Of a DNA stretch of 64,000 nucleotides, positions 1 to 64,000 are shown one piece after another. The notes beneath the pieces are model-generated. The model saw only the letters and a list, made by a program, of their open reading frames with translations, was not told where the DNA came from and did no database searches. The stretch is from Microvirga sp. (GTDB lineage Bacteria; Pseudomonadota; Alphaproteobacteria; Rhizobiales; Beijerinckiaceae): the NCBI GenBank assembly GCA_036263675.1, contig DATAGO010000053.1:48902-112901 (forward strand), written 5' to 3'. The position numbers were made by a program, and so were the translations under genes. Within the stretch, counting starts at the first letter, position 1, and every line of letters begins with the position of its first letter.

Positions 1-198
1 TGGGATGCGTTCCAGGCGGCTTACGAGACCGTGCTCCACCGCTGCTCCACTCCTTTCGCGCCCTGGCACGTGATCCCCGCCGACCGCAAATGGGCCCGGA
101 ACGCCGCGATCGCCCGCATCGTGCGGGCGACGCTGGAGGAGATGGATCCGCAATACCCGGAAGCGGCCTGGGACCCGGGCGCCCACAAGGTCACCTAG
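1..198 (+). CDS. polyphosphate kinase 2 (PPK2) family protein, C-terminal fragment (5' end lies outside the window)
   Basis: Frame 1 is open from base 1 to TAG at 196-198. It reads WDAFQAAYETVLHRCSTPFAPWHVIPADRKWARNAAIARIVRATLEEM, which matches the conserved PPK2 C-terminal region (APWxVIPADxKWxRN) as I remember it. Confidence 0.7.
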   Translation, partial: WDAFQAAYETVLHRCSTPFAPWHVIPADRKWARNAAIARIVRATLEEMDPQYPEAAWDPGAHKVT

Positions 199-313
199 AA
201 GCACGCCCGGACCTGCATTCTCCGCCGGAGCGCCCGAGACCCCGCCTTTCGCGGATCGGCCGAAATGCTAAGGTGGCTCGAAGCGGCGCCGGTCCGCGCC
301 CCGGGAGCCCGCG

Positions 314-1099
314 ATGGACAGGATCGAGGTCCTCCGCCGCTTCGACGCGGAGGTCCGCACCCGCACGGAGGCGGCGCCGGGCTTCGCGATCGCGTGGGAC
401 GGCCCCGTGCTCCGCATGGTCGGACCCGGCCCGGAGGCGTCCGCCAACGGCGTCCTGGCCTCCCGTCTCGACGAGGCGTCGGCCGACGCCGCGATCGCCG
501 GAACGATCGCCTTCTTCCGCGACCGGGGCAGCGCCTTCGAGTGGAAGCTCTACGACTACGACAGCCCGGCCGATCTCGCCTCCCGCCTGGCGGCGGCCGG
601 CCTCGAGCCGGAGGAGCCCGAGACCTTCGTGGCCTTCCCGGTCGAGACCGGCGCCCGCTTCCGCGACCCTCCGCCCGGCGTCCGGATCGAGCGCGTCGAC
701 GACCCGGCCACCTTCGGAGCGATCGAGCAGGTCAACGGCGCCGTCTACGGCCGGCCCGATCACGCCCGCTGGCTCGCCGCCACGGTGGCGGCCGAGAAGC
801 GGGGCGATCCGGATGCCCTGAGCGTCCACGCCGCCTTCGCGGGCGACGAGCCGGTCGCGGTCGCCTGGATGCGGCACCGGCGCGGCGATGCCTTCGGCAG
901 CCTCTGGGGCGGCGCGACCCTCGCGCCCTGGCGCGGGCGGGGCCTCTACTCGGCGCTGGTGGGGGCCCGCGTCGCCGAGGCGCGGGCGCGCGGCTGCCGC
1001 TGGCTGACCGTCGATTGCAGCCCCATGAGCCTGCCGATCCTGGTCCGCTGCGGCTTCACGCCGCTCGCCGTCACGACCCCCTACATCTGGTCGCCCTGA
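314..1099 (+). CDS. GNAT family N-acetyltransferase
   Basis: 261-aa ORF with GC-rich third positions. The C-terminal half has an acetyl-CoA-binding-like segment, WGGATLAPWRGRGLYSALVGARVAEARARGCRWLTV. Confidence 0.65.
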   Translation: MDRIEVLRRFDAEVRTRTEAAPGFAIAWDGPVLRMVGPGPEASANGVLASRLDEASADAAIAGTIAFFRDRGSAFEWKLYDYDSPADLASRLAAAGLEPEEPETFVAFPVETGARFRDPPPGVRIERVDDPATFGAIEQVNGAVYGRPDHARWLAATVAAEKRGDPDALSVHAAFAGDEPVAVAWMRHRRGDAFGSLWGGATLAPWRGRGLYSALVGARVAEARARGCRWLTVDCSPMSLPILVRCGFTPLAVTTPYIWSP

Positions 1100-1265
1100 T
1101 GCGGGCGAACCCCGCATCGGAACGGTCCCGCCGTGGCGAGATCTTCCCGGAGGACAGGGCCGAGCCTGTGACAAAAGCGGCCGCGGCTCGCCATGACTTT
1201 GCTGTTGAAGTATGGTTCAGTTCCATGCCAAGCCAGGTTTTGGGCTGGAACGTTCAGCAAACGCG

Positions 1266-3515
1266 ATGGCAAAGCGGCGCAAGATCCTGACGAGAACGGC
1301 CCTCTGCCTTGCTGTGGGTGCGTTCGCGGTCGCCGTTTCGATCGCAATCCGCGTGGCGGACCCGGCGCCGATCGCCTCGCTTCGGGACCAGACCTTCGAT
1401 TTCTTTCAGCGGCTGACCCCGCGGACCTACGGCGACCTGCCGGTGCGCGTCGTCGACATCGACGACGCCTCCCTGTCGGACATCGGGCAATGGCCCTGGC
1501 CGCGCACCCGCGTCGCCGCCCTGGTGCGGCGCCTGGGCGAGCTCGGCGCCGCGACGGTCGCTCTCGACGTGATCCTGGCGGAGCCCGACCGCACCTCCCC
1601 GACCCGGATCGCCGACACCCTCGACCTGACCTCGCCGCAGCGGCAGCAGGAGCTCGCCGCGATCCTGAGCGGATTGCCGGACCACGACGCCGTCCTGGCC
1701 GATGCGATCCGCGGGGCCCCGGTGGTGCTCGGCTATGCCAGCACCGAACAGGCCAACGGAAGCCGCCCGTCGCGCAAGAGCGGTTACGCGACCGCCGGCG
1801 CGAACCCGGCGACCTTCCTGCCGCCCTTCGCGGGCGCCGTCACGAACCTGCCGATCCTCGACGCGGCCGCCAAGGGAGCGGGCAGCCTGAGCCTCGGGCC
1901 CCGCAACGAATCCGGCATCGTGCGGCGGCTGCCTCTCGTCTTCACCGACGGCCAGCAGCTCTACTCGGGACTCGTGCTCGAGGCCCTGCGGGTGGCGCAA
2001 GGGGCCTCCTCGGTCACGATCCGAAGCACCGGGGCCAGCGGCGAGAACGCCGGCGGCAAGGTCGCGACGGTCGACCTGCGGGTCGGCGACTTCCGCGTGC
2101 CGCTCGCGGCGCAGGGCGAGCTGATGCTCTACTACGACCACAACCGTCCGGAGCGCTACGTCTCGGCCCGGGACGTGCTCGACCCCGCCCAGACCGAGCG
2201 GGTCCGGCCGCTGATCGAGGGGCAGATCGTCTTCGTGGGCGCCTCGGCCTCGGGGCTGCTCGACCAGCGGGTCACCTCGCTCGGGCAGGTGGTCCCCGGC
2301 GTCTCCATCCACGCACAGGCCGCCGAGCAGATCCTCTCGCAGGACTTCCTGCGCCGGCCGGACTGGGCCGACGGGCTCGAGACCCTGGCGACGATCGCCT
2401 TCTGCCTCCTCGTCTCCTTCCTGCTCTTGACCTTGAGCGCCCGCTACGCCGCGGCGGTGATCACGCTCGTGAACGCGGCGATCCTCGGCGGGGCCTGGCT
2501 GGCCTTCACCGAGCTCAGGCTCCTGATCGACCCGGTCTTCGCGGTCCTGACGGCCTCGATCCTCTACTTCGCGATCACGGCGATCCTGTACTTCACGACC
2601 GACCGCGACAAGCGCTTCGTCCGCGAGGCCTTCGGCCGCTACCTCGCGCCCGAGCTCCTCGCCGAGCTCGAGCAGTCGCACGACAAGCTCAAGCTCGGCG
2701 GCGAGATCCGCGACATGACCATCATGTTCATGGACGTGCGGGACTTCACCCCGATCTCGGAGGTGCTCACCGCCGAGGAACTCATCGGCTTCCTCAATGC
2801 GCTCTTCTCGCCGCTCACCGACGCGATCCAGGTCGAGCGGGGCACCGTCGACAAGTACATCGGCGATTCCGTCATGGCGTTCTGGAACGCGCCGGTCAGC
2901 GTGCCGAACCACGCCGCCCATGCCTGCCGGGCGGCGCTGCAGATGGCGGCCGTCGTCGACCGGATGAACGCCGAGGATGCCTTCGGCTTCGCGGGCCGCG
3001 GCTCGCCCCACCTCAAGGTGAAGATCGGCATCGGGCTCAACACCGGCGAAGCCTGCGTCGGCAACATGGGCTCGGAGCGGCGCTTCAATTATTCGGTGGT
3101 GGGCGATGCCGTGAACATCGCGGCGCGGATCGAGTCGAGCTGCAAGGCCGTCGGCGTCACCGTGCTCGTGTCCGAGGACACCGCGCGGGCCGCACCGGGC
3201 TTCGCGTTCCTCGAGGCGGGCGCCGTGCCGCTCAAGGGCAAGTCCAACGCCGTGAAGCTGTTCGGCCTCGTGGGCGACGAAGCCCATGCCGCGACGCCCG
3301 CATTCCGCCGCCTTGCGGACGAGCACGCACGCCTGATCGCGGCCATCGCGGCGCAGGACCGCACAAAATCTCTGGAGGCGTTGCTTTCTTGCCGCGCTCT
3401 CTCGGGCAAAGAACTCGCGGCGTTTTATGAGGCTTTCACGAAGATCATCCGCGATCTTCCGGGTCTTCCCGAAGTGTCCAACGACATCCCCGCAATCGAG
3501 GCGGCCGCCATTTAA
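1266..3515 (+). CDS. CHASE2 sensor domain-containing class III adenylate/guanylate cyclase
   Basis: Start moved to ATG 1266 (MAKRRKILTRTALCLAVGAFAV, an N-terminal TM helix). A periplasmic-type region is followed by three TM helices (LATIAFCLLVSFLLL and onward). The C-terminal cyclase core reads MFMDVRDFTPISE, KYIGDSVMAFWNAP and GLNTGEACVGNMGSERRFNYSVVGDAVNIAARIES. Confidence 0.85.
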   Translation: MAKRRKILTRTALCLAVGAFAVAVSIAIRVADPAPIASLRDQTFDFFQRLTPRTYGDLPVRVVDIDDASLSDIGQWPWPRTRVAALVRRLGELGAATVALDVILAEPDRTSPTRIADTLDLTSPQRQQELAAILSGLPDHDAVLADAIRGAPVVLGYASTEQANGSRPSRKSGYATAGANPATFLPPFAGAVTNLPILDAAAKGAGSLSLGPRNESGIVRRLPLVFTDGQQLYSGLVLEALRVAQGASSVTIRSTGASGENAGGKVATVDLRVGDFRVPLAAQGELMLYYDHNRPERYVSARDVLDPAQTERVRPLIEGQIVFVGASASGLLDQRVTSLGQVVPGVSIHAQAAEQILSQDFLRRPDWADGLETLATIAFCLLVSFLLLTLSARYAAAVITLVNAAILGGAWLAFTELRLLIDPVFAVLTASILYFAITAILYFTTDRDKRFVREAFGRYLAPELLAELEQSHDKLKLGGEIRDMTIMFMDVRDFTPISEVLTAEELIGFLNALFSPLTDAIQVERGTVDKYIGDSVMAFWNAPVSVPNHAAHACRAALQMAAVVDRMNAEDAFGFAGRGSPHLKVKIGIGLNTGEACVGNMGSERRFNYSVVGDAVNIAARIESSCKAVGVTVLVSEDTARAAPGFAFLEAGAVPLKGKSNAVKLFGLVGDEAHAATPAFRRLADEHARLIAAIAAQDRTKSLEALLSCRALSGKELAAFYEAFTKIIRDLPGLPEVSNDIPAIEAAAI

Positions 3516-3684
3516 GTCATGCCGAAGCACTCGGGCCCCGCTCCGGCCTCGCCGGCGCCCGCCCATGCTCGGATCGACGGCTCGGAGATCGGGCGCCGAC
3601 GGGAATTTTAAGGCCGCGTTAAGCTTAGGCCCGCCTGGAGCCGCGACGGAATCCGCCGTCGGCAGGTCGAAGCTCAACCGGTGC

Positions 3685-3713
3685 TTGACGCGCCCCCCTC
3701 CCCGACCTTTTAT
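3685..3713 (+). promoter_or_regulatory. possible sigma70-type promoter for the downstream outer-membrane protein gene
   Basis: TTGACG at 3685-3690, a 17-nt spacer, then TTTTAT at 3708-3713, about 40 nt upstream of ATG 3753. This is a motif match only. Confidence 0.3.
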
Positions 3714-3752
3714 GGCGGCGGCGGGGCGAGCGACCTCCGGCAGGGATTTGCA

Positions 3753-5132
3753 ATGCGACACTGGCTGACATCGCTGGCGGCGACGGCCTGCGTCTGCGCG
3801 GCGGCAGCCGTCGCGGCGCCGGCTTCGGCGCAGGCGCCCGGACCCGGCCAGGGCTTGAATGCCGTTCTTCAGGCCGCCGATCCGACGCTGCGGGCCGAAT
3901 ACGAAGCCCTCTTTCGCCGCATCCTCGCCAACCCGGCCGATCTCGACGTCAACTTCCGCTTCTCGGAGGTCGCCACCCAGATCGGCGACCTCGAGGCCGC
4001 GATCGGTGCGCTCGAGCGCATCGTGTTCTACAACCCGAACCTGCCGCGGGTGCGGCTCGAGCTCGGCATCCTGTATTTCCGCCTCGGCTCCTACGCGATG
4101 GCGCGAGAGTATTTCGAGAGCGCGATCGCCGGACCGGAGGTGCCGCCCGAGCTGACGAGCCGGGTGCGCGGCTTCCTCGCCGAGATCGACCGCCGGCTCA
4201 GCACCACGCAATGGTCCTTCTACGGCCAGACCGGTTTCCGCCACCAGACGAACGCGAGCGCCGGACCGTCGAGCCCGGTGGTGCGCTCCTTCGGAACGAC
4301 CGGGCTGCTCGACCGCCGCTTCGTCCGCCGGCCCGACTGGAACGCCTTCGCGCTCGGGTCGCTGCGCCACATCTACGACTTCGAGAACCAGCGCGGCGAC
4401 GTGTGGGAGACCAACGTCTCGACCTACAACGCGCGGCAGTTCCAGGTCAGGCGGCTCGACGTCAACCTGCTCGAGGTCCAGACCGGGCCGCGCTTCGCCC
4501 TCAACCCCGAGGAATGGCCCGGGGCCTATGTCCGCTCCTACTTCGTGGGTGGGGTGGTGGCGCTCGGCGGGTCCTATTATCTCGGCACCGCCGGCGCGGG
4601 CGTCGGGATCGGCACGTCCTTCGGCTCGCTCCTGGTCGAGCCCTTCGCGGAGTACCGCCGCCGCGACTTCGGCAATTCCCGGGACTACCCGACCGCGACG
4701 CAGCAGGAGGGCGACCTCTGGACGGCCGGCCTCGTCGCGGGAAGCCCGCTCGGCGGCCCCCTGCGCTGGCAGGCGCGCGCGGCCTATGTGGACAACGAGA
4801 CGCAGGAGCGTTTCCGCTTCTTCGGCTTCCGGCAGGCGAACGTCGACGTCGCGCTCCCGTTCGACTTCACCGGCCCCTGGGGCGACCGGCCCTGGACGCT
4901 CACGCCCTATGCGGGTTTCAGCTACACCGATTACGACGCCCCGAACCGGGCGGTCGACCCGCGGGTGAGCCGCGAGGACCGGGAGTGGCGCGTCGGCGCC
5001 GGCATCGATCTGCCGCTGTACCAGAACATCGGCTTCGGCGCGCAGATCACCTACAGCCGGACGGATTCCAACATCCGGAACTATCGGCTCGACAATCTGG
5101 CGATCGGCTTCGGCCCGACCTTGCGGTTCTGA
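3753..5132 (+). CDS. TPR-containing outer-membrane beta-barrel protein (Slam/DUF560-like architecture)
   Basis: Start at ATG 3753 gives the signal peptide MRHWLTSLAATACVCAAAAVAAPASA. The N-terminal part is TPR-like (LEAAIGALERIVFYNPNLPRVRLELGILYFRLGSYAMAREYFESA). It is followed by alternating hydrophobic beta-strand patterns and an OMP-type C-terminus, GPTLRF. Confidence 0.6.
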   Translation: MRHWLTSLAATACVCAAAAVAAPASAQAPGPGQGLNAVLQAADPTLRAEYEALFRRILANPADLDVNFRFSEVATQIGDLEAAIGALERIVFYNPNLPRVRLELGILYFRLGSYAMAREYFESAIAGPEVPPELTSRVRGFLAEIDRRLSTTQWSFYGQTGFRHQTNASAGPSSPVVRSFGTTGLLDRRFVRRPDWNAFALGSLRHIYDFENQRGDVWETNVSTYNARQFQVRRLDVNLLEVQTGPRFALNPEEWPGAYVRSYFVGGVVALGGSYYLGTAGAGVGIGTSFGSLLVEPFAEYRRRDFGNSRDYPTATQQEGDLWTAGLVAGSPLGGPLRWQARAAYVDNETQERFRFFGFRQANVDVALPFDFTGPWGDRPWTLTPYAGFSYTDYDAPNRAVDPRVSREDREWRVGAGIDLPLYQNIGFGAQITYSRTDSNIRNYRLDNLAIGFGPTLRF

Positions 5133-5186
5133 AGCGCCGGCGCGGCGCGGGCGGCGCTCCTTCGCCGCCCCGCATCTCTCGGGCCG

Positions 5187-6299
<1,113 letters not shown>

Positions 6300-6457
6300 G
6301 CCGGCTCTTCCTCTCGATGCGGGAGCGCATTTAGGGCGGGGGCGCAGGTCCTGCCAAGCCGGACCGCGGCGTTTCGCGCCGCGGCGGGGCGCGCCTTGCG
6401 TCCGAGACGACGATGGCCGGGCGGCATGTCGACGTGCGAACCGCGTCCGGGCGCCGG

Positions 6458-7522
6458 TCACCCGGACTCCGGCGGGTCTTCGGTCCCGTGTACGCCATCC
6501 GGCTCGAGGGTCCCGCATGGCGGTGTCGCCGCGAGAGCGGCGGCGATCGCGTGCCAGGCGGGCTTGCGCCGCAGGCGGCGGTCCAGGGGAAGCGGGCGCA
6601 CCGGGGCACCGTCTTCGCGAGGCCGAAATGCGGAGAGCCAGGTGCGCGCGTCGGCGAGGCCCCAGGTCGTCACCGCGAGCGTCGGACAGGCTTCGAGCAC
6701 GAGCCCTATGTGGCGGCGATAGGCGTCGGCCACCATGGCGTCGCGCCTGTCGCGGGGGCAGCGCCAGTCGGCGACATCCATCTCCGTGATCATGACGGAA
6801 AGCCCAAGCCCTGCGACCTCGCGCAGGAAGGCGGCCAGCGCCGGGTGGTCGCGCGGCTGGCTTCCCGCCTCGATGTGGGACTGCATCCCAAGGGCGTGGA
6901 TCGGGGTCCCGGCCGCCAGTTCCCGCTCGAGCAGGTCGAGCATCGCCCGCCGCTTGGCGTCGGCATCGGGCGAGTCGTATTCGAGCCCCATCTCGTTGAG
7001 GACGAGCACCGCGCGGGCGTCGGCCTCCGCGGCCGCCCGGAAGGCGGCGCCGACATAGCCCGGACCGAAGGCGTCGAGAAAGGGAGAGGCGCGCAGGCCG
7101 CCGCTGCGCCCGTGATCGAGATCGAGGGGCTCGTTGACCACGTCCCAGGACGCGATCCGGCCCGCATAGCGGCCGACGGCCGCGCCGAGGTGATCAAAGG
7201 CGGCCGCGGCGAACCGGTCTCGCGGAGCCCCGGACCAGGGGGGCGGCACCGATTCGTGCCACCACAGGGTATGGCCGTGCACGGCGAGGCCGTGGGCGCC
7301 CGCGAAGCCCACCAGCGCATCGGCGGGCCCGTAGCCCACGCGCTCGACCGCGTCCCACTTCATCTCGTATTCGGCGGAGATCAGGCTGCACTCGCGAAGG
7401 AGCGCCGCCCGGTAGGCCTCCGAATCGAGGTCGGCGGTCGAGACCGCCGCCCCGAACAGCAGGCCGCGCGTCCGGGCGAGGTCGCGAAGGCCGGGGCGGT
7501 CCTGGGGGTGCGGCTTTCTCAT
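6458..7522 (-). CDS. glycoside hydrolase family 10 (endo-1,4-beta-xylanase-like)
   Basis: GH10 catalytic signatures WDVVNEP (acid/base) and VMITEMDV (nucleophile), plus HGHTLWWH. No obvious signal peptide or Shine-Dalgarno sequence. Confidence 0.7.
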
Positions 7523-7593
7523 CGGAGGTCGTGATCTATGTAAGGGATGGGTCTCCCGGGAGAACCCGGCCCGGACACCCGCATCTCGACCCC

Positions 7594-9624
7594 ATGAAGA
7601 TCCGCAACATCCTCCTCGCCCTCATCGCCTTCCTGGGCGTCGCGCTGATCGCCACCGTCGCGCTCCAGATCCGTGGCGAGGTCAGGGATTACCGGGAGGC
7701 GCAGCGGCTTTCGGCCTCGAACGCGGCACGGGAGCAGCTTCTGCGGGCCTCCGCGGCCCTGGCCGACGAGCGCACCGAAACCTACGGGCACCTGCTCGAT
7801 CCGGTGCGCCGCCCCGGCCTGCCGCCGGGGGTCGAGGCCGCCCGAGGGCGGGTCGATGCCGCACGGGGCGCCGCCGAGGCGCTCATCCGCAAGGACACCG
7901 ACCGCCTGAGCCACGCGGGGTCGAGCCTCCAGACGCTCGCCCATGTCGACCGGGAACTGAAGGGCCTGCGCGCCCAGGCGAACGCCGCCCTCGCCGCGAC
8001 CGACGCCGCCGAGGGTCGACGGCTCGCGCCGCGCTGGTTTTCCGAGGTGACCCGGATCCTCGAAGAGGCCCAATCCCTGCGCCTGACCCTGCTGCAGCAG
8101 GAACGATCGCCGGATCCCGCGGCCCGCGCGGAGGCCTTGCTGCGCTACTATTCCGGCCTCCTCGCCGAGGCCGTCGCCCGCAATCACGCCCTGCTCACCC
8201 AGGCGCTCGCAGGCCGGGCCGGCCTCGGCGGCGCGGAGCTCGACGCCGCGAGCCGGAACGTCGGGCGGGCCCAGCTTGCCTGGGAGCTGATGAACGAGCA
8301 GCTCACCGCGCCCCTCGACCCGGGCGTCCGGGCAAGCCTGACCGCCGCGCGCGGGCAATACGCCACCGCGCTCAGCCCCTTGCAGGAGACGCTCCTGAGC
8401 TCCCTGCGGGGCCGCGCCTGGTCGTCCATCACCGCGGACCAATGGTCCGATGCCGCCCAGGCGGCGCTGCAGACGATCACGCGGTTGCAGGAGGATCTCC
8501 TGCGAAGCTCCCGCGAGCGCCTCGACGCCCAGGTGAGCCGGGCGCTGGGGTCGCTCGTGCTGTGGACGGCCCTCCTGCTCGCCGGGATCGCCGCCGTTTT
8601 CGCGAGCGGGCTCTTCGTCAGCCGACGGATCGTGTTCCCGCTCGAGGCGCTGCGGCGCGCCATGCTGCGCCTGGCCGAGAACGATCTTGCGACCCCCCTG
8701 CCGCGCTTCGCCCGGATGGACGAGATCGGCGAGATGAGCGACGCGCTGCGCGTCTTCAAGGCGAACGCGGTGCGGCGCCACCGCCTGCAGGAGGACAAGG
8801 AGACGCTGCACGCGCGCCTCACGGACACGTACCGCCAATTGCGGGCGGACCTCGACGCGGCCGCCACGATTCAGGCCGCGATGCTCCCCGCTCCCGCTTC
8901 GATCGCGGGCGTGCGGTACCGCGGCCTCTACCGTCCTTCCAGCGTGATCGCAGGCGACACCTACAACGTCCTCAAGCGCAACGACGGCCGCATCGGGTTC
9001 TTCCAGGTCGACGTCGCCGGGCATGGGGCGCCCGCGGCCCTCATCTCCGTGGCCTCCCACCATTCCCTGTCGCAGGCCCTCCTCAAGCAGGCGGACGGCA
9101 TGCCGATCGAGGCGGTGGCGGCGCAGATCAACGACGACTGGCCGGAGGATCTGCCCTATTTCACGATGGTTCTCGGCGAAATCGACTCTCGGACCGGGCG
9201 CGGCGCCATCGTGCAGGCCGGACACCCGCCCCCGCTCCTGATCGGGCGCGACGGCGCGGTGCGCGCCATCGGGGAAGGCGGGCTTCCGATCGGGATGTTC
9301 GCGGGGGCGCAGTTCGATCCGGTCGCGTTCGACGTCGCCGAGGGCGATCGCCTCGTGCTCTATTCCGACGGACTGGTCGAAGCCCACAGCCCGTCCGGGG
9401 AGATCTTCTCGGAGGAGCGCCTGCTCGAGCTGGTGCAGTCCCGGGCCGATGCGGCCACGGAGACGCTCCTCGACGCCATCGATTCGGCGGTGCGGATCTG
9501 GTCCGGCGCCGACACTCTCGAGGACGACCTGAGCGTTCTGGTGCTGGAGCGCCTGCCGAGGCCCGTGCGGGGTCCGGCACTGCGCGCAGACGCGTCACGG
9601 GATCGCGCAGATGCGGTGGGTTAG
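7594..9624 (+). CDS. HAMP domain-containing PP2C/SpoIIE serine phosphatase (RsbU-like)
   Basis: Start at ATG 7594 (MKIRNILLALIAFLGVALIATVAL). It has a helical periplasmic-type sensor, a second TM helix, a HAMP domain (PLEALRRAMLRLAENDLATPLP...EIGEMSDALRVFK) and a SpoIIE/PP2C core (AGDTYNV...FFQVDVAGHGAPAAL...VQAGHPPPLL...LVLYSDGLVEA...DDLSVLVLER). Confidence 0.8.
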   Translation: MKIRNILLALIAFLGVALIATVALQIRGEVRDYREAQRLSASNAAREQLLRASAALADERTETYGHLLDPVRRPGLPPGVEAARGRVDAARGAAEALIRKDTDRLSHAGSSLQTLAHVDRELKGLRAQANAALAATDAAEGRRLAPRWFSEVTRILEEAQSLRLTLLQQERSPDPAARAEALLRYYSGLLAEAVARNHALLTQALAGRAGLGGAELDAASRNVGRAQLAWELMNEQLTAPLDPGVRASLTAARGQYATALSPLQETLLSSLRGRAWSSITADQWSDAAQAALQTITRLQEDLLRSSRERLDAQVSRALGSLVLWTALLLAGIAAVFASGLFVSRRIVFPLEALRRAMLRLAENDLATPLPRFARMDEIGEMSDALRVFKANAVRRHRLQEDKETLHARLTDTYRQLRADLDAAATIQAAMLPAPASIAGVRYRGLYRPSSVIAGDTYNVLKRNDGRIGFFQVDVAGHGAPAALISVASHHSLSQALLKQADGMPIEAVAAQINDDWPEDLPYFTMVLGEIDSRTGRGAIVQAGHPPPLLIGRDGAVRAIGEGGLPIGMFAGAQFDPVAFDVAEGDRLVLYSDGLVEAHSPSGEIFSEERLLELVQSRADAATETLLDAIDSAVRIWSGADTLEDDLSVLVLERLPRPVRGPALRADASRDRADAVG

Positions 9625-9691
9625 GCATGGTGGACAGACCGGAGCGGCGCCGCTCGCGGCCGGGCCCGGATAGGGAAGAGGAGAGATCCCG

Positions 9692-10027
9692 ATGCTCAGC
9701 GAAGAGCAGCGCAACGACGTTCTGATCGTGCGCGTCGACGAGAAACGCGTCGATGCCAGCAGGGCGCCGCTGTTCAAGGACGAGATGACGCGCCGCATCG
9801 AGGCCGGGCACACCCGCCTCGTCCTCGATCTCAGCGGCGTCGAGTTCGTGGACAGCTCGGGTCTCGGCGCGATCGTGGCCTGCCTGAAACGGCTCGGGCC
9901 GCGGGGCGACCTCGCGATCGCGGGCGCGAAGGGTCCCGTGAGCCGCCTGTTCACGCTCACCCGCATGGACAAGGTCTTTCGCCTGCACGACACGGTCGAG
10001 GCCGCGGTCGCGCAGATGTCGTCATGA
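9692..10027 (+). CDS. STAS domain anti-sigma-factor antagonist (RsbV/SpoIIAA-like)
   Basis: 111 aa with GAGGAG upstream. The STAS signature LVLDLSGVEFVDSSGLGAIVACLKRL contains the phosphorylatable Ser in DSSGLG. Confidence 0.85.
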   Translation: MLSEEQRNDVLIVRVDEKRVDASRAPLFKDEMTRRIEAGHTRLVLDLSGVEFVDSSGLGAIVACLKRLGPRGDLAIAGAKGPVSRLFTLTRMDKVFRLHDTVEAAVAQMSS

Positions 10028-10122
10028 GGGACGGCCCCGCGTCTGCGCCTCCCGATCGGCAGGATCGGGCGACGCTTCGGCGGCAGCGCGGGCCCGCAGG
10101 GTCCTGAAGGGAGTCCGGAACG

Positions 10123-10563
10123 ATGTCGGTCGGGATGCGGCTTCATATCGACAGCGATTTCGACAAGGTCGCGCTGCTCGCCCGGGCCGTCCGGGCGCTG
10201 TGCGCCGAACTGCTCGACGCGGAAGCCGCGGATGCGGTCGAGATCAGCCTCGTCGAGGCGGTCAACAACGTGATCGAGCACGGCTACGAGGGAAAACCCG
10301 GACGCGACGTCGGCGTCGAGGTGTCGGTTCATCCCGACCGGATCGTGATCGAAGTCGTCGACCAGGCGGCCCCGATGAAATCCGGTGCCCTGAGCGAAGC
10401 CGCATCGGAGATCGTCTTCGACGAAACCAACATCGACAGCCTGCCGGAGGGCGGGATGGGGCTCGCCCTCATCCGCATGAGCATGGACGAAGTGGAGTAC
10501 TGCGCCGCACCGGGCGAGAACCGGCTCCGTATGGTGAAGCGGATCCCCGCCCCCGCGGGCTGA
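10123..10563 (+). CDS. anti-sigma regulatory factor, serine/threonine kinase (RsbW/SpoIIAB-like, HATPase_c)
   Basis: 146 aa with GAAGGGAG upstream. N-box EAVNNVIEHG and G-box EGGMGLALIRMSMDEV. Confidence 0.8.
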   Translation: MSVGMRLHIDSDFDKVALLARAVRALCAELLDAEAADAVEISLVEAVNNVIEHGYEGKPGRDVGVEVSVHPDRIVIEVVDQAAPMKSGALSEAASEIVFDETNIDSLPEGGMGLALIRMSMDEVEYCAAPGENRLRMVKRIPAPAG

Positions 10564-10586
10564 GGCTTGCCCGGCGAGGCCCCGAT

Positions 10587-10700
10587 CCGGGACGCAATCC
10601 CCGGCGGGGTTGAGGGACAGGAGCCCGGGACGCGATCTCCGGCGGCGTGCAGGGTCAGGAGCCCGGGACGCGATCCCCGGCGGTGTGCAGGGTCAGGAGC
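10587..10700. repeat. three tandem copies of a 38-bp unit (CCGGGACGCGATCCCCGGCGGTGTGCAGGGTCAGGAGC)
   Basis: Copies at 10587-10624, 10625-10662 and 10663-10700 differ at only a few positions. They are contiguous with no spacers. The last copy supplies the final codons and stop (10693-10695) of the minus-strand gene. Confidence 0.9.
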
Positions 10701-11154
10701 CCGGCAGGCGGCCGATGCGCTCCTGCAGGTCCGGAAAGGCGGCCGCGACGACGCCGAGCGCGGCGGCCAGTCCCGTGGGCGGTGCCGCGCGGTCGCTCTC
10801 GATGGCGGCCAGCACGGTCTCGACCCGCGGACGCGTCTCGCCCGCCGCAACCACCCCGAGTTGGACCGCCCCCGCGAGCGCGGTCAGGAGCGCCGCCCGC
10901 GCCTCCGGCGCGGCCGGGGCGGCGGTGTAGGCCTCCTCGGCCCGGCGCAGGGCCGCGCGGGCGCGATCGGCCACGGGCTCGGGCACCGCCGCCGGAGCGG
11001 GACGGGACCCGACCAGGGCCGCGTCGATGCGGCCGCGGATGCGCTCCTCCGTGTCGAGCGCCTCGAGGTAGATGATCACGCCCGTCGAGATCGCCAGCGC
11101 CAGGATGAAGACGATCTGGCCGCGCGCCTCGAGCAGGCCCTCTCTGAAGATCAA
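10693..11154 (-). CDS. hypothetical membrane-anchored protein
   Basis: 153 aa with strong GC3 bias. One N-terminal TM helix (IVFILALAISTGVIIYL) is followed by an Ala-rich helical region. I recognise no family. Confidence 0.5.
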   Translation of the reverse strand: MIFREGLLEARGQIVFILALAISTGVIIYLEALDTEERIRGRIDAALVGSRPAPAAVPEPVADRARAALRRAEEAYTAAPAAPEARAALLTALAGAVQLGVVAAGETRPRVETVLAAIESDRAAPPTGLAAALGVVAAAFPDLQERIGRLPGS

Positions 11155-11374
11155 CGGATTCTCCCTGGAACGGGCGCCGGATCGGGATCCGTCCGGAGCG
11201 CGACGCCGACGTCGCCCTCCTCGCCTCGGCGGCCCGAGGCTAGCGAATGGGCAACAATGGCCGAAAACTTACGTCAGCCGGTCGCCGTGGCAACCCTGGG
11301 CGGCTTCCGTCGCGGCATATCGGGCTGTTAGCGTCGGGATTCTCGCCTCCGCTCCAGATTCGAGACGCGTCACG

Positions 11375-14300
11375 ATGGATTTCAAACGGCCTGCCTTCGG
11401 CCGTCGGCTCGCCGGCTTGCTGCTGCCCCTCGCTCTCAATCTGGTGCCGCTCGCCGCCGCGGCACAATCCGTGGACGAAACCGTTTCTCAGGCGCGCGCG
11501 GCCGCCAACGCCAGCAACAATCAGGAGGCGGTGCGCCTGTTCGAGCAGGCGATCCGCGCCGCGCCCGAGCGCCGGGGCGAGTTCCTGCTGGAGCTCGCCG
11601 ATCAGCTCAGCTTTGCGGGCCGGCCCGGCGAGGCGGTGCCCCTCTATCGCGAGCGCCTCTCCGATGCCGCCTTGCCCGCGGACGCGCGCCGGCGCGCGGA
11701 GCGGGGCCTCGCCTTCGCGCTGCTCTGGAGCAGCCAGTTCGAGGACGCGATACCGGCCTGGCAGGCGATCGCGCAGAGCGCGCCCGGCGATGCGGAAGCC
11801 CGCAAGGCGCTCGTCGATGCGACGGTCGGGGCGGCGCGGGCTGCCGCGAGCCGTGGCGCCAACCGGGAGGCTGCGGGCTTTTTCGAGCGCGCCCTCGGCC
11901 TCGATCCCGCACGCCAGCTCGAGCTCGGCCGCGAATATGCCGACCAGCTCGCCTTCGCGGGCGAGCCCGCCCGGGCGGTGCCGCTCCATCGCGCGCGCCT
12001 TGCGCGCACGGATCTCGCCCCGGAGGAGCGGCAGCGGACCGAGCGGAGCCTCGCCTTCGCGCTCCTGTGGAGCAGCAGCTTCCAGGATGCCGTCCGCGCG
12101 TGGGAGCCCATCCTGCGCGCCGCCCCGGATGACGAGGAGGCCCGCAAGGCGCTCGCCGACGCCCTCGTCGGCTCCGCGCGCCAGGCGGCCGAGCAGCGCC
12201 GGAACGGCGATGCCGCAGCCCTCTTCCGCCGGGCCATCGAGACGGCGCCGGCCCGCCGCCAGGAACTCCTGCCCGAACTCGCCGACCAGACCGCCTATGC
12301 CGGCCGGCCCGGCGAGGCCGTGCCGCTCTATCAGGAAACCCTGCGCCAGGGCGACCGCTCGCCGGCCCAGAGGGCGCCCATCCAGCGCAACCTCGCCTTC
12401 GCGCTCCTGTGGGCCAGCCGGTTCCAGGAGGCGGTCGGCGCCTGGGACCAGATCTTCCGCGCCAGCCCGCGCGACGAGGAGGCCCGCAAGGCCCTGAGCG
12501 ACGCCCTCGCGGGCCTCGCCCGCCAGACCGCGGAGCGCCGCCGCAACGCCGACGCCGCAACGCTGTTCCGCCGCGCCGTCGAGACCCTGCCGGCCCGCCG
12601 CGGGGAACTTCTGCCCGAGCTGGCCGACCAGACCGCCTATTCCGGACGGCCCGCGGATGCGGTGGCGCTCTACCAGGAGGGCCTGCGGCAGGCGGACCGG
12701 CCCGAGGCGGAGCGGCAGAGGCTCCAGCGGGGCCTGGCCTTCGCCCTGCTGTGGAGCGGCCGCTTCCGCGAGGCGGTGCCGGCGCTCGAGGGCGTCCTCG
12801 CCCGCAGCCCCGGCGACGAGGATGCCAGGAAGGCTCTCGCCGACGCGCGCTCCGGCACGGCCCGTTCGCCCGCCGACCGCTCGGAGCCTCAGGGCGCGGA
12901 GCCGCCTCGCGGCGCTTCGCCCGAGGCGGCTCCGGCCGCGGCCGCGCCCCCGGCTGCCCCTGCTCCGGCCGCGCCTGCGAGCCCGGCCGACCGGGCGATC
13001 GCCGAAGCCCGGGCTGCGGCGGGACGGGGCGCCAACAAGGAGGCCGCTGCCCTCTTCGCCCGCTCGGCCGAACTCGATCCCGCCAGGCGCCGCGACGTCC
13101 TGCGCGAATGGGCCGATCAGGTCGCGTTCTCGGGCGACCCGGCGCGCGCCGTCCCGCTCTACCGCGAGGCCCTGCGCCGGCCGGACCTCGCGGCCGAGGA
13201 CCGTCAGAAGACCAACCGCGCCCTCTCGTTCGCGCTCCTGTGGAGCAGCCAATGGGACGAGGCCATCGGGGCCTGGACCGAGATCGTGCGCGGCGAGCCG
13301 CGCGATCAGGAGGCCCGCAAGGCGCTCTCCGACGCCCTCGTGGGCGCCGCCCGCGCGGCGGCGGAGCGCAGCCGCAACGGGGACGCCGCCAACCTGTTCC
13401 GCCGGGCGATCGACACCCTCCCCGGCCGACGGCAGGAGCTTCTGCCGGAATTCGCCGACCAGCTCGCCTTTTCGGGCCAGCCCCGCGCCGCCGTGGTGCT
13501 CTATCGCGAGGGCCTGAGGGTCGGAAACCGGTCGCCGGCCGAGCGCCTGCGCCTGCGGCGCGGTCTCGCCTTCGCGCTCCTGTGGAGCAACCAGTGGAGC
13601 GAGGCGATCGAAGCCTGGCGCGCGCTCGTGCGCGAGAACCCGCGCGACCAGGAGGCCCGCAAGGCCTATGCCGACGCCCTCGTGGGCGGCGCCCGGGAGG
13701 CCGCGGGCGAGAGCCGCAACGCCCAGTCCGCCGCGCTCTTCGCGCGGGCCATCGCGGTGGCGCCCGAGCGCCGCCGCGAGCTGCTGCGCGAATACGCCGA
13801 CCAGGTGCTCTATTCCGGCCAGCCGCTCGCCGCGATCCCGCTCTACCAGGAGGTTCTGCAGCGCGGCGACCTGACCGCGCAGGAGCTCCGCCATGCCCGG
13901 ATCGGCTTGGCCCGCGCCTATTCCTGGAGCAACCAGCCCGATCTCGGCCTGCCCTACTACACGGCGATCCTGCGGGCGGACCCGGCCGATTTCGAGGCGC
14001 TCGTCGGACGGGGCCAGGCCCTGAACGCGGTCGCGGCGCATCGGGCCGCGCTCGCCGATTTCGAAGCCGCGCTGGCGCTGAGGCCAGGCAATGCCGACGC
14101 GCTCCGCGGCGCCGGACGGGCGGAGACGTCGCTCGGCCTGCACCGGGTCGCGATCGGGCGCGTCGCGCCGCTCGTCGCCGGGGGAGACCGGAACCCCGAG
14201 ACCCTGCGCATCGTGGCGGACGCCCGCCGCGCCATGGGCCGCCCGGACCTCGCCGAGGACGCCGCGCTCGCGATCCTCGGCATCAAGCCCGACGACGAGG

Positions 14301-16168
14301 GGGCGCAGCGCCTCCTCGCGGACCTGCATCGCGAGCGGCGGCCCCTCGCCCAGGTCGAAGCCCAGCAGATCCGCCGCTCGGACGACCTGCGGATCAACGG
14401 CGTCCTCGCATTCTCGGAATTCACCTTCGACCGCGGCCTCGTGAAGCTCGCGCCGCAATTCCGGCACCTGAGCCACCGCGGCGGCTATTTTCCGGACGTG
14501 GACGTCTACAGCTTCGGCCTGCGCGGGCGTCAGCGCTTCAACGACTGGCTCGAGGTCAAGACGGACTTCTTCGTCAACTCGGAGGAGGAGCCGGCCGACA
14601 AGGACGTGTCCTTCACCCACGACACGACGCTGAGCTTCATCCCGAGCGACGTATGGCGGCTCAACCTCCAGGCCGCGCGGCGCTATCCCGACGAGAACCC
14701 GATCTCGATCGTCAACGACGTGTTCCAGAACGACTTCGGCGGCTCGGTCGAGTTCACGCCGAGCTACGACCTGAAGGTGACGGGCCGCGGCCTCTTCAGC
14801 ACCTATACGGACGGGAACGAGCGCGCCTGGGGCCAGCTCGAGATGGCGCGCCGCGTGGCGATCAAGCCCGACATCCTGCTCGGCGCGCGCCTCACGGCCT
14901 TCGACTTCGAGAAGGTGTTCGACAACGGCTACTGGAACCCGGATCGCTACCAGTCCGCCGAGGCGACGTTCCAGTCGTACGGCCAGATCACCGACAGGCT
15001 CTCCTACGACGTGCAGCTCGCCGGCGGCTGGGCCTGGACCCAGCCCGGCACGGACGGGGCGGTCTATGCCGGCACCGCGCGCCTGAACTACCAGTTCCAC
15101 CCCGACGCCACGGTCTCGCTCTTCGCCAACCACCTCACGTCGCATGTGCGCTCCGGCGAGACCGGCGGCGTGGCGGACGAGGGCAACGACCGGCCCTTCC
15201 GGCGCAACGTGCTCGGGGCCCAGCTCCAGGTTCGCCTCGGCACGCCCGCCGGCGTCTTCGCGCCGGATCCGAAGCCCGCGGCGGCCCCCGCGGCTCTCCC
15301 GGTCTTCACCTGGACGGGCTTCTACACCGGGGTGAACTTCGGCTGGGGGTTCGACGAGGACGAGGTCCGCCGCGGGCGCCTCGAGACGGCGCGGCCGGGC
15401 GGGGGCGCCTTCGGGGTCCGGCCGGCGGTCCCCGGCACCACGTTCTTCACGCCCGCCAGGATCAACAACGACGACAGCGGCCTCACCGGCGGCATCCAGG
15501 CCGGGTACAGCGTCCAGCACGGGCGGTTCGTGGCCGGGATCGAGGCGGACCTCCAGGCGATCGACCTGGGCGACGTGCCGGGCCGCAGGCTCCCTGGCGG
15601 CTCGTTCTTTGCCGCGCCGCGGGTCAGGGCCGGCAACCCGACCGTCGGGATCCAGCCGCCGATCTTCGGCGACCCCAACGTGTTCTTCCGCAGCAACAAT
15701 CCCCTCAACGACGAGCACGAGATCGACGCCTTCGCGACGCTGCGGGGCCGCCTCGGCATCGCCTTCGACCGGACGCTCGTCTACGCCACCGGCGGCCTCG
15801 CCTGGAAGACCGACGGATCGGACGACGCCGGCCGCGCGGGCCGGCCCGTCGCCGGCTTCTACTCGCCGCTCGCGCCGGGCGCCGCGGCGCGCGGCCGGCA
15901 GGTCCTGAGCCGCGCCGGGACCGGATCCGACGACGAGGTCTTCGGCTTCGCGGCGGGCGGCGGCATCGAATACGCCTTCACGAACACGATCATCGGCCGT
16001 CTCGAGGGCCTCTATGCCGCGTTCGCCGACGAGGGCGGCGGGCGGGGCGAGCGGATCGTGGGCGTGACCAACACCGGGCGTGCCGTCACCTATTCCGCGC
16101 GGGTCGACGAATCCATCCGGTTCGGCCTCATCCGGGGCGGTCTCAACTTCCGCTTCGACACCCGCTAG
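11375..16168 (+). CDS. giant outer-membrane protein: signal peptide, about 7 long TPR-like repeats, a PgaA/BcsC-style beta-barrel, then a C-terminal Omp25/RopB-type (OMP_b-brl) beta-barrel
   Basis: Start at ATG 11375 (MDFKRPAFGRRLAGLLLPLALNLVPLAAAAQS). The signature (R)xLAFALLWSxxF/W recurs six times, with one degenerate copy (GLARAYSWSNQ), and EARKAL recurs at about 113-aa spacing. A Pro/Ala linker lies at about 12866-13000. Amphipathic strands run from about 14350. The second linker is GTPAGVFAPDPKPAAAPAALP. The last domain runs from VFTWTGFYTGVNFGWGF to IRGGLNFRF. Confidence 0.8.
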   Translation: MDFKRPAFGRRLAGLLLPLALNLVPLAAAAQSVDETVSQARAAANASNNQEAVRLFEQAIRAAPERRGEFLLELADQLSFAGRPGEAVPLYRERLSDAALPADARRRAERGLAFALLWSSQFEDAIPAWQAIAQSAPGDAEARKALVDATVGAARAAASRGANREAAGFFERALGLDPARQLELGREYADQLAFAGEPARAVPLHRARLARTDLAPEERQRTERSLAFALLWSSSFQDAVRAWEPILRAAPDDEEARKALADALVGSARQAAEQRRNGDAAALFRRAIETAPARRQELLPELADQTAYAGRPGEAVPLYQETLRQGDRSPAQRAPIQRNLAFALLWASRFQEAVGAWDQIFRASPRDEEARKALSDALAGLARQTAERRRNADAATLFRRAVETLPARRGELLPELADQTAYSGRPADAVALYQEGLRQADRPEAERQRLQRGLAFALLWSGRFREAVPALEGVLARSPGDEDARKALADARSGTARSPADRSEPQGAEPPRGASPEAAPAAAAPPAAPAPAAPASPADRAIAEARAAAGRGANKEAAALFARSAELDPARRRDVLREWADQVAFSGDPARAVPLYREALRRPDLAAEDRQKTNRALSFALLWSSQWDEAIGAWTEIVRGEPRDQEARKALSDALVGAARAAAERSRNGDAANLFRRAIDTLPGRRQELLPEFADQLAFSGQPRAAVVLYREGLRVGNRSPAERLRLRRGLAFALLWSNQWSEAIEAWRALVRENPRDQEARKAYADALVGGAREAAGESRNAQSAALFARAIAVAPERRRELLREYADQVLYSGQPLAAIPLYQEVLQRGDLTAQELRHARIGLARAYSWSNQPDLGLPYYTAILRADPADFEALVGRGQALNAVAAHRAALADFEAALALRPGNADALRGAGRAETSLGLHRVAIGRVAPLVAGGDRNPETLRIVADARRAMGRPDLAEDAALAILGIKPDDEGAQRLLADLHRERRPLAQVEAQQIRRSDDLRINGVLAFSEFTFDRGLVKLAPQFRHLSHRGGYFPDVDVYSFGLRGRQRFNDWLEVKTDFFVNSEEEPADKDVSFTHDTTLSFIPSDVWRLNLQAARRYPDENPISIVNDVFQNDFGGSVEFTPSYDLKVTGRGLFSTYTDGNERAWGQLEMARRVAIKPDILLGARLTAFDFEKVFDNGYWNPDRYQSAEATFQSYGQITDRLSYDVQLAGGWAWTQPGTDGAVYAGTARLNYQFHPDATVSLFANHLTSHVRSGETGGVADEGNDRPFRRNVLGAQLQVRLGTPAGVFAPDPKPAAAPAALPVFTWTGFYTGVNFGWGFDEDEVRRGRLETARPGGGAFGVRPAVPGTTFFTPARINNDDSGLTGGIQAGYSVQHGRFVAGIEADLQAIDLGDVPGRRLPGGSFFAAPRVRAGNPTVGIQPPIFGDPNVFFRSNNPLNDEHEIDAFATLRGRLGIAFDRTLVYATGGLAWKTDGSDDAGRAGRPVAGFYSPLAPGAAARGRQVLSRAGTGSDDEVFGFAAGGGIEYAFTNTIIGRLEGLYAAFADEGGGRGERIVGVTNTGRAVTYSARVDESIRFGLIRGGLNFRFDTR

Positions 16169-16323
16169 GCCCCGTCCCGCCCGGACGGACCCCGGCCGGG
16201 AGCGATGCGGCCGCGGTCCCGGGGCGGCAGGCCGCTATTTCCAATCCGGTCCCTGTCACATAAGTATCGCCGAAAGCCGCTAGCGCGGCAGGACGTTCGA
16301 AGCCCGGGAGGTTGGTTCTCGCC

Positions 16324-17301
16324 ATGAAGCGCCTGTTCGTCTCCGCATTCCTCGCCCTGCTGCCCGCGGCGGTCTCCGCCCAGGAGGTGTCCGGCAAGCT
16401 CGTTCTCTACACGAGCCAGCCCAACACCGACGCCCAGCAGACCCTCGACGCCTTCAAGGCCAAGCACCCGAAGGTCGACGTCTCCTTCGTGCGCGACGGG
16501 ACCCCCCGCATCCTCGCCAAGCTGCGCGCGGAGTTCGAGGCCGGCCAGCCCCAGGCGGATCTCCTCCTCATCGCCGACAGCGTCACCATGGAGGGCCTGA
16601 AGAAGGAGGGCCGCCTCCTGGCCCATGAGGGCGCGGACGTCTCGGCCTATCCGGCCGGCACGCACGATCCCCAGAAGCACTGGTTCTCGACCAAGCTCAT
16701 CACGACGGGCATCGTCTACAACACCAAGGCCCCGATGAAGCCGGCCTCCTGGACCGACCTCCTCAAGCCGGAGGCCAAGGGTCAGGTCACGATGCCGAGC
16801 CCGCTCAGCTCCGGCGCGGCCCTGATCCACGCGGCGACCCTGACCGGCACCCTGCCGGGCGGCTGGAAGTACTACGAGGGCCTCAAGGACAACGCCGCGA
16901 CCGCGGGCGGCGGCAACGGCGACATCCTGAAGAGCGTCGCGGGCGGCGAGAAGCTCTACGGCGTCATCGTCGACTTCATGCCGATCCGCGAGAAGGCGAA
17001 GGGCGCTCCCGTGGAGTTCGTGTTCCCGAAGGAGGGCGTCTCCGCCGTGACCGAGCCGGTCGCGATCCTGAAAGCCACCAAGAACCCCGAAGCCGCCAAG
17101 GCCTTCGTGGACTTCGTGCTCTCAAAGGAGGGCCAGGAGCTCGCGCTCAAGCAGGGCTACATCGCCGCCCACCCGGCCGTCGCCCTCCCCGCAGGCTACC
17201 CCGCCCGGGAGAACATCAAGGTCATGGGCTTCGATGCCGCCAAGGCGCTCGCGGACGAGACCAAGAACAAGACCACCTTCGCCGACATCTTCGGCCAGTA
17301 G
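16324..17301 (+). CDS. ABC transporter periplasmic solute-binding protein, family 1 (Fe3+/thiamine type)
   Basis: Start at ATG 16324 (MKRLFVSAFLALLPAAVSAQE, a signal peptide). KLVLYTSQPNTDAQQTLDAFKAKHPKVDVSFVRDG is typical of FbpA/AfuA-like binding proteins. Confidence 0.8.
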   Translation: MKRLFVSAFLALLPAAVSAQEVSGKLVLYTSQPNTDAQQTLDAFKAKHPKVDVSFVRDGTPRILAKLRAEFEAGQPQADLLLIADSVTMEGLKKEGRLLAHEGADVSAYPAGTHDPQKHWFSTKLITTGIVYNTKAPMKPASWTDLLKPEAKGQVTMPSPLSSGAALIHAATLTGTLPGGWKYYEGLKDNAATAGGGNGDILKSVAGGEKLYGVIVDFMPIREKAKGAPVEFVFPKEGVSAVTEPVAILKATKNPEAAKAFVDFVLSKEGQELALKQGYIAAHPAVALPAGYPARENIKVMGFDAAKALADETKNKTTFADIFGQ

Positions 17302-17314
17302 CCCCCTCGCGCCC

Positions 17315-17344
17315 GGGCCCTCCCGCCGACCCGCGGGAGGGCCC
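17315..17344 (+). promoter_or_regulatory. intercistronic stem-loop between the binding-protein and permease genes
   Basis: Perfect 12-bp stem GGGCCCTCCCGC / GCGGGAGGGCCC with a 6-nt loop, 14 nt after the stop codon and followed by TTGCGC. There is no real U-tract, so it looks more like an mRNA-stabilising or attenuating hairpin than a full terminator. Confidence 0.45.
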
Positions 17345-17361
17345 TTGCGCATCCCAGGCCC

Positions 17362-19068
17362 ATGAGATCCCGCACGGAATCCCTGCTCGAGCGGGGAGGC
17401 GCAGGCCTCCTCGCTTTCGTCGTCCTGGCGGTCCTCGTCTTCGACCTCCTCCCGGCCGGGCGCCTCCTCCTCGCGGCCGTGGCGCCCGGCGGCACCTTCG
17501 CGCCCGAGCGCGCGCTCGAGGTCGTGTCGAGCCGCGGCGCCGTGCGCGCCACGGTCGCGACGCTCGAGACCGCGTTCTGGTCGGGCCTGCTCGCCCTGGG
17601 GCTCGGCACCGTCATGGCGCTGATCCTCGGCACCTCGGACGCGCGCGGACGGCGCCCGGCCTCGTTCCTGTTCGTGCTATCGACGATGATCTCGCCCCAG
17701 GTGGTGGCGCTCGCCTTCCTGACGCTCGCCGGACCCGCCTCGCCGCTCCTGAATTCCTTAGGGCTCGCGCCGCCGCCCGGGAGCGCCAACCCCTTCATGG
17801 GCCGCGGCGGCATCATCCTGGTGCTCGGCCTCCACCACGCGCCGCTCGTCTTCGTGATCGTCACCGCGGGCCTGAAGCGCATCCCGCGCTCGCTCGTCGA
17901 GGCCGCGCGGGTCGACGGCACGCCGCCGCGCCGGATCACCACCGGCATGGTCCTGCCGCTGCTGCGACCGCACCTCGTCTCGGCCGGCCTCCTCGCCTTC
18001 GTGGCGGGCGCGGGCAATTTCGGCATCCCGGCGCTCCTCGGCCTGCCCGTGAACTACCTCACCCTCGCGACCCTGATCTACCGCAGGCTCTCCAGCTTCG
18101 GGCCGCAGGTGATCGGCGACGTCGCGGCGCTCGGCGTTCTGGTCGCGGTGGTCGCGGGCGCCTGCGTGCTCATGAGCGGCCTCGTCCTGCGGCGGGAGGC
18201 GGTGCGCACCGAGGACGAGGCGCCGCTCGAGCCCTACGCGATGCTCGGGCCGCTGCGCGGGGCCGCAACCGTCTTCGTGTGGGCGGTGCTCGGACTCGCG
18301 CTCGCGCTGCCGATGCTCTCGCTCCTGACTGCCGCCCTCGTCCCGTCCTACGGCGTGCCGCTCACCCCCTCGACCGCGACGCTCGCGAACTTCGTCGAGG
18401 TGCTCGTGCGCCAGCAGGTGACCACGCGGGCCTTCACGAATTCGCTGCTCTATGCCGGCGGCTCCGCCCTCGTGCTCGCCGCCTTCACGATCCCCCTCGC
18501 CTACATGCTGGTGCGGCGCGCGGGGCGGAGCGCGCAGGTCATCGCGGCGCTCGTCGAGGTGCCCTACGTCCTGCCCGGCGTCGTGCTCGCCATCGCCTGC
18601 ATCCTGCTCTTCCTGCGGCCCCTTCCTCTCGTCGGGGTGTCGCTCTACGCGACGCCCTGGATCATTGTCTTCGCCTATCTCGCCCGCTTCCTCCCGGTCG
18701 CCCTCAAGCCGACGCTCGCCGCCATGGCGCAGGTGGACGTTGCGCAGGAGGAAGCGGCGGCGCTCGATGGCGCGCGCCTCTGGCGGCGGCTGCGCACCAT
18801 CGTGGCGCCGTCGCTCCTCCCCGCTGCCGTCGCGGGCGGACTCCTCGCCTTTCTGCTGGCGTTCAACGAGCTCACGGTCTCGGCGCTCCTGTGGTCCGCC
18901 GGCACCGAGACGATCGGGGTCGTGCTCTACAGCCTGGAGGAGGCCGGGCTCGCGAGCCCGGCCGCCGCGATCGCGGTCGCGACCGTCGCGGTGATCACGC
19001 TCACGATGCTCGCCCTCGACCTGATGGGCTCGCGCCTGCCGCCGGGAGTGCTGCCCTGGCGGCCCTGA
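17362..19068 (+). CDS. ABC transporter permease, fused two-domain type (FbpB-like)
   Basis: 568 aa with about 12 TM segments. It has two EAA-loop regions, LVEAARVDGTPPRRI and QEEAAALDGARLWRRL. Confidence 0.85.
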   Translation: MRSRTESLLERGGAGLLAFVVLAVLVFDLLPAGRLLLAAVAPGGTFAPERALEVVSSRGAVRATVATLETAFWSGLLALGLGTVMALILGTSDARGRRPASFLFVLSTMISPQVVALAFLTLAGPASPLLNSLGLAPPPGSANPFMGRGGIILVLGLHHAPLVFVIVTAGLKRIPRSLVEAARVDGTPPRRITTGMVLPLLRPHLVSAGLLAFVAGAGNFGIPALLGLPVNYLTLATLIYRRLSSFGPQVIGDVAALGVLVAVVAGACVLMSGLVLRREAVRTEDEAPLEPYAMLGPLRGAATVFVWAVLGLALALPMLSLLTAALVPSYGVPLTPSTATLANFVEVLVRQQVTTRAFTNSLLYAGGSALVLAAFTIPLAYMLVRRAGRSAQVIAALVEVPYVLPGVVLAIACILLFLRPLPLVGVSLYATPWIIVFAYLARFLPVALKPTLAAMAQVDVAQEEAAALDGARLWRRLRTIVAPSLLPAAVAGGLLAFLLAFNELTVSALLWSAGTETIGVVLYSLEEAGLASPAAAIAVATVAVITLTMLALDLMGSRLPPGVLPWRP

Positions 19069-19101
19069 CGGAGGGTGTGCGGCACAGCGGGTCGCATCCC
19101 T

Positions 19102-20394
19102 TCAGCCGAGTCCCAGGAGGCCAGCCGACAGCGCGTCGGCGAGGTCGCGGTACTCCTCGAGCCAGAGCACGGCGGCCATCGCCGCCACATGCAGCACGAC
19201 GAGGCCCGCATAGGCGCCGGCGACGGCGAGCACCCCCTGCCCGTCGAGCGGCGCGGCCGCGGCCGACGGTTTCGGCATGGCGCTCCAGGCGAGCGCGCCG
19301 AGGACGAAGAACACGAGCAGCACCTTGGCATCGAGCCAGAGCGCGAGAGCCGCGCCGGCGAGGACCAGACCGCCCGAGATCGCGAACCAGGCCCGGTCGC
19401 CGAGGGGCCGGATCAGCGCCTGCGTCACGCGTCCGCCGTCGAGGGGCGGCACGGGCAGGAGGTTGAACAGGTTCGCGGCGAGCAGCACCAGGGCGGCAGC
19501 CGCGAACCAGGCGGATGCGCCGAGGCAATAGAGCCCGAGGCAGGCGAGTCCCGGCACGAACCCGAACACGGGCCCCATCAGCATGATCGTCGCCGCCTCG
19601 CCGTCCGAGCCGAAGCCCCGGCTGCCGACCGCGACTCCGCCGAAGAACGGCACGAGATACATGCGCGCGGCCGCATGCCCCTGCCGGCGCATCGCCCAGA
19701 CATGCCCGTATTCGTGGACCACGAGGCCCGCCAGCAGAGCGAGGCCGAGCGAGATGCCGAATTCCCAGCAGAGCCACGCGATCGCGCTCGCGGCGAGCGC
19801 GGCCTGGACCCGGGTCGGCCCGGAGCGCCGCGCCCGCCCGCCCGCACCGGCCGGTCCGGCGGAATCGGCGCCGTGCTGCGCAAGCTCGCCGCGGGCGATG
19901 AGGCCGAAGAACTGATTGAGCAAGGGATAGCGCAGGCGAACCCAGAAGCCGTTCAGGAGCGCGCCGCGCTCGACGGCATATTCCGAGGTGAGGACCGTGC
20001 GGCCGTCCTCCTCGGAGAGGCGGTAACGGGCGACGATGAGGTCGCCGTACGCGCTCCGGCCGCGCCAGAGATAGCGGTTGAGACCCTCGAGGGCGACGAG
20101 CGGCTCAGACCGGACGATCCGGTAGCGGATGAGGTCTCCGGTCTCGTAGGCGATCGCCATGTCGCCCTCTGCCTCGTCGACCCACTCGATCGAGCGGACG
20201 GCGGGGATCCAGATCCGCTTTCCCGGCCGGATGTCGATCAGGTCCCAGACCCGTTCCAGCGGCGCATCGAAGGTCAGGCGGCCGCGGTAGAACTGGCGCG
20301 GGCGGTTCACGTAGACCCCGTAGCCGGCCACGGCGAGGGCCGCGGCGACGAGGAGCATATCGGTGACGGGCAGCATGGCGTCGGCCTCCGGCAT
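19102..20394 (-). CDS. site-2 protease family (peptidase M50) membrane metalloprotease with an N-terminal TM helix and an SRPBCC/START-like domain
   Basis: HEYGH (HExxH) lies in a TM segment and NLFNLLPVPPLDGG is the second M50 motif. The N-terminal 150 aa (TFDAPLERVWDLIDI...YRLSEEDGRTVLTSEYAVE) look like a polyketide-cyclase/SRPBCC fold. Confidence 0.7.
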   Translation of the reverse strand: MPEADAMLPVTDMLLVAAALAVAGYGVYVNRPRQFYRGRLTFDAPLERVWDLIDIRPGKRIWIPAVRSIEWVDEAEGDMAIAYETGDLIRYRIVRSEPLVALEGLNRYLWRGRSAYGDLIVARYRLSEEDGRTVLTSEYAVERGALLNGFWVRLRYPLLNQFFGLIARGELAQHGADSAGPAGAGGRARRSGPTRVQAALAASAIAWLCWEFGISLGLALLAGLVVHEYGHVWAMRRQGHAAARMYLVPFFGGVAVGSRGFGSDGEAATIMLMGPVFGFVPGLACLGLYCLGASAWFAAAALVLLAANLFNLLPVPPLDGGRVTQALIRPLGDRAWFAISGGLVLAGAALALWLDAKVLLVFFVLGALAWSAMPKPSAAAAPLDGQGVLAVAGAYAGLVVLHVAAMAAVLWLEEYRDLADALSAGLLGLG

Positions 20395-20507
20395 CGCCTC
20401 ACTCCTACCGGAGCGATGCCGCGGGGGAGGTGCGCGGACTCACGTCACCCCCATGCGGCGGAGGTCCGCGGACCCACGTCGCCCCCTGCGGCGGCGGTGC
20501 GGGACGG

Positions 20508-21161
20508 CTAACCCGCCGTGGTCAGGACCACGTTGACGGCGAGCGCCAGGATCACGGTGTTGAAGAAGAACGACACCACGCCGTGCAGGAGCGTCGCCTT
20601 CCGCATGCGCGTATCGGTCACCTGGACGTCCGACACCTGCGCGGTCATGCCGACCACGAAGGCGTAGTAGAAGAAATCCCAGGAGCCGGGCTCCCGGGTA
20701 TGCGGGAAGTCGAGGCCGCCGGCATCGGACGCCATGGCGTCCGCGCGCCTGGAATAGAACAGATGGGCGTAGTGGAACGCCATGATGACGTGCAGGGTCG
20801 TCCACCCCAGCGGCACGGTGAGGATCGATACGGTCAGGTGGATCGCGTCGGGCTTGCCCGGGTCGTTCAGCAGCGAGACCATGCCGCCGAGGCTCGAGGC
20901 GATCGCGAGCAGCGTGAGGACGACGATGAGCCCGATCCCCTCGTCCTCCCAGGCGGCGCGGCGGCGGATATAGGCCGGCGTGATGCGATGCAGCATGACG
21001 GCGGTCGAAGCCAGGTAGGCGCCGAAGAAGACGAGACCGGCGACCGGCAGGCGCAGCGGCATGTGGAGGCGATCGAGGACCAGCCACGTGATGCCGCCGA
21101 GCAGGGCGGCGCCGTAGAACCGAACGTGTCGCCTCACATGGGCGCGGTTGCGCGACGGCAT
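20508..21161 (-). CDS. DUF1345 family membrane protein
   Basis: 217 aa with multiple TM helices. It has the characteristic LHVIMAFHYAHLFY and FDFFYYAFVVGMTAQVSDV segments. Confidence 0.7.
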   Translation of the reverse strand: MPSRNRAHVRRHVRFYGAALLGGITWLVLDRLHMPLRLPVAGLVFFGAYLASTAVMLHRITPAYIRRRAAWEDEGIGLIVVLTLLAIASSLGGMVSLLNDPGKPDAIHLTVSILTVPLGWTTLHVIMAFHYAHLFYSRRADAMASDAGGLDFPHTREPGSWDFFYYAFVVGMTAQVSDVQVTDTRMRKATLLHGVVSFFFNTVILALAVNVVLTTAG

Positions 21162-21502
21162 TCAGGTCCCTTCGCGGGCGGATGCGATGGTCCGCTTCCT
21201 GGGGAGCAGGGCGGACCATCGCGGACATCCCCGACGTCGTCCGCGACCGTAGCGCGGTTCCTCGCTCGCCGACCAGAGGGTGCGGGTCGCGCGGCCTCTG
21301 TCCCTGGTCTTCCGGACGAAGTCTCCGACCGTACGTGCCATGGGCTCCTCCGGGGCCGGGACGCGCGCCGCCGCGGCCGCGGCTGGCGGGACAACTTGCC
21401 CCGCCGCGGGCCCCTTCGAAGCGGGCCGCTCCGCCGCCCGGAACGGAGAGGAGACTTGGCGGTTGAGGTCCGGACCCGGGGACCGCACAGGGAAGGCAGA
21501 GC

Positions 21503-22099
21503 ATGTTCGATTGGATCGTCGGCTGGGTGGAGGGCGGCGGCTATGTCGCGATCGCGCTCCTGATGCTGCTCGAGAACGTGTTTCCGCCGATCCCGTCCGA
21601 GCTCATCATGCCGCTCGCCGGGTTTTCGGCCGCGAAGGGCAACCTCAACATCGTGGGCGTCATCCTGGCGGGCACCGCGGGCTCGCTCGCGGGCGCCTTC
21701 TTCTGGTACTGGATCGGCCGCGCGGTCGGCGCCGACCGCCTGAAGGCCTTCGCGCGCAACCACGGCCGGTGGCTGACCCTTCAGCCCAGCGAAATCGACA
21801 AGGCCCGTGCGGTCTTCGACCGGCACCGCGCCGTGGCCCTGTTCGTCGGCCGCCTGATCCCGACCGTGCGGACGCTGATTTCCGTGCCCGCGGGCGTGAA
21901 CCGCCTGCCCGTCGCGGTCTTCACGCTCTGGTCCCTGCTCGGCACGGCCCTTTGGACGTCCCTCCTCGCCGGCGCGGGCTACCTGCTGCAGAGCCAGTAC
22001 GAGCGCGTCTCGGAGTGGCTGAACCCGGTCTCCAACGCGGTCCTGGCCCCGCTCGTGCTCTGGTACCTCTACCGCGTCATCCGGTTCCGCGCCGATTGA
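21503..22099 (+). CDS. DedA family (SNARE-associated) membrane protein
   Basis: 198 aa. ALLMLLENVFPPIPSELIMPLAGF and VGRLIPTVRTLISVPAG are typical DedA motifs. Confidence 0.8.
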   Translation: MFDWIVGWVEGGGYVAIALLMLLENVFPPIPSELIMPLAGFSAAKGNLNIVGVILAGTAGSLAGAFFWYWIGRAVGADRLKAFARNHGRWLTLQPSEIDKARAVFDRHRAVALFVGRLIPTVRTLISVPAGVNRLPVAVFTLWSLLGTALWTSLLAGAGYLLQSQYERVSEWLNPVSNAVLAPLVLWYLYRVIRFRAD

Positions 22100-22227
22100 T
22101 CGGGGCCCCGGCCCCGCGCCGGCCGGTCGCCCCGCCGCGACCCGGAACGAAGGCGCCCCCCAGCGACTTATCAACGGCAAAGCTTGAGGCACGGGGCGCT
22201 CCGACCGGACCGCCCGGAACGGGGTTC

Positions 22228-22878
22228 ATGGCGCAGATCTTCTCACGCCGGGCCGATGCGGCGCTCCGGGTCGTGCTGGTCCTCGCGGGGCTGGCCGTCT
22301 TCGGGGCGGGCGCGCTCGCCTATGCGTGGTCGCGGTCGGGCAGCGCCTGGAACGTGGGCAAGCCGGCGGCGCAGCCGATCCCCTTCCGCCACGATCTCCA
22401 TGCCGGCACGCTGCGGCTCGATTGCCGCTACTGCCATTCGAGCGTCGAGCGCGCCGCGCATGCCGGCATGCCCTCCGCCCAGACCTGCATGACCTGCCAC
22501 TCGCAGGTCTGGGTCGGGGCGAGCACGCTCGAGCCGCTCCGGTCGAGCCTGGCGCTCGACCAGCCGATCGCCTGGACCTCCGTCCACCGGCTGCCGCCTT
22601 ACGCCTATTTCCACCACGGCATCCACGTCGCGAAGGGCGTGGCCTGCGAGACCTGCCACGGGCGCGTCGACCAGATGCCGAAGACCGTGAAGGCCGAGAC
22701 CCTGTCGATGGGGTGGTGCCTCGATTGCCATCGCGATCCGACGCCTCGCCTCCGGCCGAAGGGCGCCGTGTTCGCCTTCGGGTGGCAGCCGCACGACGGC
22801 GCCCTGCCGGCCGACCTCAAGGCCTTCTACCAGGCGGCCGCTCCGCGGCTGACGAGCTGCAGCACCTGCCACCGGTGA
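22228..22878 (+). CDS. actA: alternative complex III subunit ActA, pentahaem cytochrome c
   Basis: Start at ATG 22228 (MAQIFSRRADAALRVVLVLAGLAVF, a TM anchor). Five CxxCH motifs are present: CRYCH, CMTCH, CETCH, CLDCH and CSTCH. The upstream part of track ORF 21280-22878 overlaps dedA and is rejected. Confidence 0.85.
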   Translation: MAQIFSRRADAALRVVLVLAGLAVFGAGALAYAWSRSGSAWNVGKPAAQPIPFRHDLHAGTLRLDCRYCHSSVERAAHAGMPSAQTCMTCHSQVWVGASTLEPLRSSLALDQPIAWTSVHRLPPYAYFHHGIHVAKGVACETCHGRVDQMPKTVKAETLSMGWCLDCHRDPTPRLRPKGAVFAFGWQPHDGALPADLKAFYQAAAPRLTSCSTCHR

Positions 22879-22881
22879 GCC

Positions 22882-25776
22882 ATGGCGATCCGCATCCCGC
22901 CCTTCCTGCCGCACGACGCCCCTGACGGGCGGCGCCTGTGGCGCAGCCTGGAGGAATGGGCCGAGGCCCCGGAGGTGCGGTCCTGGCTCGAAGCGGAGTT
23001 CCCGGACCTCGCGCAAGCGGGCGTCGACCGCCGGACGTGGCTGCGCCTCATGGGCGCCTCGCTGGCGCTCGCGGGGCTGTCGGCCTGCGGCGGAGGCAGC
23101 CCTCCCGGCGATCCGCCGCTCCTGTCCCCGGTGGCGCACCGCCCGGGCCTCGTCGCGGGACAGCCTGTCCGGATCGCGACCTCGCTCGATCAGGACGGCA
23201 CCGGGTTCGGGGTGCTCGTGAAGGCGCAGGACGGGCGGCCGATCAAGGTCGAGGGCAATCCGCTTCACCCGGCGAGCCTCGGCGCCACCAGCGTGTTCGC
23301 AGAAGCCGAGATCCTCTCCCTCTACGATCCCGACCGCTCGCGCGGGCCGACCGAGAACGGGGCGGAACGGTCCTGGGAGGAATGCGAGCGCTTCCTCCGG
23401 CCCCTGCGCAACGAATTCGTGGTCCGGGAGGGGCGCGGCCTTCATGCGGTGCTGCCGCCGCTCGCCTCGCCGAGCGTGGAGCGCCTCGTCGAGGCGGCGC
23501 GCGGGCTCCTGCCGCATGCGCGCTGGTATTCGCATGCGGCGCTGGCGGAGGGCGGGCGCATCGAAGGCGCCGTCCGCGCCTTCGGGCGGCCGGTCGACCT
23601 GGTGCACGAACTCACCCGGGCGGACGTGATCGTCTGCCTCGGGGGCGACCTGTTCGCGACGGGGCCCGGGCACGTGCGCTATGCCGCCGACTACCAGGCG
23701 CGCCGGCGGGACGGGGCGCGGCCCCTGCCCCGCCTCGTGGCGGTCGAGAGCACGCCCGGCCTCACCGGGACGCGGGCGGATGCCAGAATCGCGTTGCGGC
23801 CGAGGGACTTGGAAGCGTTTGCCCGGGCGGTCCTCGCGGCCCTCGACGGGGCGGCGCCCGCGGATGCGCACCCGGAAGCCCTGCGGGTCGCCGCCGACCT
23901 GCGGCGGGCGGGGGCGAGCGGGCTCGTCGTGGTCGGGCGGGAGCAGCCGGCCGCGATCCATGCGATCGGCCACGCCGTCAACGCCCGCCTCGGGGCCTTC
24001 GGGACCACGACCCGGGCGATCGGACCGGTCGGGCCGATCCGGTCCATTCCGGACCAAAACGGTTCCATGGTGGAACTGGCCGAGACCCTCGCGGCGGGGC
24101 GCGCGGAGGCGCTCCTGATCCTCGGCGCCAACCCGGCCTACGACGCGCCCGCAGACCTCGACCTGGCGGCGCTGATCGGCCGCGTGCCGCTCTCGCTCCA
24201 TCTCGGCACCCACCGCGACGAGACCGCGCTCGCCTGCCGCTGGCACGTGCCGCAATGCCACGCGCTCGAGGCCTTCGGCGACCTGCGCGCCCACGACGGC
24301 ACGGCGGGCCTGCGTCAGCCCGCGGTGACGCGCCTCGCGCCGAGCCTCGGCCTGGAGGAGACCCTGAGCCTCCTCGTCGGCCAGGCCGCCGACGGGCGCG
24401 GGATGCTCCGGGCGACCTGGCAGGAGGTCCTCGGCGAGGATGCCGATTCGCGCCTCGCGCAGGCGCTGGAGGACGGGGTCGTCGAGGGCACCGCGTTCGA
24501 GCCCCTGCCGGTCACGCTGCGCGACGACTGGGACCGGGGCACCGCCGCCCGGCCCGCCGCCGCCCTCGACATCGTGTTCGCGCCGGACCCGTCGGTCGGC
24601 GACGGGCGCCATGCCAACAATGCCTGGCTCCAGGAACTGCCGAAGCCGCTCACCAAGCAGGTCTGGGGCAACGCCGCCCTGATCGCCCCCGAGACCGCCC
24701 GGAGCCTCAAGCTCGCGACGGGCGACGTGATCGAGATCGCCTCGGGCGGGCGGACGCTCGCGGCGCCGGTCTGGGTGCTGCCCGGCCATGCGCCCGACAC
24801 CCTCACCCTGCCGCTCGGCTACGGCCGCTGGCGCGCGGGTTCGGTCGGCAACGGCGTCGGCTTCGACGCCTACCGGCTGCGCCATGCCGCGCATCCGTGG
24901 ATCGCCGCGGGCGAGGCGCGCCCGCTCGGGCGGCGGGTGGAGCTGATCTCGACCCAGCTCCACCACGCCCTGCCGTCGCGCGACATCGTCCGCGTGGTGG
25001 CGCCGGGCGAAGGCGTGACGCCCGAGCCGGCCGCGCGCCCCTCGCTCTATCCCGAATGGCCCTATCCCGGCCCCGCCTGGGCCATGGCGATCGACCTCGA
25101 CGCCTGCATCGGCTGCAACGCCTGCGTGGTGGCCTGCCAGGCCGAGAACAACATCGCGGTCGTCGGCCCCGACCAGGCGGCGCGGGGACGCGAGATGCAC
25201 TGGCTGCGGATCGACCGCTACTACGCCGGCCCGCCGGAGGCGCCCGACACCCTGTTCCAGCCCGTGCTCTGCATGCACTGCGAGAAGGCGCCCTGCGAGG
25301 TCGTCTGCCCCGTGAACGCCACCGTGCATTCGTCGGAGGGGCTCAACGACATGGTCTACAACCGCTGCATCGGCACGCGCACCTGCTCGAACAACTGCCC
25401 CTACAAGGTGCGCCGCTTCAACTTCCTCGACACCCGCTCCACGGCGTTCGCCACGCCCGCGGACGCCTTCAACCCGCAGGTCACCGTGCGCGACCGCGGC
25501 GTGATGGAGAAATGCACCTATTGCGTCCACCGCATCTCGGCCGCGCGCGTCGAGGCGCGGATCGAGGAGCGCGGCATCCGCGACGGCGAGGTCGTGACCG
25601 CCTGCCAGCAGGCCTGCCCCACGCAGGCGATCGTGTTCGGGGACGCGAACGATGCGGACAGCGCGGTCGCCCGCCTCAAGCGCTCGCCCCGGAACTACGC
25701 GCTCCTCGGCGACCTCAACACGCAGCCGCGCACGACCTATCTCGCGCGGATCGAAGCGGACGGGGACGGAACATGA
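22882..25776 (+). CDS. actB: alternative complex III subunit ActB (molybdopterin-oxidoreductase-like domain fused to a 4Fe-4S ferredoxin domain)
   Basis: 964 aa. Tat-type leader DRRTWLRLMGASLALAGLSAC. The C-terminal domain has four Cys clusters: CIGCNACVVAC, CMHCEKAPCEVVCP, CIGTRTCSNNCP and CTYCVHRI...ACQQACP. Confidence 0.9.
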   Translation: MAIRIPPFLPHDAPDGRRLWRSLEEWAEAPEVRSWLEAEFPDLAQAGVDRRTWLRLMGASLALAGLSACGGGSPPGDPPLLSPVAHRPGLVAGQPVRIATSLDQDGTGFGVLVKAQDGRPIKVEGNPLHPASLGATSVFAEAEILSLYDPDRSRGPTENGAERSWEECERFLRPLRNEFVVREGRGLHAVLPPLASPSVERLVEAARGLLPHARWYSHAALAEGGRIEGAVRAFGRPVDLVHELTRADVIVCLGGDLFATGPGHVRYAADYQARRRDGARPLPRLVAVESTPGLTGTRADARIALRPRDLEAFARAVLAALDGAAPADAHPEALRVAADLRRAGASGLVVVGREQPAAIHAIGHAVNARLGAFGTTTRAIGPVGPIRSIPDQNGSMVELAETLAAGRAEALLILGANPAYDAPADLDLAALIGRVPLSLHLGTHRDETALACRWHVPQCHALEAFGDLRAHDGTAGLRQPAVTRLAPSLGLEETLSLLVGQAADGRGMLRATWQEVLGEDADSRLAQALEDGVVEGTAFEPLPVTLRDDWDRGTAARPAAALDIVFAPDPSVGDGRHANNAWLQELPKPLTKQVWGNAALIAPETARSLKLATGDVIEIASGGRTLAAPVWVLPGHAPDTLTLPLGYGRWRAGSVGNGVGFDAYRLRHAAHPWIAAGEARPLGRRVELISTQLHHALPSRDIVRVVAPGEGVTPEPAARPSLYPEWPYPGPAWAMAIDLDACIGCNACVVACQAENNIAVVGPDQAARGREMHWLRIDRYYAGPPEAPDTLFQPVLCMHCEKAPCEVVCPVNATVHSSEGLNDMVYNRCIGTRTCSNNCPYKVRRFNFLDTRSTAFATPADAFNPQVTVRDRGVMEKCTYCVHRISAARVEARIEERGIRDGEVVTACQQACPTQAIVFGDANDADSAVARLKRSPRNYALLGDLNTQPRTTYLARIEADGDGT

Positions 25777-25828
25777 GCCTTGTCTCGCACGACGCTTTCC
25801 GCCGAGCCGTGCCCGCAGGAGGCGCCCC

Positions 25829-27139
25829 GTGACGAGCGAGGCGCGCACCTTCACGACGCCGATCGCGGAGGCGCCGCTCGCGCGCCGCTTCGGCTGGCCG
25901 TGGCGGATCGCGCTCGCCCTCGCGCTCGGCCTCGTGGGCCTGCTCGGCCTGACGCTCGGCGCGTCGCTCTGGTGGGGCGTGGGCCTGTGGGGCATCAACA
26001 TCCCCTTCGTCTGGGGCTTCGACCTCATCAACTACGCCTGGTGGATCGGCATCGCCAACGGGGCGAGCCTGTTCGCCGCGATCCTCGTGCTGCGCCAGAA
26101 CAGCCTGCGCACCGCCGTGAACCGCTTCGCGGAAGCGGTCGCCCTCTTCGGCGTGATCTGCGCCGGCATGTTCCCGATCGTGCATCTCGGGCGGCCGTGG
26201 CTGTTCTATTGGGTCTTTCCCTACCCGGCCACCTACGAAGTCTGGCCGCAGTTCCGCAGCACGCTCACCTGGGATTTCTGGGCCATCAGCACCCACGCGG
26301 TGGTCACGACCCTGCTCTGGTATGTCGGCCTGATCCCGGACCTCGCGACCTTGCGCGACCGCGCCCGCTCGCCCCTGGCGCAGCGGCTCTACGGCCTCGG
26401 CGCGCTGGGCTGGCGCAGCTCGGTCCGCCACTGGGCCCACCATCAGGCCGCCTACCGCCTCGTCGCCGTGCTGGTGCTGCCGCTGATCCTCGTCATGCAG
26501 AGCACGGTCGCCTTCGAGTTCGCGAGCACCCTGATCCCCGACTGGCACGAGACGCGGCTGCCCCTGCATTTCGTGGCGACCGGCCTCGCGCAGGGCCTCT
26601 CGATGGTGCTCCTGATCGGCATGCTCCTGCGCTGGGGGCTGCGGCTCGAGCGCCACATCGACGACCGCGACCTCGACCTTCTCGGCAAGCTCGTGCTCGC
26701 GAGCGCGCTCGCCTCGGGCTACCTCTATGCGGACGAACTGGTGCTCGCGCTCCTCGCCGAGCCCACGGAGCGCATGGCGACCCTCAACCGGGTCATGGGC
26801 GATTATGCCGGTTCCTTCTGGGCCGCGCTCGTGTTCAGCGTCGCGATCCCGCAGCTCCTGTGGCTGAAGGCGGCCCGGCAGAGCGTCGTGGCCGGCGTGT
26901 TCGTCGGCATCGCGATCAGCGCGGGCGTGTGGTTCGACCGCTTCTCCATCGTGGTCGGCGGTTTCCAGCGCGACTACCTGCCCTCGACCTGGCGCGCCTA
27001 TGCGCCCACGCTGGTCGAGACCGGGCTCCTCGTCGGCACGATCGGCCTGTTCGCGGCCCTCGTCCTGCTCTTCGCCCGCCTGCTGCCGGTGGTCTCGATG
27101 TTCGAGTCGCGCCACGACGAGCACGAGGACCGGGCATGA
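25829..27139 (+). CDS. actC: alternative complex III subunit ActC (NrfD/PsrC-like polytopic membrane quinol-interacting subunit)
   Basis: GTG at 25829 is preceded by CAGGAGG. About 10 TM helices (WWGVGLWGINIPFVWGFDLINYAWWIGIANG). The earlier part of the track ORF overlaps the actB 3' end. Confidence 0.85.
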   Translation: MTSEARTFTTPIAEAPLARRFGWPWRIALALALGLVGLLGLTLGASLWWGVGLWGINIPFVWGFDLINYAWWIGIANGASLFAAILVLRQNSLRTAVNRFAEAVALFGVICAGMFPIVHLGRPWLFYWVFPYPATYEVWPQFRSTLTWDFWAISTHAVVTTLLWYVGLIPDLATLRDRARSPLAQRLYGLGALGWRSSVRHWAHHQAAYRLVAVLVLPLILVMQSTVAFEFASTLIPDWHETRLPLHFVATGLAQGLSMVLLIGMLLRWGLRLERHIDDRDLDLLGKLVLASALASGYLYADELVLALLAEPTERMATLNRVMGDYAGSFWAALVFSVAIPQLLWLKAARQSVVAGVFVGIAISAGVWFDRFSIVVGGFQRDYLPSTWRAYAPTLVETGLLVGTIGLFAALVLLFARLLPVVSMFESRHDEHEDRA

Positions 27140-27681
27140 GCGGCGGCGCAGCATCCCTCCCCCGGCGTCACGGCGTCATGGCGGAATTCGACCGCCCCGA
27201 AGCGCTGGCCGAGGCCGTCGAGGCCGCCCGCCGCGCGGGATATTCGCGGATCGAGGCCTTCAGCCCGTTCCCCCTGCGGGAGGTCGCGGCGGCGCTCGGC
27301 GAACGCCCGAGGGCGCTGCCCTGGATTGCGGCGCTGGCCGGGATCGCGGGCGCCGTCGTGCAATACGGCTCGCAGGTCTGGCTCAACGCGGTCGACTACC
27401 CGCTCAACGTCGGCGGGCGCCCGCTCCATTCCTGGCCGGCCTTCATCCCCGCGACCATCATCGTCGCGATCCTGTGGGCCGGCGCCGCCGCCATCCTGAC
27501 CTTCCTGTTCACCGCCGGCCTGCCGCGCCTGCACCATCCGGTCTTCGCCGTGCCGGGCTTCGAGCGTGCCTCGGAGGACCGCTTCTTCCTCATGATCGAA
27601 GCCGGGGACCCGCTGTTCGGGGAGGCGGCCGCGTTCCTGCGGGGCCTGGCACCGATCGTGGTGCGGGAGGTCGCGGAATGA
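27136..27681 (+). CDS. actD: alternative complex III subunit ActD (DUF3341)
   Basis: ATGA overlap with the actC stop. VMAEFDRPEALAEAVEAARRAGYSRIEAFSPFP is the characteristic DUF3341 N-terminus, followed by two TM helices. Confidence 0.8.
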   Translation: MSGGAASLPRRHGVMAEFDRPEALAEAVEAARRAGYSRIEAFSPFPLREVAAALGERPRALPWIAALAGIAGAVVQYGSQVWLNAVDYPLNVGGRPLHSWPAFIPATIIVAILWAGAAAILTFLFTAGLPRLHHPVFAVPGFERASEDRFFLMIEAGDPLFGEAAAFLRGLAPIVVREVAE

Positions 27682-28151
27682 GCCCCGTCCCGCGCGCCGG
27701 GCTCGCCGCCCTGCTCCTGCTCGCGGCCTGCGATTCCGGCACCGAGGATCGCCGCGACGTGAGCGCGACCCGCGCGGTCATGCGCCCGCACGTCCCGGTG
27801 CCCCCCGGCGCCGTCCCGCGCGGCGCGGGCGCGCAGGCCGCGGCGCTTGCGGCGCCGGGGCCGGAGGCGACGCCGGCGCTCGTCGCGCGGGGCCGGGAGC
27901 GGTTTCTCGCCTTCTGCTCGCCCTGCCACGGCGCCTCCGGCCGCGGCGACGGGGTCGTGACGACGCGCGGCTTCCCGCGCCCGCCTTCCTACTTCGACGA
28001 GCGCCTGAAGGCGGCGCCGCCCGACCACATCGTCGGCGTGATCACCAACGGCAAGGGCGCCATGTACCCTTACGCCGAGCGCGTCCCGCCGGAGGACCGC
28101 TGGGCCATCGCGCACTACGTCAAGGCGCTGCAGGCGGGGGTCGCGCCGTGA
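27678..28151 (+). CDS. actE: alternative complex III subunit ActE, monohaem lipoprotein cytochrome c
   Basis: ATGA overlap with actD. Lipobox LLLAAC, a single CSPCH haem motif, and a downstream Met (GKGAMYPY). Confidence 0.8.
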   Translation: MSPVPRAGLAALLLLAACDSGTEDRRDVSATRAVMRPHVPVPPGAVPRGAGAQAAALAAPGPEATPALVARGRERFLAFCSPCHGASGRGDGVVTTRGFPRPPSYFDERLKAAPPDHIVGVITNGKGAMYPYAERVPPEDRWAIAHYVKALQAGVAP

Positions 28152-29185
28152 CGCGGCATCGGCTCCGCGCCGCCGCGGCCCTGGCCGCAACCGCAATCCT
28201 CGGCCTCGTGCTCGCGCGCGGAGCGGTGCTGGAGGCCTGGTACTTCGTCTTCGTCCTCGCCTCGGGCCTCGCCGCGGGCAGCCTCGGCCTGCTGATGATC
28301 GGCCACCTCATGAGCGAGGAATGGCTCAAGCCCGTGCGCTCGGAGGCCGAGGCGGCGGCGCTGACCCTGCCGCTCGTCGCCACTATCGCCCTGCCGCTGG
28401 CGTTCGCGCTCGGCGAACTCTACCCGTGGGCGGGGAGCGCCGCGCCGCCCCTGCCGCCCGGACGGGCCGCCTTCCTGAGCGCGCCGTTCTTCCTCGCCCG
28501 CGGCGCCCTCTACCTCGCGGCCTGGACCGCGCTCGCGCTCTGGATCACCCGCACGCGGCACCCGCGCCGCACGAGCGCGATCGGGCTTGCGATCCTCGCC
28601 CCCACCGTGACTTTCGCGGCGAACGACTGGGTGCTCTCGCGCGAGCCTCTGTGGTGGTCCGGCCTCTACGGCTTCTCGTTCGCGCTGAGCCAGCTCCTCG
28701 CCGCGCTCGCGGGCGCGATCCTGATCTCGCTGCTGCGGCCGGAGCACCCCAGCGCGGTGCGCATGCAGAGCCTGGAGCGGGCGCTTCTGAGCCTCGCGCT
28801 GCTGGCTCTCTGGGCCTGGTTCGCGCCCTTCCTGATCGTCTGGCTCGGCAACCTGCCGCACGAGGCCGCCTGGTATGTGGCCCGCATGGGCCCGTGGCTG
28901 TGGCCGTTCCTCTGGGTCGCGCTGCCGGCGCTCGCGGTCGCCGTGGCGATCCTCGTGCCGCCGGGCTTCGGGCGGCGCACCATGATCGCGGGGAGCGCGC
29001 TGATCCTGCTGCACCACGGCGCCCACATGCTGTGGCTCCTCGGGCCGGCGGCGCGGCAAGGACCGGTCGGCGGCCTCGGCGCCCTCGTCGGGGTCGCACT
29101 CGCCGGCCTGTGGGCGGCCTGGTTCGTGGTGGTTCTCCGGGGGCGCCCGACCTTCGAGGAGGAGCGGGGTCGCCCGCCCGGGTGA
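28148..29185 (+). CDS. actF: alternative complex III subunit ActF (polytopic membrane protein)
   Basis: GTGA overlap with actE. 345 aa with about 8-10 TM helices, in the position that ActF takes in act operons. Confidence 0.75.
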   Translation: MTRHRLRAAAALAATAILGLVLARGAVLEAWYFVFVLASGLAAGSLGLLMIGHLMSEEWLKPVRSEAEAAALTLPLVATIALPLAFALGELYPWAGSAAPPLPPGRAAFLSAPFFLARGALYLAAWTALALWITRTRHPRRTSAIGLAILAPTVTFAANDWVLSREPLWWSGLYGFSFALSQLLAALAGAILISLLRPEHPSAVRMQSLERALLSLALLALWAWFAPFLIVWLGNLPHEAAWYVARMGPWLWPFLWVALPALAVAVAILVPPGFGRRTMIAGSALILLHHGAHMLWLLGPAARQGPVGGLGALVGVALAGLWAAWFVVVLRGRPTFEEERGRPPG

Positions 29186-29208
29186 GCGTCCGCCGCGGGA
29201 CGATCGGG

Positions 29209-29733
29209 TCAGCGCCGGAAGGAGCCGCGCCCGGGCGTCGGGTTGCCCCGGTCGGGCCCGCCGGTCGGCTGATCGCCCGCTTGCAGCACGGGCTCCTCGC
29301 GGCCGCGCAACTCGAGCGGCGGGCCGTTGGGATAGACCTGCGCGTCCGCGGCGCCGAGGGAGTAGAGATAGGCCGCGATGTGCCGCGCCTGCGCCTCCGA
29401 GAGACCGACCGGCGGCATCCCGGTCTGCGGGTCGATGCTTGGCGGATCGAGGAGCCAGGGCACGAGGTTGCGCGGGGTGTTGGGCAGGATCCCCGCGAGG
29501 AGCTTGCGCCCCGCATAATCCACCAGCGGCGGGCCGACGGTGCCGCGCGCGCCGCGCACCCCCTCGACGAGGTGGCACGTGCCGCAGCCGAACTGGCGGA
29601 TGAGGCCTCGCCCGTGCTCGGGATCGCCGCCGGCGACATGGAGGTGGGAAGGCGGCGCGGGCGCGTCGCCGCAGCCCGCGAGCCCTGCGAGGGCCGCGGC
29701 ACCGATCAGGCGGAGGAGCGTTCGTCCCGTCAT
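29209..29733 (-). CDS. c-type cytochrome (monohaem lipoprotein)
   Basis: Start trimmed to ATG at 29733 (MTGRTLLRLIGAAALAGLAGC, a lipobox). CGTCH haem motif with a distal Met in QTGMPPV. Confidence 0.7.
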   Translation of the reverse strand: MTGRTLLRLIGAAALAGLAGCGDAPAPPSHLHVAGGDPEHGRGLIRQFGCGTCHLVEGVRGARGTVGPPLVDYAGRKLLAGILPNTPRNLVPWLLDPPSIDPQTGMPPVGLSEAQARHIAAYLYSLGAADAQVYPNGPPLELRGREEPVLQAGDQPTGGPDRGNPTPGRGSFRR

Positions 29734-29938
29734 CGTCGGCCGCACTCTTCGTCGAATCGGCAAGCCCCTGGCCGCCGTCCCGGTTCCGCCGCAGCAGGAC
29801 CGGACGGGCCTTTCGGCGCGCGCCGGTTCCGCCGCCTCGGCGTCGTCCGGGACTGGACGGGCCTGCCGGAAGCTGGAACCATCGCGGTACCGCGGCGCTT
29901 GTCGCTCCAACGGCACAGCTTGAGAAGAATAGGGCGGG

Positions 29939-30964
29939 ATGGACCTCGGATCGACCCCGGACCGGCCGGCGGGTTGGCGCCGGCGCGCGGCTGCCGCGGT
30001 CGCCCTGGCGCTGCCCCTGCTCGGCGGCTGCCGCGGCGTCCAATCGGCCCTCGACGCCGCCGGGAGCGACGCGCGCACGCTCGAGCGCCTGAGCTGGGTC
30101 CTGTTCGGCGGCGGCACCGCGATCTTCCTCCTCGTGACGATGCTGCTGCTCTATGCGCTCTTCGCCCCCCCGGAGCGGCGGCACTGGCTCGGCACCCGGC
30201 GCACGATCGTGGTCGGCGGCCTCGTCTTCCCGATCGTGACGCTGACCGCGATCCTGACCTACGGCCTCGTGCTGCTGCGCGTCACCAACGCGGCCGGGGG
30301 CGGCGCGCCGCTGCGCATCGAGGTCGTGGGCGAGCAGTACTGGTGGCGGGTGCATTACCCCGCCGACGGGGACGCGCCGGCCTTCACGACCGCGAACGAG
30401 ATCCAGGTGCCGCTCGGCCGGCCCGTCGAGGTCGCGGTCACGAGCACGGACGTGATCCATTCGTTCTGGATCCCGAATTTCGCGGGCAAGATCGACATGA
30501 TCCCGGGCCGGGTGAATGCGCTCCGGTTCGACGTCGACCGGGCGGGAATCTACCGCGGCCAGTGCGCGGAGTTCTGCGGCGACCAGCACGCGCTCATGGC
30601 CTTCGACGTGGTGGCGCTCGAACCCGCGGCGTTCGCGGCCTGGCGGAGCGCGCAGGCGCGGCCCGCGGCGGCGCCGGGCGTGCCTCTCCTCGAGCAGGGC
30701 CGCCTCCTCTTCGCCCGCGGCGGCTGCGGCAACTGCCATGCGGTGCGGGGCACGGAGTTCTCAGGGCAACTCGGCCCGGACCTGACCCATGTGGGCAGCC
30801 GCCGCAGCATCGGGGCCGGGATGTTTCCCAACAATGCCGGCACGCTCGCGGGCTGGATCGCCGACACCCAGCACCTCAAGGGCGGCGCGCGCATGCCCTC
30901 CTACGGCTCGCTTTCCGGCGAGGAACTGCGGGCCATCGCGGGCTATCTGGAGAGCTTGAAGTGA
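29939..30964 (+). CDS. coxB: cytochrome c oxidase subunit II with a fused C-terminal cytochrome c domain (caa3 type)
   Basis: Lipoprotein-like leader (LLGGC) and two TM helices. The CuA site is HSFWIPNFAGKIDMIPG...CAEFCGDQHALM. The C-terminal CGNCH haem c motif is followed by GGARMPSY. Confidence 0.85.
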   Translation: MDLGSTPDRPAGWRRRAAAAVALALPLLGGCRGVQSALDAAGSDARTLERLSWVLFGGGTAIFLLVTMLLLYALFAPPERRHWLGTRRTIVVGGLVFPIVTLTAILTYGLVLLRVTNAAGGGAPLRIEVVGEQYWWRVHYPADGDAPAFTTANEIQVPLGRPVEVAVTSTDVIHSFWIPNFAGKIDMIPGRVNALRFDVDRAGIYRGQCAEFCGDQHALMAFDVVALEPAAFAAWRSAQARPAAAPGVPLLEQGRLLFARGGCGNCHAVRGTEFSGQLGPDLTHVGSRRSIGAGMFPNNAGTLAGWIADTQHLKGGARMPSYGSLSGEELRAIAGYLESLK

Positions 30965-33516
30965 AAGCGTCCCCGACGTCCGAAAACATCGATTATCCGA
31001 ACGCCGTCCCGCGCCCGCCCGGCGAGCTCGAGGAACTGAAGCGGATCTGGGCGAGCCCGAAGGGCTTCGCGATCGTCACCGACGTCAACAACACCAATGT
31101 GGGCCTGTGGTACGTCGGCACGGCGCTCCTGTTCTTCATCCTGGCCGGCATCCTGGCGCTGATCATGCGCACGCAGCTCGCGCTGCCGGAGAGCAACCTC
31201 GTCGGCCACGATTTCTACAACCAGCTCTTCACGATGCACGGCACCGTGATGATGTTCCTGTTCGCGGTGCCGGCGGTCGAGGCCGCGAGCGTCTACCTCC
31301 TCCCCAACATGCAGGCCGCGCGGGACCTGCCGTTCCCGCGTCTCTCCGCCTATGCGTTCTGGGCCTATTTCATCGGCGGGCTCGTGTTCTTCGGCAGCCT
31401 GTTCTGGGGCGTGGCGCCGAACACCGGCTGGTACATGTACCCGCCGCTCACGAGCTACCAGTATTCGCCGGGCGACAACGCCGACTGGTGGCTCCTCGGC
31501 ATCGGCTTCATCGAGATCTCGGCCATCGCGGGCGCGATCGAGATCATCGTCGGGGTGATGAAGACCCGCGCGGTCGGCATGAGCCTCGACCGGCTCCCCG
31601 TTTATTCCTGGGCCATGCTCGTCTTCGCGATCATGATCGTGGTGGGCTTCCCCGCCATCATCCTCGGCACCGTGCTGCTCGAACTGGAGCGCGCCTTCCA
31701 CTGGCCGTTCTTCATCGCCGAGAAGGGCGGCGATCCGCTCCTGTGGCAGCACCTGTTCTGGTTCTTCGGCCACCCGGAGGTCTACATCATCTTCCTGCCC
31801 GCCACCGGCATGGTCTCGATGATCGTGCCGACGGTCGCGCGCACCCCGCTCGTCGGCTACCGCCTCGTGGTGCTGGCGCTGATCGCCACGGGCTTCCTCT
31901 CCTTCGGCCTGTGGGTCCACCACATGTTCACCACCGGCCTGCCGAAGATTTCCTTGAGCTTCTTCTCGGCCGCGAGCACGGCGGTCGCGGTGCCCTCCGG
32001 CATCCAGGTCTTCGCCTGGATCGCCACCATCGCGGCGGGGCGCGTGAAGCTCACCACGCCCGCGCTCTTCATCATCGGCTTCCTGTTCATCTTCACGGCG
32101 GGCGGCCTCACGGGCGTCATGGTCGCGGTCGCGCCCTTCGACTGGCAGGCCCACGACACCTACTTCATCGTCGCCCACCTCCACTACGTGCTCATCGGCG
32201 GCATGGTGTTCCCGCTCTTCGCCGCCTTCTACTACTGGGCTCCCGTGGCCTCGAAGTGCCGGCTCTCCGAGCGCGTCGGGCGTTGGGTGTTCGGGCTGAT
32301 GTTCGCGGGCGTCAACGTGACGTTCTTCCCCATGCACGTCACGGGCCTGATCGGTATGCCGCGGCGGGTCTACACCTATCCGCAGGGGCTCGGCTGGGAC
32401 GCGCTCAACCTCGTCTCGACGGCGGGCGCCTTCATGATCGCGGCCGGCGTCGGGCTCTTCCTCTTCGACCTCGCCCGCAACTTCCGCATGGCGAGCGAGG
32501 ACAATGCCGGCAACGTCTGGGGCGCCGGCACCCTCGAATGGCTGCCGAACGGCGACTACGCCACCCGCAGCATCCCCACCGTCACGAGCCGCGATCCGCT
32601 CTGGGACCGGCCAGGCCTCTCCGACGAGGTCGAGGCCGGCCGCTGGTACCTTCCCGGCGCGCCCACCGGCGGGCGCGAGGCGCTCGTCACGAGCCCGATC
32701 GACGGGCGGCCGCAATACGTCCTGCAGATCCCCGGTCCGGGCTGGGCCCACGTGCTCGCGGCGGTGTTCACGGCGGCGTTCTTCCTGCTCCTGACCGTCA
32801 AGCTCGTGATGCCGTCCGTGGTCTGCGCCGTGATCGCGTTTGCTTGCGTGATCTGGTGGCTGTGGGAGACCGATCCCGGCCCGACCCGCCCGCCCGTCGA
32901 CATCGGCGGCGGCATCGTGCTCCCGGTCTACGTCACCGGGCCGATGAACCATTCCTGGTGGGCCATGATCGTGCTGATGGTCGTGTCCGGCATGACCTTC
33001 GCCTGCCTGCTGTTCTCCTATTTCTTCCTCTGGCTCGTGAATCCCGGCGCCTGGCCGCCCCCGGGCACAACCCTCCCCTCCCCGCTCTGGCCGCTGCTGG
33101 CCGGCGCGCTCTACCTCGCGGGCAGCGGCCTCGTGGCCTATGCGAGCGGGCGCCTGCGCGGCGAGGACCGGCGCCGGCCGCCGCGCGCGGTCCCGGCCTG
33201 CCTCGGCCTCGCGGTCGCGCTGATCCTCGCGGCCAGCACCGCCGACATCATGGCCCAGCTCCGCTCAGGTTTGAGTCCCGAGGCGCACGCCTACGGCGCG
33301 GCGGTCTACGCCATCGCCTCGCTCCAGGCCTTCTTCGTGGCCACCGTCGCGGTCATGGGGCTCTATACGATCGCGCGCTGGTGGGCCGGCAAGCTCGATA
33401 GCGTGCGCCGCTCCACCTTCGACAACACCATGCTGTTCTGGCACTACGCCACCGCGCAGGGGCTCACGGGGCTCATCGTGTCCTACGGCTTCCCCCGCGC
33501 CCTCGGAGCCGGGTGA
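30961..33516 (+). CDS. ctaD: cytochrome c oxidase subunit I fused to a subunit III-like C-terminal domain
   Basis: GTGA overlap with coxB. 851 aa. Subunit I motifs are FTMHGTVMMF, WFFGHPEVYI and HHMFTTG...VAHLHYVLIGG. The extra 290 aa or so contain 7 TM helices and end with a subunit III-like LFWHYATAQG. Confidence 0.85.
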   Translation: MKASPTSENIDYPNAVPRPPGELEELKRIWASPKGFAIVTDVNNTNVGLWYVGTALLFFILAGILALIMRTQLALPESNLVGHDFYNQLFTMHGTVMMFLFAVPAVEAASVYLLPNMQAARDLPFPRLSAYAFWAYFIGGLVFFGSLFWGVAPNTGWYMYPPLTSYQYSPGDNADWWLLGIGFIEISAIAGAIEIIVGVMKTRAVGMSLDRLPVYSWAMLVFAIMIVVGFPAIILGTVLLELERAFHWPFFIAEKGGDPLLWQHLFWFFGHPEVYIIFLPATGMVSMIVPTVARTPLVGYRLVVLALIATGFLSFGLWVHHMFTTGLPKISLSFFSAASTAVAVPSGIQVFAWIATIAAGRVKLTTPALFIIGFLFIFTAGGLTGVMVAVAPFDWQAHDTYFIVAHLHYVLIGGMVFPLFAAFYYWAPVASKCRLSERVGRWVFGLMFAGVNVTFFPMHVTGLIGMPRRVYTYPQGLGWDALNLVSTAGAFMIAAGVGLFLFDLARNFRMASEDNAGNVWGAGTLEWLPNGDYATRSIPTVTSRDPLWDRPGLSDEVEAGRWYLPGAPTGGREALVTSPIDGRPQYVLQIPGPGWAHVLAAVFTAAFFLLLTVKLVMPSVVCAVIAFACVIWWLWETDPGPTRPPVDIGGGIVLPVYVTGPMNHSWWAMIVLMVVSGMTFACLLFSYFFLWLVNPGAWPPPGTTLPSPLWPLLAGALYLAGSGLVAYASGRLRGEDRRRPPRAVPACLGLAVALILAASTADIMAQLRSGLSPEAHAYGAAVYAIASLQAFFVATVAVMGLYTIARWWAGKLDSVRRSTFDNTMLFWHYATAQGLTGLIVSYGFPRALGAG

Positions 33517-33917
33517 TGGCGGGCGACGGGATGCAGCGGGCGACCCCCGGCCGGCACGCGGAGCGCGAGCGGCCGGTCCTGCGCCTCCTCTTCGCCGCCG
33601 GCGGCTTCGTGGCCTGGGCGGCGCAGTTCGCGGTGATCTACGGCGTCGCGGGGGTGGCCTGCGCGCGCGGCTACGGCGGCGTCACGCTCCTCGGCATCGG
33701 TCTCGTGCCGTTCGCGATCCTCGCCGCCACCCTGCTCGCGCTCGCCGCGACGGCTCTCGTGACGCTGGCGGCGATGCGCGAGCGCTGGCGCATGAACGAG
33801 CGCACGGACCCGGCGGACCGATTCCTCAACACCGCCGCCCTCCTCGTCGGCGGCCTCGCGGCGGTCTCGATCCTCTGGCAGGGCCTGCCGGCGCTGATCG
33901 TGCCGGCCTGCCAGTAG
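33513..33917 (+). CDS. small integral membrane protein, probably oxidase-associated
   Basis: Overlaps the ctaD stop (GTGATG). 134 aa with three hydrophobic helices. I recognise no family, and the link to the oxidase is inferred from position only. Confidence 0.5.
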   Translation: MMAGDGMQRATPGRHAERERPVLRLLFAAGGFVAWAAQFAVIYGVAGVACARGYGGVTLLGIGLVPFAILAATLLALAATALVTLAAMRERWRMNERTDPADRFLNTAALLVGGLAAVSILWQGLPALIVPACQ

Positions 33918-33989
33918 GAGCCGGTCACCGCCGCTCGTCGCGGACGCCGATCGTGCCTGCCTGCGCGCAGGAGAGATCACCGCCGCTCG
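33896..33989. repeat. imperfect tandem duplication (period about 53 bp) spanning the 3' ends of two convergent genes
   Basis: Copy A at 33896-33937 is GATCGTGCCGGCCTGCCAGTAGGAGCCGGTCACCGCCGCTCG. Copy B at 33949-33989 is GATCGTGCCTGCCTGCGCGCAGGAGAGATCACCGCCGCTCG. A carries the real TAG of the plus gene and B carries the real stop (33977-33979) of the minus gene. Confidence 0.8.
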
Positions 33990-35617
33990 CCGTCGGCCCG
34001 GAACCAGCGAAAGCCGTAAGGGTCGAGCGCGATCGGCTTGGCGGCGTCCAGCATCGTCCGGTCGTCGCGGTTGCCGAACAGGGGCTTGAGCGTTTTGCGC
34101 CCTTCGAGGCGGACCTTCACGGTCGCGTCCCGGTCGGAGAGGTTGTGGAGGATGAGGAGCGTCGCGCCGCGCCAGTCGTAACGCAGCGCCAGCACCGCGC
34201 TCTCGTCGGTCTCGATCACCGTGCACCGGCCCCAGCCGACCTCCGGGCAACTGCGCCGGGTCCGCACCAGCCGCTGCACATTGTGCATCACGGTCCCGTC
34301 GAGGTCGCGCTGCGCCGCCACGTTCACGTCGTGGTAGCGGAAGGCGCCGCGCGACACCACGGGCCGCACGAGCGCCTTCGCGGGCGCGGTCGAGAAGGCC
34401 GCGTTGGGCTCGTCCGCCCATTGCATCGGGGTGCGCACGGAATTGCGCTCCGGCAGCGAGAGATCCTCGCCCATGCCGATCTCGTCGCCGTACCAGATCA
34501 CCGGCGTGCCGGGGAGCGCGAACATCAGGCTGAAGGCGAGCTTGATCCGGGCCACGTCGCCCCCGAGCATCGGCGCGAGCCGGCGGCGCACGCCGCGCTC
34601 GTAGGCCTGCATGGTGGGCTTCGGCCCAAAGGCCGCGAAGGCCTCCTTCCGTTCGGATTCGGTCAGCCGCCCGAGGTCGAGCTCGTCGTGGTTGCGCAGA
34701 AAGCAGGCCCATTGCGCGGCCGGAGGGATCGGCGGCGTGCGCGCCATGGTGCGCCGGATCGGCTCCGCGTCCCCGCGCGCGAAGGCCAGGAACGTGTACT
34801 GGTTCAGCATGAAGTTGAAGATCACGTGCAGCCGGTCGCCGTCGGGGCCGAAATACTCGTCGACCTCGTCCATGGTGATGTTGGCCTCGGCCAGCAACAT
34901 GGCCTCGGCGCGCCGCCAGGTGAGGAAGTCGCGCATCTCCTTGAGGTAGAGGTGCGGGTCCTGCTTGGGCTTCTGCGCTTCCGGCACGCCGCGGTACTCG
35001 ATCAGGAACGGCACCGCGTCGAGGCGGAAGCCCGCCACGCCGAGCTGGAGCCAGAAGCCCATCACCTTCTCGAGCTCCTCGCGCACCTCGGGATTGGCGA
35101 TGTTGAGGTCGGCCTGATGCTTGTAGAAGCGGTGCATGTACCAGGCCTTGGCGACGCGGTCGTAGCTCCACGTCGTCGCCTGCACGCCCGGGAAGACCAC
35201 GCCCTCGTGGGCGTCCTTGGGCTTCTCGTCCGCCCACACGTACCAGTCGCGGTAGCGGGATTTCGGATCGCGCCGCGCGGCTTGAAACCACGGATGGTCG
35301 ATCGAGGTGTGGTTCGCGACGAGATCGATGATGACGCGAAGCCCGCGCTCGTTCGCGGCCCGGGTGAAGCCCACGAAATCGCCGAGCGTCCCGAGCCGCG
35401 GGTCGACGCCGTAGAAGTCGGTCACGTCGTAGCCGTTGTCGCGGTTCGGCGTGGGATAGAACGGCAGCAGCCAGACGCAGGTGGCGCCGAGCGCCTCGAT
35501 GTGGTCGAGCCTGTCGGTGAGGCCGCTGAAATCGCCGACGCCGTCCCCGTTCGAGTCCATGAAGGTCTCGACGTCGACGCAATAGATCACCGCGTTCTTG
35601 TACCAGAGGTCGAGCAT
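33977..35617 (-). CDS. GH13 alpha-amylase family protein, trehalose-synthase-like
   Basis: 546 aa. The N-terminus WYKNAVIYCVDVETFMDSNGDGVGDFSGL and motifs LVANHTS, GFRLDAVPF, LLAEAN and LRNHDE are GH13 regions I-IV. The overall look is TreS-like. Confidence 0.8.
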   Translation of the reverse strand: MLDLWYKNAVIYCVDVETFMDSNGDGVGDFSGLTDRLDHIEALGATCVWLLPFYPTPNRDNGYDVTDFYGVDPRLGTLGDFVGFTRAANERGLRVIIDLVANHTSIDHPWFQAARRDPKSRYRDWYVWADEKPKDAHEGVVFPGVQATTWSYDRVAKAWYMHRFYKHQADLNIANPEVREELEKVMGFWLQLGVAGFRLDAVPFLIEYRGVPEAQKPKQDPHLYLKEMRDFLTWRRAEAMLLAEANITMDEVDEYFGPDGDRLHVIFNFMLNQYTFLAFARGDAEPIRRTMARTPPIPPAAQWACFLRNHDELDLGRLTESERKEAFAAFGPKPTMQAYERGVRRRLAPMLGGDVARIKLAFSLMFALPGTPVIWYGDEIGMGEDLSLPERNSVRTPMQWADEPNAAFSTAPAKALVRPVVSRGAFRYHDVNVAAQRDLDGTVMHNVQRLVRTRRSCPEVGWGRCTVIETDESAVLALRYDWRGATLLILHNLSDRDATVKVRLEGRKTLKPLFGNRDDRTMLDAAKPIALDPYGFRWFRADGERR

Positions 35618-35679
35618 GGAACGTCCTCGCTGGGGATGCGTCCGGGATGCGCCGGAGCCGGCTCCGGCCGGCGGCCGCT

Positions 35680-36795
35680 TCAGGTGATGCGGGGGGCCGC
35701 CCGCTCGCGGGCGGGCAGGCGGCTGTCGCGGGCGTCGCTCCTGGCGCCGCTCCTGGCGCCGAAATGCCAGGCGGCCGCGACCGCACCGGCGACGCAGCCG
35801 AGCGCCACCGCGGCCAGGGCTCCCCGGGCGGTCTGCCCGGACACCGCCACCACGCTGTCGCGGGAGCGCTCCGCGAAGCGGCCGCGCGCGCCGGGATCGC
35901 CGGTGGGAGCGTCGAACAGGTTGCCGTCCCGCGGTTCGGCGGGTTCGCCCGTCATCTGGCCGGGCCAGGCCTGGCGCGCCATCATGCGGTCGAGGAGGCC
36001 CGGCAGCACCATGGTGCCGAGGATGGCCTGCACGGTGGGACCGCCGACCCAGAGCTCGCGCGGCGCCTCACGGGCCGCGCGCAGGATCGCGTCCGCCACC
36101 GGCTCCGGCTCGTGGATCGGCGGCACCGGCTGCAAACGCTGGTCGAGATGGCTGCGCGCCCAGTCGAATTGCGGCGTGTCGACGGCGGGCAACTGCACCA
36201 TGGTGAGGCGGATGCGGCTGCCCTCGTGCTGCAGCTCGCTGCGCAGCGAATCCGTGAAGCCGCGCACCGCGAACTTCGCCGCGCAATAGGCCGATTGCAG
36301 CGGGATGGAGCGGTAGCTGAGCGCCGAGCCGACCTGCACGATCGTGCCCCGGTCCCGCGCCCGCATGTGGCGCAGCGCCGCCAGCGTGCCGTGGACCTGG
36401 CCGAGATAGGTGACCTCCGTGACGCGGCGGATCTCCTCGGGGCTCAGGGACGAGATCGGCCCGTAAACCGTCGCCATGGCGTTGTTGACCCAGACGTCGA
36501 TGCGCCCCCACGCGGCCAGGACCGCGTCCGCGGCCGCGTCGACGGCGCGGGAATCGGCGACGTCGGCCGGGAGGGCGAGCGCCCGGCCGCCGGCCGCCTC
36601 GATCTCCCGGACCGCGGATGCGAGGCGTTCGCGTCCGCGCGCGATGAGCGCCACGTGCCAGCCCTCGCGGGCGAAGGCGAGCGCGACGGCGCGGCCGATG
36701 CCGGCCGACGCCCCGGTGACGACCACGACCGGCGCGGACCGCCTCTCCCGCGGGCCGTCCGCCCGCTCGCTGCCTTCGTGGCTCGGTTCGGTCAT
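35680..36795 (-). CDS. short-chain dehydrogenase/reductase (SDR) with a C-terminal membrane-anchor-like extension
   Basis: VVVTGASAGIGRA (TGxxxGxG), NNAM, and S...YCAAK (YxxxK). The C-terminal tail ends in a hydrophobic segment, LAAVALGCVAGAVAAAW. Confidence 0.85.
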   Translation of the reverse strand: MTEPSHEGSERADGPRERRSAPVVVVTGASAGIGRAVALAFAREGWHVALIARGRERLASAVREIEAAGGRALALPADVADSRAVDAAADAVLAAWGRIDVWVNNAMATVYGPISSLSPEEIRRVTEVTYLGQVHGTLAALRHMRARDRGTIVQVGSALSYRSIPLQSAYCAAKFAVRGFTDSLRSELQHEGSRIRLTMVQLPAVDTPQFDWARSHLDQRLQPVPPIHEPEPVADAILRAAREAPRELWVGGPTVQAILGTMVLPGLLDRMMARQAWPGQMTGEPAEPRDGNLFDAPTGDPGARGRFAERSRDSVVAVSGQTARGALAAVALGCVAGAVAAAWHFGARSGARSDARDSRLPARERAAPRIT

Positions 36796-37156
36796 GGCTC
36801 GCTCTCCTGGGCGTCGGGCAGCATCCCGCGGGTCGCGCGGTCGTCCGGATGCGTGGGCCGGAAGGCCCGGCCCCCCGGCGGACGGCCGCGCAGCGTCCCC
36901 GGCGTCGGGCGAGGCCGGACCCGCCGCTCGGTCCAGTCCCGGCGCGCCGATGCCGGCCGCGGGAATGCGCGTCCCGCCGCATCAGAGCGACAACCGGAAC
37001 GGTCAAGCTAGGTTCCCTTGCCGGGTTCGCGATCCCGGGCAGGACGTTCGAAGCCGTCCCGGGCGCCACCCCCCGCCGCGGAACCGATCGACCGTTTCGG
37101 AATTCGCCTCACGTCCCCTCCCCAGCCGATCCCCGTCGAGACACGGAGCCACGCCC

Positions 37157-38746
<1,590 letters not shown>

Positions 38747-38942
38747 TCAGCGGCCGCACGAAGGGCCGGTGATCGCCCTGCGAGCGGCGGCGCTTCGGGA
38801 GCGCGGCGACACGGCATCGTGATGAGAAGCCCGTTGCGTCCGGAGGCGGCCTCGGCGACGACCGGCCGAAACTTGGCCGCGCCACCGGCGTTGATAGGGG
38901 GCCGGAACAAAGAAGAACATCCGTCGCAGCCGAGGTCGCACA

Positions 38943-39455
38943 ATGGGTCATCCGCTCCGCTTCAACACGGGGGACGTGAGCGTCGATGCCCGCCTGCTGC
39001 GGCTGGAGGCGCTCGCGAGCCAGCCCTCGCGCACGATGGCGGACGGCCTCGTGCTCGAGGAATGGATCGATCGCGTCCTCGCCGAGATGCGCGGGCTGCC
39101 CCACGACGTCCTCCGCCGCCTCAAGCCCGAGAGCCTGTATTCCTGGGACAGCCCGCGCAAATGGGATCCGCTGCGCATCGGATCCTGGCACGCGCGGGTC
39201 TCGGCCGACCTGCGGCAGCGCCTCGCCGGTCTGATCGACCCCAGCCGGGCCGGCACCGCCGCGCCGGCCGACATCTCGTCCTCGATGGGCGTGACGCATT
39301 CCTACCGCCACTACCTGCGCGAGGGCCTCGAGGCCGTCTACGGGAACGAGGCGGCCGCCCTGCCCGAGGCCATGCTCGAACAGGTCGCGCGCATGGCGGC
39401 CGCGCAGGGCGAGACCGCGCGGGCCGACGCGGACGCGCCCGCGCCGGTCGGCTGA
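38943..39455 (+). CDS. hypothetical protein
   Basis: 170-aa ORF with reasonable GC3 bias. No motif recognised. Confidence 0.4.
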   Translation: MGHPLRFNTGDVSVDARLLRLEALASQPSRTMADGLVLEEWIDRVLAEMRGLPHDVLRRLKPESLYSWDSPRKWDPLRIGSWHARVSADLRQRLAGLIDPSRAGTAAPADISSSMGVTHSYRHYLREGLEAVYGNEAAALPEAMLEQVARMAAAQGETARADADAPAPVG

Positions 39456-39560
39456 GCGGATCGCGTCCGCTCACTCCCCTTGCACTTCGCGCCCCGGTCG
39501 GGGATGTCGGGATGCGCGGCCGTCCGGTCGCCCGTCGCGATCCACACAGGTGAGTCCCCC

Positions 39561-41108
39561 ATGAACGGAGCCGAGAGCCTCGTCCGCACCCTCGCCGCCG
39601 GCGGCGTCGAGGTCTGCTTCGCCAATCCGGGCACCTCGGAGATGCACTTCGTCGCCGCGCTCGACCGGGTCGCGGGCGTGCGGAGCGTGCTCTGCCTGTT
39701 CGAGGGCGTCGTGACGGGCGCCGCCGACGGCTATGCCCGCATGGCCGAGAAGCCGGCCGCGACGCTGCTCCACCTCGGGCCCGGCCTCTCGAACGGGCTC
39801 GCGAACCTGCACAACGCGCGGCGCGCGCGCTCCGCCATGGTCAACATCGTGGGCGAGCATGCGACCTTCCATCGAAAGTTCGATGCGCCGCTCACCGCCG
39901 ACATCGAGGCGCTGGCCGGCCAGTACTCGGCCTGGATGCGCACCTCGACGGATTCGCGCACGGTCGCGCAGGACGGAGCCGAGGCCGTCGCGGCCGCGCT
40001 CTCGCCCCCCGGCCGGATCGCGACGCTGATCCTCCCCGCCGACACCGCCTGGGGCGAGGGCGGCCCGATCGCGCCGCTCCCGCCCGTGCCGACCCGGAGC
40101 CCCGTCGACGAGGAGCGCGTCCGCGCGGCCGCTGCGGCCCTGCGCGGCGGCGCCCGCACCCTGCTCCTCCTCGGCGACCGGGCGGTGCGGGCCGAGGGCC
40201 TCCTGCTCGCGGCGCGGATCGCCGCCAAGACCGGGGCGCGTTACCTCGCGCAGACCTCGAACACCCGCATGGCGCGCGGCGCCGGCCGCCCGCCGATCGA
40301 GCGGGTGCCCTACCCGGTCGACGCGGCCCTCAAGGCGCTCGCCGACTACGAGCACATCGTCCTCGTCGGCGCGACGGCGCCGGTGGCGTTCTTCGGCTAT
40401 CCCGGCAAGCCGAGCGAGCTCGCCGCGCCCGGCTCCACCATCCTGACGCTCGCCGAACCGCACGAGGACTTGATCGACGCGCTCGGGCGCCTCGCCGATG
40501 CGGTCGCGGCGCCGCAGCGGGTGAGCCTGCCGTCGGCCGCCCGCGCGGCGATGCCGCCCGACGGGCCGCTCACGCCGGCGAGCATCGCGGCGGTGCTCGG
40601 CGCGCTGATCCCGGAGCAGGCCATCGTCTGCGACGAGTCGGTCTCGACCGGGCGCGCCTTCTTCGGCCAGACGCACGGGGCCGAGCCGCACGACTGGCTC
40701 CAGCTCACCGGCGGCTCGATCGGCCTCGGCATCCCGATGGCGGTCGGCGCGGCCGTCGCCTGCCCGGACCGCAAGGTCGTCGCGCTCCAGGCCGACGGCA
40801 GCGGGCTCTACACCGTCCAGGGCCTCTGGACCCAGGCGCGCGAGAAGCTCTCCGTGCTGACCTGCATCTGGGCGAACCGCTCCTACGCGATCCTGCGCGG
40901 GGAGCTCGCGGCCGTCGGCGCCCTCAATCCCGGCCCGACCGCCCTCGACATGCTGAGCCTCGATCATCCCGCGATCGACTGGGTGGCCGTGGCGCGCGGC
41001 TTCGGGGTCGAGGCGCGGCGCGTCTCGACGGTGCGCGAGTTCGCGGACGCGTTCCGGGACGGCCTGAAGCCCGGACCCTACCTGATCGAGGTGGTCGTCG
41101 ACGCGTGA
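39561..41108 (+). CDS. thiamine diphosphate-dependent enzyme (acetolactate synthase large subunit-like)
   Basis: Start at ATG 39561 (MNGAESLVRTLAAGGVEVCFANPGTSEMHF, which includes the catalytic Glu). The C-terminal ThDP-binding region is GGSIGLGIPMAVGAAVACPDRKVVALQADGSGLYTVQGLWT...N. Confidence 0.85.
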   Translation: MNGAESLVRTLAAGGVEVCFANPGTSEMHFVAALDRVAGVRSVLCLFEGVVTGAADGYARMAEKPAATLLHLGPGLSNGLANLHNARRARSAMVNIVGEHATFHRKFDAPLTADIEALAGQYSAWMRTSTDSRTVAQDGAEAVAAALSPPGRIATLILPADTAWGEGGPIAPLPPVPTRSPVDEERVRAAAAALRGGARTLLLLGDRAVRAEGLLLAARIAAKTGARYLAQTSNTRMARGAGRPPIERVPYPVDAALKALADYEHIVLVGATAPVAFFGYPGKPSELAAPGSTILTLAEPHEDLIDALGRLADAVAAPQRVSLPSAARAAMPPDGPLTPASIAAVLGALIPEQAIVCDESVSTGRAFFGQTHGAEPHDWLQLTGGSIGLGIPMAVGAAVACPDRKVVALQADGSGLYTVQGLWTQAREKLSVLTCIWANRSYAILRGELAAVGALNPGPTALDMLSLDHPAIDWVAVARGFGVEARRVSTVREFADAFRDGLKPGPYLIEVVVDA

Positions 41109-41200
41109 CGGCGCTCCCCTCCCCGGGGCGCCCGGCGGTTGCATACCCCGGCGGCAGGGGTACTCTCGTGGACAAAAGACCGTCAGGAGAGGAACACGCC

Positions 41201-42208
41201 ATGTCCGGAGAAGCACCGTCTCTCACCCGCCGCGCCCTGCTCGGCGCCGCGGCCGCGGGCGCCGCGACGGCGGCGCTGCCGGCGCGGGCCCAGGCGCCGG
41301 CCGGGGCCTGGCCGACGCGCACGGTCCGCCTGATCGTGCCCTATCCGGCCGGCGGATCCACCGACGTGCTCGCGCGGATCATCGCGGAGCGTCTCGAGAA
41401 GAAGCTCGGGCAGCCCTGGGTCATCGACAACCGGCCCGGCGCCGGCGGCAACATCGGCATCGACGGCGTGGTCCGGAGCGAGCCCGACGGCTACACGGTC
41501 GGGGCCGCCACGGTGGGGCATTTCTCGATCAACCAGTATCTCTACCGGCGCATGGCCTACGACGCCGAGCGCGACATCGTCCCGGTGTCGCTCGCCTGGG
41601 AGCTCCCCAACGTGGCGGTCGTGCCGAGCCAGCACGTCCCGGCCAAGACCCTGCAGGAGTTCATCGCCTGGGCCAAGACGCGGCCCGACGGCGTGCTGTT
41701 CGGCAGCCCGGGCGTCGGCACCACGCCGCACCTGTGCGGCACCCTGCTCGGCACCCGCACGGGCTTCAAGGCGACGCACGTGCCCTTCCGGGGCGCGTCG
41801 GCGACCATCCCGGCGATGCTGTCCGGCAACGTCACCTACGCGATCGACAACCTCGCCTCCTACATGGGCGTGATCGCCTCGGGCGACATGCGGGCGCTCG
41901 CCGTGACCTCGGAGAAGCGCTGGCCGACCCTGCCCGACGTGCCCACCATGGCCGAGGCCGGCCTGCCCGACTTCGTGGTCACGTCCTGGGGCGCGTTCGT
42001 GGTGCCCAAGAACACGCCGCAGGCCATCGTCGACAAGCTCTCGGCCGAGATGCGCGAGATCGCCGCCGACCCCTCCGTCCAATCCCGCTTCCAGACCGCC
42101 GGCGCCAGCCTGATCGCGAGCACGCCCGCGGAAGCGTTGGCGCGCGCCGCGCGCGAGCGGCCGATCTGGCAGGAGATGGTCCGCGTCTCGGGCGCGCAGC
42201 TCGATTGA
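41201..42208 (+). CDS. tripartite tricarboxylate transporter substrate-binding protein (Bug/TctC family)
   Basis: ATG 41201 follows AGGAGAGG. Tat-like leader SLTRRALLGAAAAGAATAALPARA. The Bug signature is WPTRTVRLIVPYPAGGSTDVLARI. Confidence 0.85.
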   Translation: MSGEAPSLTRRALLGAAAAGAATAALPARAQAPAGAWPTRTVRLIVPYPAGGSTDVLARIIAERLEKKLGQPWVIDNRPGAGGNIGIDGVVRSEPDGYTVGAATVGHFSINQYLYRRMAYDAERDIVPVSLAWELPNVAVVPSQHVPAKTLQEFIAWAKTRPDGVLFGSPGVGTTPHLCGTLLGTRTGFKATHVPFRGASATIPAMLSGNVTYAIDNLASYMGVIASGDMRALAVTSEKRWPTLPDVPTMAEAGLPDFVVTSWGAFVVPKNTPQAIVDKLSAEMREIAADPSVQSRFQTAGASLIASTPAEALARAARERPIWQEMVRVSGAQLD

Positions 42209-42999
42209 CCGGGCGGCTGCGCGCCGGCCGCGGGCCGGCTCTCGTCTTCGGCGCCGTCCTGCTGCTGTGCGCCCCGGCGCTCGGCCAGGAGTCGGCGCTC
42301 GACCCGGCGGCGTTCGACCCCGCGGCCTGGCCGCTCTCGTCGGTCGGCCGGGTCAACGTCATCACGGGCGCGAACCGCCGGACGCAATGCACGGGCGCCC
42401 TGATCGGCCCGCGCCACGTGCTCACCGCCGCGCATTGCCTCTACAACGCCACGCGCCAGATGTGGGTGCATCCCACATCGGTGCACTTCGTGGCGGGCTA
42501 TGCCCGCGGCGCCTACAGGGCCCACGCGCAGGCCGCATCCTACGAGCGCGGCCCCGGCTTCGTCCTGACCGACCCGCCCCGGCTCGACGCCATCGCGGAG
42601 GACTGGGCCATCATCCGGCTCGCGGATGCGATGGACCTCAAGCCGATCCCGGTGAGGCGGGAGAGCCCTGAAGCGGGATCGCCCCCGGTGCTGCGGGCCG
42701 GCTACCGGGGCGACCGCGCCCACGTGCTCACCGTCCATCGCGACTGTGCCGCCGCCTTCGTCGCGGCAGCGGGGGCGCCGCTGCTGCGCACGTGCAGTTC
42801 CGTGAAGGGCGAGTCCGGCTCGGCGCTGCTCGATGTGGGAACCGGCGAGCCGGAAATCGTCGGCGTCCTGTCGGCGAGCGCCCCGCACGACGGGACCGGG
42901 GCTTCGCTCGCCGTGCCGTCGAGCACGTTCGCGGCGGCCGTCGCGCGGGCGCTCGATCGGCCGGATGCGACCACCGTACGAGAGCGGACGCCGGAATAG
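42205..42999 (+). CDS. secreted trypsin-like serine peptidase (S1 family, Glu-endopeptidase-like)
   Basis: The catalytic His is in LTAAHC and the catalytic Ser in KGESGSAL, after a signal peptide (ALVFGAVLLLCAPALG). The start is uncertain. TTG at 42205 overlaps the upstream stop (TTGA). Confidence 0.65.
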   Translation: MTGRLRAGRGPALVFGAVLLLCAPALGQESALDPAAFDPAAWPLSSVGRVNVITGANRRTQCTGALIGPRHVLTAAHCLYNATRQMWVHPTSVHFVAGYARGAYRAHAQAASYERGPGFVLTDPPRLDAIAEDWAIIRLADAMDLKPIPVRRESPEAGSPPVLRAGYRGDRAHVLTVHRDCAAAFVAAAGAPLLRTCSSVKGESGSALLDVGTGEPEIVGVLSASAPHDGTGASLAVPSSTFAAAVARALDRPDATTVRERTPE

Positions 43000-43052
43000 C
43001 GCAGAGCGCCGACGATGCTCCGAGCGCATCGGAATTCACGAGGAGACGCAGC

Positions 43053-44009
43053 ATGACGGACGGCCGCGACGAGGATTTCGGCTTTGCCCCGGCCGAGGAC
43101 GTGCCGATCCCCTACCGGCAGCGCGTCCGCACCTATTACGAGGCGCTCGGCTATCACCCGCCCTACGAATGGGCCCATTACGCCGAGGTGCCGTTCCAGC
43201 CGCTGAACAAGCCCCTGAGCCGCTGCCGGGTCGCGCTGATCACCACGGCGGCGCCCTACCGGCCCGACAAGGGCGATCAGGGGCCGGGCGCCCCCTACAA
43301 CGCGGCCGCCAAGTTCTACCAGGTCTATTCCGGCGACACCGCCCGGGAGCACGACCTGCGCATCGCCCACGTCGCTATCGACCGCCAGCACACCACGGCC
43401 GGCGACCAGGGCACTTACTTTCCCCTCCGGGCGCTCCGCGACGCCGCCGCGTGCGGCCGCATCGGCGCGCTGGCGCCGCGCTTCCACGGCGCGCCGACGA
43501 ACCGCAGCCACCGGGTGACGCTGACGGTGGACGGCCCGGAGATCGTCGCCCGCTGCAAGGCCGACGGGGCCTACGCGGCGGTGCTGGTTCCGAACTGCCC
43601 GATCTGCCACCAGACCGTCGCGCTTGTCGCGCGCCTGCTCGAGGCGGCGGGCATCGCCACCGTGGTCGCGGGCTGCGCCAAGGACATCGTCGAGTACGTG
43701 GGCGTGCCCCGCTTCCTGTTCTCCGATTTCCCGCTCGGCAACGGGGCCGGCAAGCCCGGCGACCCGGACTCGCAGGCCTTCACGCTCGACCTCGCGCTTC
43801 GCCTCCTCGAGGCGGCGCCGGCGCCGCGGACGACCGTGCAGTCGCCGCTGGTCTGGAGCCGCGATCCGGCCTGGAAGCGCGATTACTGCAACGTCGATCG
43901 GATTCCGGCCGAGGAGATCCAGCGGCGGCGGGCCGAGTTCGACCGCCAGAAGAGCATCGCGAAGGCGCGCCGCGACGAGGAGATCGGCGCCGCTCCCGAA
44001 GCGCGCTGA
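43053..44009 (+). CDS. glycine/sarcosine/betaine/D-proline reductase component B-like protein (GRDB family, non-selenoprotein form)
   Basis: ATG 43053 follows GAGGAG. 318 aa. The pattern ALITTAAPY...DLRIAHVAIDR...APTNRSH...VLVPNCPICHQT...SDFPLGNGAGKPGD resembles the GrdB/PrdB-like family as I remember it. Confidence 0.5.
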   Translation: MTDGRDEDFGFAPAEDVPIPYRQRVRTYYEALGYHPPYEWAHYAEVPFQPLNKPLSRCRVALITTAAPYRPDKGDQGPGAPYNAAAKFYQVYSGDTAREHDLRIAHVAIDRQHTTAGDQGTYFPLRALRDAAACGRIGALAPRFHGAPTNRSHRVTLTVDGPEIVARCKADGAYAAVLVPNCPICHQTVALVARLLEAAGIATVVAGCAKDIVEYVGVPRFLFSDFPLGNGAGKPGDPDSQAFTLDLALRLLEAAPAPRTTVQSPLVWSRDPAWKRDYCNVDRIPAEEIQRRRAEFDRQKSIAKARRDEEIGAAPEAR

Positions 44010-44062
44010 ACTCCGCGCACCCCGGGGTTGCCCGCCGCCGCCCGTTCCGGACGGGCCGCGGT

Positions 44063-44596
44063 TCAGTCGAGCGGCGCGGGCGCCAGGATGCGCCGCGTCG
44101 TCTCGACCCGGCGCTCCTCGATGATCACCGGCGGCGCCGGGATCCGGGGCCGCACTGCGACGACCTCGTGCCGCCAGGCGGGAGCGGGCGCGTAGACCGG
44201 CTCCGATTTGTACACCGGGTAGCGCGGGCCGTAAGCGCGCGGCGGGACGGTCCCGGTCGTGACCACGACATCGACCGGAGGGCGCCGCACCGGCGGCGGC
44301 ACGATCACGCGGCGCACCGTGACGTCCCTTTCGAACGCGTCGTCGTCATAGGCGGGACGCGTGGTCACGACCCGCCGCGTGGTGGTCACCACGGTTTCCA
44401 CCGCGCCGGGCCGGTAATCCGGGATCGGGCGCGGCGGCACGGGGGCGGCGTATTCGTACGCGTCCTCGTCGTCATCGTCGTCGAGGGGGGCGGCGTAACG
44501 ACTGCCGTAGCCCTGCGCCAGGGCCGCCGACGAGGCGCCGAGCGCCAGGATTCCGAACGCGAACAGGGTCACGAGACGGGAACGGACGGGGAGCAT
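44063..44596 (-). CDS. secreted proline-rich hypothetical protein
   Basis: Signal peptide MLPVRSRLVTLFAFGILALGASSAALA. An acidic run DDDDDED and Pro/Val/Thr-rich repeats (VVTTTRRVVTTRP, VDVVVTTGTVPP) follow. GC3 bias is good. Confidence 0.5.
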   Translation of the reverse strand: MLPVRSRLVTLFAFGILALGASSAALAQGYGSRYAAPLDDDDDEDAYEYAAPVPPRPIPDYRPGAVETVVTTTRRVVTTRPAYDDDAFERDVTVRRVIVPPPVRRPPVDVVVTTGTVPPRAYGPRYPVYKSEPVYAPAPAWRHEVVAVRPRIPAPPVIIEERRVETTRRILAPAPLD

Positions 44597-44875
44597 GGTT
44601 GCCTCGCTCTGGCGGGGAGCGGCCGCGGCCGCCCCGTTTCTCCGCGTGGTTAACGCTCAGCTAACGGCGAAGTTCGGTCGGTGCGCAGAGGCCGGTGTGC
44701 ATAACGCACGCCCGGCGGCCAGTTTCGGTCCCGGCGCACCCGTGCCCGAACGCACACGGCTGGCACGCCGGTGGATCGCGTGCGCCTTTCGCGCGTTCCT
44801 TAATCGTCAGGAGAACAGCTTCGGTCCCTCGGGCGGGCAAGGCCCCGGGAGCGGAATCGGGATTGGGAGAGTCGC

Positions 44876-45538
44876 GTGGAGAGACCCAGCCGGGGACGCT
44901 TCGAGTTCGACCGGGCGGAAGTCTGGGCCGACGGCATCATCCACGGGCTCGGCGTGCTGTTCGCGCTCGCGGCCGTCGGGATCCTCGTCGCCGCGACGGT
45001 GCCGGCGCGGGAATCCTCCGAACTGGTCCCGATCCTCGTCTACGGCATCGCGCTCGTCACGGTGCTGGTGATCTCCGCGATCTACAACATGTGGCCGGTC
45101 TCGCCGGTGAAATGGTTCCTCCGCCGCTTCGACCACGCCGCGATCTACGTGCTGATCGCGGCCACCTACACGCCGTTCCTGACCCGCCTGAGCGACGACA
45201 TGCTCACCCTCGTGATGCTCGGCCTCGTCTGGATCGCGTCGCTCGTCGGAATCGTCCTCAAGATCGCCCTGCCGGGGCGCTTCGACCGGCTTTCGATCGG
45301 CCTCTATCTGCTGATCGGCTGGAGCGGCGTGGTCCTGTGGGACCGCATCCTCCTCCTGCCGAGCACGTCCCTGTGGCTGCTCGCCGCCGGCGGCCTGCTC
45401 TACACGATCGGCGTGATCTTCTACGTCTGGGAGAACCTGCGCTTCCAGACCGCGATCTGGCACGCCTTCGTGCTGGTCGCGGCGGTCTGCCATTACGGCG
45501 CCGTGTTCCACACGGCCGTCCTCGCGCCGGGCGCCTGA
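44876..45538 (+). CDS. hemolysin III / PAQR family membrane protein
   Basis: GTG start, 220 aa, 7 TM helices. EVWADGIIHGLG, RRFDHAAIYVLIAATYTPF and FHTAV are typical of the HlyIII family. Confidence 0.8.
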   Translation: MERPSRGRFEFDRAEVWADGIIHGLGVLFALAAVGILVAATVPARESSELVPILVYGIALVTVLVISAIYNMWPVSPVKWFLRRFDHAAIYVLIAATYTPFLTRLSDDMLTLVMLGLVWIASLVGIVLKIALPGRFDRLSIGLYLLIGWSGVVLWDRILLLPSTSLWLLAAGGLLYTIGVIFYVWENLRFQTAIWHAFVLVAAVCHYGAVFHTAVLAPGA

Positions 45539-45583
45539 CGGACGCCCGCGTCCGCGCATTGAAAGGCCGGCACGGGCGGATCT

Positions 45584-46714
45584 ATGCTCCCGAAGGGGCG
45601 CGACCGGATCGGCGTGCCCCCTGCCGACCCCCGGTCCCGCACCCGCCGAAGACGGGCTCCCTCCGTGACGCAAACCCCGGCCATCCCGCCCTCCCCCGTC
45701 CGCAGCCTGGGGCTCCGGGTCGGCGACCTGCCGAGCGGGCCGCGCAACACCCTCGCCGACGTCGCGGGCGTGACGGTCGGCCACCGCACGCTCGCGACGG
45801 GCGCGCTGCGCACCGGCGTCACCGCCATCATGCCTGCGCCCGGCAACCTGTTCCGCGAGAAGGTGCCGGCGGCCTGTCACGTCATCAACGGCTTCGGCAA
45901 GAGCGTCGGCCTCATGCAGGTCGAGGAACTCGGGACGCTGGAGACGCCGATCCTGCTCAGCAACACCTTCGCGGTCGGCACCTGCGCCAACGCCCTGATC
46001 CGCCGGGCGATCGCCGAGAACCCGGAGATCGGGCGCCGGACCTCGACCGTGAATCCGGTCGTGTGCGAGTGCAACGACGGTTACCTCAGCGACATCCAGG
46101 CCATGGCGGTGAGCGAGGCGGACGCGCTCGCCGCGCTCGACGCCGCCGAGGTGAGCTTCGCGCGCGGTTCCGTCGGCGCCGGCACGGGCATGAGCGCCTT
46201 CGGATTCAAGGGCGGGATCGGCACGGCGTCGCGCGCCTTGAGCTTCGGAGGGGCCGCGTATCACGTGGGCGGGCTCGTGCTGGCGAATTTCGGCCGCGCC
46301 GGCGACCTCGTTCTCCCGGACGGCCGGCGCGTTGCGCCGCCATCGGCCGCGGCCGCGCCGGAGCGCGGCTCGGTGATCGTGGTGATCGGAACCGATATCC
46401 CGCTCGACCATCGCCAGCTCACGCGGGTCATCCGCCGCAGCGGCGTCGGGCTGGCGCGGCTCGGCGCGTTTTGGGGCCACGGCAGCGGCGACCTGGCGCT
46501 CGGCTTCACCACGGCGGCGCGCATCCGCCACGACGGCGGAGGCGACTTCCAGGACCTGCGCATGCTCGCCGAGCGCCACATCGACCGGCTTTTCCAGGCC
46601 GTCGCCGAGGTCACGCAGGAAGCGGTGCTCGATGCCCTTCTGACCGCCGATTCCATGACGGGGCGGGACGGCCACGAGCGCCCGTCGCTGCGGGAGGTCC
46701 TGGCGAACGCGTGA
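45584..46714 (+). CDS. P1/S58 family peptidase (DmpA / L-aminopeptidase D-Ala-esterase-like)
   Basis: Motifs NTLADVAGVTVGH, TGVTAIMP, ECNDGYLSDI and GSVGAGTGMSAFGFKGGIGTASR. The start is uncertain. ATG 45584 comes from the track, and GTG 45665 is also possible. Confidence 0.8.
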   Translation: MLPKGRDRIGVPPADPRSRTRRRRAPSVTQTPAIPPSPVRSLGLRVGDLPSGPRNTLADVAGVTVGHRTLATGALRTGVTAIMPAPGNLFREKVPAACHVINGFGKSVGLMQVEELGTLETPILLSNTFAVGTCANALIRRAIAENPEIGRRTSTVNPVVCECNDGYLSDIQAMAVSEADALAALDAAEVSFARGSVGAGTGMSAFGFKGGIGTASRALSFGGAAYHVGGLVLANFGRAGDLVLPDGRRVAPPSAAAAPERGSVIVVIGTDIPLDHRQLTRVIRRSGVGLARLGAFWGHGSGDLALGFTTAARIRHDGGGDFQDLRMLAERHIDRLFQAVAEVTQEAVLDALLTADSMTGRDGHERPSLREVLANA

Positions 46715-46749
46715 GGCCCGGGGCGCGGACCGCCGCTCCGATCAAGCGC

Positions 46750-46790
46750 GAAAAGAAAACGGGGCCGGCGCCTCGTCGGCGCTCGACCCC
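46750..46790 (-). terminator. intrinsic terminator (minus strand)
   Basis: Minus-strand RNA reads GGGGUCGAGCGCC-GACGA-GGCGCCGGCCCC, followed by GUUUUCUUUUC. The stem is 12 bp with one bulged A and a G-U pair, and it is more stable on the minus strand. Confidence 0.55.
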
Positions 46791-47000
46791 GCTACTCCAC
46801 GCATTATCGACTGGTGATCGGTAATGAACAGACCGGATGCGCCCTGCCTCAGCCCCCATCGGAGGGCGCCGTTCCGATCTGCGCGGGCCTGTAGCAGGCG
46901 TTTTCCTGCCACGCTGATTAGACTTTCGGGTCGTCCGCCGTCAGGCTCGACGCTGTCCGCCGCCCCGCATCGATCGGGCTCGCGCCGTTCGGGCGAGCGC

Positions 47001-47162
47001 TCAGTTCAGCCCGTGCAGGTGCATCTTGGCGTCCCACATCTTCGCATGCTTGCGACGATTCCACCGCAGGCCCGCATAGAACCCGGCCCCGAACACGGCT
47101 GCGGCGAGGCCGAGGATGACGATGCTGTCTTGAACGATGAGGGGGACGGCGATCAGCGGCAC
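47001..47162 (-). CDS. small membrane peptide (53 aa), family member 1
   Basis: Not in the ORF track. GTG at 47162 is preceded by GAAGGA. It reads VPLIAVPLIVQDSIVILGLAAAVFGAGFYAGLRWNRRKHAKMWDAKMHLHGLN. Third positions are GC-rich. An in-frame TAG lies two codons upstream of the GTG start. Confidence 0.45.
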   Translation of the reverse strand: MPLIAVPLIVQDSIVILGLAAAVFGAGFYAGLRWNRRKHAKMWDAKMHLHGLN

Positions 47163-47311
47163 GGGCTATCCTTCGTGGATCCGACTGACCACAGGTCACC
47201 TTAGGTCATCGCGGCACGGATCGGCGGGAAATCTCCCGCGGCATATGCGCGATGCGGTGCGGGACGGCCGGCGATCGGAAGCTGAGGCGCCGCGTCGGGC
47301 TCAGCGCCGCA

Positions 47312-47344
47312 CCAAAAGGAAAGCCCCGCCGAGGCAGGCGGAGC
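47312..47344 (-). terminator. intrinsic terminator (minus strand), family T
   Basis: Plus strand reads CCAAAAGGAAA-GCCCCGCC-GAGGCA-GGCGGAGC. On the minus strand this is a hairpin with one mismatch, followed by UUUCCUUUUGG. Confidence 0.5.
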
Positions 47345-47501
47345 CCGGTCGGGATCGTGGGATCCGAGCCGAGGTCCGTGGACGATGGCCGAGGTCTCGA
47401 ACTCGGCTGCGGCTGTAGCGCCCGTCCTTGCAACGTCAGGCAATCGTCTGCGACGGATGGGCCAACCGCAGGTTCCAGGCGCAGCGGTGCCGCGGGGCGG
47501 G

Positions 47502-47675
47502 CTATGGAAGCACCGCGCCCGGCCGGCGCACGAAGGTTTCGCTGCCGCGTGCCCCATAGCCGTAGCGGCGTGCGGCCTCGCGATGGCGGCGTCGGGAGAT
47601 GCAGTCACGAACGATGTAACCGGCGCCGAAACCTGCGGCGACGAACGGAGTCGAGACGACGAGGAGTTCGAGCAT
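47502..47675 (-). CDS. small membrane peptide (57 aa), family member 2
   Basis: This is the internal ATG of track ORF 47502-48029, preceded by AAGGGAA. It reads MLELLVVSTPFVAAGFGAGYIVRDCISRRRHREAARRYGYGARGSETFVRRPGAVLP and is paralogous to the 48106-48231 peptide. Confidence 0.5.
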   Translation of the reverse strand: MLELLVVSTPFVAAGFGAGYIVRDCISRRRHREAARRYGYGARGSETFVRRPGAVLP

Positions 47676-48025
47676 CGGTCGTTCCCTTTTCCTCGGCGGT
47701 TGGACGGGAAGAGTCGGTGACCATGGGAGTTTCACAGGAAACACCTGGGGATCAATGCATGGCGACAGCCTAGGTCGTCGGGGATTCCGTCGCGTCACGG
47801 TCCGGCGCCGCATGCTGACGAAAAGGTGTGCCGCGACCGCGGGCGGTTCGGGAGGAACGGGCCTCCTCCCGGAGGCGCTCCGGCCGGGCGGTTCATGGTT
47901 CGACAGGACGAACCATCCCTGCCCGGCCGACCGGCCGATGCGGCAGGACGATCCGCGGCGAAGGACGGCCCTGCGGTGCTCCCGGCGCGGCCCGCCGGTC
48001 ACGCCCGACAGGGCGCTTGCATCAG

Positions 48026-48059
48026 CCAAACAAAAGCCCCGCCCGGCGAGGGCGGGGCT
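48026..48059 (-). terminator. intrinsic terminator (minus strand), family T
   Basis: Plus strand reads CCAAACAAAA-GCCCCGCCC-GGCGA-GGGCGGGGC. On the minus strand this is a perfect 9-bp GC stem followed by UUUUGUUUGG, 47 nt after the stop of the 48106-48231 ORF. Confidence 0.65.
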
Positions 48060-48105
48060 GGAGGTCGTCTCTCGCCGTTGGGGGCCGGGAGAGACTGCCG
48101 TCCGG

Positions 48106-48231
48106 TCAGATGTAGCCGAACCGGTTGGGCGCGGCGCGGCGCCGGCGCTGGGCCATCCGGTCGCGGACGAGAGAGGAGCCCGTGAAACCGGTGGCGAAGA
48201 TCATCAGGACGAGAGACACGAGAGCGAGCAT
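48106..48231 (-). CDS. small membrane peptide (41 aa), family member 3
   Basis: This is the internal ATG of track ORF 48106-48309, preceded by a strong SD (GGGGAGGA, 5 nt spacing). It reads MLALVSLVLMIFATGFTGSSLVRDRMAQRRRRAAPNRFGYI. GC3 is high, and a hairpin plus terminator lie downstream. Confidence 0.55.
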   Translation of the reverse strand: MLALVSLVLMIFATGFTGSSLVRDRMAQRRRRAAPNRFGYI

Positions 48232-48726
48232 CGATCCTCCCCTTCTTTCGCGCGGCCCGGATCGCCGCCGCCGACGCAACCTGTCGTAGCGAAATTGTCG
48301 GTACGTCATTCAAGCCGCGACGCTCACCTAAGCTGTTCGGCCGATCCCGCTGCGTCAGCGCGCGACCTCCACCGACGATGCGGGAGCCGCTGCGATCCGG
48401 ACGCGTCGCTGCCGCCCAGGCCGCCGCGTTGTTCGTCCGAGAGTTGCATCCGCCCTTCGCGCGCAGCCGATGGCGCAACCCGGTTCATGGTCGGCCGGGT
48501 GCTCGGCCGCGGGCGGACCCGCACCACTCAATGCCTCTTCAAGGAGCGCCTGACGGCCGCATGCAGCGCGCCGGCGGTGCGGGCATGATCAGCCGCATCG
48601 GCCGTTCGATCGCGCAGGTCTCCGGGACGGAGGCGATGACGGCTTGCCGCCCGGCCCCGACGAGACCGCGCCTCGTGCCAGGACGTCCCGCGGCCGGGGC
48701 CTGGCGGCAGCGATCCATGCCATCCG

Positions 48727-48759
48727 CCAAAAGAAAACCCCGCCGGTGAGGGCGGGGGG
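48727..48759 (-). terminator. intrinsic terminator (minus strand), family T
   Basis: Plus strand reads CCAAAAGAAAA-CCCCGCC-GGTGAG-GGCGGGG. On the minus strand this is a 7-bp GC stem followed by UUUUCUUUUGG. Confidence 0.6.
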
Positions 48760-48890
48760 AAGTCGTAGGAGCCGTCTCAGGGTCGGGTGAGACGCCTCGA
48801 CCTTAACCTTACGTCACCTGCGATGGCCACACGGCCGGGCGGCCTAAGCCTGTGCCCGCCTCTGCCGGACGCGGCGCGGCCGCGAGCCGA

Positions 48891-49028
48891 TCAATCGATG
48901 GCCCGGTTCATCGCGTAGATGGAAACCACCGCGCAGACAGCCGAGCTCAGGATTCCCAGAAAGGCAGTATCGGCCGCAGGCATCGAGCGACAGTTGAAAT
49001 AACCGAACAGTTCGCACCACCATTCCAT
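48891..49028 (-). CDS. small Cys-containing membrane peptide (45 aa)
   Basis: This is the internal ATG of track ORF 48891-49367, preceded by TAGGAGGAA. It reads MEWWCELFGYFNCRSMPAADTAFLGILSSAVCAVVSIYAMNRAID. It is unrelated in sequence to the other three peptides. Confidence 0.45.
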   Translation of the reverse strand: MEWWCELFGYFNCRSMPAADTAFLGILSSAVCAVVSIYAMNRAID

Positions 49029-49295
49029 GGCAGAGCTTCCTCCTAGTGTTAATGGTCTCCTTCTACGAGGATCGATCCACCAAACAACTCGTCCGCGAGA
49101 CCTAGAACGGACCTGGCTCTCACTCCCGTCGAACGAGGATCCGGCGCGGGAGAACCTTCGGCGCCGCAATGGCGATCCTCCCGGCACGGGGCAAGCGCGG
49201 CGCGCTATACGGGATGACAAGCCGCAGGCCGGGCCGGTGCCGGGCGCCTGGATTTCGAGCCGAGCGGCGCCGATCCGGCCGCGGACGCCTTCCCG

Positions 49296-49393
49296 CGGGA
49301 CGGCGAGGTGAAGGGCTTCGGGCTCAAAGTCACCCGGGCCGGCGGCAAGACCTCCGTGCTCCAGCACCGCAGGCCGGAGGGCCGCGGCCGGCG
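49296..49393 (+). pseudogene. possible remnant of a tyrosine-integrase N-terminal (Arm/DUF4102-like) domain
   Basis: The frame of track ORF 49308 reads RDGEVKGFGLKVTRAGGKTSVLQHRRPEGRGRR. This resembles the D..v.GLgLRVtpsG.Ks.v..YR..G..rr motif at the start of P4-type integrases. The homology stops where the minus-strand binding-protein gene begins, and no catalytic domain follows. Confidence 0.3.
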
Positions 49394-50368
49394 CTACTCG
49401 ATCACCTCGTCGGCGCTGCCGAGCAGCGTCACCGGAATGGTGAGGCCGAGCGTCCTGGCAGCCTTCAGGTTGATCAGGAACTCCACCTTGGTGGATTGCT
49501 GGACCGGCAGGTCGGCCGGCTTTTCACCTTTGAGGATCCGGCCCGCATAGGCCCCGGCGAGCCGATAGGCATCGTCCGGGCTGCCGCCATAGCTCATGAG
49601 CCCGCCGGCATCGGCGAAGTCGCGGATGAAGTACATCGCCGGCAGCGCATGGCGCTCGGCCAAGGCGATGAGCCGGGAGCGCCGGCTGTTGAAGAGCGCA
49701 TCGGCCGCCACGGCGAGCGCATCGATCCGCTCCCGGGCGAGCGCTGCGAACGCATCGTCGATCTCGGCATCGCTGCTCGCGGTCCGGACATGCACCTGAA
49801 GCCCGAGGGCAGCCGCAGTCGCCTGCACGTCGCTCGTCTCGGAGCGGGCCGACGGGTTGTTGGCATTGACCAGAAGGCCGATCCTGCTCGCTCTCGGCAC
49901 GAGCTGGTGCAGCAACTCCACCCTCTTGGCCCCGAGCGTGTTCACCATGAAGGTCGCGCCCGTGACGTTGCCGCCCGGCCGGCTGAGGCTGGGGACGAGG
50001 CCGAGCCCGACCGGATTGCCGCCGATCGAGAACACGATCGGAATCGTCGCGGTCGCGGCCTTGGCGGCGAGCGGCGCCCGGGGGCTCTGCATGGCGAGGA
50101 TCACGGCGACCCGACGCTGGACGAGGTCGGCGGCGAGCGCGGGAAGGCGGTCGAACTGACCCTCCGCCCAGCGGTACTCGATCGCGACATTGCGGCCCTC
50201 CTCGAAGCCGAACTCCGCAAGGCCTTGCCGGATCGCATCGATCTGGCGGGGCTCCCGGTCCGTGCCGCTGAGGAGGCCGATCGCCGGCATGCCGGCCGGC
50301 TGCGCCCCTCCGGGGCCGGACCAGACGGTCGCAGCGCCGAGAAGGGCGATGAACGCCCGCCGTCTCAT
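49394..50368 (-). CDS. ABC transporter substrate-binding protein, PF04392 (ABC_sub_bind) type
   Basis: 324 aa. Leader MRRRAFIALLGAATVW. Other segments are IGLLSG, NVAIEYRWAEGQFDRLPALAADLV and GEKPADLPVQQSTKVEFLINLKAARTLGLTIP, ending in ADEVIE. Confidence 0.8.
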   Translation of the reverse strand: MRRRAFIALLGAATVWSGPGGAQPAGMPAIGLLSGTDREPRQIDAIRQGLAEFGFEEGRNVAIEYRWAEGQFDRLPALAADLVQRRVAVILAMQSPRAPLAAKAATATIPIVFSIGGNPVGLGLVPSLSRPGGNVTGATFMVNTLGAKRVELLHQLVPRASRIGLLVNANNPSARSETSDVQATAAALGLQVHVRTASSDAEIDDAFAALARERIDALAVAADALFNSRRSRLIALAERHALPAMYFIRDFADAGGLMSYGGSPDDAYRLAGAYAGRILKGEKPADLPVQQSTKVEFLINLKAARTLGLTIPVTLLGSADEVIE

Positions 50369-51345
50369 TCGATCACCTCGTCGGCACGGGCGAGGAGGGT
50401 CGGTGAGACCTCTAGACCAAGGGCGCGCGCTGTCCTGAGGTTGATGACCATGTCAAACCGCTCGATCGCTTGAACGGGGAGTTCGCCCGGCTTCGCGCCG
50501 CGCAGGATGCGGTCGATATAGGTGGCTGCCCCGCGATACTGATCCGCGCCAACGCTGCTGTAGGTGAGCAGAGCGCCGCTGCGCGAGATGTATGCGTTGG
50601 AGAAGACCGCCGGAAGCCGGTGGCGGGCAGCGAGCTCCATGATGAGGCTCGAATGCACCGAGGTCGTGGCATCCGGCAGCACGATCACGCCGCCATTCGG
50701 CTCCTGCACGAAAGCCGCCATGGCGCGCTCGATCTCGGCCGCGTCGTGCACGCCGGCCGGCACCGGCCGGAGCCCCAGGGACGAGGCATGCCTCTCAACC
50801 GCACCCATGTAGCCGTTCCAGCGCGCGCGGTTGTCGGGATTGATGAGGATCAGCGCCCGGGTCACATGCGGGGCGACCTCCTTGAGGAGCTGCATCCACT
50901 TCACGGCGACCGAGTACTCGAAGTCCGTGAAGCCCGTCAGATTGGCCTCCGGGCGCGAAAGGCTCGTGACGAACCCGCCTCCGACGGGGTCCTGCACCTG
51001 CGCGAACACCACCGGGATGGTTTTCGTCGCCCTCTGCAGGATTGCGGCTCCGACGACGCCCTGAGCCATGATCACATCCGGCTTCAGGGCGACGAGTTCG
51101 TCCGTATAGCGCCTGATGCGGTCGGGATCGCTCCAGCCGAAACGGAGTGTGATCTGCAGGTTCCGCCCTTCTGTCCACCCGGCCTTCTGCAGGCCCTCCT
51201 TGAGGGCAGCGACCAATCGGGCGGCCTGCGGCTCGGCGACAACGAACAGAGCGCCGAGGTGCCGCATCTCGGCGGGCTGAGCGTGCCCTGCATGTGGCCA
51301 GACGGCCGCACCCCCAAGGAGCCCGATGAACTCACGCCGCCTCAT
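50365..51345 (-). CDS. ABC transporter substrate-binding protein, PF04392 type (paralogue of the adjacent gene)
   Basis: 326 aa with the same architecture (MRRREFIGLLGGAAVW...GAKPGELPVQAIERFDMVINLRTARALGLEV...ADEVIE). ATGA overlap with the downstream paralogue. Confidence 0.8.
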   Translation of the reverse strand: MRRREFIGLLGGAAVWPHAGHAQPAEMRHLGALFVVAEPQAARLVAALKEGLQKAGWTEGRNLQITLRFGWSDPDRIRRYTDELVALKPDVIMAQGVVGAAILQRATKTIPVVFAQVQDPVGGGFVTSLSRPEANLTGFTDFEYSVAVKWMQLLKEVAPHVTRALILINPDNRARWNGYMGAVERHASSLGLRPVPAGVHDAAEIERAMAAFVQEPNGGVIVLPDATTSVHSSLIMELAARHRLPAVFSNAYISRSGALLTYSSVGADQYRGAATYIDRILRGAKPGELPVQAIERFDMVINLRTARALGLEVSPTLLARADEVIE

Positions 51346-51903
51346 GGATCACCTCGTCGGATCACCCGATCCGGACCTGACCCTACTCCTATCGGGGCCG
51401 GTGTGAAGCGTGGCGCCGGCAGGGACTCTCCGCCCGTCCGGGCCGCGAGCACGCCAGCCATCCCGGTTTGCAGCCGAACCACCAGGCCGCCGGGATCCGG
51501 CACCTGGGGCGCATGCTGCGCGCCGGCACGTCCTTGGCGGCGCAGGGGTTGCGGGCGTGAGGGCGCCGGCGGTCGCCCTCGCGCTGCTGTTCGGGATCGT
51601 ATGCGGGGCGTGGGTTAGGGGCGCTACTCGGCGTGGCGCGATCGATCGAGAGATAAGGCGAATGCCTTACCCGCTGCCTCAAGGCCGTCGAATCTTGGGT
51701 CGTCCATAGGCTGCAGCAAATCTGGCCTTTGTGTCCTTCGACCGGCGTCTCACACCTCGTGGCCGCTCACGGCGGCTGGTGCAGGCTCTTCCAGGGCGAG
51801 GGCCGCACCTGCACGCCGCCGCCGGCACGGCAGCGACGGCGTGGAGGAGATCCGCGAGGACGGGACGGTGTGGACCGTCAGGCTCAGCCGAGGGCGCTCC
51901 GCA

Positions 51904-52620
51904 TCACTGCGGATTGGCGGTTCCAGCCGGACCAGCCGGTCCCGCCGGGCCACGCTCGCCTTGCGGTCCGGGAGGACCCGCAGGCCCGCGTTCGCCCTGA
52001 GGCCCTGCGGGTCCCCTCTCTCCCGCAGGACCGGCGGGCCCACGCTCGCCCGGAGGGCCGGGAGGGCCCGCAGGACCAGCCGGTCCCGGCTCGCCCTTGT
52101 CTCCCTTGGGACCGGTCGGCCCCGGCGCCCCGGCGGTCCCGACAGCGCCCTGTGGGCCCGTCTCGCCCTTCGGTCCGGCGGGCCCGGCTGCGCCGACCGC
52201 GCCGGCCGGTCCGGTGTCGCCTTTGTCGCCCTTCGGTCCGGGCGCTCCTGCGGGGCCTTGGGGCCCGGCCGGGCCGACCGCACCGGCAACGCCCTGCGGC
52301 CCGGCATCTCCCTTGGGGCCGGCAGGCCCCGCAGCGCCGACGGGACCACAGTTCGGGATCACGACGTCGCGGGTCTCGTCTCCGGCCTTGAGGGTGCCGA
52401 CGCAATCCGGAGGCAGGTACTGGAGGCGGAAGGTGAAGAACCCGCCCGCGGTCGCCTTGGTCTCGTGCCGCTCGTCGAAGGTCACGGTGGCGTTGGGCTT
52501 CGCCCGCCCGCTCACCCTCAGGTCGCCGGACACGATGCGTGCCTCGTCGACACGGATCTGCGAGAGGGCGGGAACCGCGCTCGCGGCGATGCACACCAAC
52601 GACAATCCGATTGCTCTCAT
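51904..52620 (-). CDS. secreted collagen-like triple-helix repeat protein
   Basis: Start trimmed to ATG at 52620, preceded by AAGGGGAG. Signal peptide [20 protein letters not shown], then a globular N-domain of about 70 aa with two Cys. Forty-eight uninterrupted Gly-X-Y triplets follow (hand count, about 51916-52347), and the protein ends GTANPQ. Confidence 0.8.
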
Positions 52621-52713
52621 CCCGCTCCCCTTCGCCTGCTGGCCATGTCCGCAGGGATCGTGCCCTGTCCATCCCGCGACTTCAACAGGACGGCACTCCG
52701 CCTTTGGCTTTTC

Positions 52714-52809
52714 CTCGAACCATAGCAACGGCTGGCCCGCAGGCATGTGACTGTCTCGAACCATAGCAGCGGCTGGCCCGCAGGCATGTGACCGTTCCGG
52801 AACCATCGC
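52714..52809. repeat. 41-bp tandem repeat (two full copies plus a partial third) upstream of the collagen-like gene
   Basis: 52714-52754 is CTCGAACCATAGCAACGGCTGGCCCGCAGGCATGTGACTGT and 52755-52795 is CTCGAACCATAGCAGCGGCTGGCCCGCAGGCATGTGACCGT. A degenerate TCCGGAACCATCGC follows. Confidence 0.9.
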
Positions 52810-52877
52810 TTCGCACCGGGTGACCGCGCCGAGAAGATCGAAACGAATTCTGCGGGAGAGGGAGGGACCGGCCCTGA

Positions 52878-53420
52878 ACCAAGGCCTCTGGACTTTTGCA
52901 CCCCGGGGGCAAGCACCCTTGGGAGCGGGTCGATGCTTTCGGCTCTGCGGAGCGTCCTTCCGGCCGCTTCGTGGCAGGCACCGCGCAGACCCATCGAGGC
53001 CCGCTGCGCGTTGTCGGCGCCTGCATCCCCTGGGACGGGGCTCACGTCTCCTCCGGCCGGCGGGACCGGGTCGAGTGGCACGACCACACGGCGTATCTCG
53101 AGGCGCTTGCGCCGATCGTCGCCCGCGGCGAGCACACCAGGGGCACCGTGCTGCTGGGTGACTGCAATCACCGCATCCCGAGGAAGCGGGAGTCGGTCCC
53201 CGCCGTCGAGGCGCTGGGGCGGGTGCTGGGCGGCCGGCTCGCCCTCGCGGCCGCGGGTATCACCCCGGACGTCGACCGGCCCTCGATCCACCATGTTGCT
53301 GACACCCCCGACCTGACGGTGGCGCGGGTGCAAGGCCTCTCCGACAGTATGCCTGATGGCAGCCAAGCGACCGATCGCTTCGGGCTCGTGGTCGACCTGC
53401 GCTCAGCAGATCCAGGCGCG
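52878..53420 (+). pseudogene. endonuclease/exonuclease/phosphatase (EEP) family gene fragment, N-terminally truncated and without a nearby stop
   Basis: The frame opens only at 52878, after a TGA. It reads [10 protein letters not shown]...[12 protein letters not shown]...IHHVA...TDRFGLVVDL, which corresponds to the middle and C-terminal EEP motifs (GDFN-like, SDH-like). The first 90 aa or so of the fold are absent. The frame then runs on through the tRNA to 54140. Confidence 0.45.
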
Positions 53421-53473
53421 ACCGCAGCACTCCTACAGAACGATTCGCCGCCTGCCCACCAAGGCCCAGACAT

Positions 53474-53497
53474 GCGAAAGCCGCCCGGAGGCGGCTT
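53474..53497 (-). terminator. probable terminator downstream of tRNA-Ala
   Basis: Minus-strand AAGCCGCC-UCCG-GGCGGCUU followed by UCGC. A 7-bp hairpin, CUCCUUG/CAAGGAG, sits at 53505-53523 just before it. The U-tract is weak. Confidence 0.4.
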
Positions 53498-53528
53498 GTC
53501 ACAACTCCTTGTGAACCAAGGAGAAATT

Positions 53529-53604
<76 letters not shown>

Positions 53605-53671
53605 ACGCTGGTCCGCGGGGTTGGGTCCACCGCGGAAAGGGTCGCCGCCGAGGCAGCGGGCGTCTCTATAG

Positions 53672-55828
<2,157 letters not shown>

Positions 55829-55834
55829 TCCTTC

Positions 55835-55995
55835 GGCCCAACGTTCCGGCACATCCCATGCTCATCGCGATCGACGGCTCCGCCATACCCGGTCGGCTCA
55901 ACGCTCCGGCTCTCTCATGATCATCGCGATCGACGGCCCCGCCTCGCCTCTTTGGCCAAAAGCTCCGGCTCATTCATGATCATCGCGATCGACGG
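55835..55995 (+). repeat. three tandem copies (period 59 bp) of the cmk ribosome-binding region and first codons
   Basis: ATG(C/A)TCATCGCGATCGACGG occurs at 55858, 55917 and 55976, each preceded by GGC(C/T/C)(C/C/A)AA(C/C/A)G(T/C/C)TCCGGC. Only the third copy continues into the P-loop of cytidylate kinase. Confidence 0.9.
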
Positions 55996-56602
55996 TCCGG
56001 CCGCGTCCGGCAAGGGCACCCTGGCCAAGCGCCTCGCGGCGCATTTCGGCCTGCCGCATCTCGACACCGGCCTGCTCTACCGCGGGGTCGCGCGCCTGCT
56101 GCTCGACGCCGGGATGCCGCTCACGGACGCCGCGGCGGCCGAGGAGGCCGCGCGGACGCTCGACGTGAACCTGCTGCAGGATCCGCGCCTGCGCGGCGCC
56201 GAGATGGGCGAGGCGGCGTCGGTGATCTCGGCCTACCAGCCCGTGCGCGACGCGCTGCTCGCCTTCCAGCGCGAGTTTGCGGGCAATCCGGCGGGCGCGG
56301 TGCTCGACGGGCGCGACATCGGCACCGTGGTGTGCCCGCTCGCGGACGCCAAGCTGTACGTCACGGCGGCGCCCGAGGAGCGTGCGCGCCGGCGCCACCT
56401 GGAGCTCGTCGGCCGCGGCGAGACCACGGAGTTCCGCGTCATCCTCGACGACATCCTGCGCCGGGACGAACGCGACCGCTCCCGCAGCTCCGCTCCCCTC
56501 AAGACCGCGGCCGACGCCATGGTGCTCGACACCACGGCCCTGGACCCGGACGCCGCGTTCCGGGCCGCCCTGGAGCTGGTGGAAAGCCGCACCCGGGCCT
56601 GA
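55976..56602 (+). CDS. cmk: cytidylate kinase
   Basis: [36 protein letters not shown] (P-loop), GRDIGTVV, and the RRDERD lid-type segment. 208 aa. Confidence 0.9.
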
Positions 56603-56783
56603 CCCGATCCGGGTTGGCCCCAGAGCCCGTGGAAGGCCGCATGCGCCGTCGAGGCGGCTTGCGCTTTCCAAGCGCCGGGCGACCTGCCACACTTGGCCCA
56701 TCCGTTGGACTTGCCCCGGCCTTCTGCCCGCCGGATCGGCGATCCGGTGAGGCCGCCGGCCGGGCTCCCTCGAGGACGCCCCG

Positions 56784-57641
56784 ATGCCGCTGTGCCGTGC
56801 CGCCGATCTCGTCAGGGCCGTGACGGCGCTCCGGCGCGGAACCCGACCTCCGGCGTGGCGCCGCCTCGCGGCCGCGCTCGGCTTCGCCGCGCTGGTCTGC
56901 GGCGCCCCGGCCGCCCGCGCGCAGACCGAGGTCGACCTCGCGCTCGTGCTCGCCGTGGACATCTCCTATTCCATGGACGTCGAGGAGCAGGCGCTCCAGC
57001 GCGAGGGCTTCGCGGAGGCGTTCCGCTCGCCGCTCGTGCACGACGCCATCCGCCGCGGCATGCTGGGGCGCATCGCGGTCACGTACGTCGAATGGGCGGG
57101 CGCCTCCGACCAGACCGTGATCGTGCCCTGGACGGTGCTCGACAATCCCGAGGGCATCATGGCCTTCGCGCACCGCATCGCGACGACGCCGCTCCGGCGG
57201 GCGCAGCGCACCTCGATCGCGGGCGCGATCGACTTCAGCGTGCGTCACCTGGAGCGGAGCGGGCTCGAGGCGGTGCGGCGGGTCATCGATATCTCGGGCG
57301 ACGGCCCCAACAACCAGGGTCGCATCGTCACTCAGTCCCGCAACGATGCAGTCGCAAAGGGCATCACGATCAACGGCCTGCCCCTGATGCTGCGCCGCCC
57401 CGGCTACCTCGACATCGCCGAACTCGACACCTATTACCGCGACTGCGTCATCGGCGGCCAGGGCGCGTTCCTGGTGCCGGTGCGCGGCCGCGATCAGTTC
57501 CCGCAGGCGATCAAGACCAAGATCCTGCTCGAGATCGCCGGCCTCGTGCCGCCGGAGCCGCAGGTGCGGCGGATCCAGGCGGGGCGGCAGGCCGATTGCC
57601 TCATCGGCGAGACGCAATGGCGCGACCGGATGGGGAACTGA
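56784..57641 (+). CDS. DUF1194 (vWA-like) domain-containing protein
   Basis: Signal-like N-terminus. [14 protein letters not shown] is a MIDAS-like DxSxS motif. Other segments are [18 protein letters not shown] and ITINGLPL. Confidence 0.75.
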
Positions 57642-57688
57642 GGCGCCCGCGCAAAATGATGCGGAGACGCGACCGGATGGGGAACTGA
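57621..57688. repeat. direct duplication (period 47 bp) of the last 21 nt of the DUF1194 gene
   Basis: CGCGACCGGATGGGGAACTGA occurs at 57621-57641 (the real 3' end including the stop) and again, identical, at 57668-57688. Both copies are preceded by GAGACGC, immediately in the second copy and with 5 intervening nt (AATGG) in the first. Confidence 0.9.
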
Positions 57689-57711
57689 CCGGCGGAGTTG
57701 GGATCGATTGG

Positions 57712-58119
57712 ATGGATGGCGAAACTCGTTCCGGTGCGGACTCCGCGCAGCTCACGCTCGCCCTCGTGGCGCATGACGCCAAGAAGGACGACATGGCGGA
57801 TTTCGTGGCTGCGCATCGCGGGCGGATCGGGCGCTTCTCGCTGTTCGCCACCGGCACCACCGGCGCCCGCGTCATGGAGCGCTGCCCCGACCTCGCGGTG
57901 ACGCGGCTCAAGAGCGGCCCGCTCGGCGGCGACCAGCAGATCGGCGCCATGATCGCGGAAGGGCGCATCGACGCGCTGGTGTTCTTCGTCGATCCGCTCT
58001 CGCCGCATCCGCACGACGTGGACGTGAAGGCGCTGATGCGCCTCGCCCTCGTCTACGACATCCCGATGGCCCTGAACCGCGCCACCGCGGACCGGCTCAT
58101 CGCGACCTTCGCGGCCTGA
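57712..58119 (+). CDS. mgsA: methylglyoxal synthase
   Basis: Motifs [32 protein letters not shown] and [18 protein letters not shown]. Confidence 0.85.
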
Positions 58120-58133
58120 CGCACCTCCCCGCC

Positions 58134-60602
<2,469 letters not shown>

Positions 60603-60719
60603 GGCGGCGTGATGGCCGAAGCGCCGGGCCCGCGCAAGCGCGCCCGTCCGCACACGATCCGTCGCGCACCGGAGCGCGGCCGGCTCAGGGGCACGGCCGC
60701 GCGGGCAAGCTGCGGGGTC

Positions 60720-61295
60720 CTACCGGCAGACGTCGGGCAGGCGCCGCTTCCAGCGTTCGCCGCGCGGCAGCTCCTCGACCCGCCGCGCCCAGCGGCGCGC
60801 AGGCCGTGCATCGTCCTGCGGGACGATGATCGCGGCTTCGTTGGCGGCCGGAACCAGAATGATCGGGCTCCCGGCCGAAGCGTCGGATGGCTCCGTCATC
60901 GCCGGGGTCTCGCGACGGAAGGCCGAAGCGGCTTTTGGGCGAGGCGCAGGCGTCTCAGGAGCGGCGGCACGCTTTGCCCGGGGCTTGGGCGCCCGCGGCG
61001 CGGGAGCCTCCGCTGCCGACCGGGCTACATCGCGGACCGGAACCTCGGCCGCGGCGCTGCGGTCCGGTTCAGGTTCCGCGACGCGCAGGTCCGGCAGCAC
61101 GCGCCGGGCCGGCGCGGCCTTGGCGGTGGCGCCACGGATCTCGATCGGCGCCCGGTCGTCCGGAGGGCGACCGTTCGGCTCCGCGGGAGCGCGCAGCAGG
61201 GCTTCGGTGTCGGCCCAGAGCGAGGCGGGGGGAGCGGGGTGGCGTCTCTTATTCTTGATTTCGACCGCAAAGGGCCGCAGATCGCGTGATCTCAT
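60720..61295 (-). CDS. hypothetical Pro/Ala/Arg-rich protein
   Basis: Start trimmed to ATG at 61295 (MRSRDLRPFAVEIKNKRRH). The sequence is low in complexity. I recognise no family, and coding status is uncertain. Confidence 0.4.
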   Translation of the reverse strand: MRSRDLRPFAVEIKNKRRHPAPPASLWADTEALLRAPAEPNGRPPDDRAPIEIRGATAKAAPARRVLPDLRVAEPEPDRSAAAEVPVRDVARSAAEAPAPRAPKPRAKRAAAPETPAPRPKAASAFRRETPAMTEPSDASAGSPIILVPAANEAAIIVPQDDARPARRWARRVEELPRGERWKRRLPDVCR

Positions 61296-61470
61296 GTGAT
61301 CGGGATGTGTTGGAATCCGGAAGGAAGGCCGCCGATTCAAAAACGTGGCGGTACAACTCAAGTATCCGGATGCCGGTCTGTTGTCCAGTGGCGACCGCGG
61401 CAGGGTGCCGCGCCGGTCTTCGCGGCACGACAACAGCGCGAACACGTCCTGGAGCGATCGGGAGCGGAGA

Positions 61471-62994
61471 CTAGCTCCGCCCCGGGGCGGCAGCGGGGGA
61501 GCGGCCCGGCAGGACCCGGCGGAGCGCGGCCCCGATGAGCGGCCAGAACATCAGCACGAGGCCGAGCGTCACGAGGCTGCCTACGAGAGCGTTCGACCAG
61601 AAGATCGAGAACGAGCCCTTCGACATGATCATCGACTGGCGGAAGGCGTCCTCGGCCTTGTCGCCGAGCACCATGGCGAGCACGAGCGGCGCGATCGGGT
61701 AGTCGAGCTTCTTGAACATATAGCCCGCAAAGCCGAACACGAGCGCGAGCCAGAGGTCGAAGGGACGGCCCGCGACCGTGTAGGCGCCGATGAAGCACAC
61801 CACCACGATGAGCGGCCCGATGATCGAGAACGGGATGCGCAGGATCGAGGCGAAGAGCGGGATCGTGGCGAGCACCACGACCACGGCGACGATGTTGCCG
61901 AGATACATCGAGGCGATCAGGCCCCAGACGAAATCCGGCCGCTCGACGAACAGCATCGGGCCGGGATTGAGGCCCCAAATCATTAGCCCGCCCATCATGA
62001 CGGCCGCGGTCGCGGAGCCCGGCACGCCGAGCGCGAGCATCGGCAGGATGGCGCTGCTGCCGGCGGCGTGGTCGGCGGTCTCGGGCGCGACCACGCCCTC
62101 GGGCTCGCCCTGGCCGAAGGCCTCCTTGCGGCGCGAGAGGCGCTTGGCGATGCCGTAGCTCATGAAGGAGGCCGCGGTCGGACCGCCCGGCGTGATGCCC
62201 ATCCAGCAGCCGATGGCGCTGGAGCGCAGGAGCGCCACCCAGTAACGCGGCATGCGCGCCATCGTCGCGAACACGTCACGCGGGCTGATGCGCGCCCGGA
62301 TGCCCTCGAAGCGCAGCCCCTCCTCCATGGTGAGCATGAGCTCGCCGATGCCGAACAGGCCGATCACCGCGATCAGGAAGCTGACGCCGGCGAGAAGCTC
62401 GTTGAAGCCGAAGGTGAGGCGCAGGGCGCCCGAGATCGTGTCCATGCCGACGCTCGCGCAGGCGAAGCCGAGGCCCATGGCGACGAGCGTCTTGAACGGC
62501 GAGGCGCCGCCCAAGCCCACGAAGCTCGCGAAGGCGAGGAAGTAGACGGCGAAGTATTCGGGCGAGGAGAAGCGGAGCGCGAAGTTCGCGACCCAGGTCG
62601 ACAGCACGGTGATCAGGATCACGCCGACGAGCGCGCCGAAGCCCGCGGACAGGAACGCGAGCGTCAGGGCCTCGGCGGCCTTGCCCTGCTTCGCCATCGG
62701 GTAGCCGTCGAAGGTGGTCGCGACGGACGACGGCTCGCCCGGGATGTTGAACAGGATCGAGGTCGTGGAGCCGCCGAACAGCGCGCCCCAGTACATGCTG
62801 GTGAGCAGGATAATGGCCGCGACCGGATCCATCGTGAAGGTCAGCGGCAGGAGCAGGGACACGCCGTTCGGCGCGCCCAGGCCCGGCAGCACGCCGACCA
62901 GGATGCCGAGGAGCACGCCCACCATCATGAGCGCGATGTGATAGGTGCTGAGCGCGACGCCGAAGCCGTGCATCAGGGAGGTGAAGTTCTCCAC
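61471..62994 (-). CDS. tctA: tripartite tricarboxylate transporter large permease TctA
   Basis: GTG start, 507 aa, polytopic. GLGAPNGVSLLLP, NIPGEPSSVAT and PGSATAAVMMGG are TctA family motifs. Confidence 0.9.
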   Translation of the reverse strand: MENFTSLMHGFGVALSTYHIALMMVGVLLGILVGVLPGLGAPNGVSLLLPLTFTMDPVAAIILLTSMYWGALFGGSTTSILFNIPGEPSSVATTFDGYPMAKQGKAAEALTLAFLSAGFGALVGVILITVLSTWVANFALRFSSPEYFAVYFLAFASFVGLGGASPFKTLVAMGLGFACASVGMDTISGALRLTFGFNELLAGVSFLIAVIGLFGIGELMLTMEEGLRFEGIRARISPRDVFATMARMPRYWVALLRSSAIGCWMGITPGGPTAASFMSYGIAKRLSRRKEAFGQGEPEGVVAPETADHAAGSSAILPMLALGVPGSATAAVMMGGLMIWGLNPGPMLFVERPDFVWGLIASMYLGNIVAVVVVLATIPLFASILRIPFSIIGPLIVVVCFIGAYTVAGRPFDLWLALVFGFAGYMFKKLDYPIAPLVLAMVLGDKAEDAFRQSMIMSKGSFSIFWSNALVGSLVTLGLVLMFWPLIGAALRRVLPGRSPAAAPGRS

Positions 62995-63019
62995 CGCGGT
63001 CTCCGATCCTTGCGCGCGC

Positions 63020-63499
63020 TCAATAGAGCCCGATGGCCGCCTCGAGCGGGCCCTTCAGGAGCGGGACCTGGAAGGCGAGTTCGAGCACGAGATAGAAGAA
63101 CACCGCGGACGCGATCCCGGTCGCGAGCGACACCAGCGGGCGGTAGCCGCCCTGAAGCCACATCACGAGGGTGAGGTAGAGCGCGCCCGACACGTAGAGG
63201 CCGAGCCAGAGGGACCCCGCGACGAAGAGCACGATCGGGCCCACGAACGACACGACGCGCCGGGCCTGCTCGCGGTCGAGGACCGGCATCGCGAGATCGC
63301 GGCGCGCGAGCGTGGCCTGGACCGCGGTGCCGGCGCTGCCGATCAGGACGAGCAGACCCATCAGGAACGGGAAGGTGCCGGCCTGCGGGCCGGCGGCCCG
63401 CCAGGCGACGCCGTATTCGAGCGAGCCGATCATGACGGTGAGGCCGAGCCCCGCCGTGATGGCGGCGGCGGCGAGCTCCGCCTGCCAACGTGACACCAT
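63020..63499 (-). CDS. tctB: tripartite tricarboxylate transporter small subunit TctB
   Basis: Start at ATG 63499 (MVSRWQAELAAAAITAGLGL). Four TM helices. It lies between tctA and tctC. Confidence 0.65.
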   Translation of the reverse strand: MVSRWQAELAAAAITAGLGLTVMIGSLEYGVAWRAAGPQAGTFPFLMGLLVLIGSAGTAVQATLARRDLAMPVLDREQARRVVSFVGPIVLFVAGSLWLGLYVSGALYLTLVMWLQGGYRPLVSLATGIASAVFFYLVLELAFQVPLLKGPLEAAIGLY

Positions 63500-63566
63500 G
63501 CTGTCCTCCCGGACCGGCACCGGGACGAGGGCCGGCGGCTCGCGCCGGCCGGCCCCTTCGTCCGCG

Positions 63567-64000
63567 TTACTGAACGATCCAGCCTTCCTTCTCGAAGACC
63601 TTGCGGTTCTTGGCGTCGTCCTCGGCGATGAACTTCTTGAGCTCGTCGCCTGCCATGAAGCGTCCCGTCTGCGAGGTCTTCTCGATGTACTCCTTCCACT
63701 CCGGGGTCTCGCTCACCTTCTTGAGCAGGTCGGAGTAGAACGCCACCGCGTCGGCCGGGACGTTGCCGGGCAGCCACACGGTGCGCGGCATCTGGAACTG
63801 GTCGATGCCGATGCCCGACTCCTTGCAGGTCGGGATGTCCTGCCAGCCCATGGTGGCCGTCACCTTGCCGCTGCCCTGGAGGCGCTGCGCGCTGAACACG
63901 CAGAGCGGCTGCACCTGCCCGCCCTTCCACTGGCCGATGTTCTCGTTCGGGTTGTTGGTGTTGGCGTCGATGTGCGCGCCCGCGAGCTGCACCCCGGCCG
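63567..64000 (-). CDS. tctC: tripartite tricarboxylate transporter substrate-binding protein TctC (3' part; 5' end lies outside the window)
   Basis: The open frame continues to the window edge. Its C-terminal sequence (WLPGNVPADAVAFYSDLLKKVSETPEWKEYIEKTSQTGRFMAGDELKKFI) is typical of the TctC/Bug family. Confidence 0.8.
   Translation of the reverse strand, partial: AGVQLAGAHIDANTNNPNENIGQWKGGQVQPLCVFSAQRLQGSGKVTATMGWQDIPTCKESGIGIDQFQMPRTVWLPGNVPADAVAFYSDLLKKVSETPEWKEYIEKTSQTGRFMAGDELKKFIAEDDAKNRKVFEKEGWIVQ

Follow-up and report, generated by a model that had tools for sequence, protein, structure and literature searches.

The window (the whole 64-kb stretch of DNA analyzed here) carries a 1597-aa open reading frame, which a sequence-only reading had interpreted as a single polypeptide with a signal peptide, a TPR region and two consecutive outer-membrane β-barrels. 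Such an architecture raises the question of whether two genes have genuinely been joined here and, if so, what the second barrel contributes to the first. The frame is present as described, from the ATG at 11375 to the stop codon at 16166-16168 (11375-16168, forward strand), with the quoted strings at the places claimed for them, and can be divided into the following segments:

11375..11464, +, signal peptide, residues 1-30, from sequence reading, with predicted cleavage between AAA and QS
11474..12841, +, TPR modules 1-4, residues 34-147, 148-261, 262-375 and 376-489, from gapless alignment and Pfam
12842..12988, +, Pro/Ala-rich low-complexity spacer dividing the TPR region, residues 490-538, from sequence reading
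12989..14344, +, TPR modules 5-7 (residues 539-880) and terminal canonical TPRs (881-990), from Pfam and alignment
14345..15238, +, barrel 1, predicted 16-strand PgaA/PelB/BcsC-type polysaccharide-export barrel, residues 991-1288, from AF2, Foldseek and HMM
15239..15301, +, inter-barrel linker, residues 1289-1309 (21 aa), from homologue alignment, the codon-level junction and low pLDDT
15302..16168, +, barrel 2, predicted 8-strand Omp25/Omp31-family (OMP_b-brl) barrel, residues 1310-1597 and stop codon, from AF2, Foldseek and homologues

We consider it highly probable that this is a real, lineage-specific, in-frame gene fusion, which gave rise to a three-part outer-membrane protein operating by the export mechanism proposed below.

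Integrity of the reading frame and the TPR region

An identical 1597-aa gene call is found in the public record HEX2554974.1 (MAG TPA Microvirga sp.; source JGI 3300037833, contig Ga0401341_00067). The host is a Microvirga-like soil bacterium. That the source is a metagenome-assembled contig could speak for an artefact, i.e. an overlooked stop, a frameshift or the chimeric joining of two genes arising in assembly or sequencing, yet two assemblers yielded identical sequence, with an independent Logan assembly of SRR12688413 showing 100% identity over window 10375-17168, junction included. The same junction, diverged in sequence, is kept in one frame in samples from two other metagenomes, namely the ENA contig L001 (81% identity) and the NCBI MAG protein P0002 (88% identity; a partial protein covering 83% of the query in frame), and a decayed remnant of it occurs in a fourth sample (L013). 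A stop or start between the barrels, which the sequence-only reading had envisaged as evidence against a fusion, is found in none of the three sequence-diverged versions (window, L001 and P0002). These observations, along with the codon-level selection across the junction, render an artefact exceedingly improbable. Frameshifts in the TPR part of L001 are attributed to long-read assembly errors because its neighboring genes are fragmented too; the L001 copy may be a pseudogene.

The N-terminus is signal-peptide-like (MDFKRPAFGRRLAGLLLPLALNLVPLAAAA followed by QS), with a positively charged n-region, a hydrophobic core and an AxA motif. Beyond it, seven TPR modules of 114 aa each are followed by terminal TPRs. 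Pairwise identities of 47-61% were obtained in a gapless alignment of five modules, while those at residues 262-375 and 767-880, which lie outside this alignment, were placed by the 114-aa spacing. The Pro/Ala spacer (490-538) breaks the 114-aa periodicity, and off-diagonal DNA matches are seen among modules 1-4. TPR families score far above the Pfam thresholds (TPR_14 85 bits, TPR_19 61 bits), with additional matches of TPR_5 in modules 1-4 and of TPR_1, TPR_2 and TPR_16 at residues 730-906. A promoter and terminator scan of 10600-16400 returned nothing exceeding the shuffled expectation.

Two barrels in one chain

The amphipathic-strand domain that had been placed at about 14350-15237, with a PgaA/BcsC-like layout, is borne out by both structure prediction and homologues. 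AF2 models it with 16 strands, mostly at pLDDT >85, the last of which is FRRNVLGAQLQVRL, and Foldseek aligns it with PgaA (4y25; TMt 0.79, rmsd 3.4 Å), PelB (9h80_M; TMt 0.60) and BcsC (6tzk; TMt 0.50). The predicted structure assigns the TPR region and barrel 1 to the class of PgaA/PelB/BcsC-type TPR-porins. The curated models stop short of their cut-offs: PF21197 (PgaA_barrel) gives 18.4 bits (E=1.3e-3) on the isolated barrel 1 against a 27-bit threshold, and TIGR03939 (PgaA equivalog) gives 52.4 bits against 366.65. PF21197 matches 21 of the 34 A1 members at E<=1e-3, which is nearly every member with a barrel 1.

The C-terminal domain was likewise correctly recognized as a complete Omp25/Omp31-type 8-strand barrel. 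Its roughly 290 residues fold alone in AF2 (pLDDT 84.3, pTM 0.73) as eight long strands with four long surface loops, beginning with VFTWTGFYTGVNFGWGF (residues 1310-1326) and reaching IRGGLNFRF (residues 1586-1594), of which GLNFRF is a C-terminal β-signal-like motif. Foldseek matches comprise OmpA-TM (TMt 0.59-0.66), Ail (0.61), NspA (0.59) and also OmpW. Free-standing proteins of 325-336 aa, which are Omp25/Omp31-type "outer membrane immunogenic proteins", share 52-57% identity with it over 93% of the domain (E=1e-69 to 1e-79) and are encoded in unrelated genomic contexts. One of them (P0046) comes from the same metagenome as the window (GC 68% vs 72%). PF13505 (OMP_b-brl) misses barrel 2 marginally, at 26.1-27.8 bits against a threshold of 28.7, on account of the long loop insertions, and matches 66 of 95 close homologues. 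The hmmscan proposed by the sequence-only reading hence succeeded for the TPRs, well above thresholds, whereas PgaA_barrel and OMP_b-brl fell just below theirs on the isolated regions. A sequence search of PDB chains with the two-barrel region and a barrel-2 profile returned nothing of use, the hits being enolase (E=0.58), designed Kelch-like repeats and weak matches to OmpA. As a possible donor of barrel 2, a nearby protein combining TPRs with OMP_b-brl (3681-5129) was rejected, its sequence being unrelated.

Each half of the C-terminal region matches single-barrel proteins from end to end, yielding two non-overlapping full-length matches with a clear linker, and the AF2 models, strand counts and superposition on the closed PgaA barrel point to 16 + 8 strands in two independently closing barrels. 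In these models the protein has the hallmark of multi-barrel outer-membrane proteins, i.e. separate barrels rather than one large one; the two-barrel model has a pTM of 0.55 and does not fix the relative arrangement of the barrels. With this model TonB-dependent receptors took the first three Foldseek ranks and the majority of the best 50, and were dismissed as long-barrel noise at rmsd >22 Å and TM ~0.2. A single barrel of ~24 strands spanning the C-terminal 600 residues has a precedent in an engineered tandem OmpX with a 2-residue linker, which merged into one larger barrel (Arnold et al., discussed in PMC8346858). Here such a merger is most improbable, given that the two regions are set apart by 21 residues of Pro-rich linker, that barrel 1 fits the closed 16-strand barrel of PgaA (TM 0.79, rmsd 3.4 Å) and occurs alone in orthologues, and that barrel 2 folds alone as a closed 8-strand barrel and is free-standing in relatives.

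The junction and the history of the fusion

The Pro/Ala linker noticed between the barrels is indeed present at residues 1289-1309 (nt 15239-15301) and reads GTPAGVFAPDPKPAAAPAALP. All unfused orthologues examined end in ...R-W-stop, the porins of L002, L003, L016 and cultured Microvirga species stopping at residue 1287. Past the porin end, the window continues with GGC ACG CCC GCC GGC GTC TTC GCG CCG GAT CCG, which aligns with GGC CTC ACG GCC GGT GCG GTG GCG / GCT GAT CTG in the free-standing omp gene (the slash marks the cleavage site). The porin stop codon has been replaced, exactly in frame, by codon ~13 of the omp precursor, and the first 12 omp codons are absent. The earlier claim that the last domain begins exactly where a mature protein would follow its signal peptide needs correction in this respect, as the junction lies ~8 codons upstream, within the signal-peptide coding region. 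By this alignment the linker combines the tail of the former omp signal peptide with the Pro/Ala peptidoglycan tether, and the omp part has been left without an export signal of its own. The +1 residue, Ala in 90 of 94 free-standing homologues, is Pro here, with the Asp at +2 retained, and the former A/AD motif, now internal, reads A-P-D. Outer-membrane proteins of Hyphomicrobiales are reported to be linked to peptidoglycan through an N-terminal alanyl-aspartyl linkage (PMC12729407, citing Godessart et al. 2021). Because a free N-terminal Ala-Asp is required, barrel 2 would be incapable of the peptidoglycan tethering seen in free Rhizobiales barrels.

The descent of the linker from a signal-peptide c-region, in which V-F-A still precedes the old cleavage site, and its predicted disorder would also be compatible with processing of the chain, whereby cleavage in the linker after export would turn the product of one gene into a regular TPR-porin and a regular small barrel. 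We regard this as quite improbable: the deletion of 12 codons has removed the hydrophobic core of the former signal peptide, the linker has no evident protease site, and the +1 residue is Pro, which blocks cleavage by signal peptidase I.

The proposal of a gene fusion is sustained by the same junction in diverged relatives and by the occurrence of both halves as single proteins. Among 4434 hits in 1.84e9 representative proteins, only the P0001 cluster spans both barrels; the linker is conserved in P0001 and P0002, and FAPDP is present in the window, L001 and P0002. A search of genome contigs with the two-barrel query yielded no confirmed relative. Relative to L001, dN/dS is 0.21 in the linker, 0.25 in barrel 1 and 0.34 in barrel 2 (286 codons). 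The L013 locus retains barrel 1, the linker and a remnant of barrel 2 in which several indels shift the frame; homology extends no further than this remnant. The fusion is recent: it originated a single time, once the L002/L003 lineage had branched off. Purifying selection has maintained it in the lineages of the window and L001, and in L013 it has decayed. In two of the three fused versions, Leu has taken the place of the Trp that ends barrel 1.

To test a simple-inversion model for the fusion, the window and L001 were scanned in all six frames for the stub that an omp signal peptide would have left behind (MKKxLL / AxAADLP); none was present. The ABC importer downstream of the fused gene is inverted relative to L002 and L003, and no omp remnant was found beside the importer in these two loci. 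A shared flank by way of an RTX/M10_C gene, situated 3' of the free-standing omp in L007 and 3' of the L013 remnant, was rejected as too weak, with 37% identity confined to repeats.

Its loss in L013 shows that barrel 2 is dispensable in at least one lineage, and its contribution could be small or nil. Carried further, the fusion might be neutral baggage, with barrel 2 folding, adding nothing to the porin and being on its way to loss, and being retained solely because a C-terminal extension that misfolds would do harm. This would account for L013, which lost barrel 2 by indels and deletion and kept the porin and its GT2 neighbor, as well as for the very narrow clade, and agrees with the high turnover of lineage-specific multibarrels described by Solan et al. 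(PMC8346858). It would also explain why dN/dS is higher in barrel 2 than in barrel 1, yet the value over the 286 codons is well under 1. The window and L001, the two lineages that offer barrel 2 at full length, both have it intact, P0002 is in frame over the part covered, the identities amount to 81-88%, and the FAPDP linker is conserved in all three fused versions. On balance we deem neutral baggage unlikely, though a contender to be taken seriously, and favor a maintained three-part protein.

Neighborhood, proposed function and comparison with known systems

Upstream of the fused gene, the window contains the following genes, the second to fourth of which form a partner-switching module (7531..10563):

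6461..7522, -, GH10 glycoside hydrolase (Pfam Glyco_hydro_10, 220 bits)
7531-9624, +, HAMP-SpoIIE phosphatase
9692-10027, +, STAS protein
10123-10563, +, RsbW-like kinase
10693..11154, -, conserved hypothetical gene of 153 aa

The RsbUVW-like module and the ABC importer had been listed as neighbors; the module is present, and is, like GH10, a genus-wide partner of the porin rather than an incidental one. In most of the loci examined it adjoins the porin (L002 is without it), and GH10 adjoins the porin locus in L001-L004, L012, L016 and L017. The order in L012 and L017 is GAF-GH10-RsbU-RsbV-RsbW-hyp-(PIG-L-STAS-)GT2-porin, and L004 and L016 share it from GH10 to the porin (GAF falls outside the stretch of L004 that was covered, and in L016 it flanks the porin on the opposite side). 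Porin and GT2 synthase occur together in L004, L012, L016 and L017. A cellulose-synthase-like GT2 (224 bits with TIGR03030 CelA) is directly beside the porin in Microvirga terrae, M. arabica and the MAGs L016 and L017, and in L017, L016 and cultured Microvirga it sits between the 153-aa gene and the porin, which is not so in the window. The remark that no exopolysaccharide synthase genes lie nearby holds across the 64-kb window, within which no GT2, PIG-L or acyltransferase was found. By comparison with these loci, the absence of a synthase is a derived state. To our knowledge, this Microvirga-wide polysaccharide locus with a partner-switching module has not been characterized so far.

Orthology and continued purifying selection argue for a role in polysaccharide export. 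The N-terminal signal peptide would direct the chain through Sec, and the TPR superhelix would serve as a periplasmic scaffold or guide. BAM would fold the 16-strand PgaA-type barrel as the exit pore for a β-glycan made by the cellulose-synthase-like GT2, which is adjacent in unfused orthologues and might be encoded elsewhere or lost in the window genome. The 8-strand barrel would then fold alongside this pore; as each barrel has its two ends in the periplasm, a 21-aa periplasmic linker suits this topology. Barrel 2 is most likely an accessory membrane anchor or lateral contact, and not a channel. Barrel 2 is intact where the adjacent GT2 has been deleted (window and L001) and pseudogenized in the only fused lineage with a GT2 (L013/L017), a pattern that could mean that the two-barrel protein is no longer an exporter and has been repurposed as an envelope device with a long TPR platform and two barrels, wired to RsbU/V/W. 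We think this rather improbable and retain the exporter as the preferred reading.

Multi-barrel proteins having been described since 2021, the Microvirga protein is a new example and not a new principle. It is part of a natural series among close relatives, comprising unfused (L002, L003 and cultured Microvirga), fused (window, L001 and P0002) and decayed (L013) states, complemented by the free-standing homologues of barrel 2. The series shows a route by which such fusions originate, an in-frame join in the signal-peptide coding region turning a signal tail and a tether into a linker, and a concrete cost, which would be the loss of the N-terminal Ala-Asp peptidoglycan anchor. Given the change from Trp to Leu at the end of barrel 1, the locus offers a natural test of how BAM handles an internal β-signal (QLQVRL, as against the terminal GLNFRF). 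Solan et al. (2021, PMC8346858) describe BAM insertion of multi-barrels, and the need for a C-terminal signal in each barrel, as open questions.

With the PgaA/PelB/BcsC class (4Y25, 9H80, 6TZK) the protein shares the signal peptide, the long periplasmic TPR superhelix and the predicted 16-strand barrel, C-terminal in that class, and its orthologues likewise neighbor a processive-type GT2, a PIG-L deacetylase-family gene and a glycoside hydrolase. It differs from PgaA in a sequence similarity under the curated cut-offs (TIGR03939, PF21197) and in the partner synthase of its orthologues, which is CelA-like and not PgaC-like, and from the class as a whole in the coupling of the locus to an RsbU/V/W-type partner-switching module and in the lack of a synthase in the window; the appended second barrel is seen in none of the solved proteins. 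Barrel 2 has in common with Omp25/Omp31/RopB barrels (PF13505, Hyphomicrobiales) the FTWTGFY first strand, the GGxxxGY, EAD, RGRLG and YATGG motifs and the C-terminal NF[RK]F signal, but is devoid of its own signal peptide and of a free N-terminal Ala-Asp, and its loops are much longer than those of classical Omp25.

Two barrels per chain had been called unusual for BAM substrates; they are uncommon but already documented, Solan et al. (2021, PMC8346858) having reported 12,643 multi-barrel proteins of 34 architectures, the majority with an 8-strand barrel among their parts and with a median linker of 22 +/- 13 residues; examples are the 22-8 family (mostly Rhizobiales), PagP-LptD 8-26 and YjbH/GfcD 12-12. 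The present protein resembles these in its full-length matches to two known barrel families, its linker of about 20 residues and its 8-strand barrel, as well as in a lineage-specific recent origin, a narrow phylogenetic range and turnover. The combination of a polysaccharide TPR-porin with an Omp25-type barrel is absent from the main text of that study, and what further sets this case apart is that the unfused, fused and decayed states, together with the exact junction, are all recoverable.

Anatomy and predicted structure of the two-barrel protein

The ORF at 11375-16168(+) is real: its longest reading frame begins at 11072, a typical signal peptide comes after the ATG at 11375, this start matches the public gene call (1597 aa), and the third-position GC of 0.91 is a coding mark. 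A 1492-aa antisense ORF opposite this gene was rejected as a high-GC artefact. The window is part of JGI metagenome 3300037833 (contig Ga0401341_00067, 277 kb). The public protein record is HEX2554974.1, 'MAG TPA: tetratricopeptide repeat protein [Microvirga sp.]', and the JGI label already names both parts, 'TPR repeat protein/opacity protein-like surface antigen'. Direct reading recovered every string quoted in the sequence-only reading at its coordinates. The protein is organized as follows:

residues 1-30, signal peptide
residues 34-489, four gapless 114-aa TPR modules
residues 490-538, Pro/Ala-rich spacer
residues 539-880, three further 114-aa TPR modules
residues 881-990, terminal canonical TPRs
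residues 991-1288, barrel 1 (predicted structure and Foldseek)
residues 1289-1309, inter-barrel linker
residues 1310-1597, barrel 2 (predicted structure and Foldseek)

The seven gapless modules span window 11474-14014, divided by the Pro/Ala spacer. The five that were aligned are 47-61% identical pairwise, with modules 262-375 and 767-880 placed outside this alignment by the 114-aa spacing. As orthologues are called at lengths between 529 and 1597 aa (with L003, the shortest, being cut by frameshifts), module copy number appears strongly variable among close relatives.

Of the profile matches proposed from sequence, the TPR layout was recovered, and the isolated barrels both fell under their Pfam gathering scores: 18.4 bits against 27 for barrel 1 with PgaA_barrel, and 26.1-27.8 against 28.7 for barrel 2 with OMP_b-brl. 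The PgaA equivalog model gave 52 bits, far under its cut-off of 367. The profiles are hence hints only, and it is homologues and predicted structure that identify the two barrels. For residues 981-1597 (34 aligned sequences), AlphaFold2 predicts 16 strands, mostly with pLDDT >85, followed by a disordered linker and a second strand-rich domain. Foldseek places barrel 1 on the PgaA barrel 4Y25 (target-normalised TM 0.79, rmsd 3.4 A), with further matches to PelB (0.60) and BcsC (0.50). Modelled alone (95 sequences; pLDDT 84.3, pTM 0.73), barrel 2 shows eight long strands that are linked by very short turns on the periplasmic side, with four long loops at the surface; the structures closest to it are small barrels, namely OmpA-TM, Ail, NspA, OmpW and OmpX. 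The prediction thus agrees with the proposal of a complete, independently folding 8-strand barrel behind a larger one. As 16 and 8 are both even, all four barrel ends would be periplasmic, a topology that a periplasmic linker of 21 residues would suit.

A second TPR-plus-barrel protein is encoded at 3681-5129(+) (483 aa; TPR_9/TPR_16 N-terminal, OMP_b-brl C-terminal at 28.8 bits), directly 3' of a CHASE2-adenylate/guanylate cyclase gene (1212-3512(+)). This gene pair is conserved in the compared locus L002, followed there by a FecR-domain protein. This second protein has no sequence relation to barrel 2 of the fused protein.

The junction and its origin

That the two barrels represent a gene fusion, as had been proposed, is upheld by several independent sequences, and an assembly or sequencing artefact is effectively excluded. 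Over window 10375-17168 the Logan assembly of SRR12688413 matches at 100% identity, and an ENA contig (L001), collinear with window 6528-19061 at about 80-82% DNA identity, likewise reads from barrel 1 through the linker into barrel 2 in a single frame. The junction is LQVRLGTPAGVFAPDPKPAAAPAALPVFTWTG in the window, LQVRWGNPAGVFAPDPRPAQA-ASLPVFSWTG in P0001 (the L001 protein) and LQVRLGTPLGVFAPDPKPAPA-SALPAFTWTG in P0002, a partial protein of an NCBI MAG that shares this junction (88% identity). Comparing L001 with the window, Nei-Gojobori dN/dS comes to 0.25 in barrel 1, 0.34 in barrel 2 and 0.21 in the linker.

The unfused orthologues examined all end in ...LR[VI]RW and a stop, and the fused genes have GGC in place of that stop codon. 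The codons after this GGC align with free-standing omp codons from about 13 onward (G-L-T-A-G-A-M-A/A-D-L-P-M-R-A-A-P-P-P-P...V-P-V-F-T-W-T-G in the free-standing form; G-T-P-A-G-V-F-A-P-D-P-K-P-A-A-A-P...A-L-P-V-F-T-W-T-G in the window), placing the join inside the signal-peptide coding region of the omp gene. The first 12 omp codons (MKKILLSTVAFA) were lost in the fusion, and the linker comprises the old signal-peptide tail and the Pro/Ala segment before the first strand. Barrel 1 ended in Trp, a residue that is now Leu in the window and P0002 and is retained in P0001.

Of 94 free-standing homologues, 90 begin the mature chain with Ala and 89 have Asp as the next residue. The review PMC12729407, citing Godessart et al. 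2021, describes covalent peptidoglycan attachment of Hyphomicrobiales beta-barrels via this N-terminal alanyl-aspartyl motif. As its counterpart in the fused protein is internal and reads Pro-Asp, we infer that barrel 2 could not be anchored to peptidoglycan in this way. For barrel 2 the closest free-standing homologue is P0046 (56% identity; locus L007 7001-7996, contig Ga0401341_00065), which has its own signal peptide and Ala-Asp motif and shares its source metagenome with the window; it may be the paralogue in the same genome, although its GC differs (68% vs 72%).

Distribution and locus context

An exhaustive HMMER search across 1.84 billion representative proteins gave 4434 matches; among the matches listed, only the P0001-represented cluster spans both barrels, and the remainder cover query residues 1-297 or about 298-606, one barrel region each. 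Orthologues ending at window residue 1287 occur in L002 (GCA_016849945.1), L003, Microvirga terrae, M. arabica and the MAG locus L016. The gene neighbourhoods of the free-standing barrel-2 homologues P0046 and P0048 are unrelated.

A metagenome scan also yielded L013 (JAESFH010000159.1, JGI Ga0401338_00151). Its orthologue shares 76% identity across residues 1-1406, with barrel 1 and linker present and the frame ending 40 residues past the linker. Past that point the DNA can still be aligned to barrel 2, homology being gone by about window 15500, and this pseudogenised remnant (L013 4366-4620, minus strand in L017 of the same lineage) carries at least five frameshifting indels and in-frame stops. 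A remnant of the same junction implies that the fusion is older than the L013 split and that barrel 2 was lost later there; barrel 2 is thus dispensable in at least one lineage. Two genes follow the remnant, one RTX/M10_C and the other a small family-2 glycosyltransferase (GT2).

Repeated rearrangements have affected the porin gene's 3' flank, apparently a hotspot. Compared with L002 and L003, the importer beside it stands in inverted orientation; it is collinear with L001 and absent downstream in L013:

window 16322-19068, ABC importer (binding protein 16312-17301, permease 17362-19068)

A Peptidase_M50 plus Polyketide_cyc2 gene (19102-20394(-)) is absent from the counterpart place in L001, where the permease is almost directly followed by a DUF1345 gene.

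The genes of L012 and L017 run in the order GAF, GH10, HAMP-SpoIIE phosphatase, STAS, RsbW-like kinase, conserved hypothetical, (PIG-L, second STAS,) GT2 and TPR-porin. L004 and L016 share it from GH10 on, with GAF on the opposite side of the porin in L016 and outside the stretch covered for L004. The cellulose-synthase-like GT2 of this locus (about 615 aa) scores 224 bits with the model for the cellulose synthase catalytic subunit and is labelled cellulose synthase (UDP-forming) by JGI. One expects such a layout of a synthase-dependent exopolysaccharide system with the TPR-porin as outer-membrane exit; by analogy with these orthologous loci the porin would have an export function, and we infer the identity of the polymer and a role of the partner switch at this locus.

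In the window, L001 and L003 no GT2 separates the porin from the hypothetical gene, and in L002 the porin comes directly after GH10. The 64-kb window contains no glycosyltransferase, in keeping with the earlier remark that no polysaccharide synthase lies near. Its intergenic region 11155-11374 corresponds to the place of GT2 in L004 4846-7801, L012 5857-8725 and L017 8001-9848; cultured Microvirga also have a gene of the PIG-L deacetylase family there, along with a second STAS, both missing in the window, L001 and L003. The fused lineage that still has GT2 (L013/L017) is the one with decayed barrel 2.

Barrel 1 and the last TPRs are under purifying selection between the two GT2-less lineages, the window and L001, so that the porin is probably still in use, with its synthase elsewhere in the genome or its role changed. 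That barrel 2 was kept in step with synthase loss, as a change of function, is an improbable reading of only three lineages. GH10 and the HAMP-SpoIIE/STAS/RsbW-like module (6461-10563) lie beside the porin in all loci examined except L002, which has GH10 without the module. This conserved partner-switching module suggests post-translational control of the polysaccharide system. No signal peptide is obvious in GH10 when the called start is used.

Relation to known multi-barrel proteins

The architecture and origin of the fused protein are well supported, and the leading options for the contribution of barrel 2 are an accessory anchor of small effect or a neutral passenger. The premise that two barrels in one chain are unusual is qualified by Solan et al. 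(PNAS 2021, PMC8346858), who report 12,643 multi-barrel proteins in 34 architectures, 27 of these with an 8-strand barrel; the main text of that report makes no mention of a polysaccharide TPR-porin combined with an Omp25-type barrel. It describes a median linker of 22 residues, mostly lineage-specific occurrence and high turnover, and calls the mode of BAM insertion open. With its 21-residue linker, 8-strand barrel, narrow lineage and turnover, the fused protein fits this description closely.

What the first reader, a model, noticed from the sequence alone, without database searches (positions are those of the whole stretch)
46750..49060. Array of four stand-alone tiny membrane-peptide genes in a 2.7 kb gene-poor stretch
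No track ORF between the DmpA-like gene (ends 46714) and the first PF04392 binding-protein gene (49394) looks like a real gene. They show weak third-position bias, or they run through terminators. Reading the minus strand by hand gives four short ORFs: 47001-47162 (53 aa, GTG, GAAGGA upstream), 47502-47675 (57 aa, AAGGGAA), 48106-48231 (41 aa, GGGGAGGA) and 48891-49028 (45 aa, TAGGAGGAA). Each encodes one hydrophobic helix. The first three continue into a basic tail, while the fourth ends in a short polar tail. Each has GC-rich third positions like the bona fide genes nearby, and each is followed on the same strand by a GC hairpin plus U-tract (46750-46790, 47312-47344, 48026-48059, 48727-48759). 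A short hydrophobic peptide in its own transcription unit with long structured UTRs is the layout of type I toxins or small stress-induced membrane proteins. I cannot match any of them to a named family.
Basis: partly seen in the sequence, partly recalled or inferred. Interest (0 to 1): 0.7.

Follow-up and report, generated by a model that had tools for sequence, protein, structure and literature searches.

The report
Four stand-alone tiny membrane-protein genes
A 2.7 kb stretch of a soil Microvirga genome carries four separately transcribed genes for 41-57-residue membrane peptides; two belong to a conserved but unnamed family, three share an unusual promoter layout, and nothing yet shows they are toxins.

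Summary
They are the only hydrophobic 35-70 aa ORFs in the 64 kb window.

They are not newly found genes. Public annotations of this Microvirga MAG already call all four as hypothetical proteins.

- **p2 and p3** are paralogs in a real, unnamed family (M..LL...iF.AGF..GY.VR..ISRRRHREA.RR). A profile search found 55 clusters, all from metagenomes. There is no Pfam, NCBIfam, PHROG, PADLOC or PDB match. Codon changes point to purifying selection.
- **p1** has one 92 %-identical ortholog and may be a remote relative of that family.
- **p4** is an orphan.
- **Shared promoter.** p2, p3 and p4 share an upstream module, YTAGG-N13-TTGWWY followed by a -10-like hexamer. It occurs 3 times against 0.00 expected, and it recurs upstream of family genes in other contigs. 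It implies short 5'UTRs and co-regulation.
- **Type I toxin reading.** The peptide shape fits, but I found no antisense partner and no homology to known toxins. Toxicity is untested.

Best reading: co-regulated small single-pass membrane proteins of unknown partner. Moderate interest.

The parts
47001..47162 (-). p1: 53-aa ORF with GTG start (MPLIAVPLIVQDSIVILGLAAAVFGAGFYAGLRWNRRKHAKMWDAKMHLHGLN). One hydrophobic segment followed by a basic tail.
   Evidence: ORF and SD GAAGGA. GC3 is 0.87. Called as a gene in public assemblies. A 92 %-identical intact ortholog, P0005, lies on L089, with 5 synonymous and 4 non-synonymous codon changes. hhalign against the p2/p3 family gives probability 64 %. 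The family HMM does not score it.
47163..47270 (-). p1 upstream region, highly conserved in the relative L089. The promoter was not identified.
   Evidence: About 96 % identity over roughly 100 nt upstream of the GTG, against 93 % in the CDS and about 85 % in the 3'UTR. It lacks the YTAGG-N13-TTG module. The spacing does not fit the RpoE/ChrR consensus TGATCC-N16-CGTA.
46750..46790 (-). p1 intrinsic terminator
   Evidence: Long GC hairpin followed by UUUUCUUUU; -34.2 kcal/mol, z = -4.07.
47502..47675 (-). p2: 57-aa member of the unnamed GF..GY.VR..ISRRRHR family
   Evidence: Homologs P0002-P0004 and P0011-P0013. Profile search. Against L085 over 40 codons, 16 of 23 differences are at position 3, with 14 synonymous and 6 non-synonymous codon changes. 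The AlphaFold2 model is a single helix 2-44 with pLDDT >= 90 for about residues 1-30.
47728..47774 (-). p2 promoter module: CCTAGG box, 13 nt, TTGATC (-35-like), 16 nt, GAAACT (-10-like)
   Evidence: The same layout lies upstream of homologs on L085, L086-88, L090-95, L104-107 and L108.
47311..47346 (-). p2 intrinsic terminator
48106..48231 (-). p3: 41-aa paralog of p2, of the 41-aa subtype that ends in GY[ILR]
   Evidence: tblastn of p2 against p3 gives 40 % identity over 40 aa, E = 9e-6. Family HMM score 51.8 bits. Same-length relatives P0014, P0016 and P0028. GC3 is 0.90.
48285..48332 (-). p3 promoter module: CTTAGG box, 13 nt, TTGAAT, 17 nt, GCTACG (a weak -10)
48026..48059 (-). p3 intrinsic terminator, preceded by a second hairpin at 48063-48095
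   Evidence: One search gives -48.6 kcal/mol and z = -3.9 for 48020-48105.
48891..49028 (-). p4: 45-aa orphan ORF (MEWWCELFGYFNCRSMPAADTAFLGILSSAVCAVVSIYAMNRAID). The hydrophobic helix is C-terminal and there is no basic tail.
   Evidence: ORF with a strong SD, AGGAGG. Its only database match is itself. Local GC is about 0.60. Codon-position GC is 0.48/0.49/0.71. Its 3'UTR is 93 % conserved on L089.
49060..49106 (-). p4 promoter module: TCTAGG box, 13 nt, TTGTTT, 16 nt, TAGAAG
   Evidence: Third of the three window matches to YTAGG-N13-TTGWWY, against 0.00 expected. Sequence read.
48728..48757 (-). p4 intrinsic terminator, preceded by the hairpin GUCUCA...UGAGAC
46880..46930 (.). Conserved 50-nt block in the p1 3'UTR. 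On the plus strand it reads as a weak hairpin followed by GTTTTCC.
   Evidence: One mismatch in 50 nt against L089. Plus-strand terminator-like hit at 46887-46899.

Best explanation
The stretch holds four independently transcribed genes for small single-pass membrane proteins. It does not hold a longer gene or a pseudogene.

**p2 and p3.** They are paralogs of a conserved, so far unnamed family. An N-terminal transmembrane helix starts at Met1 and carries an invariant small-xxx-small/GxxxG-type motif (G15-F-x-x-G19-Y20). It runs on as one helix into an arginine-rich juxtamembrane segment (V-R23-x-x-I-S-R-R-R-H-R-E-A-x-R-R).

**Inferred mechanism.**
- By the positive-inside rule, the peptides insert with the N-terminus out and the C-terminus in.
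- They use the GxxxG face to pack against another transmembrane helix, either their own or that of a partner membrane protein.
- The basic tail lies on the cytoplasmic membrane surface.
- In this way they would modulate a membrane protein or a membrane property, as other bacterial small membrane proteins do.

**Regulation.** p2, p3 and the unrelated p4 share a promoter module: a CTAGG box, 13 nt, a TTGAA-like -35, 16-17 nt, and a -10-like hexamer. The three are therefore probably switched on together, by a sigma-70-family holoenzyme plus a factor that reads the CTAGG box.

**p1.** It has the same peptide shape and may be a distant relative, but it has a different, unidentified promoter.

**Shown:** the ORFs, SDs and terminators; the p2/p3 paralogy; family conservation with purifying selection; the shared upstream module and its specificity; the single-helix model.

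**Inferred:** transcription start sites, topology, partner binding, co-regulation and physiological role.
For: - **Anatomy.**
- **Already called as genes.** Independent pipelines call all four.
- **Family is real.** The profile of p2, p3 and three homologs found 55 cluster representatives at E <= 1e-3 among 1.84 billion proteins, 7 of them at E <= 1e-10. Sequences not in the query are included, for example P0014 at 6.8e-11 and P0016 at 5.4e-9. In the 32-sequence alignment G15 and R23 are invariant, and F16, G19, Y20, S27 and R30 are >= 90 % conserved.
- **Purifying selection.** For p2 against L085, 14 codon changes are synonymous and 6 non-synonymous, and 16 of 23 nucleotide differences fall at position 3.
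- **Structure.** AlphaFold2 gives one helix over residues 2-44 with pLDDT >= 90 over the first 30 or so residues.
- **Promoter module in the window.** YTAGG-N13-TTGWWY occurs 3 times against 0.00 expected, each time on the minus strand upstream of p2, p3 or p4. This is despite CTAGG being depleted five-fold in the window, 7 sites against 37 expected.
- **Promoter module elsewhere.** The same layout lies upstream of family genes on L085, L086-88, L090-95, L104-107 and L108, with -10-like GATAGT, GAATAT or GGATAT. The strict form, CYTAGG-N13-TTGA, is absent from the 80 other alphaproteobacterial loci.
- **Stand-alone genes.** Family genes sit in varied neighbourhoods with no conserved partner gene. 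Other tiny hydrophobic ORFs or a second family copy are sometimes nearby.
- **No long gene hidden here.** The longer overlapping ORFs have no Pfam hits.
Against: - There are no expression data of any kind, so promoters, start sites and translation are all inferred.
- p4 has no homolog at all. Its coding status rests on the SD, the codon-position GC and the promoter-terminator frame.
- p1 is not recognised by the family HMM, and its promoter is unknown.
- The -10-like hexamers of p3 (GCTACG) and p4 (TAGAAG) are poor.
- The CTAGG box could belong to an alternative sigma factor's promoter rather than being a regulator site.
- No partner protein can be named, because the gene neighbourhood is not conserved.
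- The peptide shape fits pore-forming type I toxins equally well.
Confidence: 0.55

Rival explanations
1. Type I toxin-antitoxin modules. Each peptide is a membrane-damaging toxin whose mRNA is held in check by an antisense or divergently encoded sRNA, hidden in the long spacers or overlapping the UTRs. The array arose by the lineage-specific duplication typical of such loci.
For: The peptides meet the search criteria of Fozo et al. 2010 (PMC2887945): <= 70 aa, one transmembrane region, a charged or aromatic C-terminal cluster, related copies in one intergenic stretch, and long distances to flanking genes.

Unexplained spacers of 250-400 nt lie upstream of the p2, p3 and p4 promoters.

One plus-strand sigma-70-like site, TTGAAA-N18-CACCAT at 48994-49023, would drive an RNA antisense to the p4 5'UTR.

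A conserved block in the p1 3'UTR has a plus-strand hairpin followed by a short T-run.

The array content varies between relatives.
Against: - No antisense gene could be recognised. No plus-strand terminator lies inside the p2, p3 or p4 units, and the strict promoter scan found nothing.
- Rfam gave nothing above noise.
- p2 and p3 share only 40 % identity, and their DNA similarity outside the CDS is limited to the promoter module. Ibs, Ldr and Zor repeats are much more alike.
- The spacers are not repeated anywhere.
- There is no similarity to known toxin families in Pfam, NCBIfam or PADLOC.
- The family is absent from the plasmids and viral contigs searched.
- The SDs are not clearly sequestered.
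- Toxicity is untested.
Confidence: 0.2
2. One or more of the units, above all p4, act mainly as small regulatory RNAs or dual-function RNAs. In this reading the promoter-to-terminator transcripts of 250-440 nt, with their structured 3' ends, are the active molecules. The ORF is incidental or secondary.
For: - p4 is an orphan ORF, yet its 3'UTR and terminator are 93 % conserved in L089.
- The p3 and p4 3' ends share a two-hairpin layout, and both give weak sub-threshold hits to sRNA models. The 86-nt p3 3' end folds with z = -3.9.
- The p1 5' region is at least as conserved as its CDS.
- Precedent: Pos19, an alphaproteobacterial sRNA that carries a translated small ORF (PMC5036791).
Against: - p2 and p3 are clearly protein-coding by family conservation and their synonymous-change pattern.
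- p4 has a near-perfect SD and codon-position GC asymmetry.
- The Rfam hits are far below gathering scores, 18-21 bits against about 50.
- No comparative data exist to test any RNA structure.
Confidence: 0.12
3. The ORFs are chance reading frames in GC-rich non-coding DNA that gene callers over-predict.
For: - High-GC DNA produces many spurious ORFs.
- p2 and p4 have only moderate GC3.
- p4 has no homolog.
- All are annotated merely as 'hypothetical'.
Against: - Hydrophobic small ORFs are otherwise absent from the 64 kb window.
- All four have an SD and a same-strand terminator.
- The p2/p3 family is conserved across at least 55 clusters under purifying selection.
- The p1 ortholog is intact.
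Confidence: 0.05

Closest known systems
Type I toxins of the Ldr/Fst, ZorO, TisB and Hok kind (criteria from Fozo et al. 2010, PMC2887945)
   Same: They are <= 70 aa with one transmembrane helix and a charged or aromatic C-terminal tail. They are stand-alone genes far from their neighbours, with more than one related copy in a single intergenic stretch.
   Different: No antisense or complementary sRNA was detected. There is no sequence homology. The paralogs share only 40 % identity, with no extended DNA repeat. Toxicity is untested. The family is widespread in soil metagenomes in varied contexts and was found in neither the plasmid nor the viral collection.
Bacterial small membrane-protein modulators such as AcrZ, MgtS, MgrB and SafA (from general knowledge, not tested here)
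   Same: They are 30-65 aa single-pass peptides, often encoded as their own transcription unit under a specific regulator. They act by packing against a larger membrane protein.
   Different: No partner or regulator is known here. There is no homology: Pfam and NCBIfam hits are all below threshold. The arginine-rich ISRRRHR tail and the G-F-x-x-G-Y motif are specific to this family.
Pos19 of Rhodobacter sphaeroides, a stress-induced small coding RNA (PMC5036791)
   Same: It is an alphaproteobacterial stand-alone short transcript with its own dedicated promoter and a translated small ORF.
   Different: Pos19 is driven by an RpoE promoter, TGATCC-N15-GCGTA. That motif is not present here with the right spacing. 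There is no sequence relation.

Membership tests
Type I toxin-antitoxin system (toxin component) | Small (<= 70 aa) protein with a predicted transmembrane helix | tested here: met
   The peptides are 41-57 aa with a KD19 maximum of 1.81-2.18. The p2 model is a single helix.
Type I toxin-antitoxin system (toxin component) | C-terminal cluster of charged, polar or aromatic residues | tested here: met
   The p1-p3 tails carry net charge +5 to +7 and contain W, Y and F. p4 has only the short polar tail NRAID.
Type I toxin-antitoxin system (toxin component) | An antisense or partly complementary sRNA antitoxin encoded at the locus | tested here: inconclusive
   No plus-strand terminator lies in the p2, p3 or p4 units and the strict scan found no promoter. 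A relaxed scan found one weak plus-strand promoter-like site at 48994-49023. Rfam gave nothing above noise. Strand-specific RNA data are needed.
Type I toxin-antitoxin system (toxin component) | Growth arrest or killing when the peptide is overproduced, relieved by the sRNA | not testable with these tools
   This is an experimental test.
Type I toxin-antitoxin system (toxin component) | Sequence homology to a described toxin family (Hok, Ldr, Fst, TisB, Ibs, ShoB, Zor, TxpA and others) | tested here: not met
   The four peptides and 32 family members have no Pfam or NCBIfam hit above threshold. The four peptides have no PADLOC hit.
Unnamed GF..GY.VR..ISRRRHR small-protein family (defined here, alignment A4) | Transmembrane helix starting at Met1, G15-F16-x-x-G19-Y20, R23, and S27-R-R-R30 followed by a basic tail | tested here: met
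   p2 has every conserved residue and scores 90.7 bits. p3 keeps G15, F16, R23 and R30 but has S19, S20 and A27; it scores 51.8 bits. Both were in the alignment the model was built from. Independent support is p2 against p3 at E = 9e-6 and the outside members found. p1 scores 0.3 bits and p4 is not reported, so neither is a member by HMM. For p1 alone, hhalign gives probability 64 %.
Unnamed GF..GY.VR..ISRRRHR small-protein family (defined here, alignment A4) | Upstream module CTAGG box - N13 - TTGAA-like - N16/17 - a -10-like hexamer (high-GC clade only) | tested here: met
   Present for p2 and p3, and also for the non-member p4. Present on L085-88, L090-95 and L104-108. Absent from the lower-GC members L096-L103.
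Described small membrane-protein families in Pfam and NCBIfam (for example LapA_dom, Mitoregulin, BcsF, FixQ) | Score at or above the curated cut-off | tested here: not met
   The best E-values are 0.0016-0.27, in 1-3 of 32 members, all below gathering scores.
Rfam sRNA families | Covariance-model score at or above gathering | tested here: not met
   The best hits in the region score 18-21 bits against thresholds of 42-50. The only hit above gathering in the whole window is a tRNA.

The most novel reading that the evidence does not exclude
p2, p3 and p4 (and possibly p1) would form a dedicated regulon of tiny membrane peptides, switched by an as yet unknown factor that reads a conserved CTAGG box placed exactly 13 nt upstream of the -35 element. 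The GF..GY.VR..ISRRRHR peptides would be a new family of membrane-active effectors. These could be a type I-like toxin family in Hyphomicrobiales-type soil bacteria with a still unseen RNA partner, or a new class of GxxxG-mediated modulators of a membrane complex.
Probability: 0.15. Interest if true: 0.6.

Novelty: new member of a known kind. Interest (0 to 1): 0.35.

Why it matters
Small membrane proteins are under-annotated, and few are understood outside enterobacteria and Firmicutes. This locus gives three things.

- **A family definition.** It defines a conserved roughly 40-residue family that has no Pfam or NCBIfam model. Every member looked up in the source collection (24 clusters) comes from a metagenome or MAG, never from a cultured isolate.
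- **A testable regulatory handle.** The promoter module contains the otherwise avoided CTAGG, is tightly linked to these genes, and is shared with an unrelated tiny gene.
- **Evidence of modular turnover.** Units appear to be gained or lost between look-alike terminators.

If the peptides prove to be toxins or regulators of a membrane complex, the family model and the promoter motif would let others find the whole regulon. As it stands, the locus is an ordinary-looking set of hypothetical small proteins with better than usual comparative support.

Tried and rejected
- **Synteny through the DmpA-like neighbour.** The best relatives are only 69 % identical, and none of the 80 loci carries the peptides.
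- **Named families.** Pfam, NCBIfam, PHROGs, PADLOC and PDB gave nothing for the four peptides or for the family.
- **Rfam.** Only sub-threshold terminator-like hits.
- **A longer real gene on either strand.** Rejected: nine long ORFs have no Pfam hit and no coding-type GC pattern.
- **Mobile or repeated element.** Rejected: the spacers have no copies in the window or in the loci, no plasmid match and no viral match.
- **Metagenome scan with the family.** It returned only 8 loci, of lower GC and without the CTAGG module.
- **Known promoter types.**
  - The EcfG type (GGAAC-N16/17-CGTT, recalled from memory) was not seen by eye.
  - The RpoE/ChrR type (TGATCC-N16-CGTA) resembles the p1 upstream sequence, but the spacing is N12, so I rejected it.
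  - RpoH and RpoD cannot be told apart from the sequence.
- **CCTAGG as a -10 element.** Rejected, because no conserved -35 lies upstream of it.
- **An extended palindrome around CCTAGG.** Present only at p2 and not conserved.
- **SD sequestration in the predicted mRNAs.** Not decisive.
- **Literature search for the peptide motifs.** No paper holds them.


Full report
**Source and setting.** The window comes from a metagenome-assembled Microvirga sp. genome. The p2 peptide is NCBI protein HEX2555002.1, locus tag VHL98_14980. The same 277 kb contig is in JGI sample 3300037833. The region lies between a peptidase S58/DmpA-like gene that ends at 46714 on the plus strand and two PF04392 binding-protein genes on the minus strand from 49394. 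GC is about 0.65-0.74 and dips to 0.60 around 48800-49100.

**Checking the observation.** The four minus-strand ORFs are exactly as described:

| Unit | Coordinates | Length |
|---|---|---|
| p1 | 47001-47162 | 53 aa, GTG start |
| p2 | 47502-47675 | 57 aa |
| p3 | 48106-48231 | 41 aa |
| p4 | 48891-49028 | 45 aa |

- The quoted Shine-Dalgarno strings are there.
- The terminator scan found 9 terminator-like hits against 1.9 expected. They collapse to three minus-strand terminators at the stated places.
- The fourth terminator, at 46750-46790, has an interrupted stem that the scan missed. It folds as a long GC hairpin followed by UUUUCUUUU (z = -4.1).
- Each peptide has one hydrophobic stretch. 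p1-p3 have tails of net charge +5 to +7, and p4 has a neutral five-residue tail.
- Hydrophobic small ORFs are not a background feature of this DNA. Of 156 ORFs of 35-70 aa in the whole window, only two reach a Kyte-Doolittle 19-residue mean of 1.8, and both are in this stretch.
- Codon-position GC is gene-like for p1 and p3 and weaker for p2 and p4.
- The nine longer overlapping ORFs have no Pfam match.

The ORFs are not new discoveries. Gene callers in three public assemblies already call all four, as hypothetical proteins.

**p2 and p3 belong to a conserved family.**
- Within the window, p2 finds p3 at 40 % identity over 40 residues (E = 9e-6).
- The word-indexed protein search found three close homologs of p2, at 60-70 % identity.
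- A profile of these five sequences, scored against 1.84 billion cluster representatives, gave 55 proteins at E <= 1e-3 and 7 at E <= 1e-10. These include sequences that were not in the query, such as P0014 (6.8e-11), P0016 (5.4e-9) and P0017 (2.2e-8).
- Thirty-two of them align without internal gaps over the first 40 or so residues: M-x-x-L-L-(5)-I-F-x-A-G-F-x-x-G-Y-x-V-R-x-x-I-S-R-R-R-H-R-E-A. G15 and R23 are invariant. F16, G19, Y20, S27 and R30 are at least 90 % conserved.
- G15-x-x-x-G19 is a GxxxG-type helix-packing motif. That reading is my own.
- AlphaFold2 with this alignment gives one continuous helix over residues 2-44, with pLDDT >= 90 for about the first 30 residues and a disordered tail.
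- Selection acts on the protein. Between p2 and its homolog on L085, 16 of 23 nucleotide differences in the first 40 codons are at third positions, with 14 synonymous and 6 non-synonymous codon changes.
- No member matches a Pfam or NCBIfam model above threshold. The family profile has no significant PDB match, and the four window peptides have no PHROG or PADLOC hit.
- The family is absent from the plasmid collection and from IMG/VR.
- Every member looked up (24 clusters in all) comes from a metagenome or MAG and is unnamed or 'hypothetical'.

**p1 and p4.**
- p1 has a single relative, P0005 (92 % identity, same length), on a 523-nt forest-soil contig, L089. The reading frame is intact, with 5 synonymous and 4 non-synonymous codon changes. 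This is consistent with coding but weak, because the flanks are equally similar.
- The family HMM does not score p1 (0.3 bits). Ungapped similarity to family members (39-48 % over 27-36 residues) and hhalign (probability 64 %) leave a remote relationship open.
- p4 matches only itself. The case for translation rests on a near-perfect SD, GC3 exceeding GC1 and GC2 by 0.22, and the promoter and terminator around it.

**A shared promoter module.**
- Aligning the p2 unit with four homologous contigs showed a block conserved about 50-100 nt upstream of the start codon, in otherwise diverged DNA.
- Read across all available units, the block is a CTAGG box (usually CCTAGG), exactly 13 nt, a TTGAA-like hexamer, 16-17 nt, and a -10-like hexamer:

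| Unit | -10-like hexamer |
|---|---|
| p2 | GAAACT |
| L085, L108 | GATAGT |
| L086, L090 | GAATAT |
| L104 | GGATAT |
| p3 | GCTACG (weak) |

- The pattern YTAGG-N13-TTGWWY occurs three times in the 64 kb window against 0.00 expected. All three are on the minus strand, upstream of p2, p3 and also p4 (TCTAGG-N13-TTGTTT-N16-TAGAAG).
- CTAGG itself is five-fold depleted in the window (7 sites against 37 expected). Four of the seven sites are in this stretch.
- The strict form of the motif is absent from the 80 other alphaproteobacterial loci, about 1.5 Mb. A relaxed form gives only scattered hits there, without the -35 and -10 context.
- I read TTGAA-N16/17-GAWAKT as a sigma-70-family core promoter. 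RpoD and RpoH types cannot be separated on sequence alone. I read the CTAGG box, centred near -52, as a site for an unknown regulator. The alternative is that the box is part of an alternative-sigma promoter.
- This puts the 5'UTRs at about 23-47 nt, so the long GC-rich spacers (about 250-400 nt) lie upstream of the promoters and remain unexplained.
- Lower-GC family members lack the box, so the module is clade-specific.
- p1 lacks the module. Its upstream 100 nt are about 96 % identical to L089, at least as conserved as its CDS. No known promoter type fits, and the RpoE/ChrR consensus TGATCC-N16-CGTA fails on spacing.

**Array dynamics and context.**
- L089 begins with the p4 3'UTR and a p4-type terminator hairpin. 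It then continues straight into the p1 unit. In that relative, p3 and p2 are therefore missing between p4 and p1, and the junction lies in the terminator U-tract.
- The terminators of p2, p3 and p4 resemble one another (repeat families D1 and D5), which would favour such gain or loss.
- Elsewhere, family genes are single stand-alone genes in unrelated neighbourhoods: DUF1214, Usp and Fer2; AlaRS, GGDEF-EAL and DctP; SnoaL; a Big/hemolysin-type calcium-binding repeat protein.
- Another tiny hydrophobic ORF sometimes lies next to them (L104-107, L108), or a second family copy about 2 kb away (L100-102).

**The type I toxin reading.**
- The peptides satisfy the descriptive criteria used to hunt for such toxins: <= 70 aa, a transmembrane helix, a charged or aromatic C-terminus, related copies in one long intergenic stretch, and distance from neighbours (PMC2887945).
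- The defining partner, an antisense or complementary sRNA, was not found. No plus-strand terminator lies in the p2, p3 or p4 units and the strict scan found no promoter.
- A relaxed scan found a single plus-strand site, TTGAAA-N18-CACCAT at 48994-49023, which would point antisense to the p4 5'UTR. No Rfam family matches.
- The paralogs are far more diverged than Ibs, Ldr or Zor repeats. The SDs are not clearly sequestered, with mean unpaired probability 0.27-0.52.
- None of this excludes the reading, and toxicity is untested.

**Verdict.** The best-supported explanation is four real, separately transcribed small membrane-protein genes. Two belong to a conserved unnamed family, and three are probably co-regulated through a distinctive promoter module. 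Their role in the membrane is unknown; helix-packing modulator is the most likely, and type I-like toxin is possible. This is a new member, or at most a small new family, of a known kind of gene. It has a useful regulatory motif attached, and its interest is moderate.

Noticed in passing
L089 1-100 compared with window 48728-48830 and 47300-47320: In a close relative, the p4 3'UTR and a p4-type terminator run directly into the p1 unit, so the p3 and p2 units are absent there. The junction lies in the terminator U-tract. This suggests gain or loss of units by recombination between look-alike terminators.
   Followed up: partly
window 46880-46930: This 50-nt block in the p1 3'UTR is almost invariant against L089. 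On the plus strand it forms a short hairpin followed by GTTTTCC. It could be the terminator of the convergent DmpA-like gene, which would make the two 3'UTRs overlap by about 150 nt, or it could be part of an antisense RNA.
   Followed up: no
window 48994-49023 (+): This is the only sigma-70-like site on the plus strand of the region (TTGAAA-N18-CACCAT). It lies inside the p4 coding sequence and points antisense to the p4 5'UTR and promoter. No plus-strand terminator was seen downstream.
   Followed up: partly
whole window: CTAGG is about five-fold depleted (7 sites against 37 expected), and four of the seven sites lie in this 2.7 kb stretch.
   Followed up: yes
window 48060-48075 and 48765-48790; L090 about 880-905; L104 about 8245-8265: A GAGAC(G/C)(A/G)C-type stretch lies just upstream of the terminator hairpin in the p3 and p4 3' ends and in the 3' ends of P0014 and P0016. 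It may reflect common descent or a functional 3'UTR element.
   Followed up: no
window 47918-47944 and 48592-48618: A 27-nt inverted repeat, 85 % complementary, links the spacer upstream of the p2 promoter with the spacer upstream of the p3 promoter. The spacers (about 250-400 nt) have no other copies and no coding signal, and their role is unknown.
   Followed up: partly
window 47163-47270: The 100 nt upstream of p1 are at least as conserved against L089 (about 96 %) as the p1 coding sequence (93 %). They include a near-palindrome, GGGAGATTTCCC. No known promoter type fits.
   Followed up: partly
L104 8462-8557; L108 1588-1707; L100-L102: Other tiny hydrophobic ORFs sit next to family genes elsewhere, for example MSNLEILISALILVCGVLFLAAIGVWYWIEFL and MRIRKKTLLLVALILVPLAMEAAFWASFDVNWAIHILPP. 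On L100-102 a second family copy lies about 2 kb downstream.
   Followed up: partly
window 45584-46714 (+): Public annotations disagree on the start of the DmpA-like (peptidase S58) gene, giving 349 aa and 376 aa. Its best relatives in the species-representative genome collection are only 69 % identical.
   Followed up: no
window 53532-53604 (-): A tRNA gene is the only Rfam match above gathering in the window. It lies about 4 kb beyond the two PF04392 genes. I did not examine whether it marks an island boundary.
   Followed up: no
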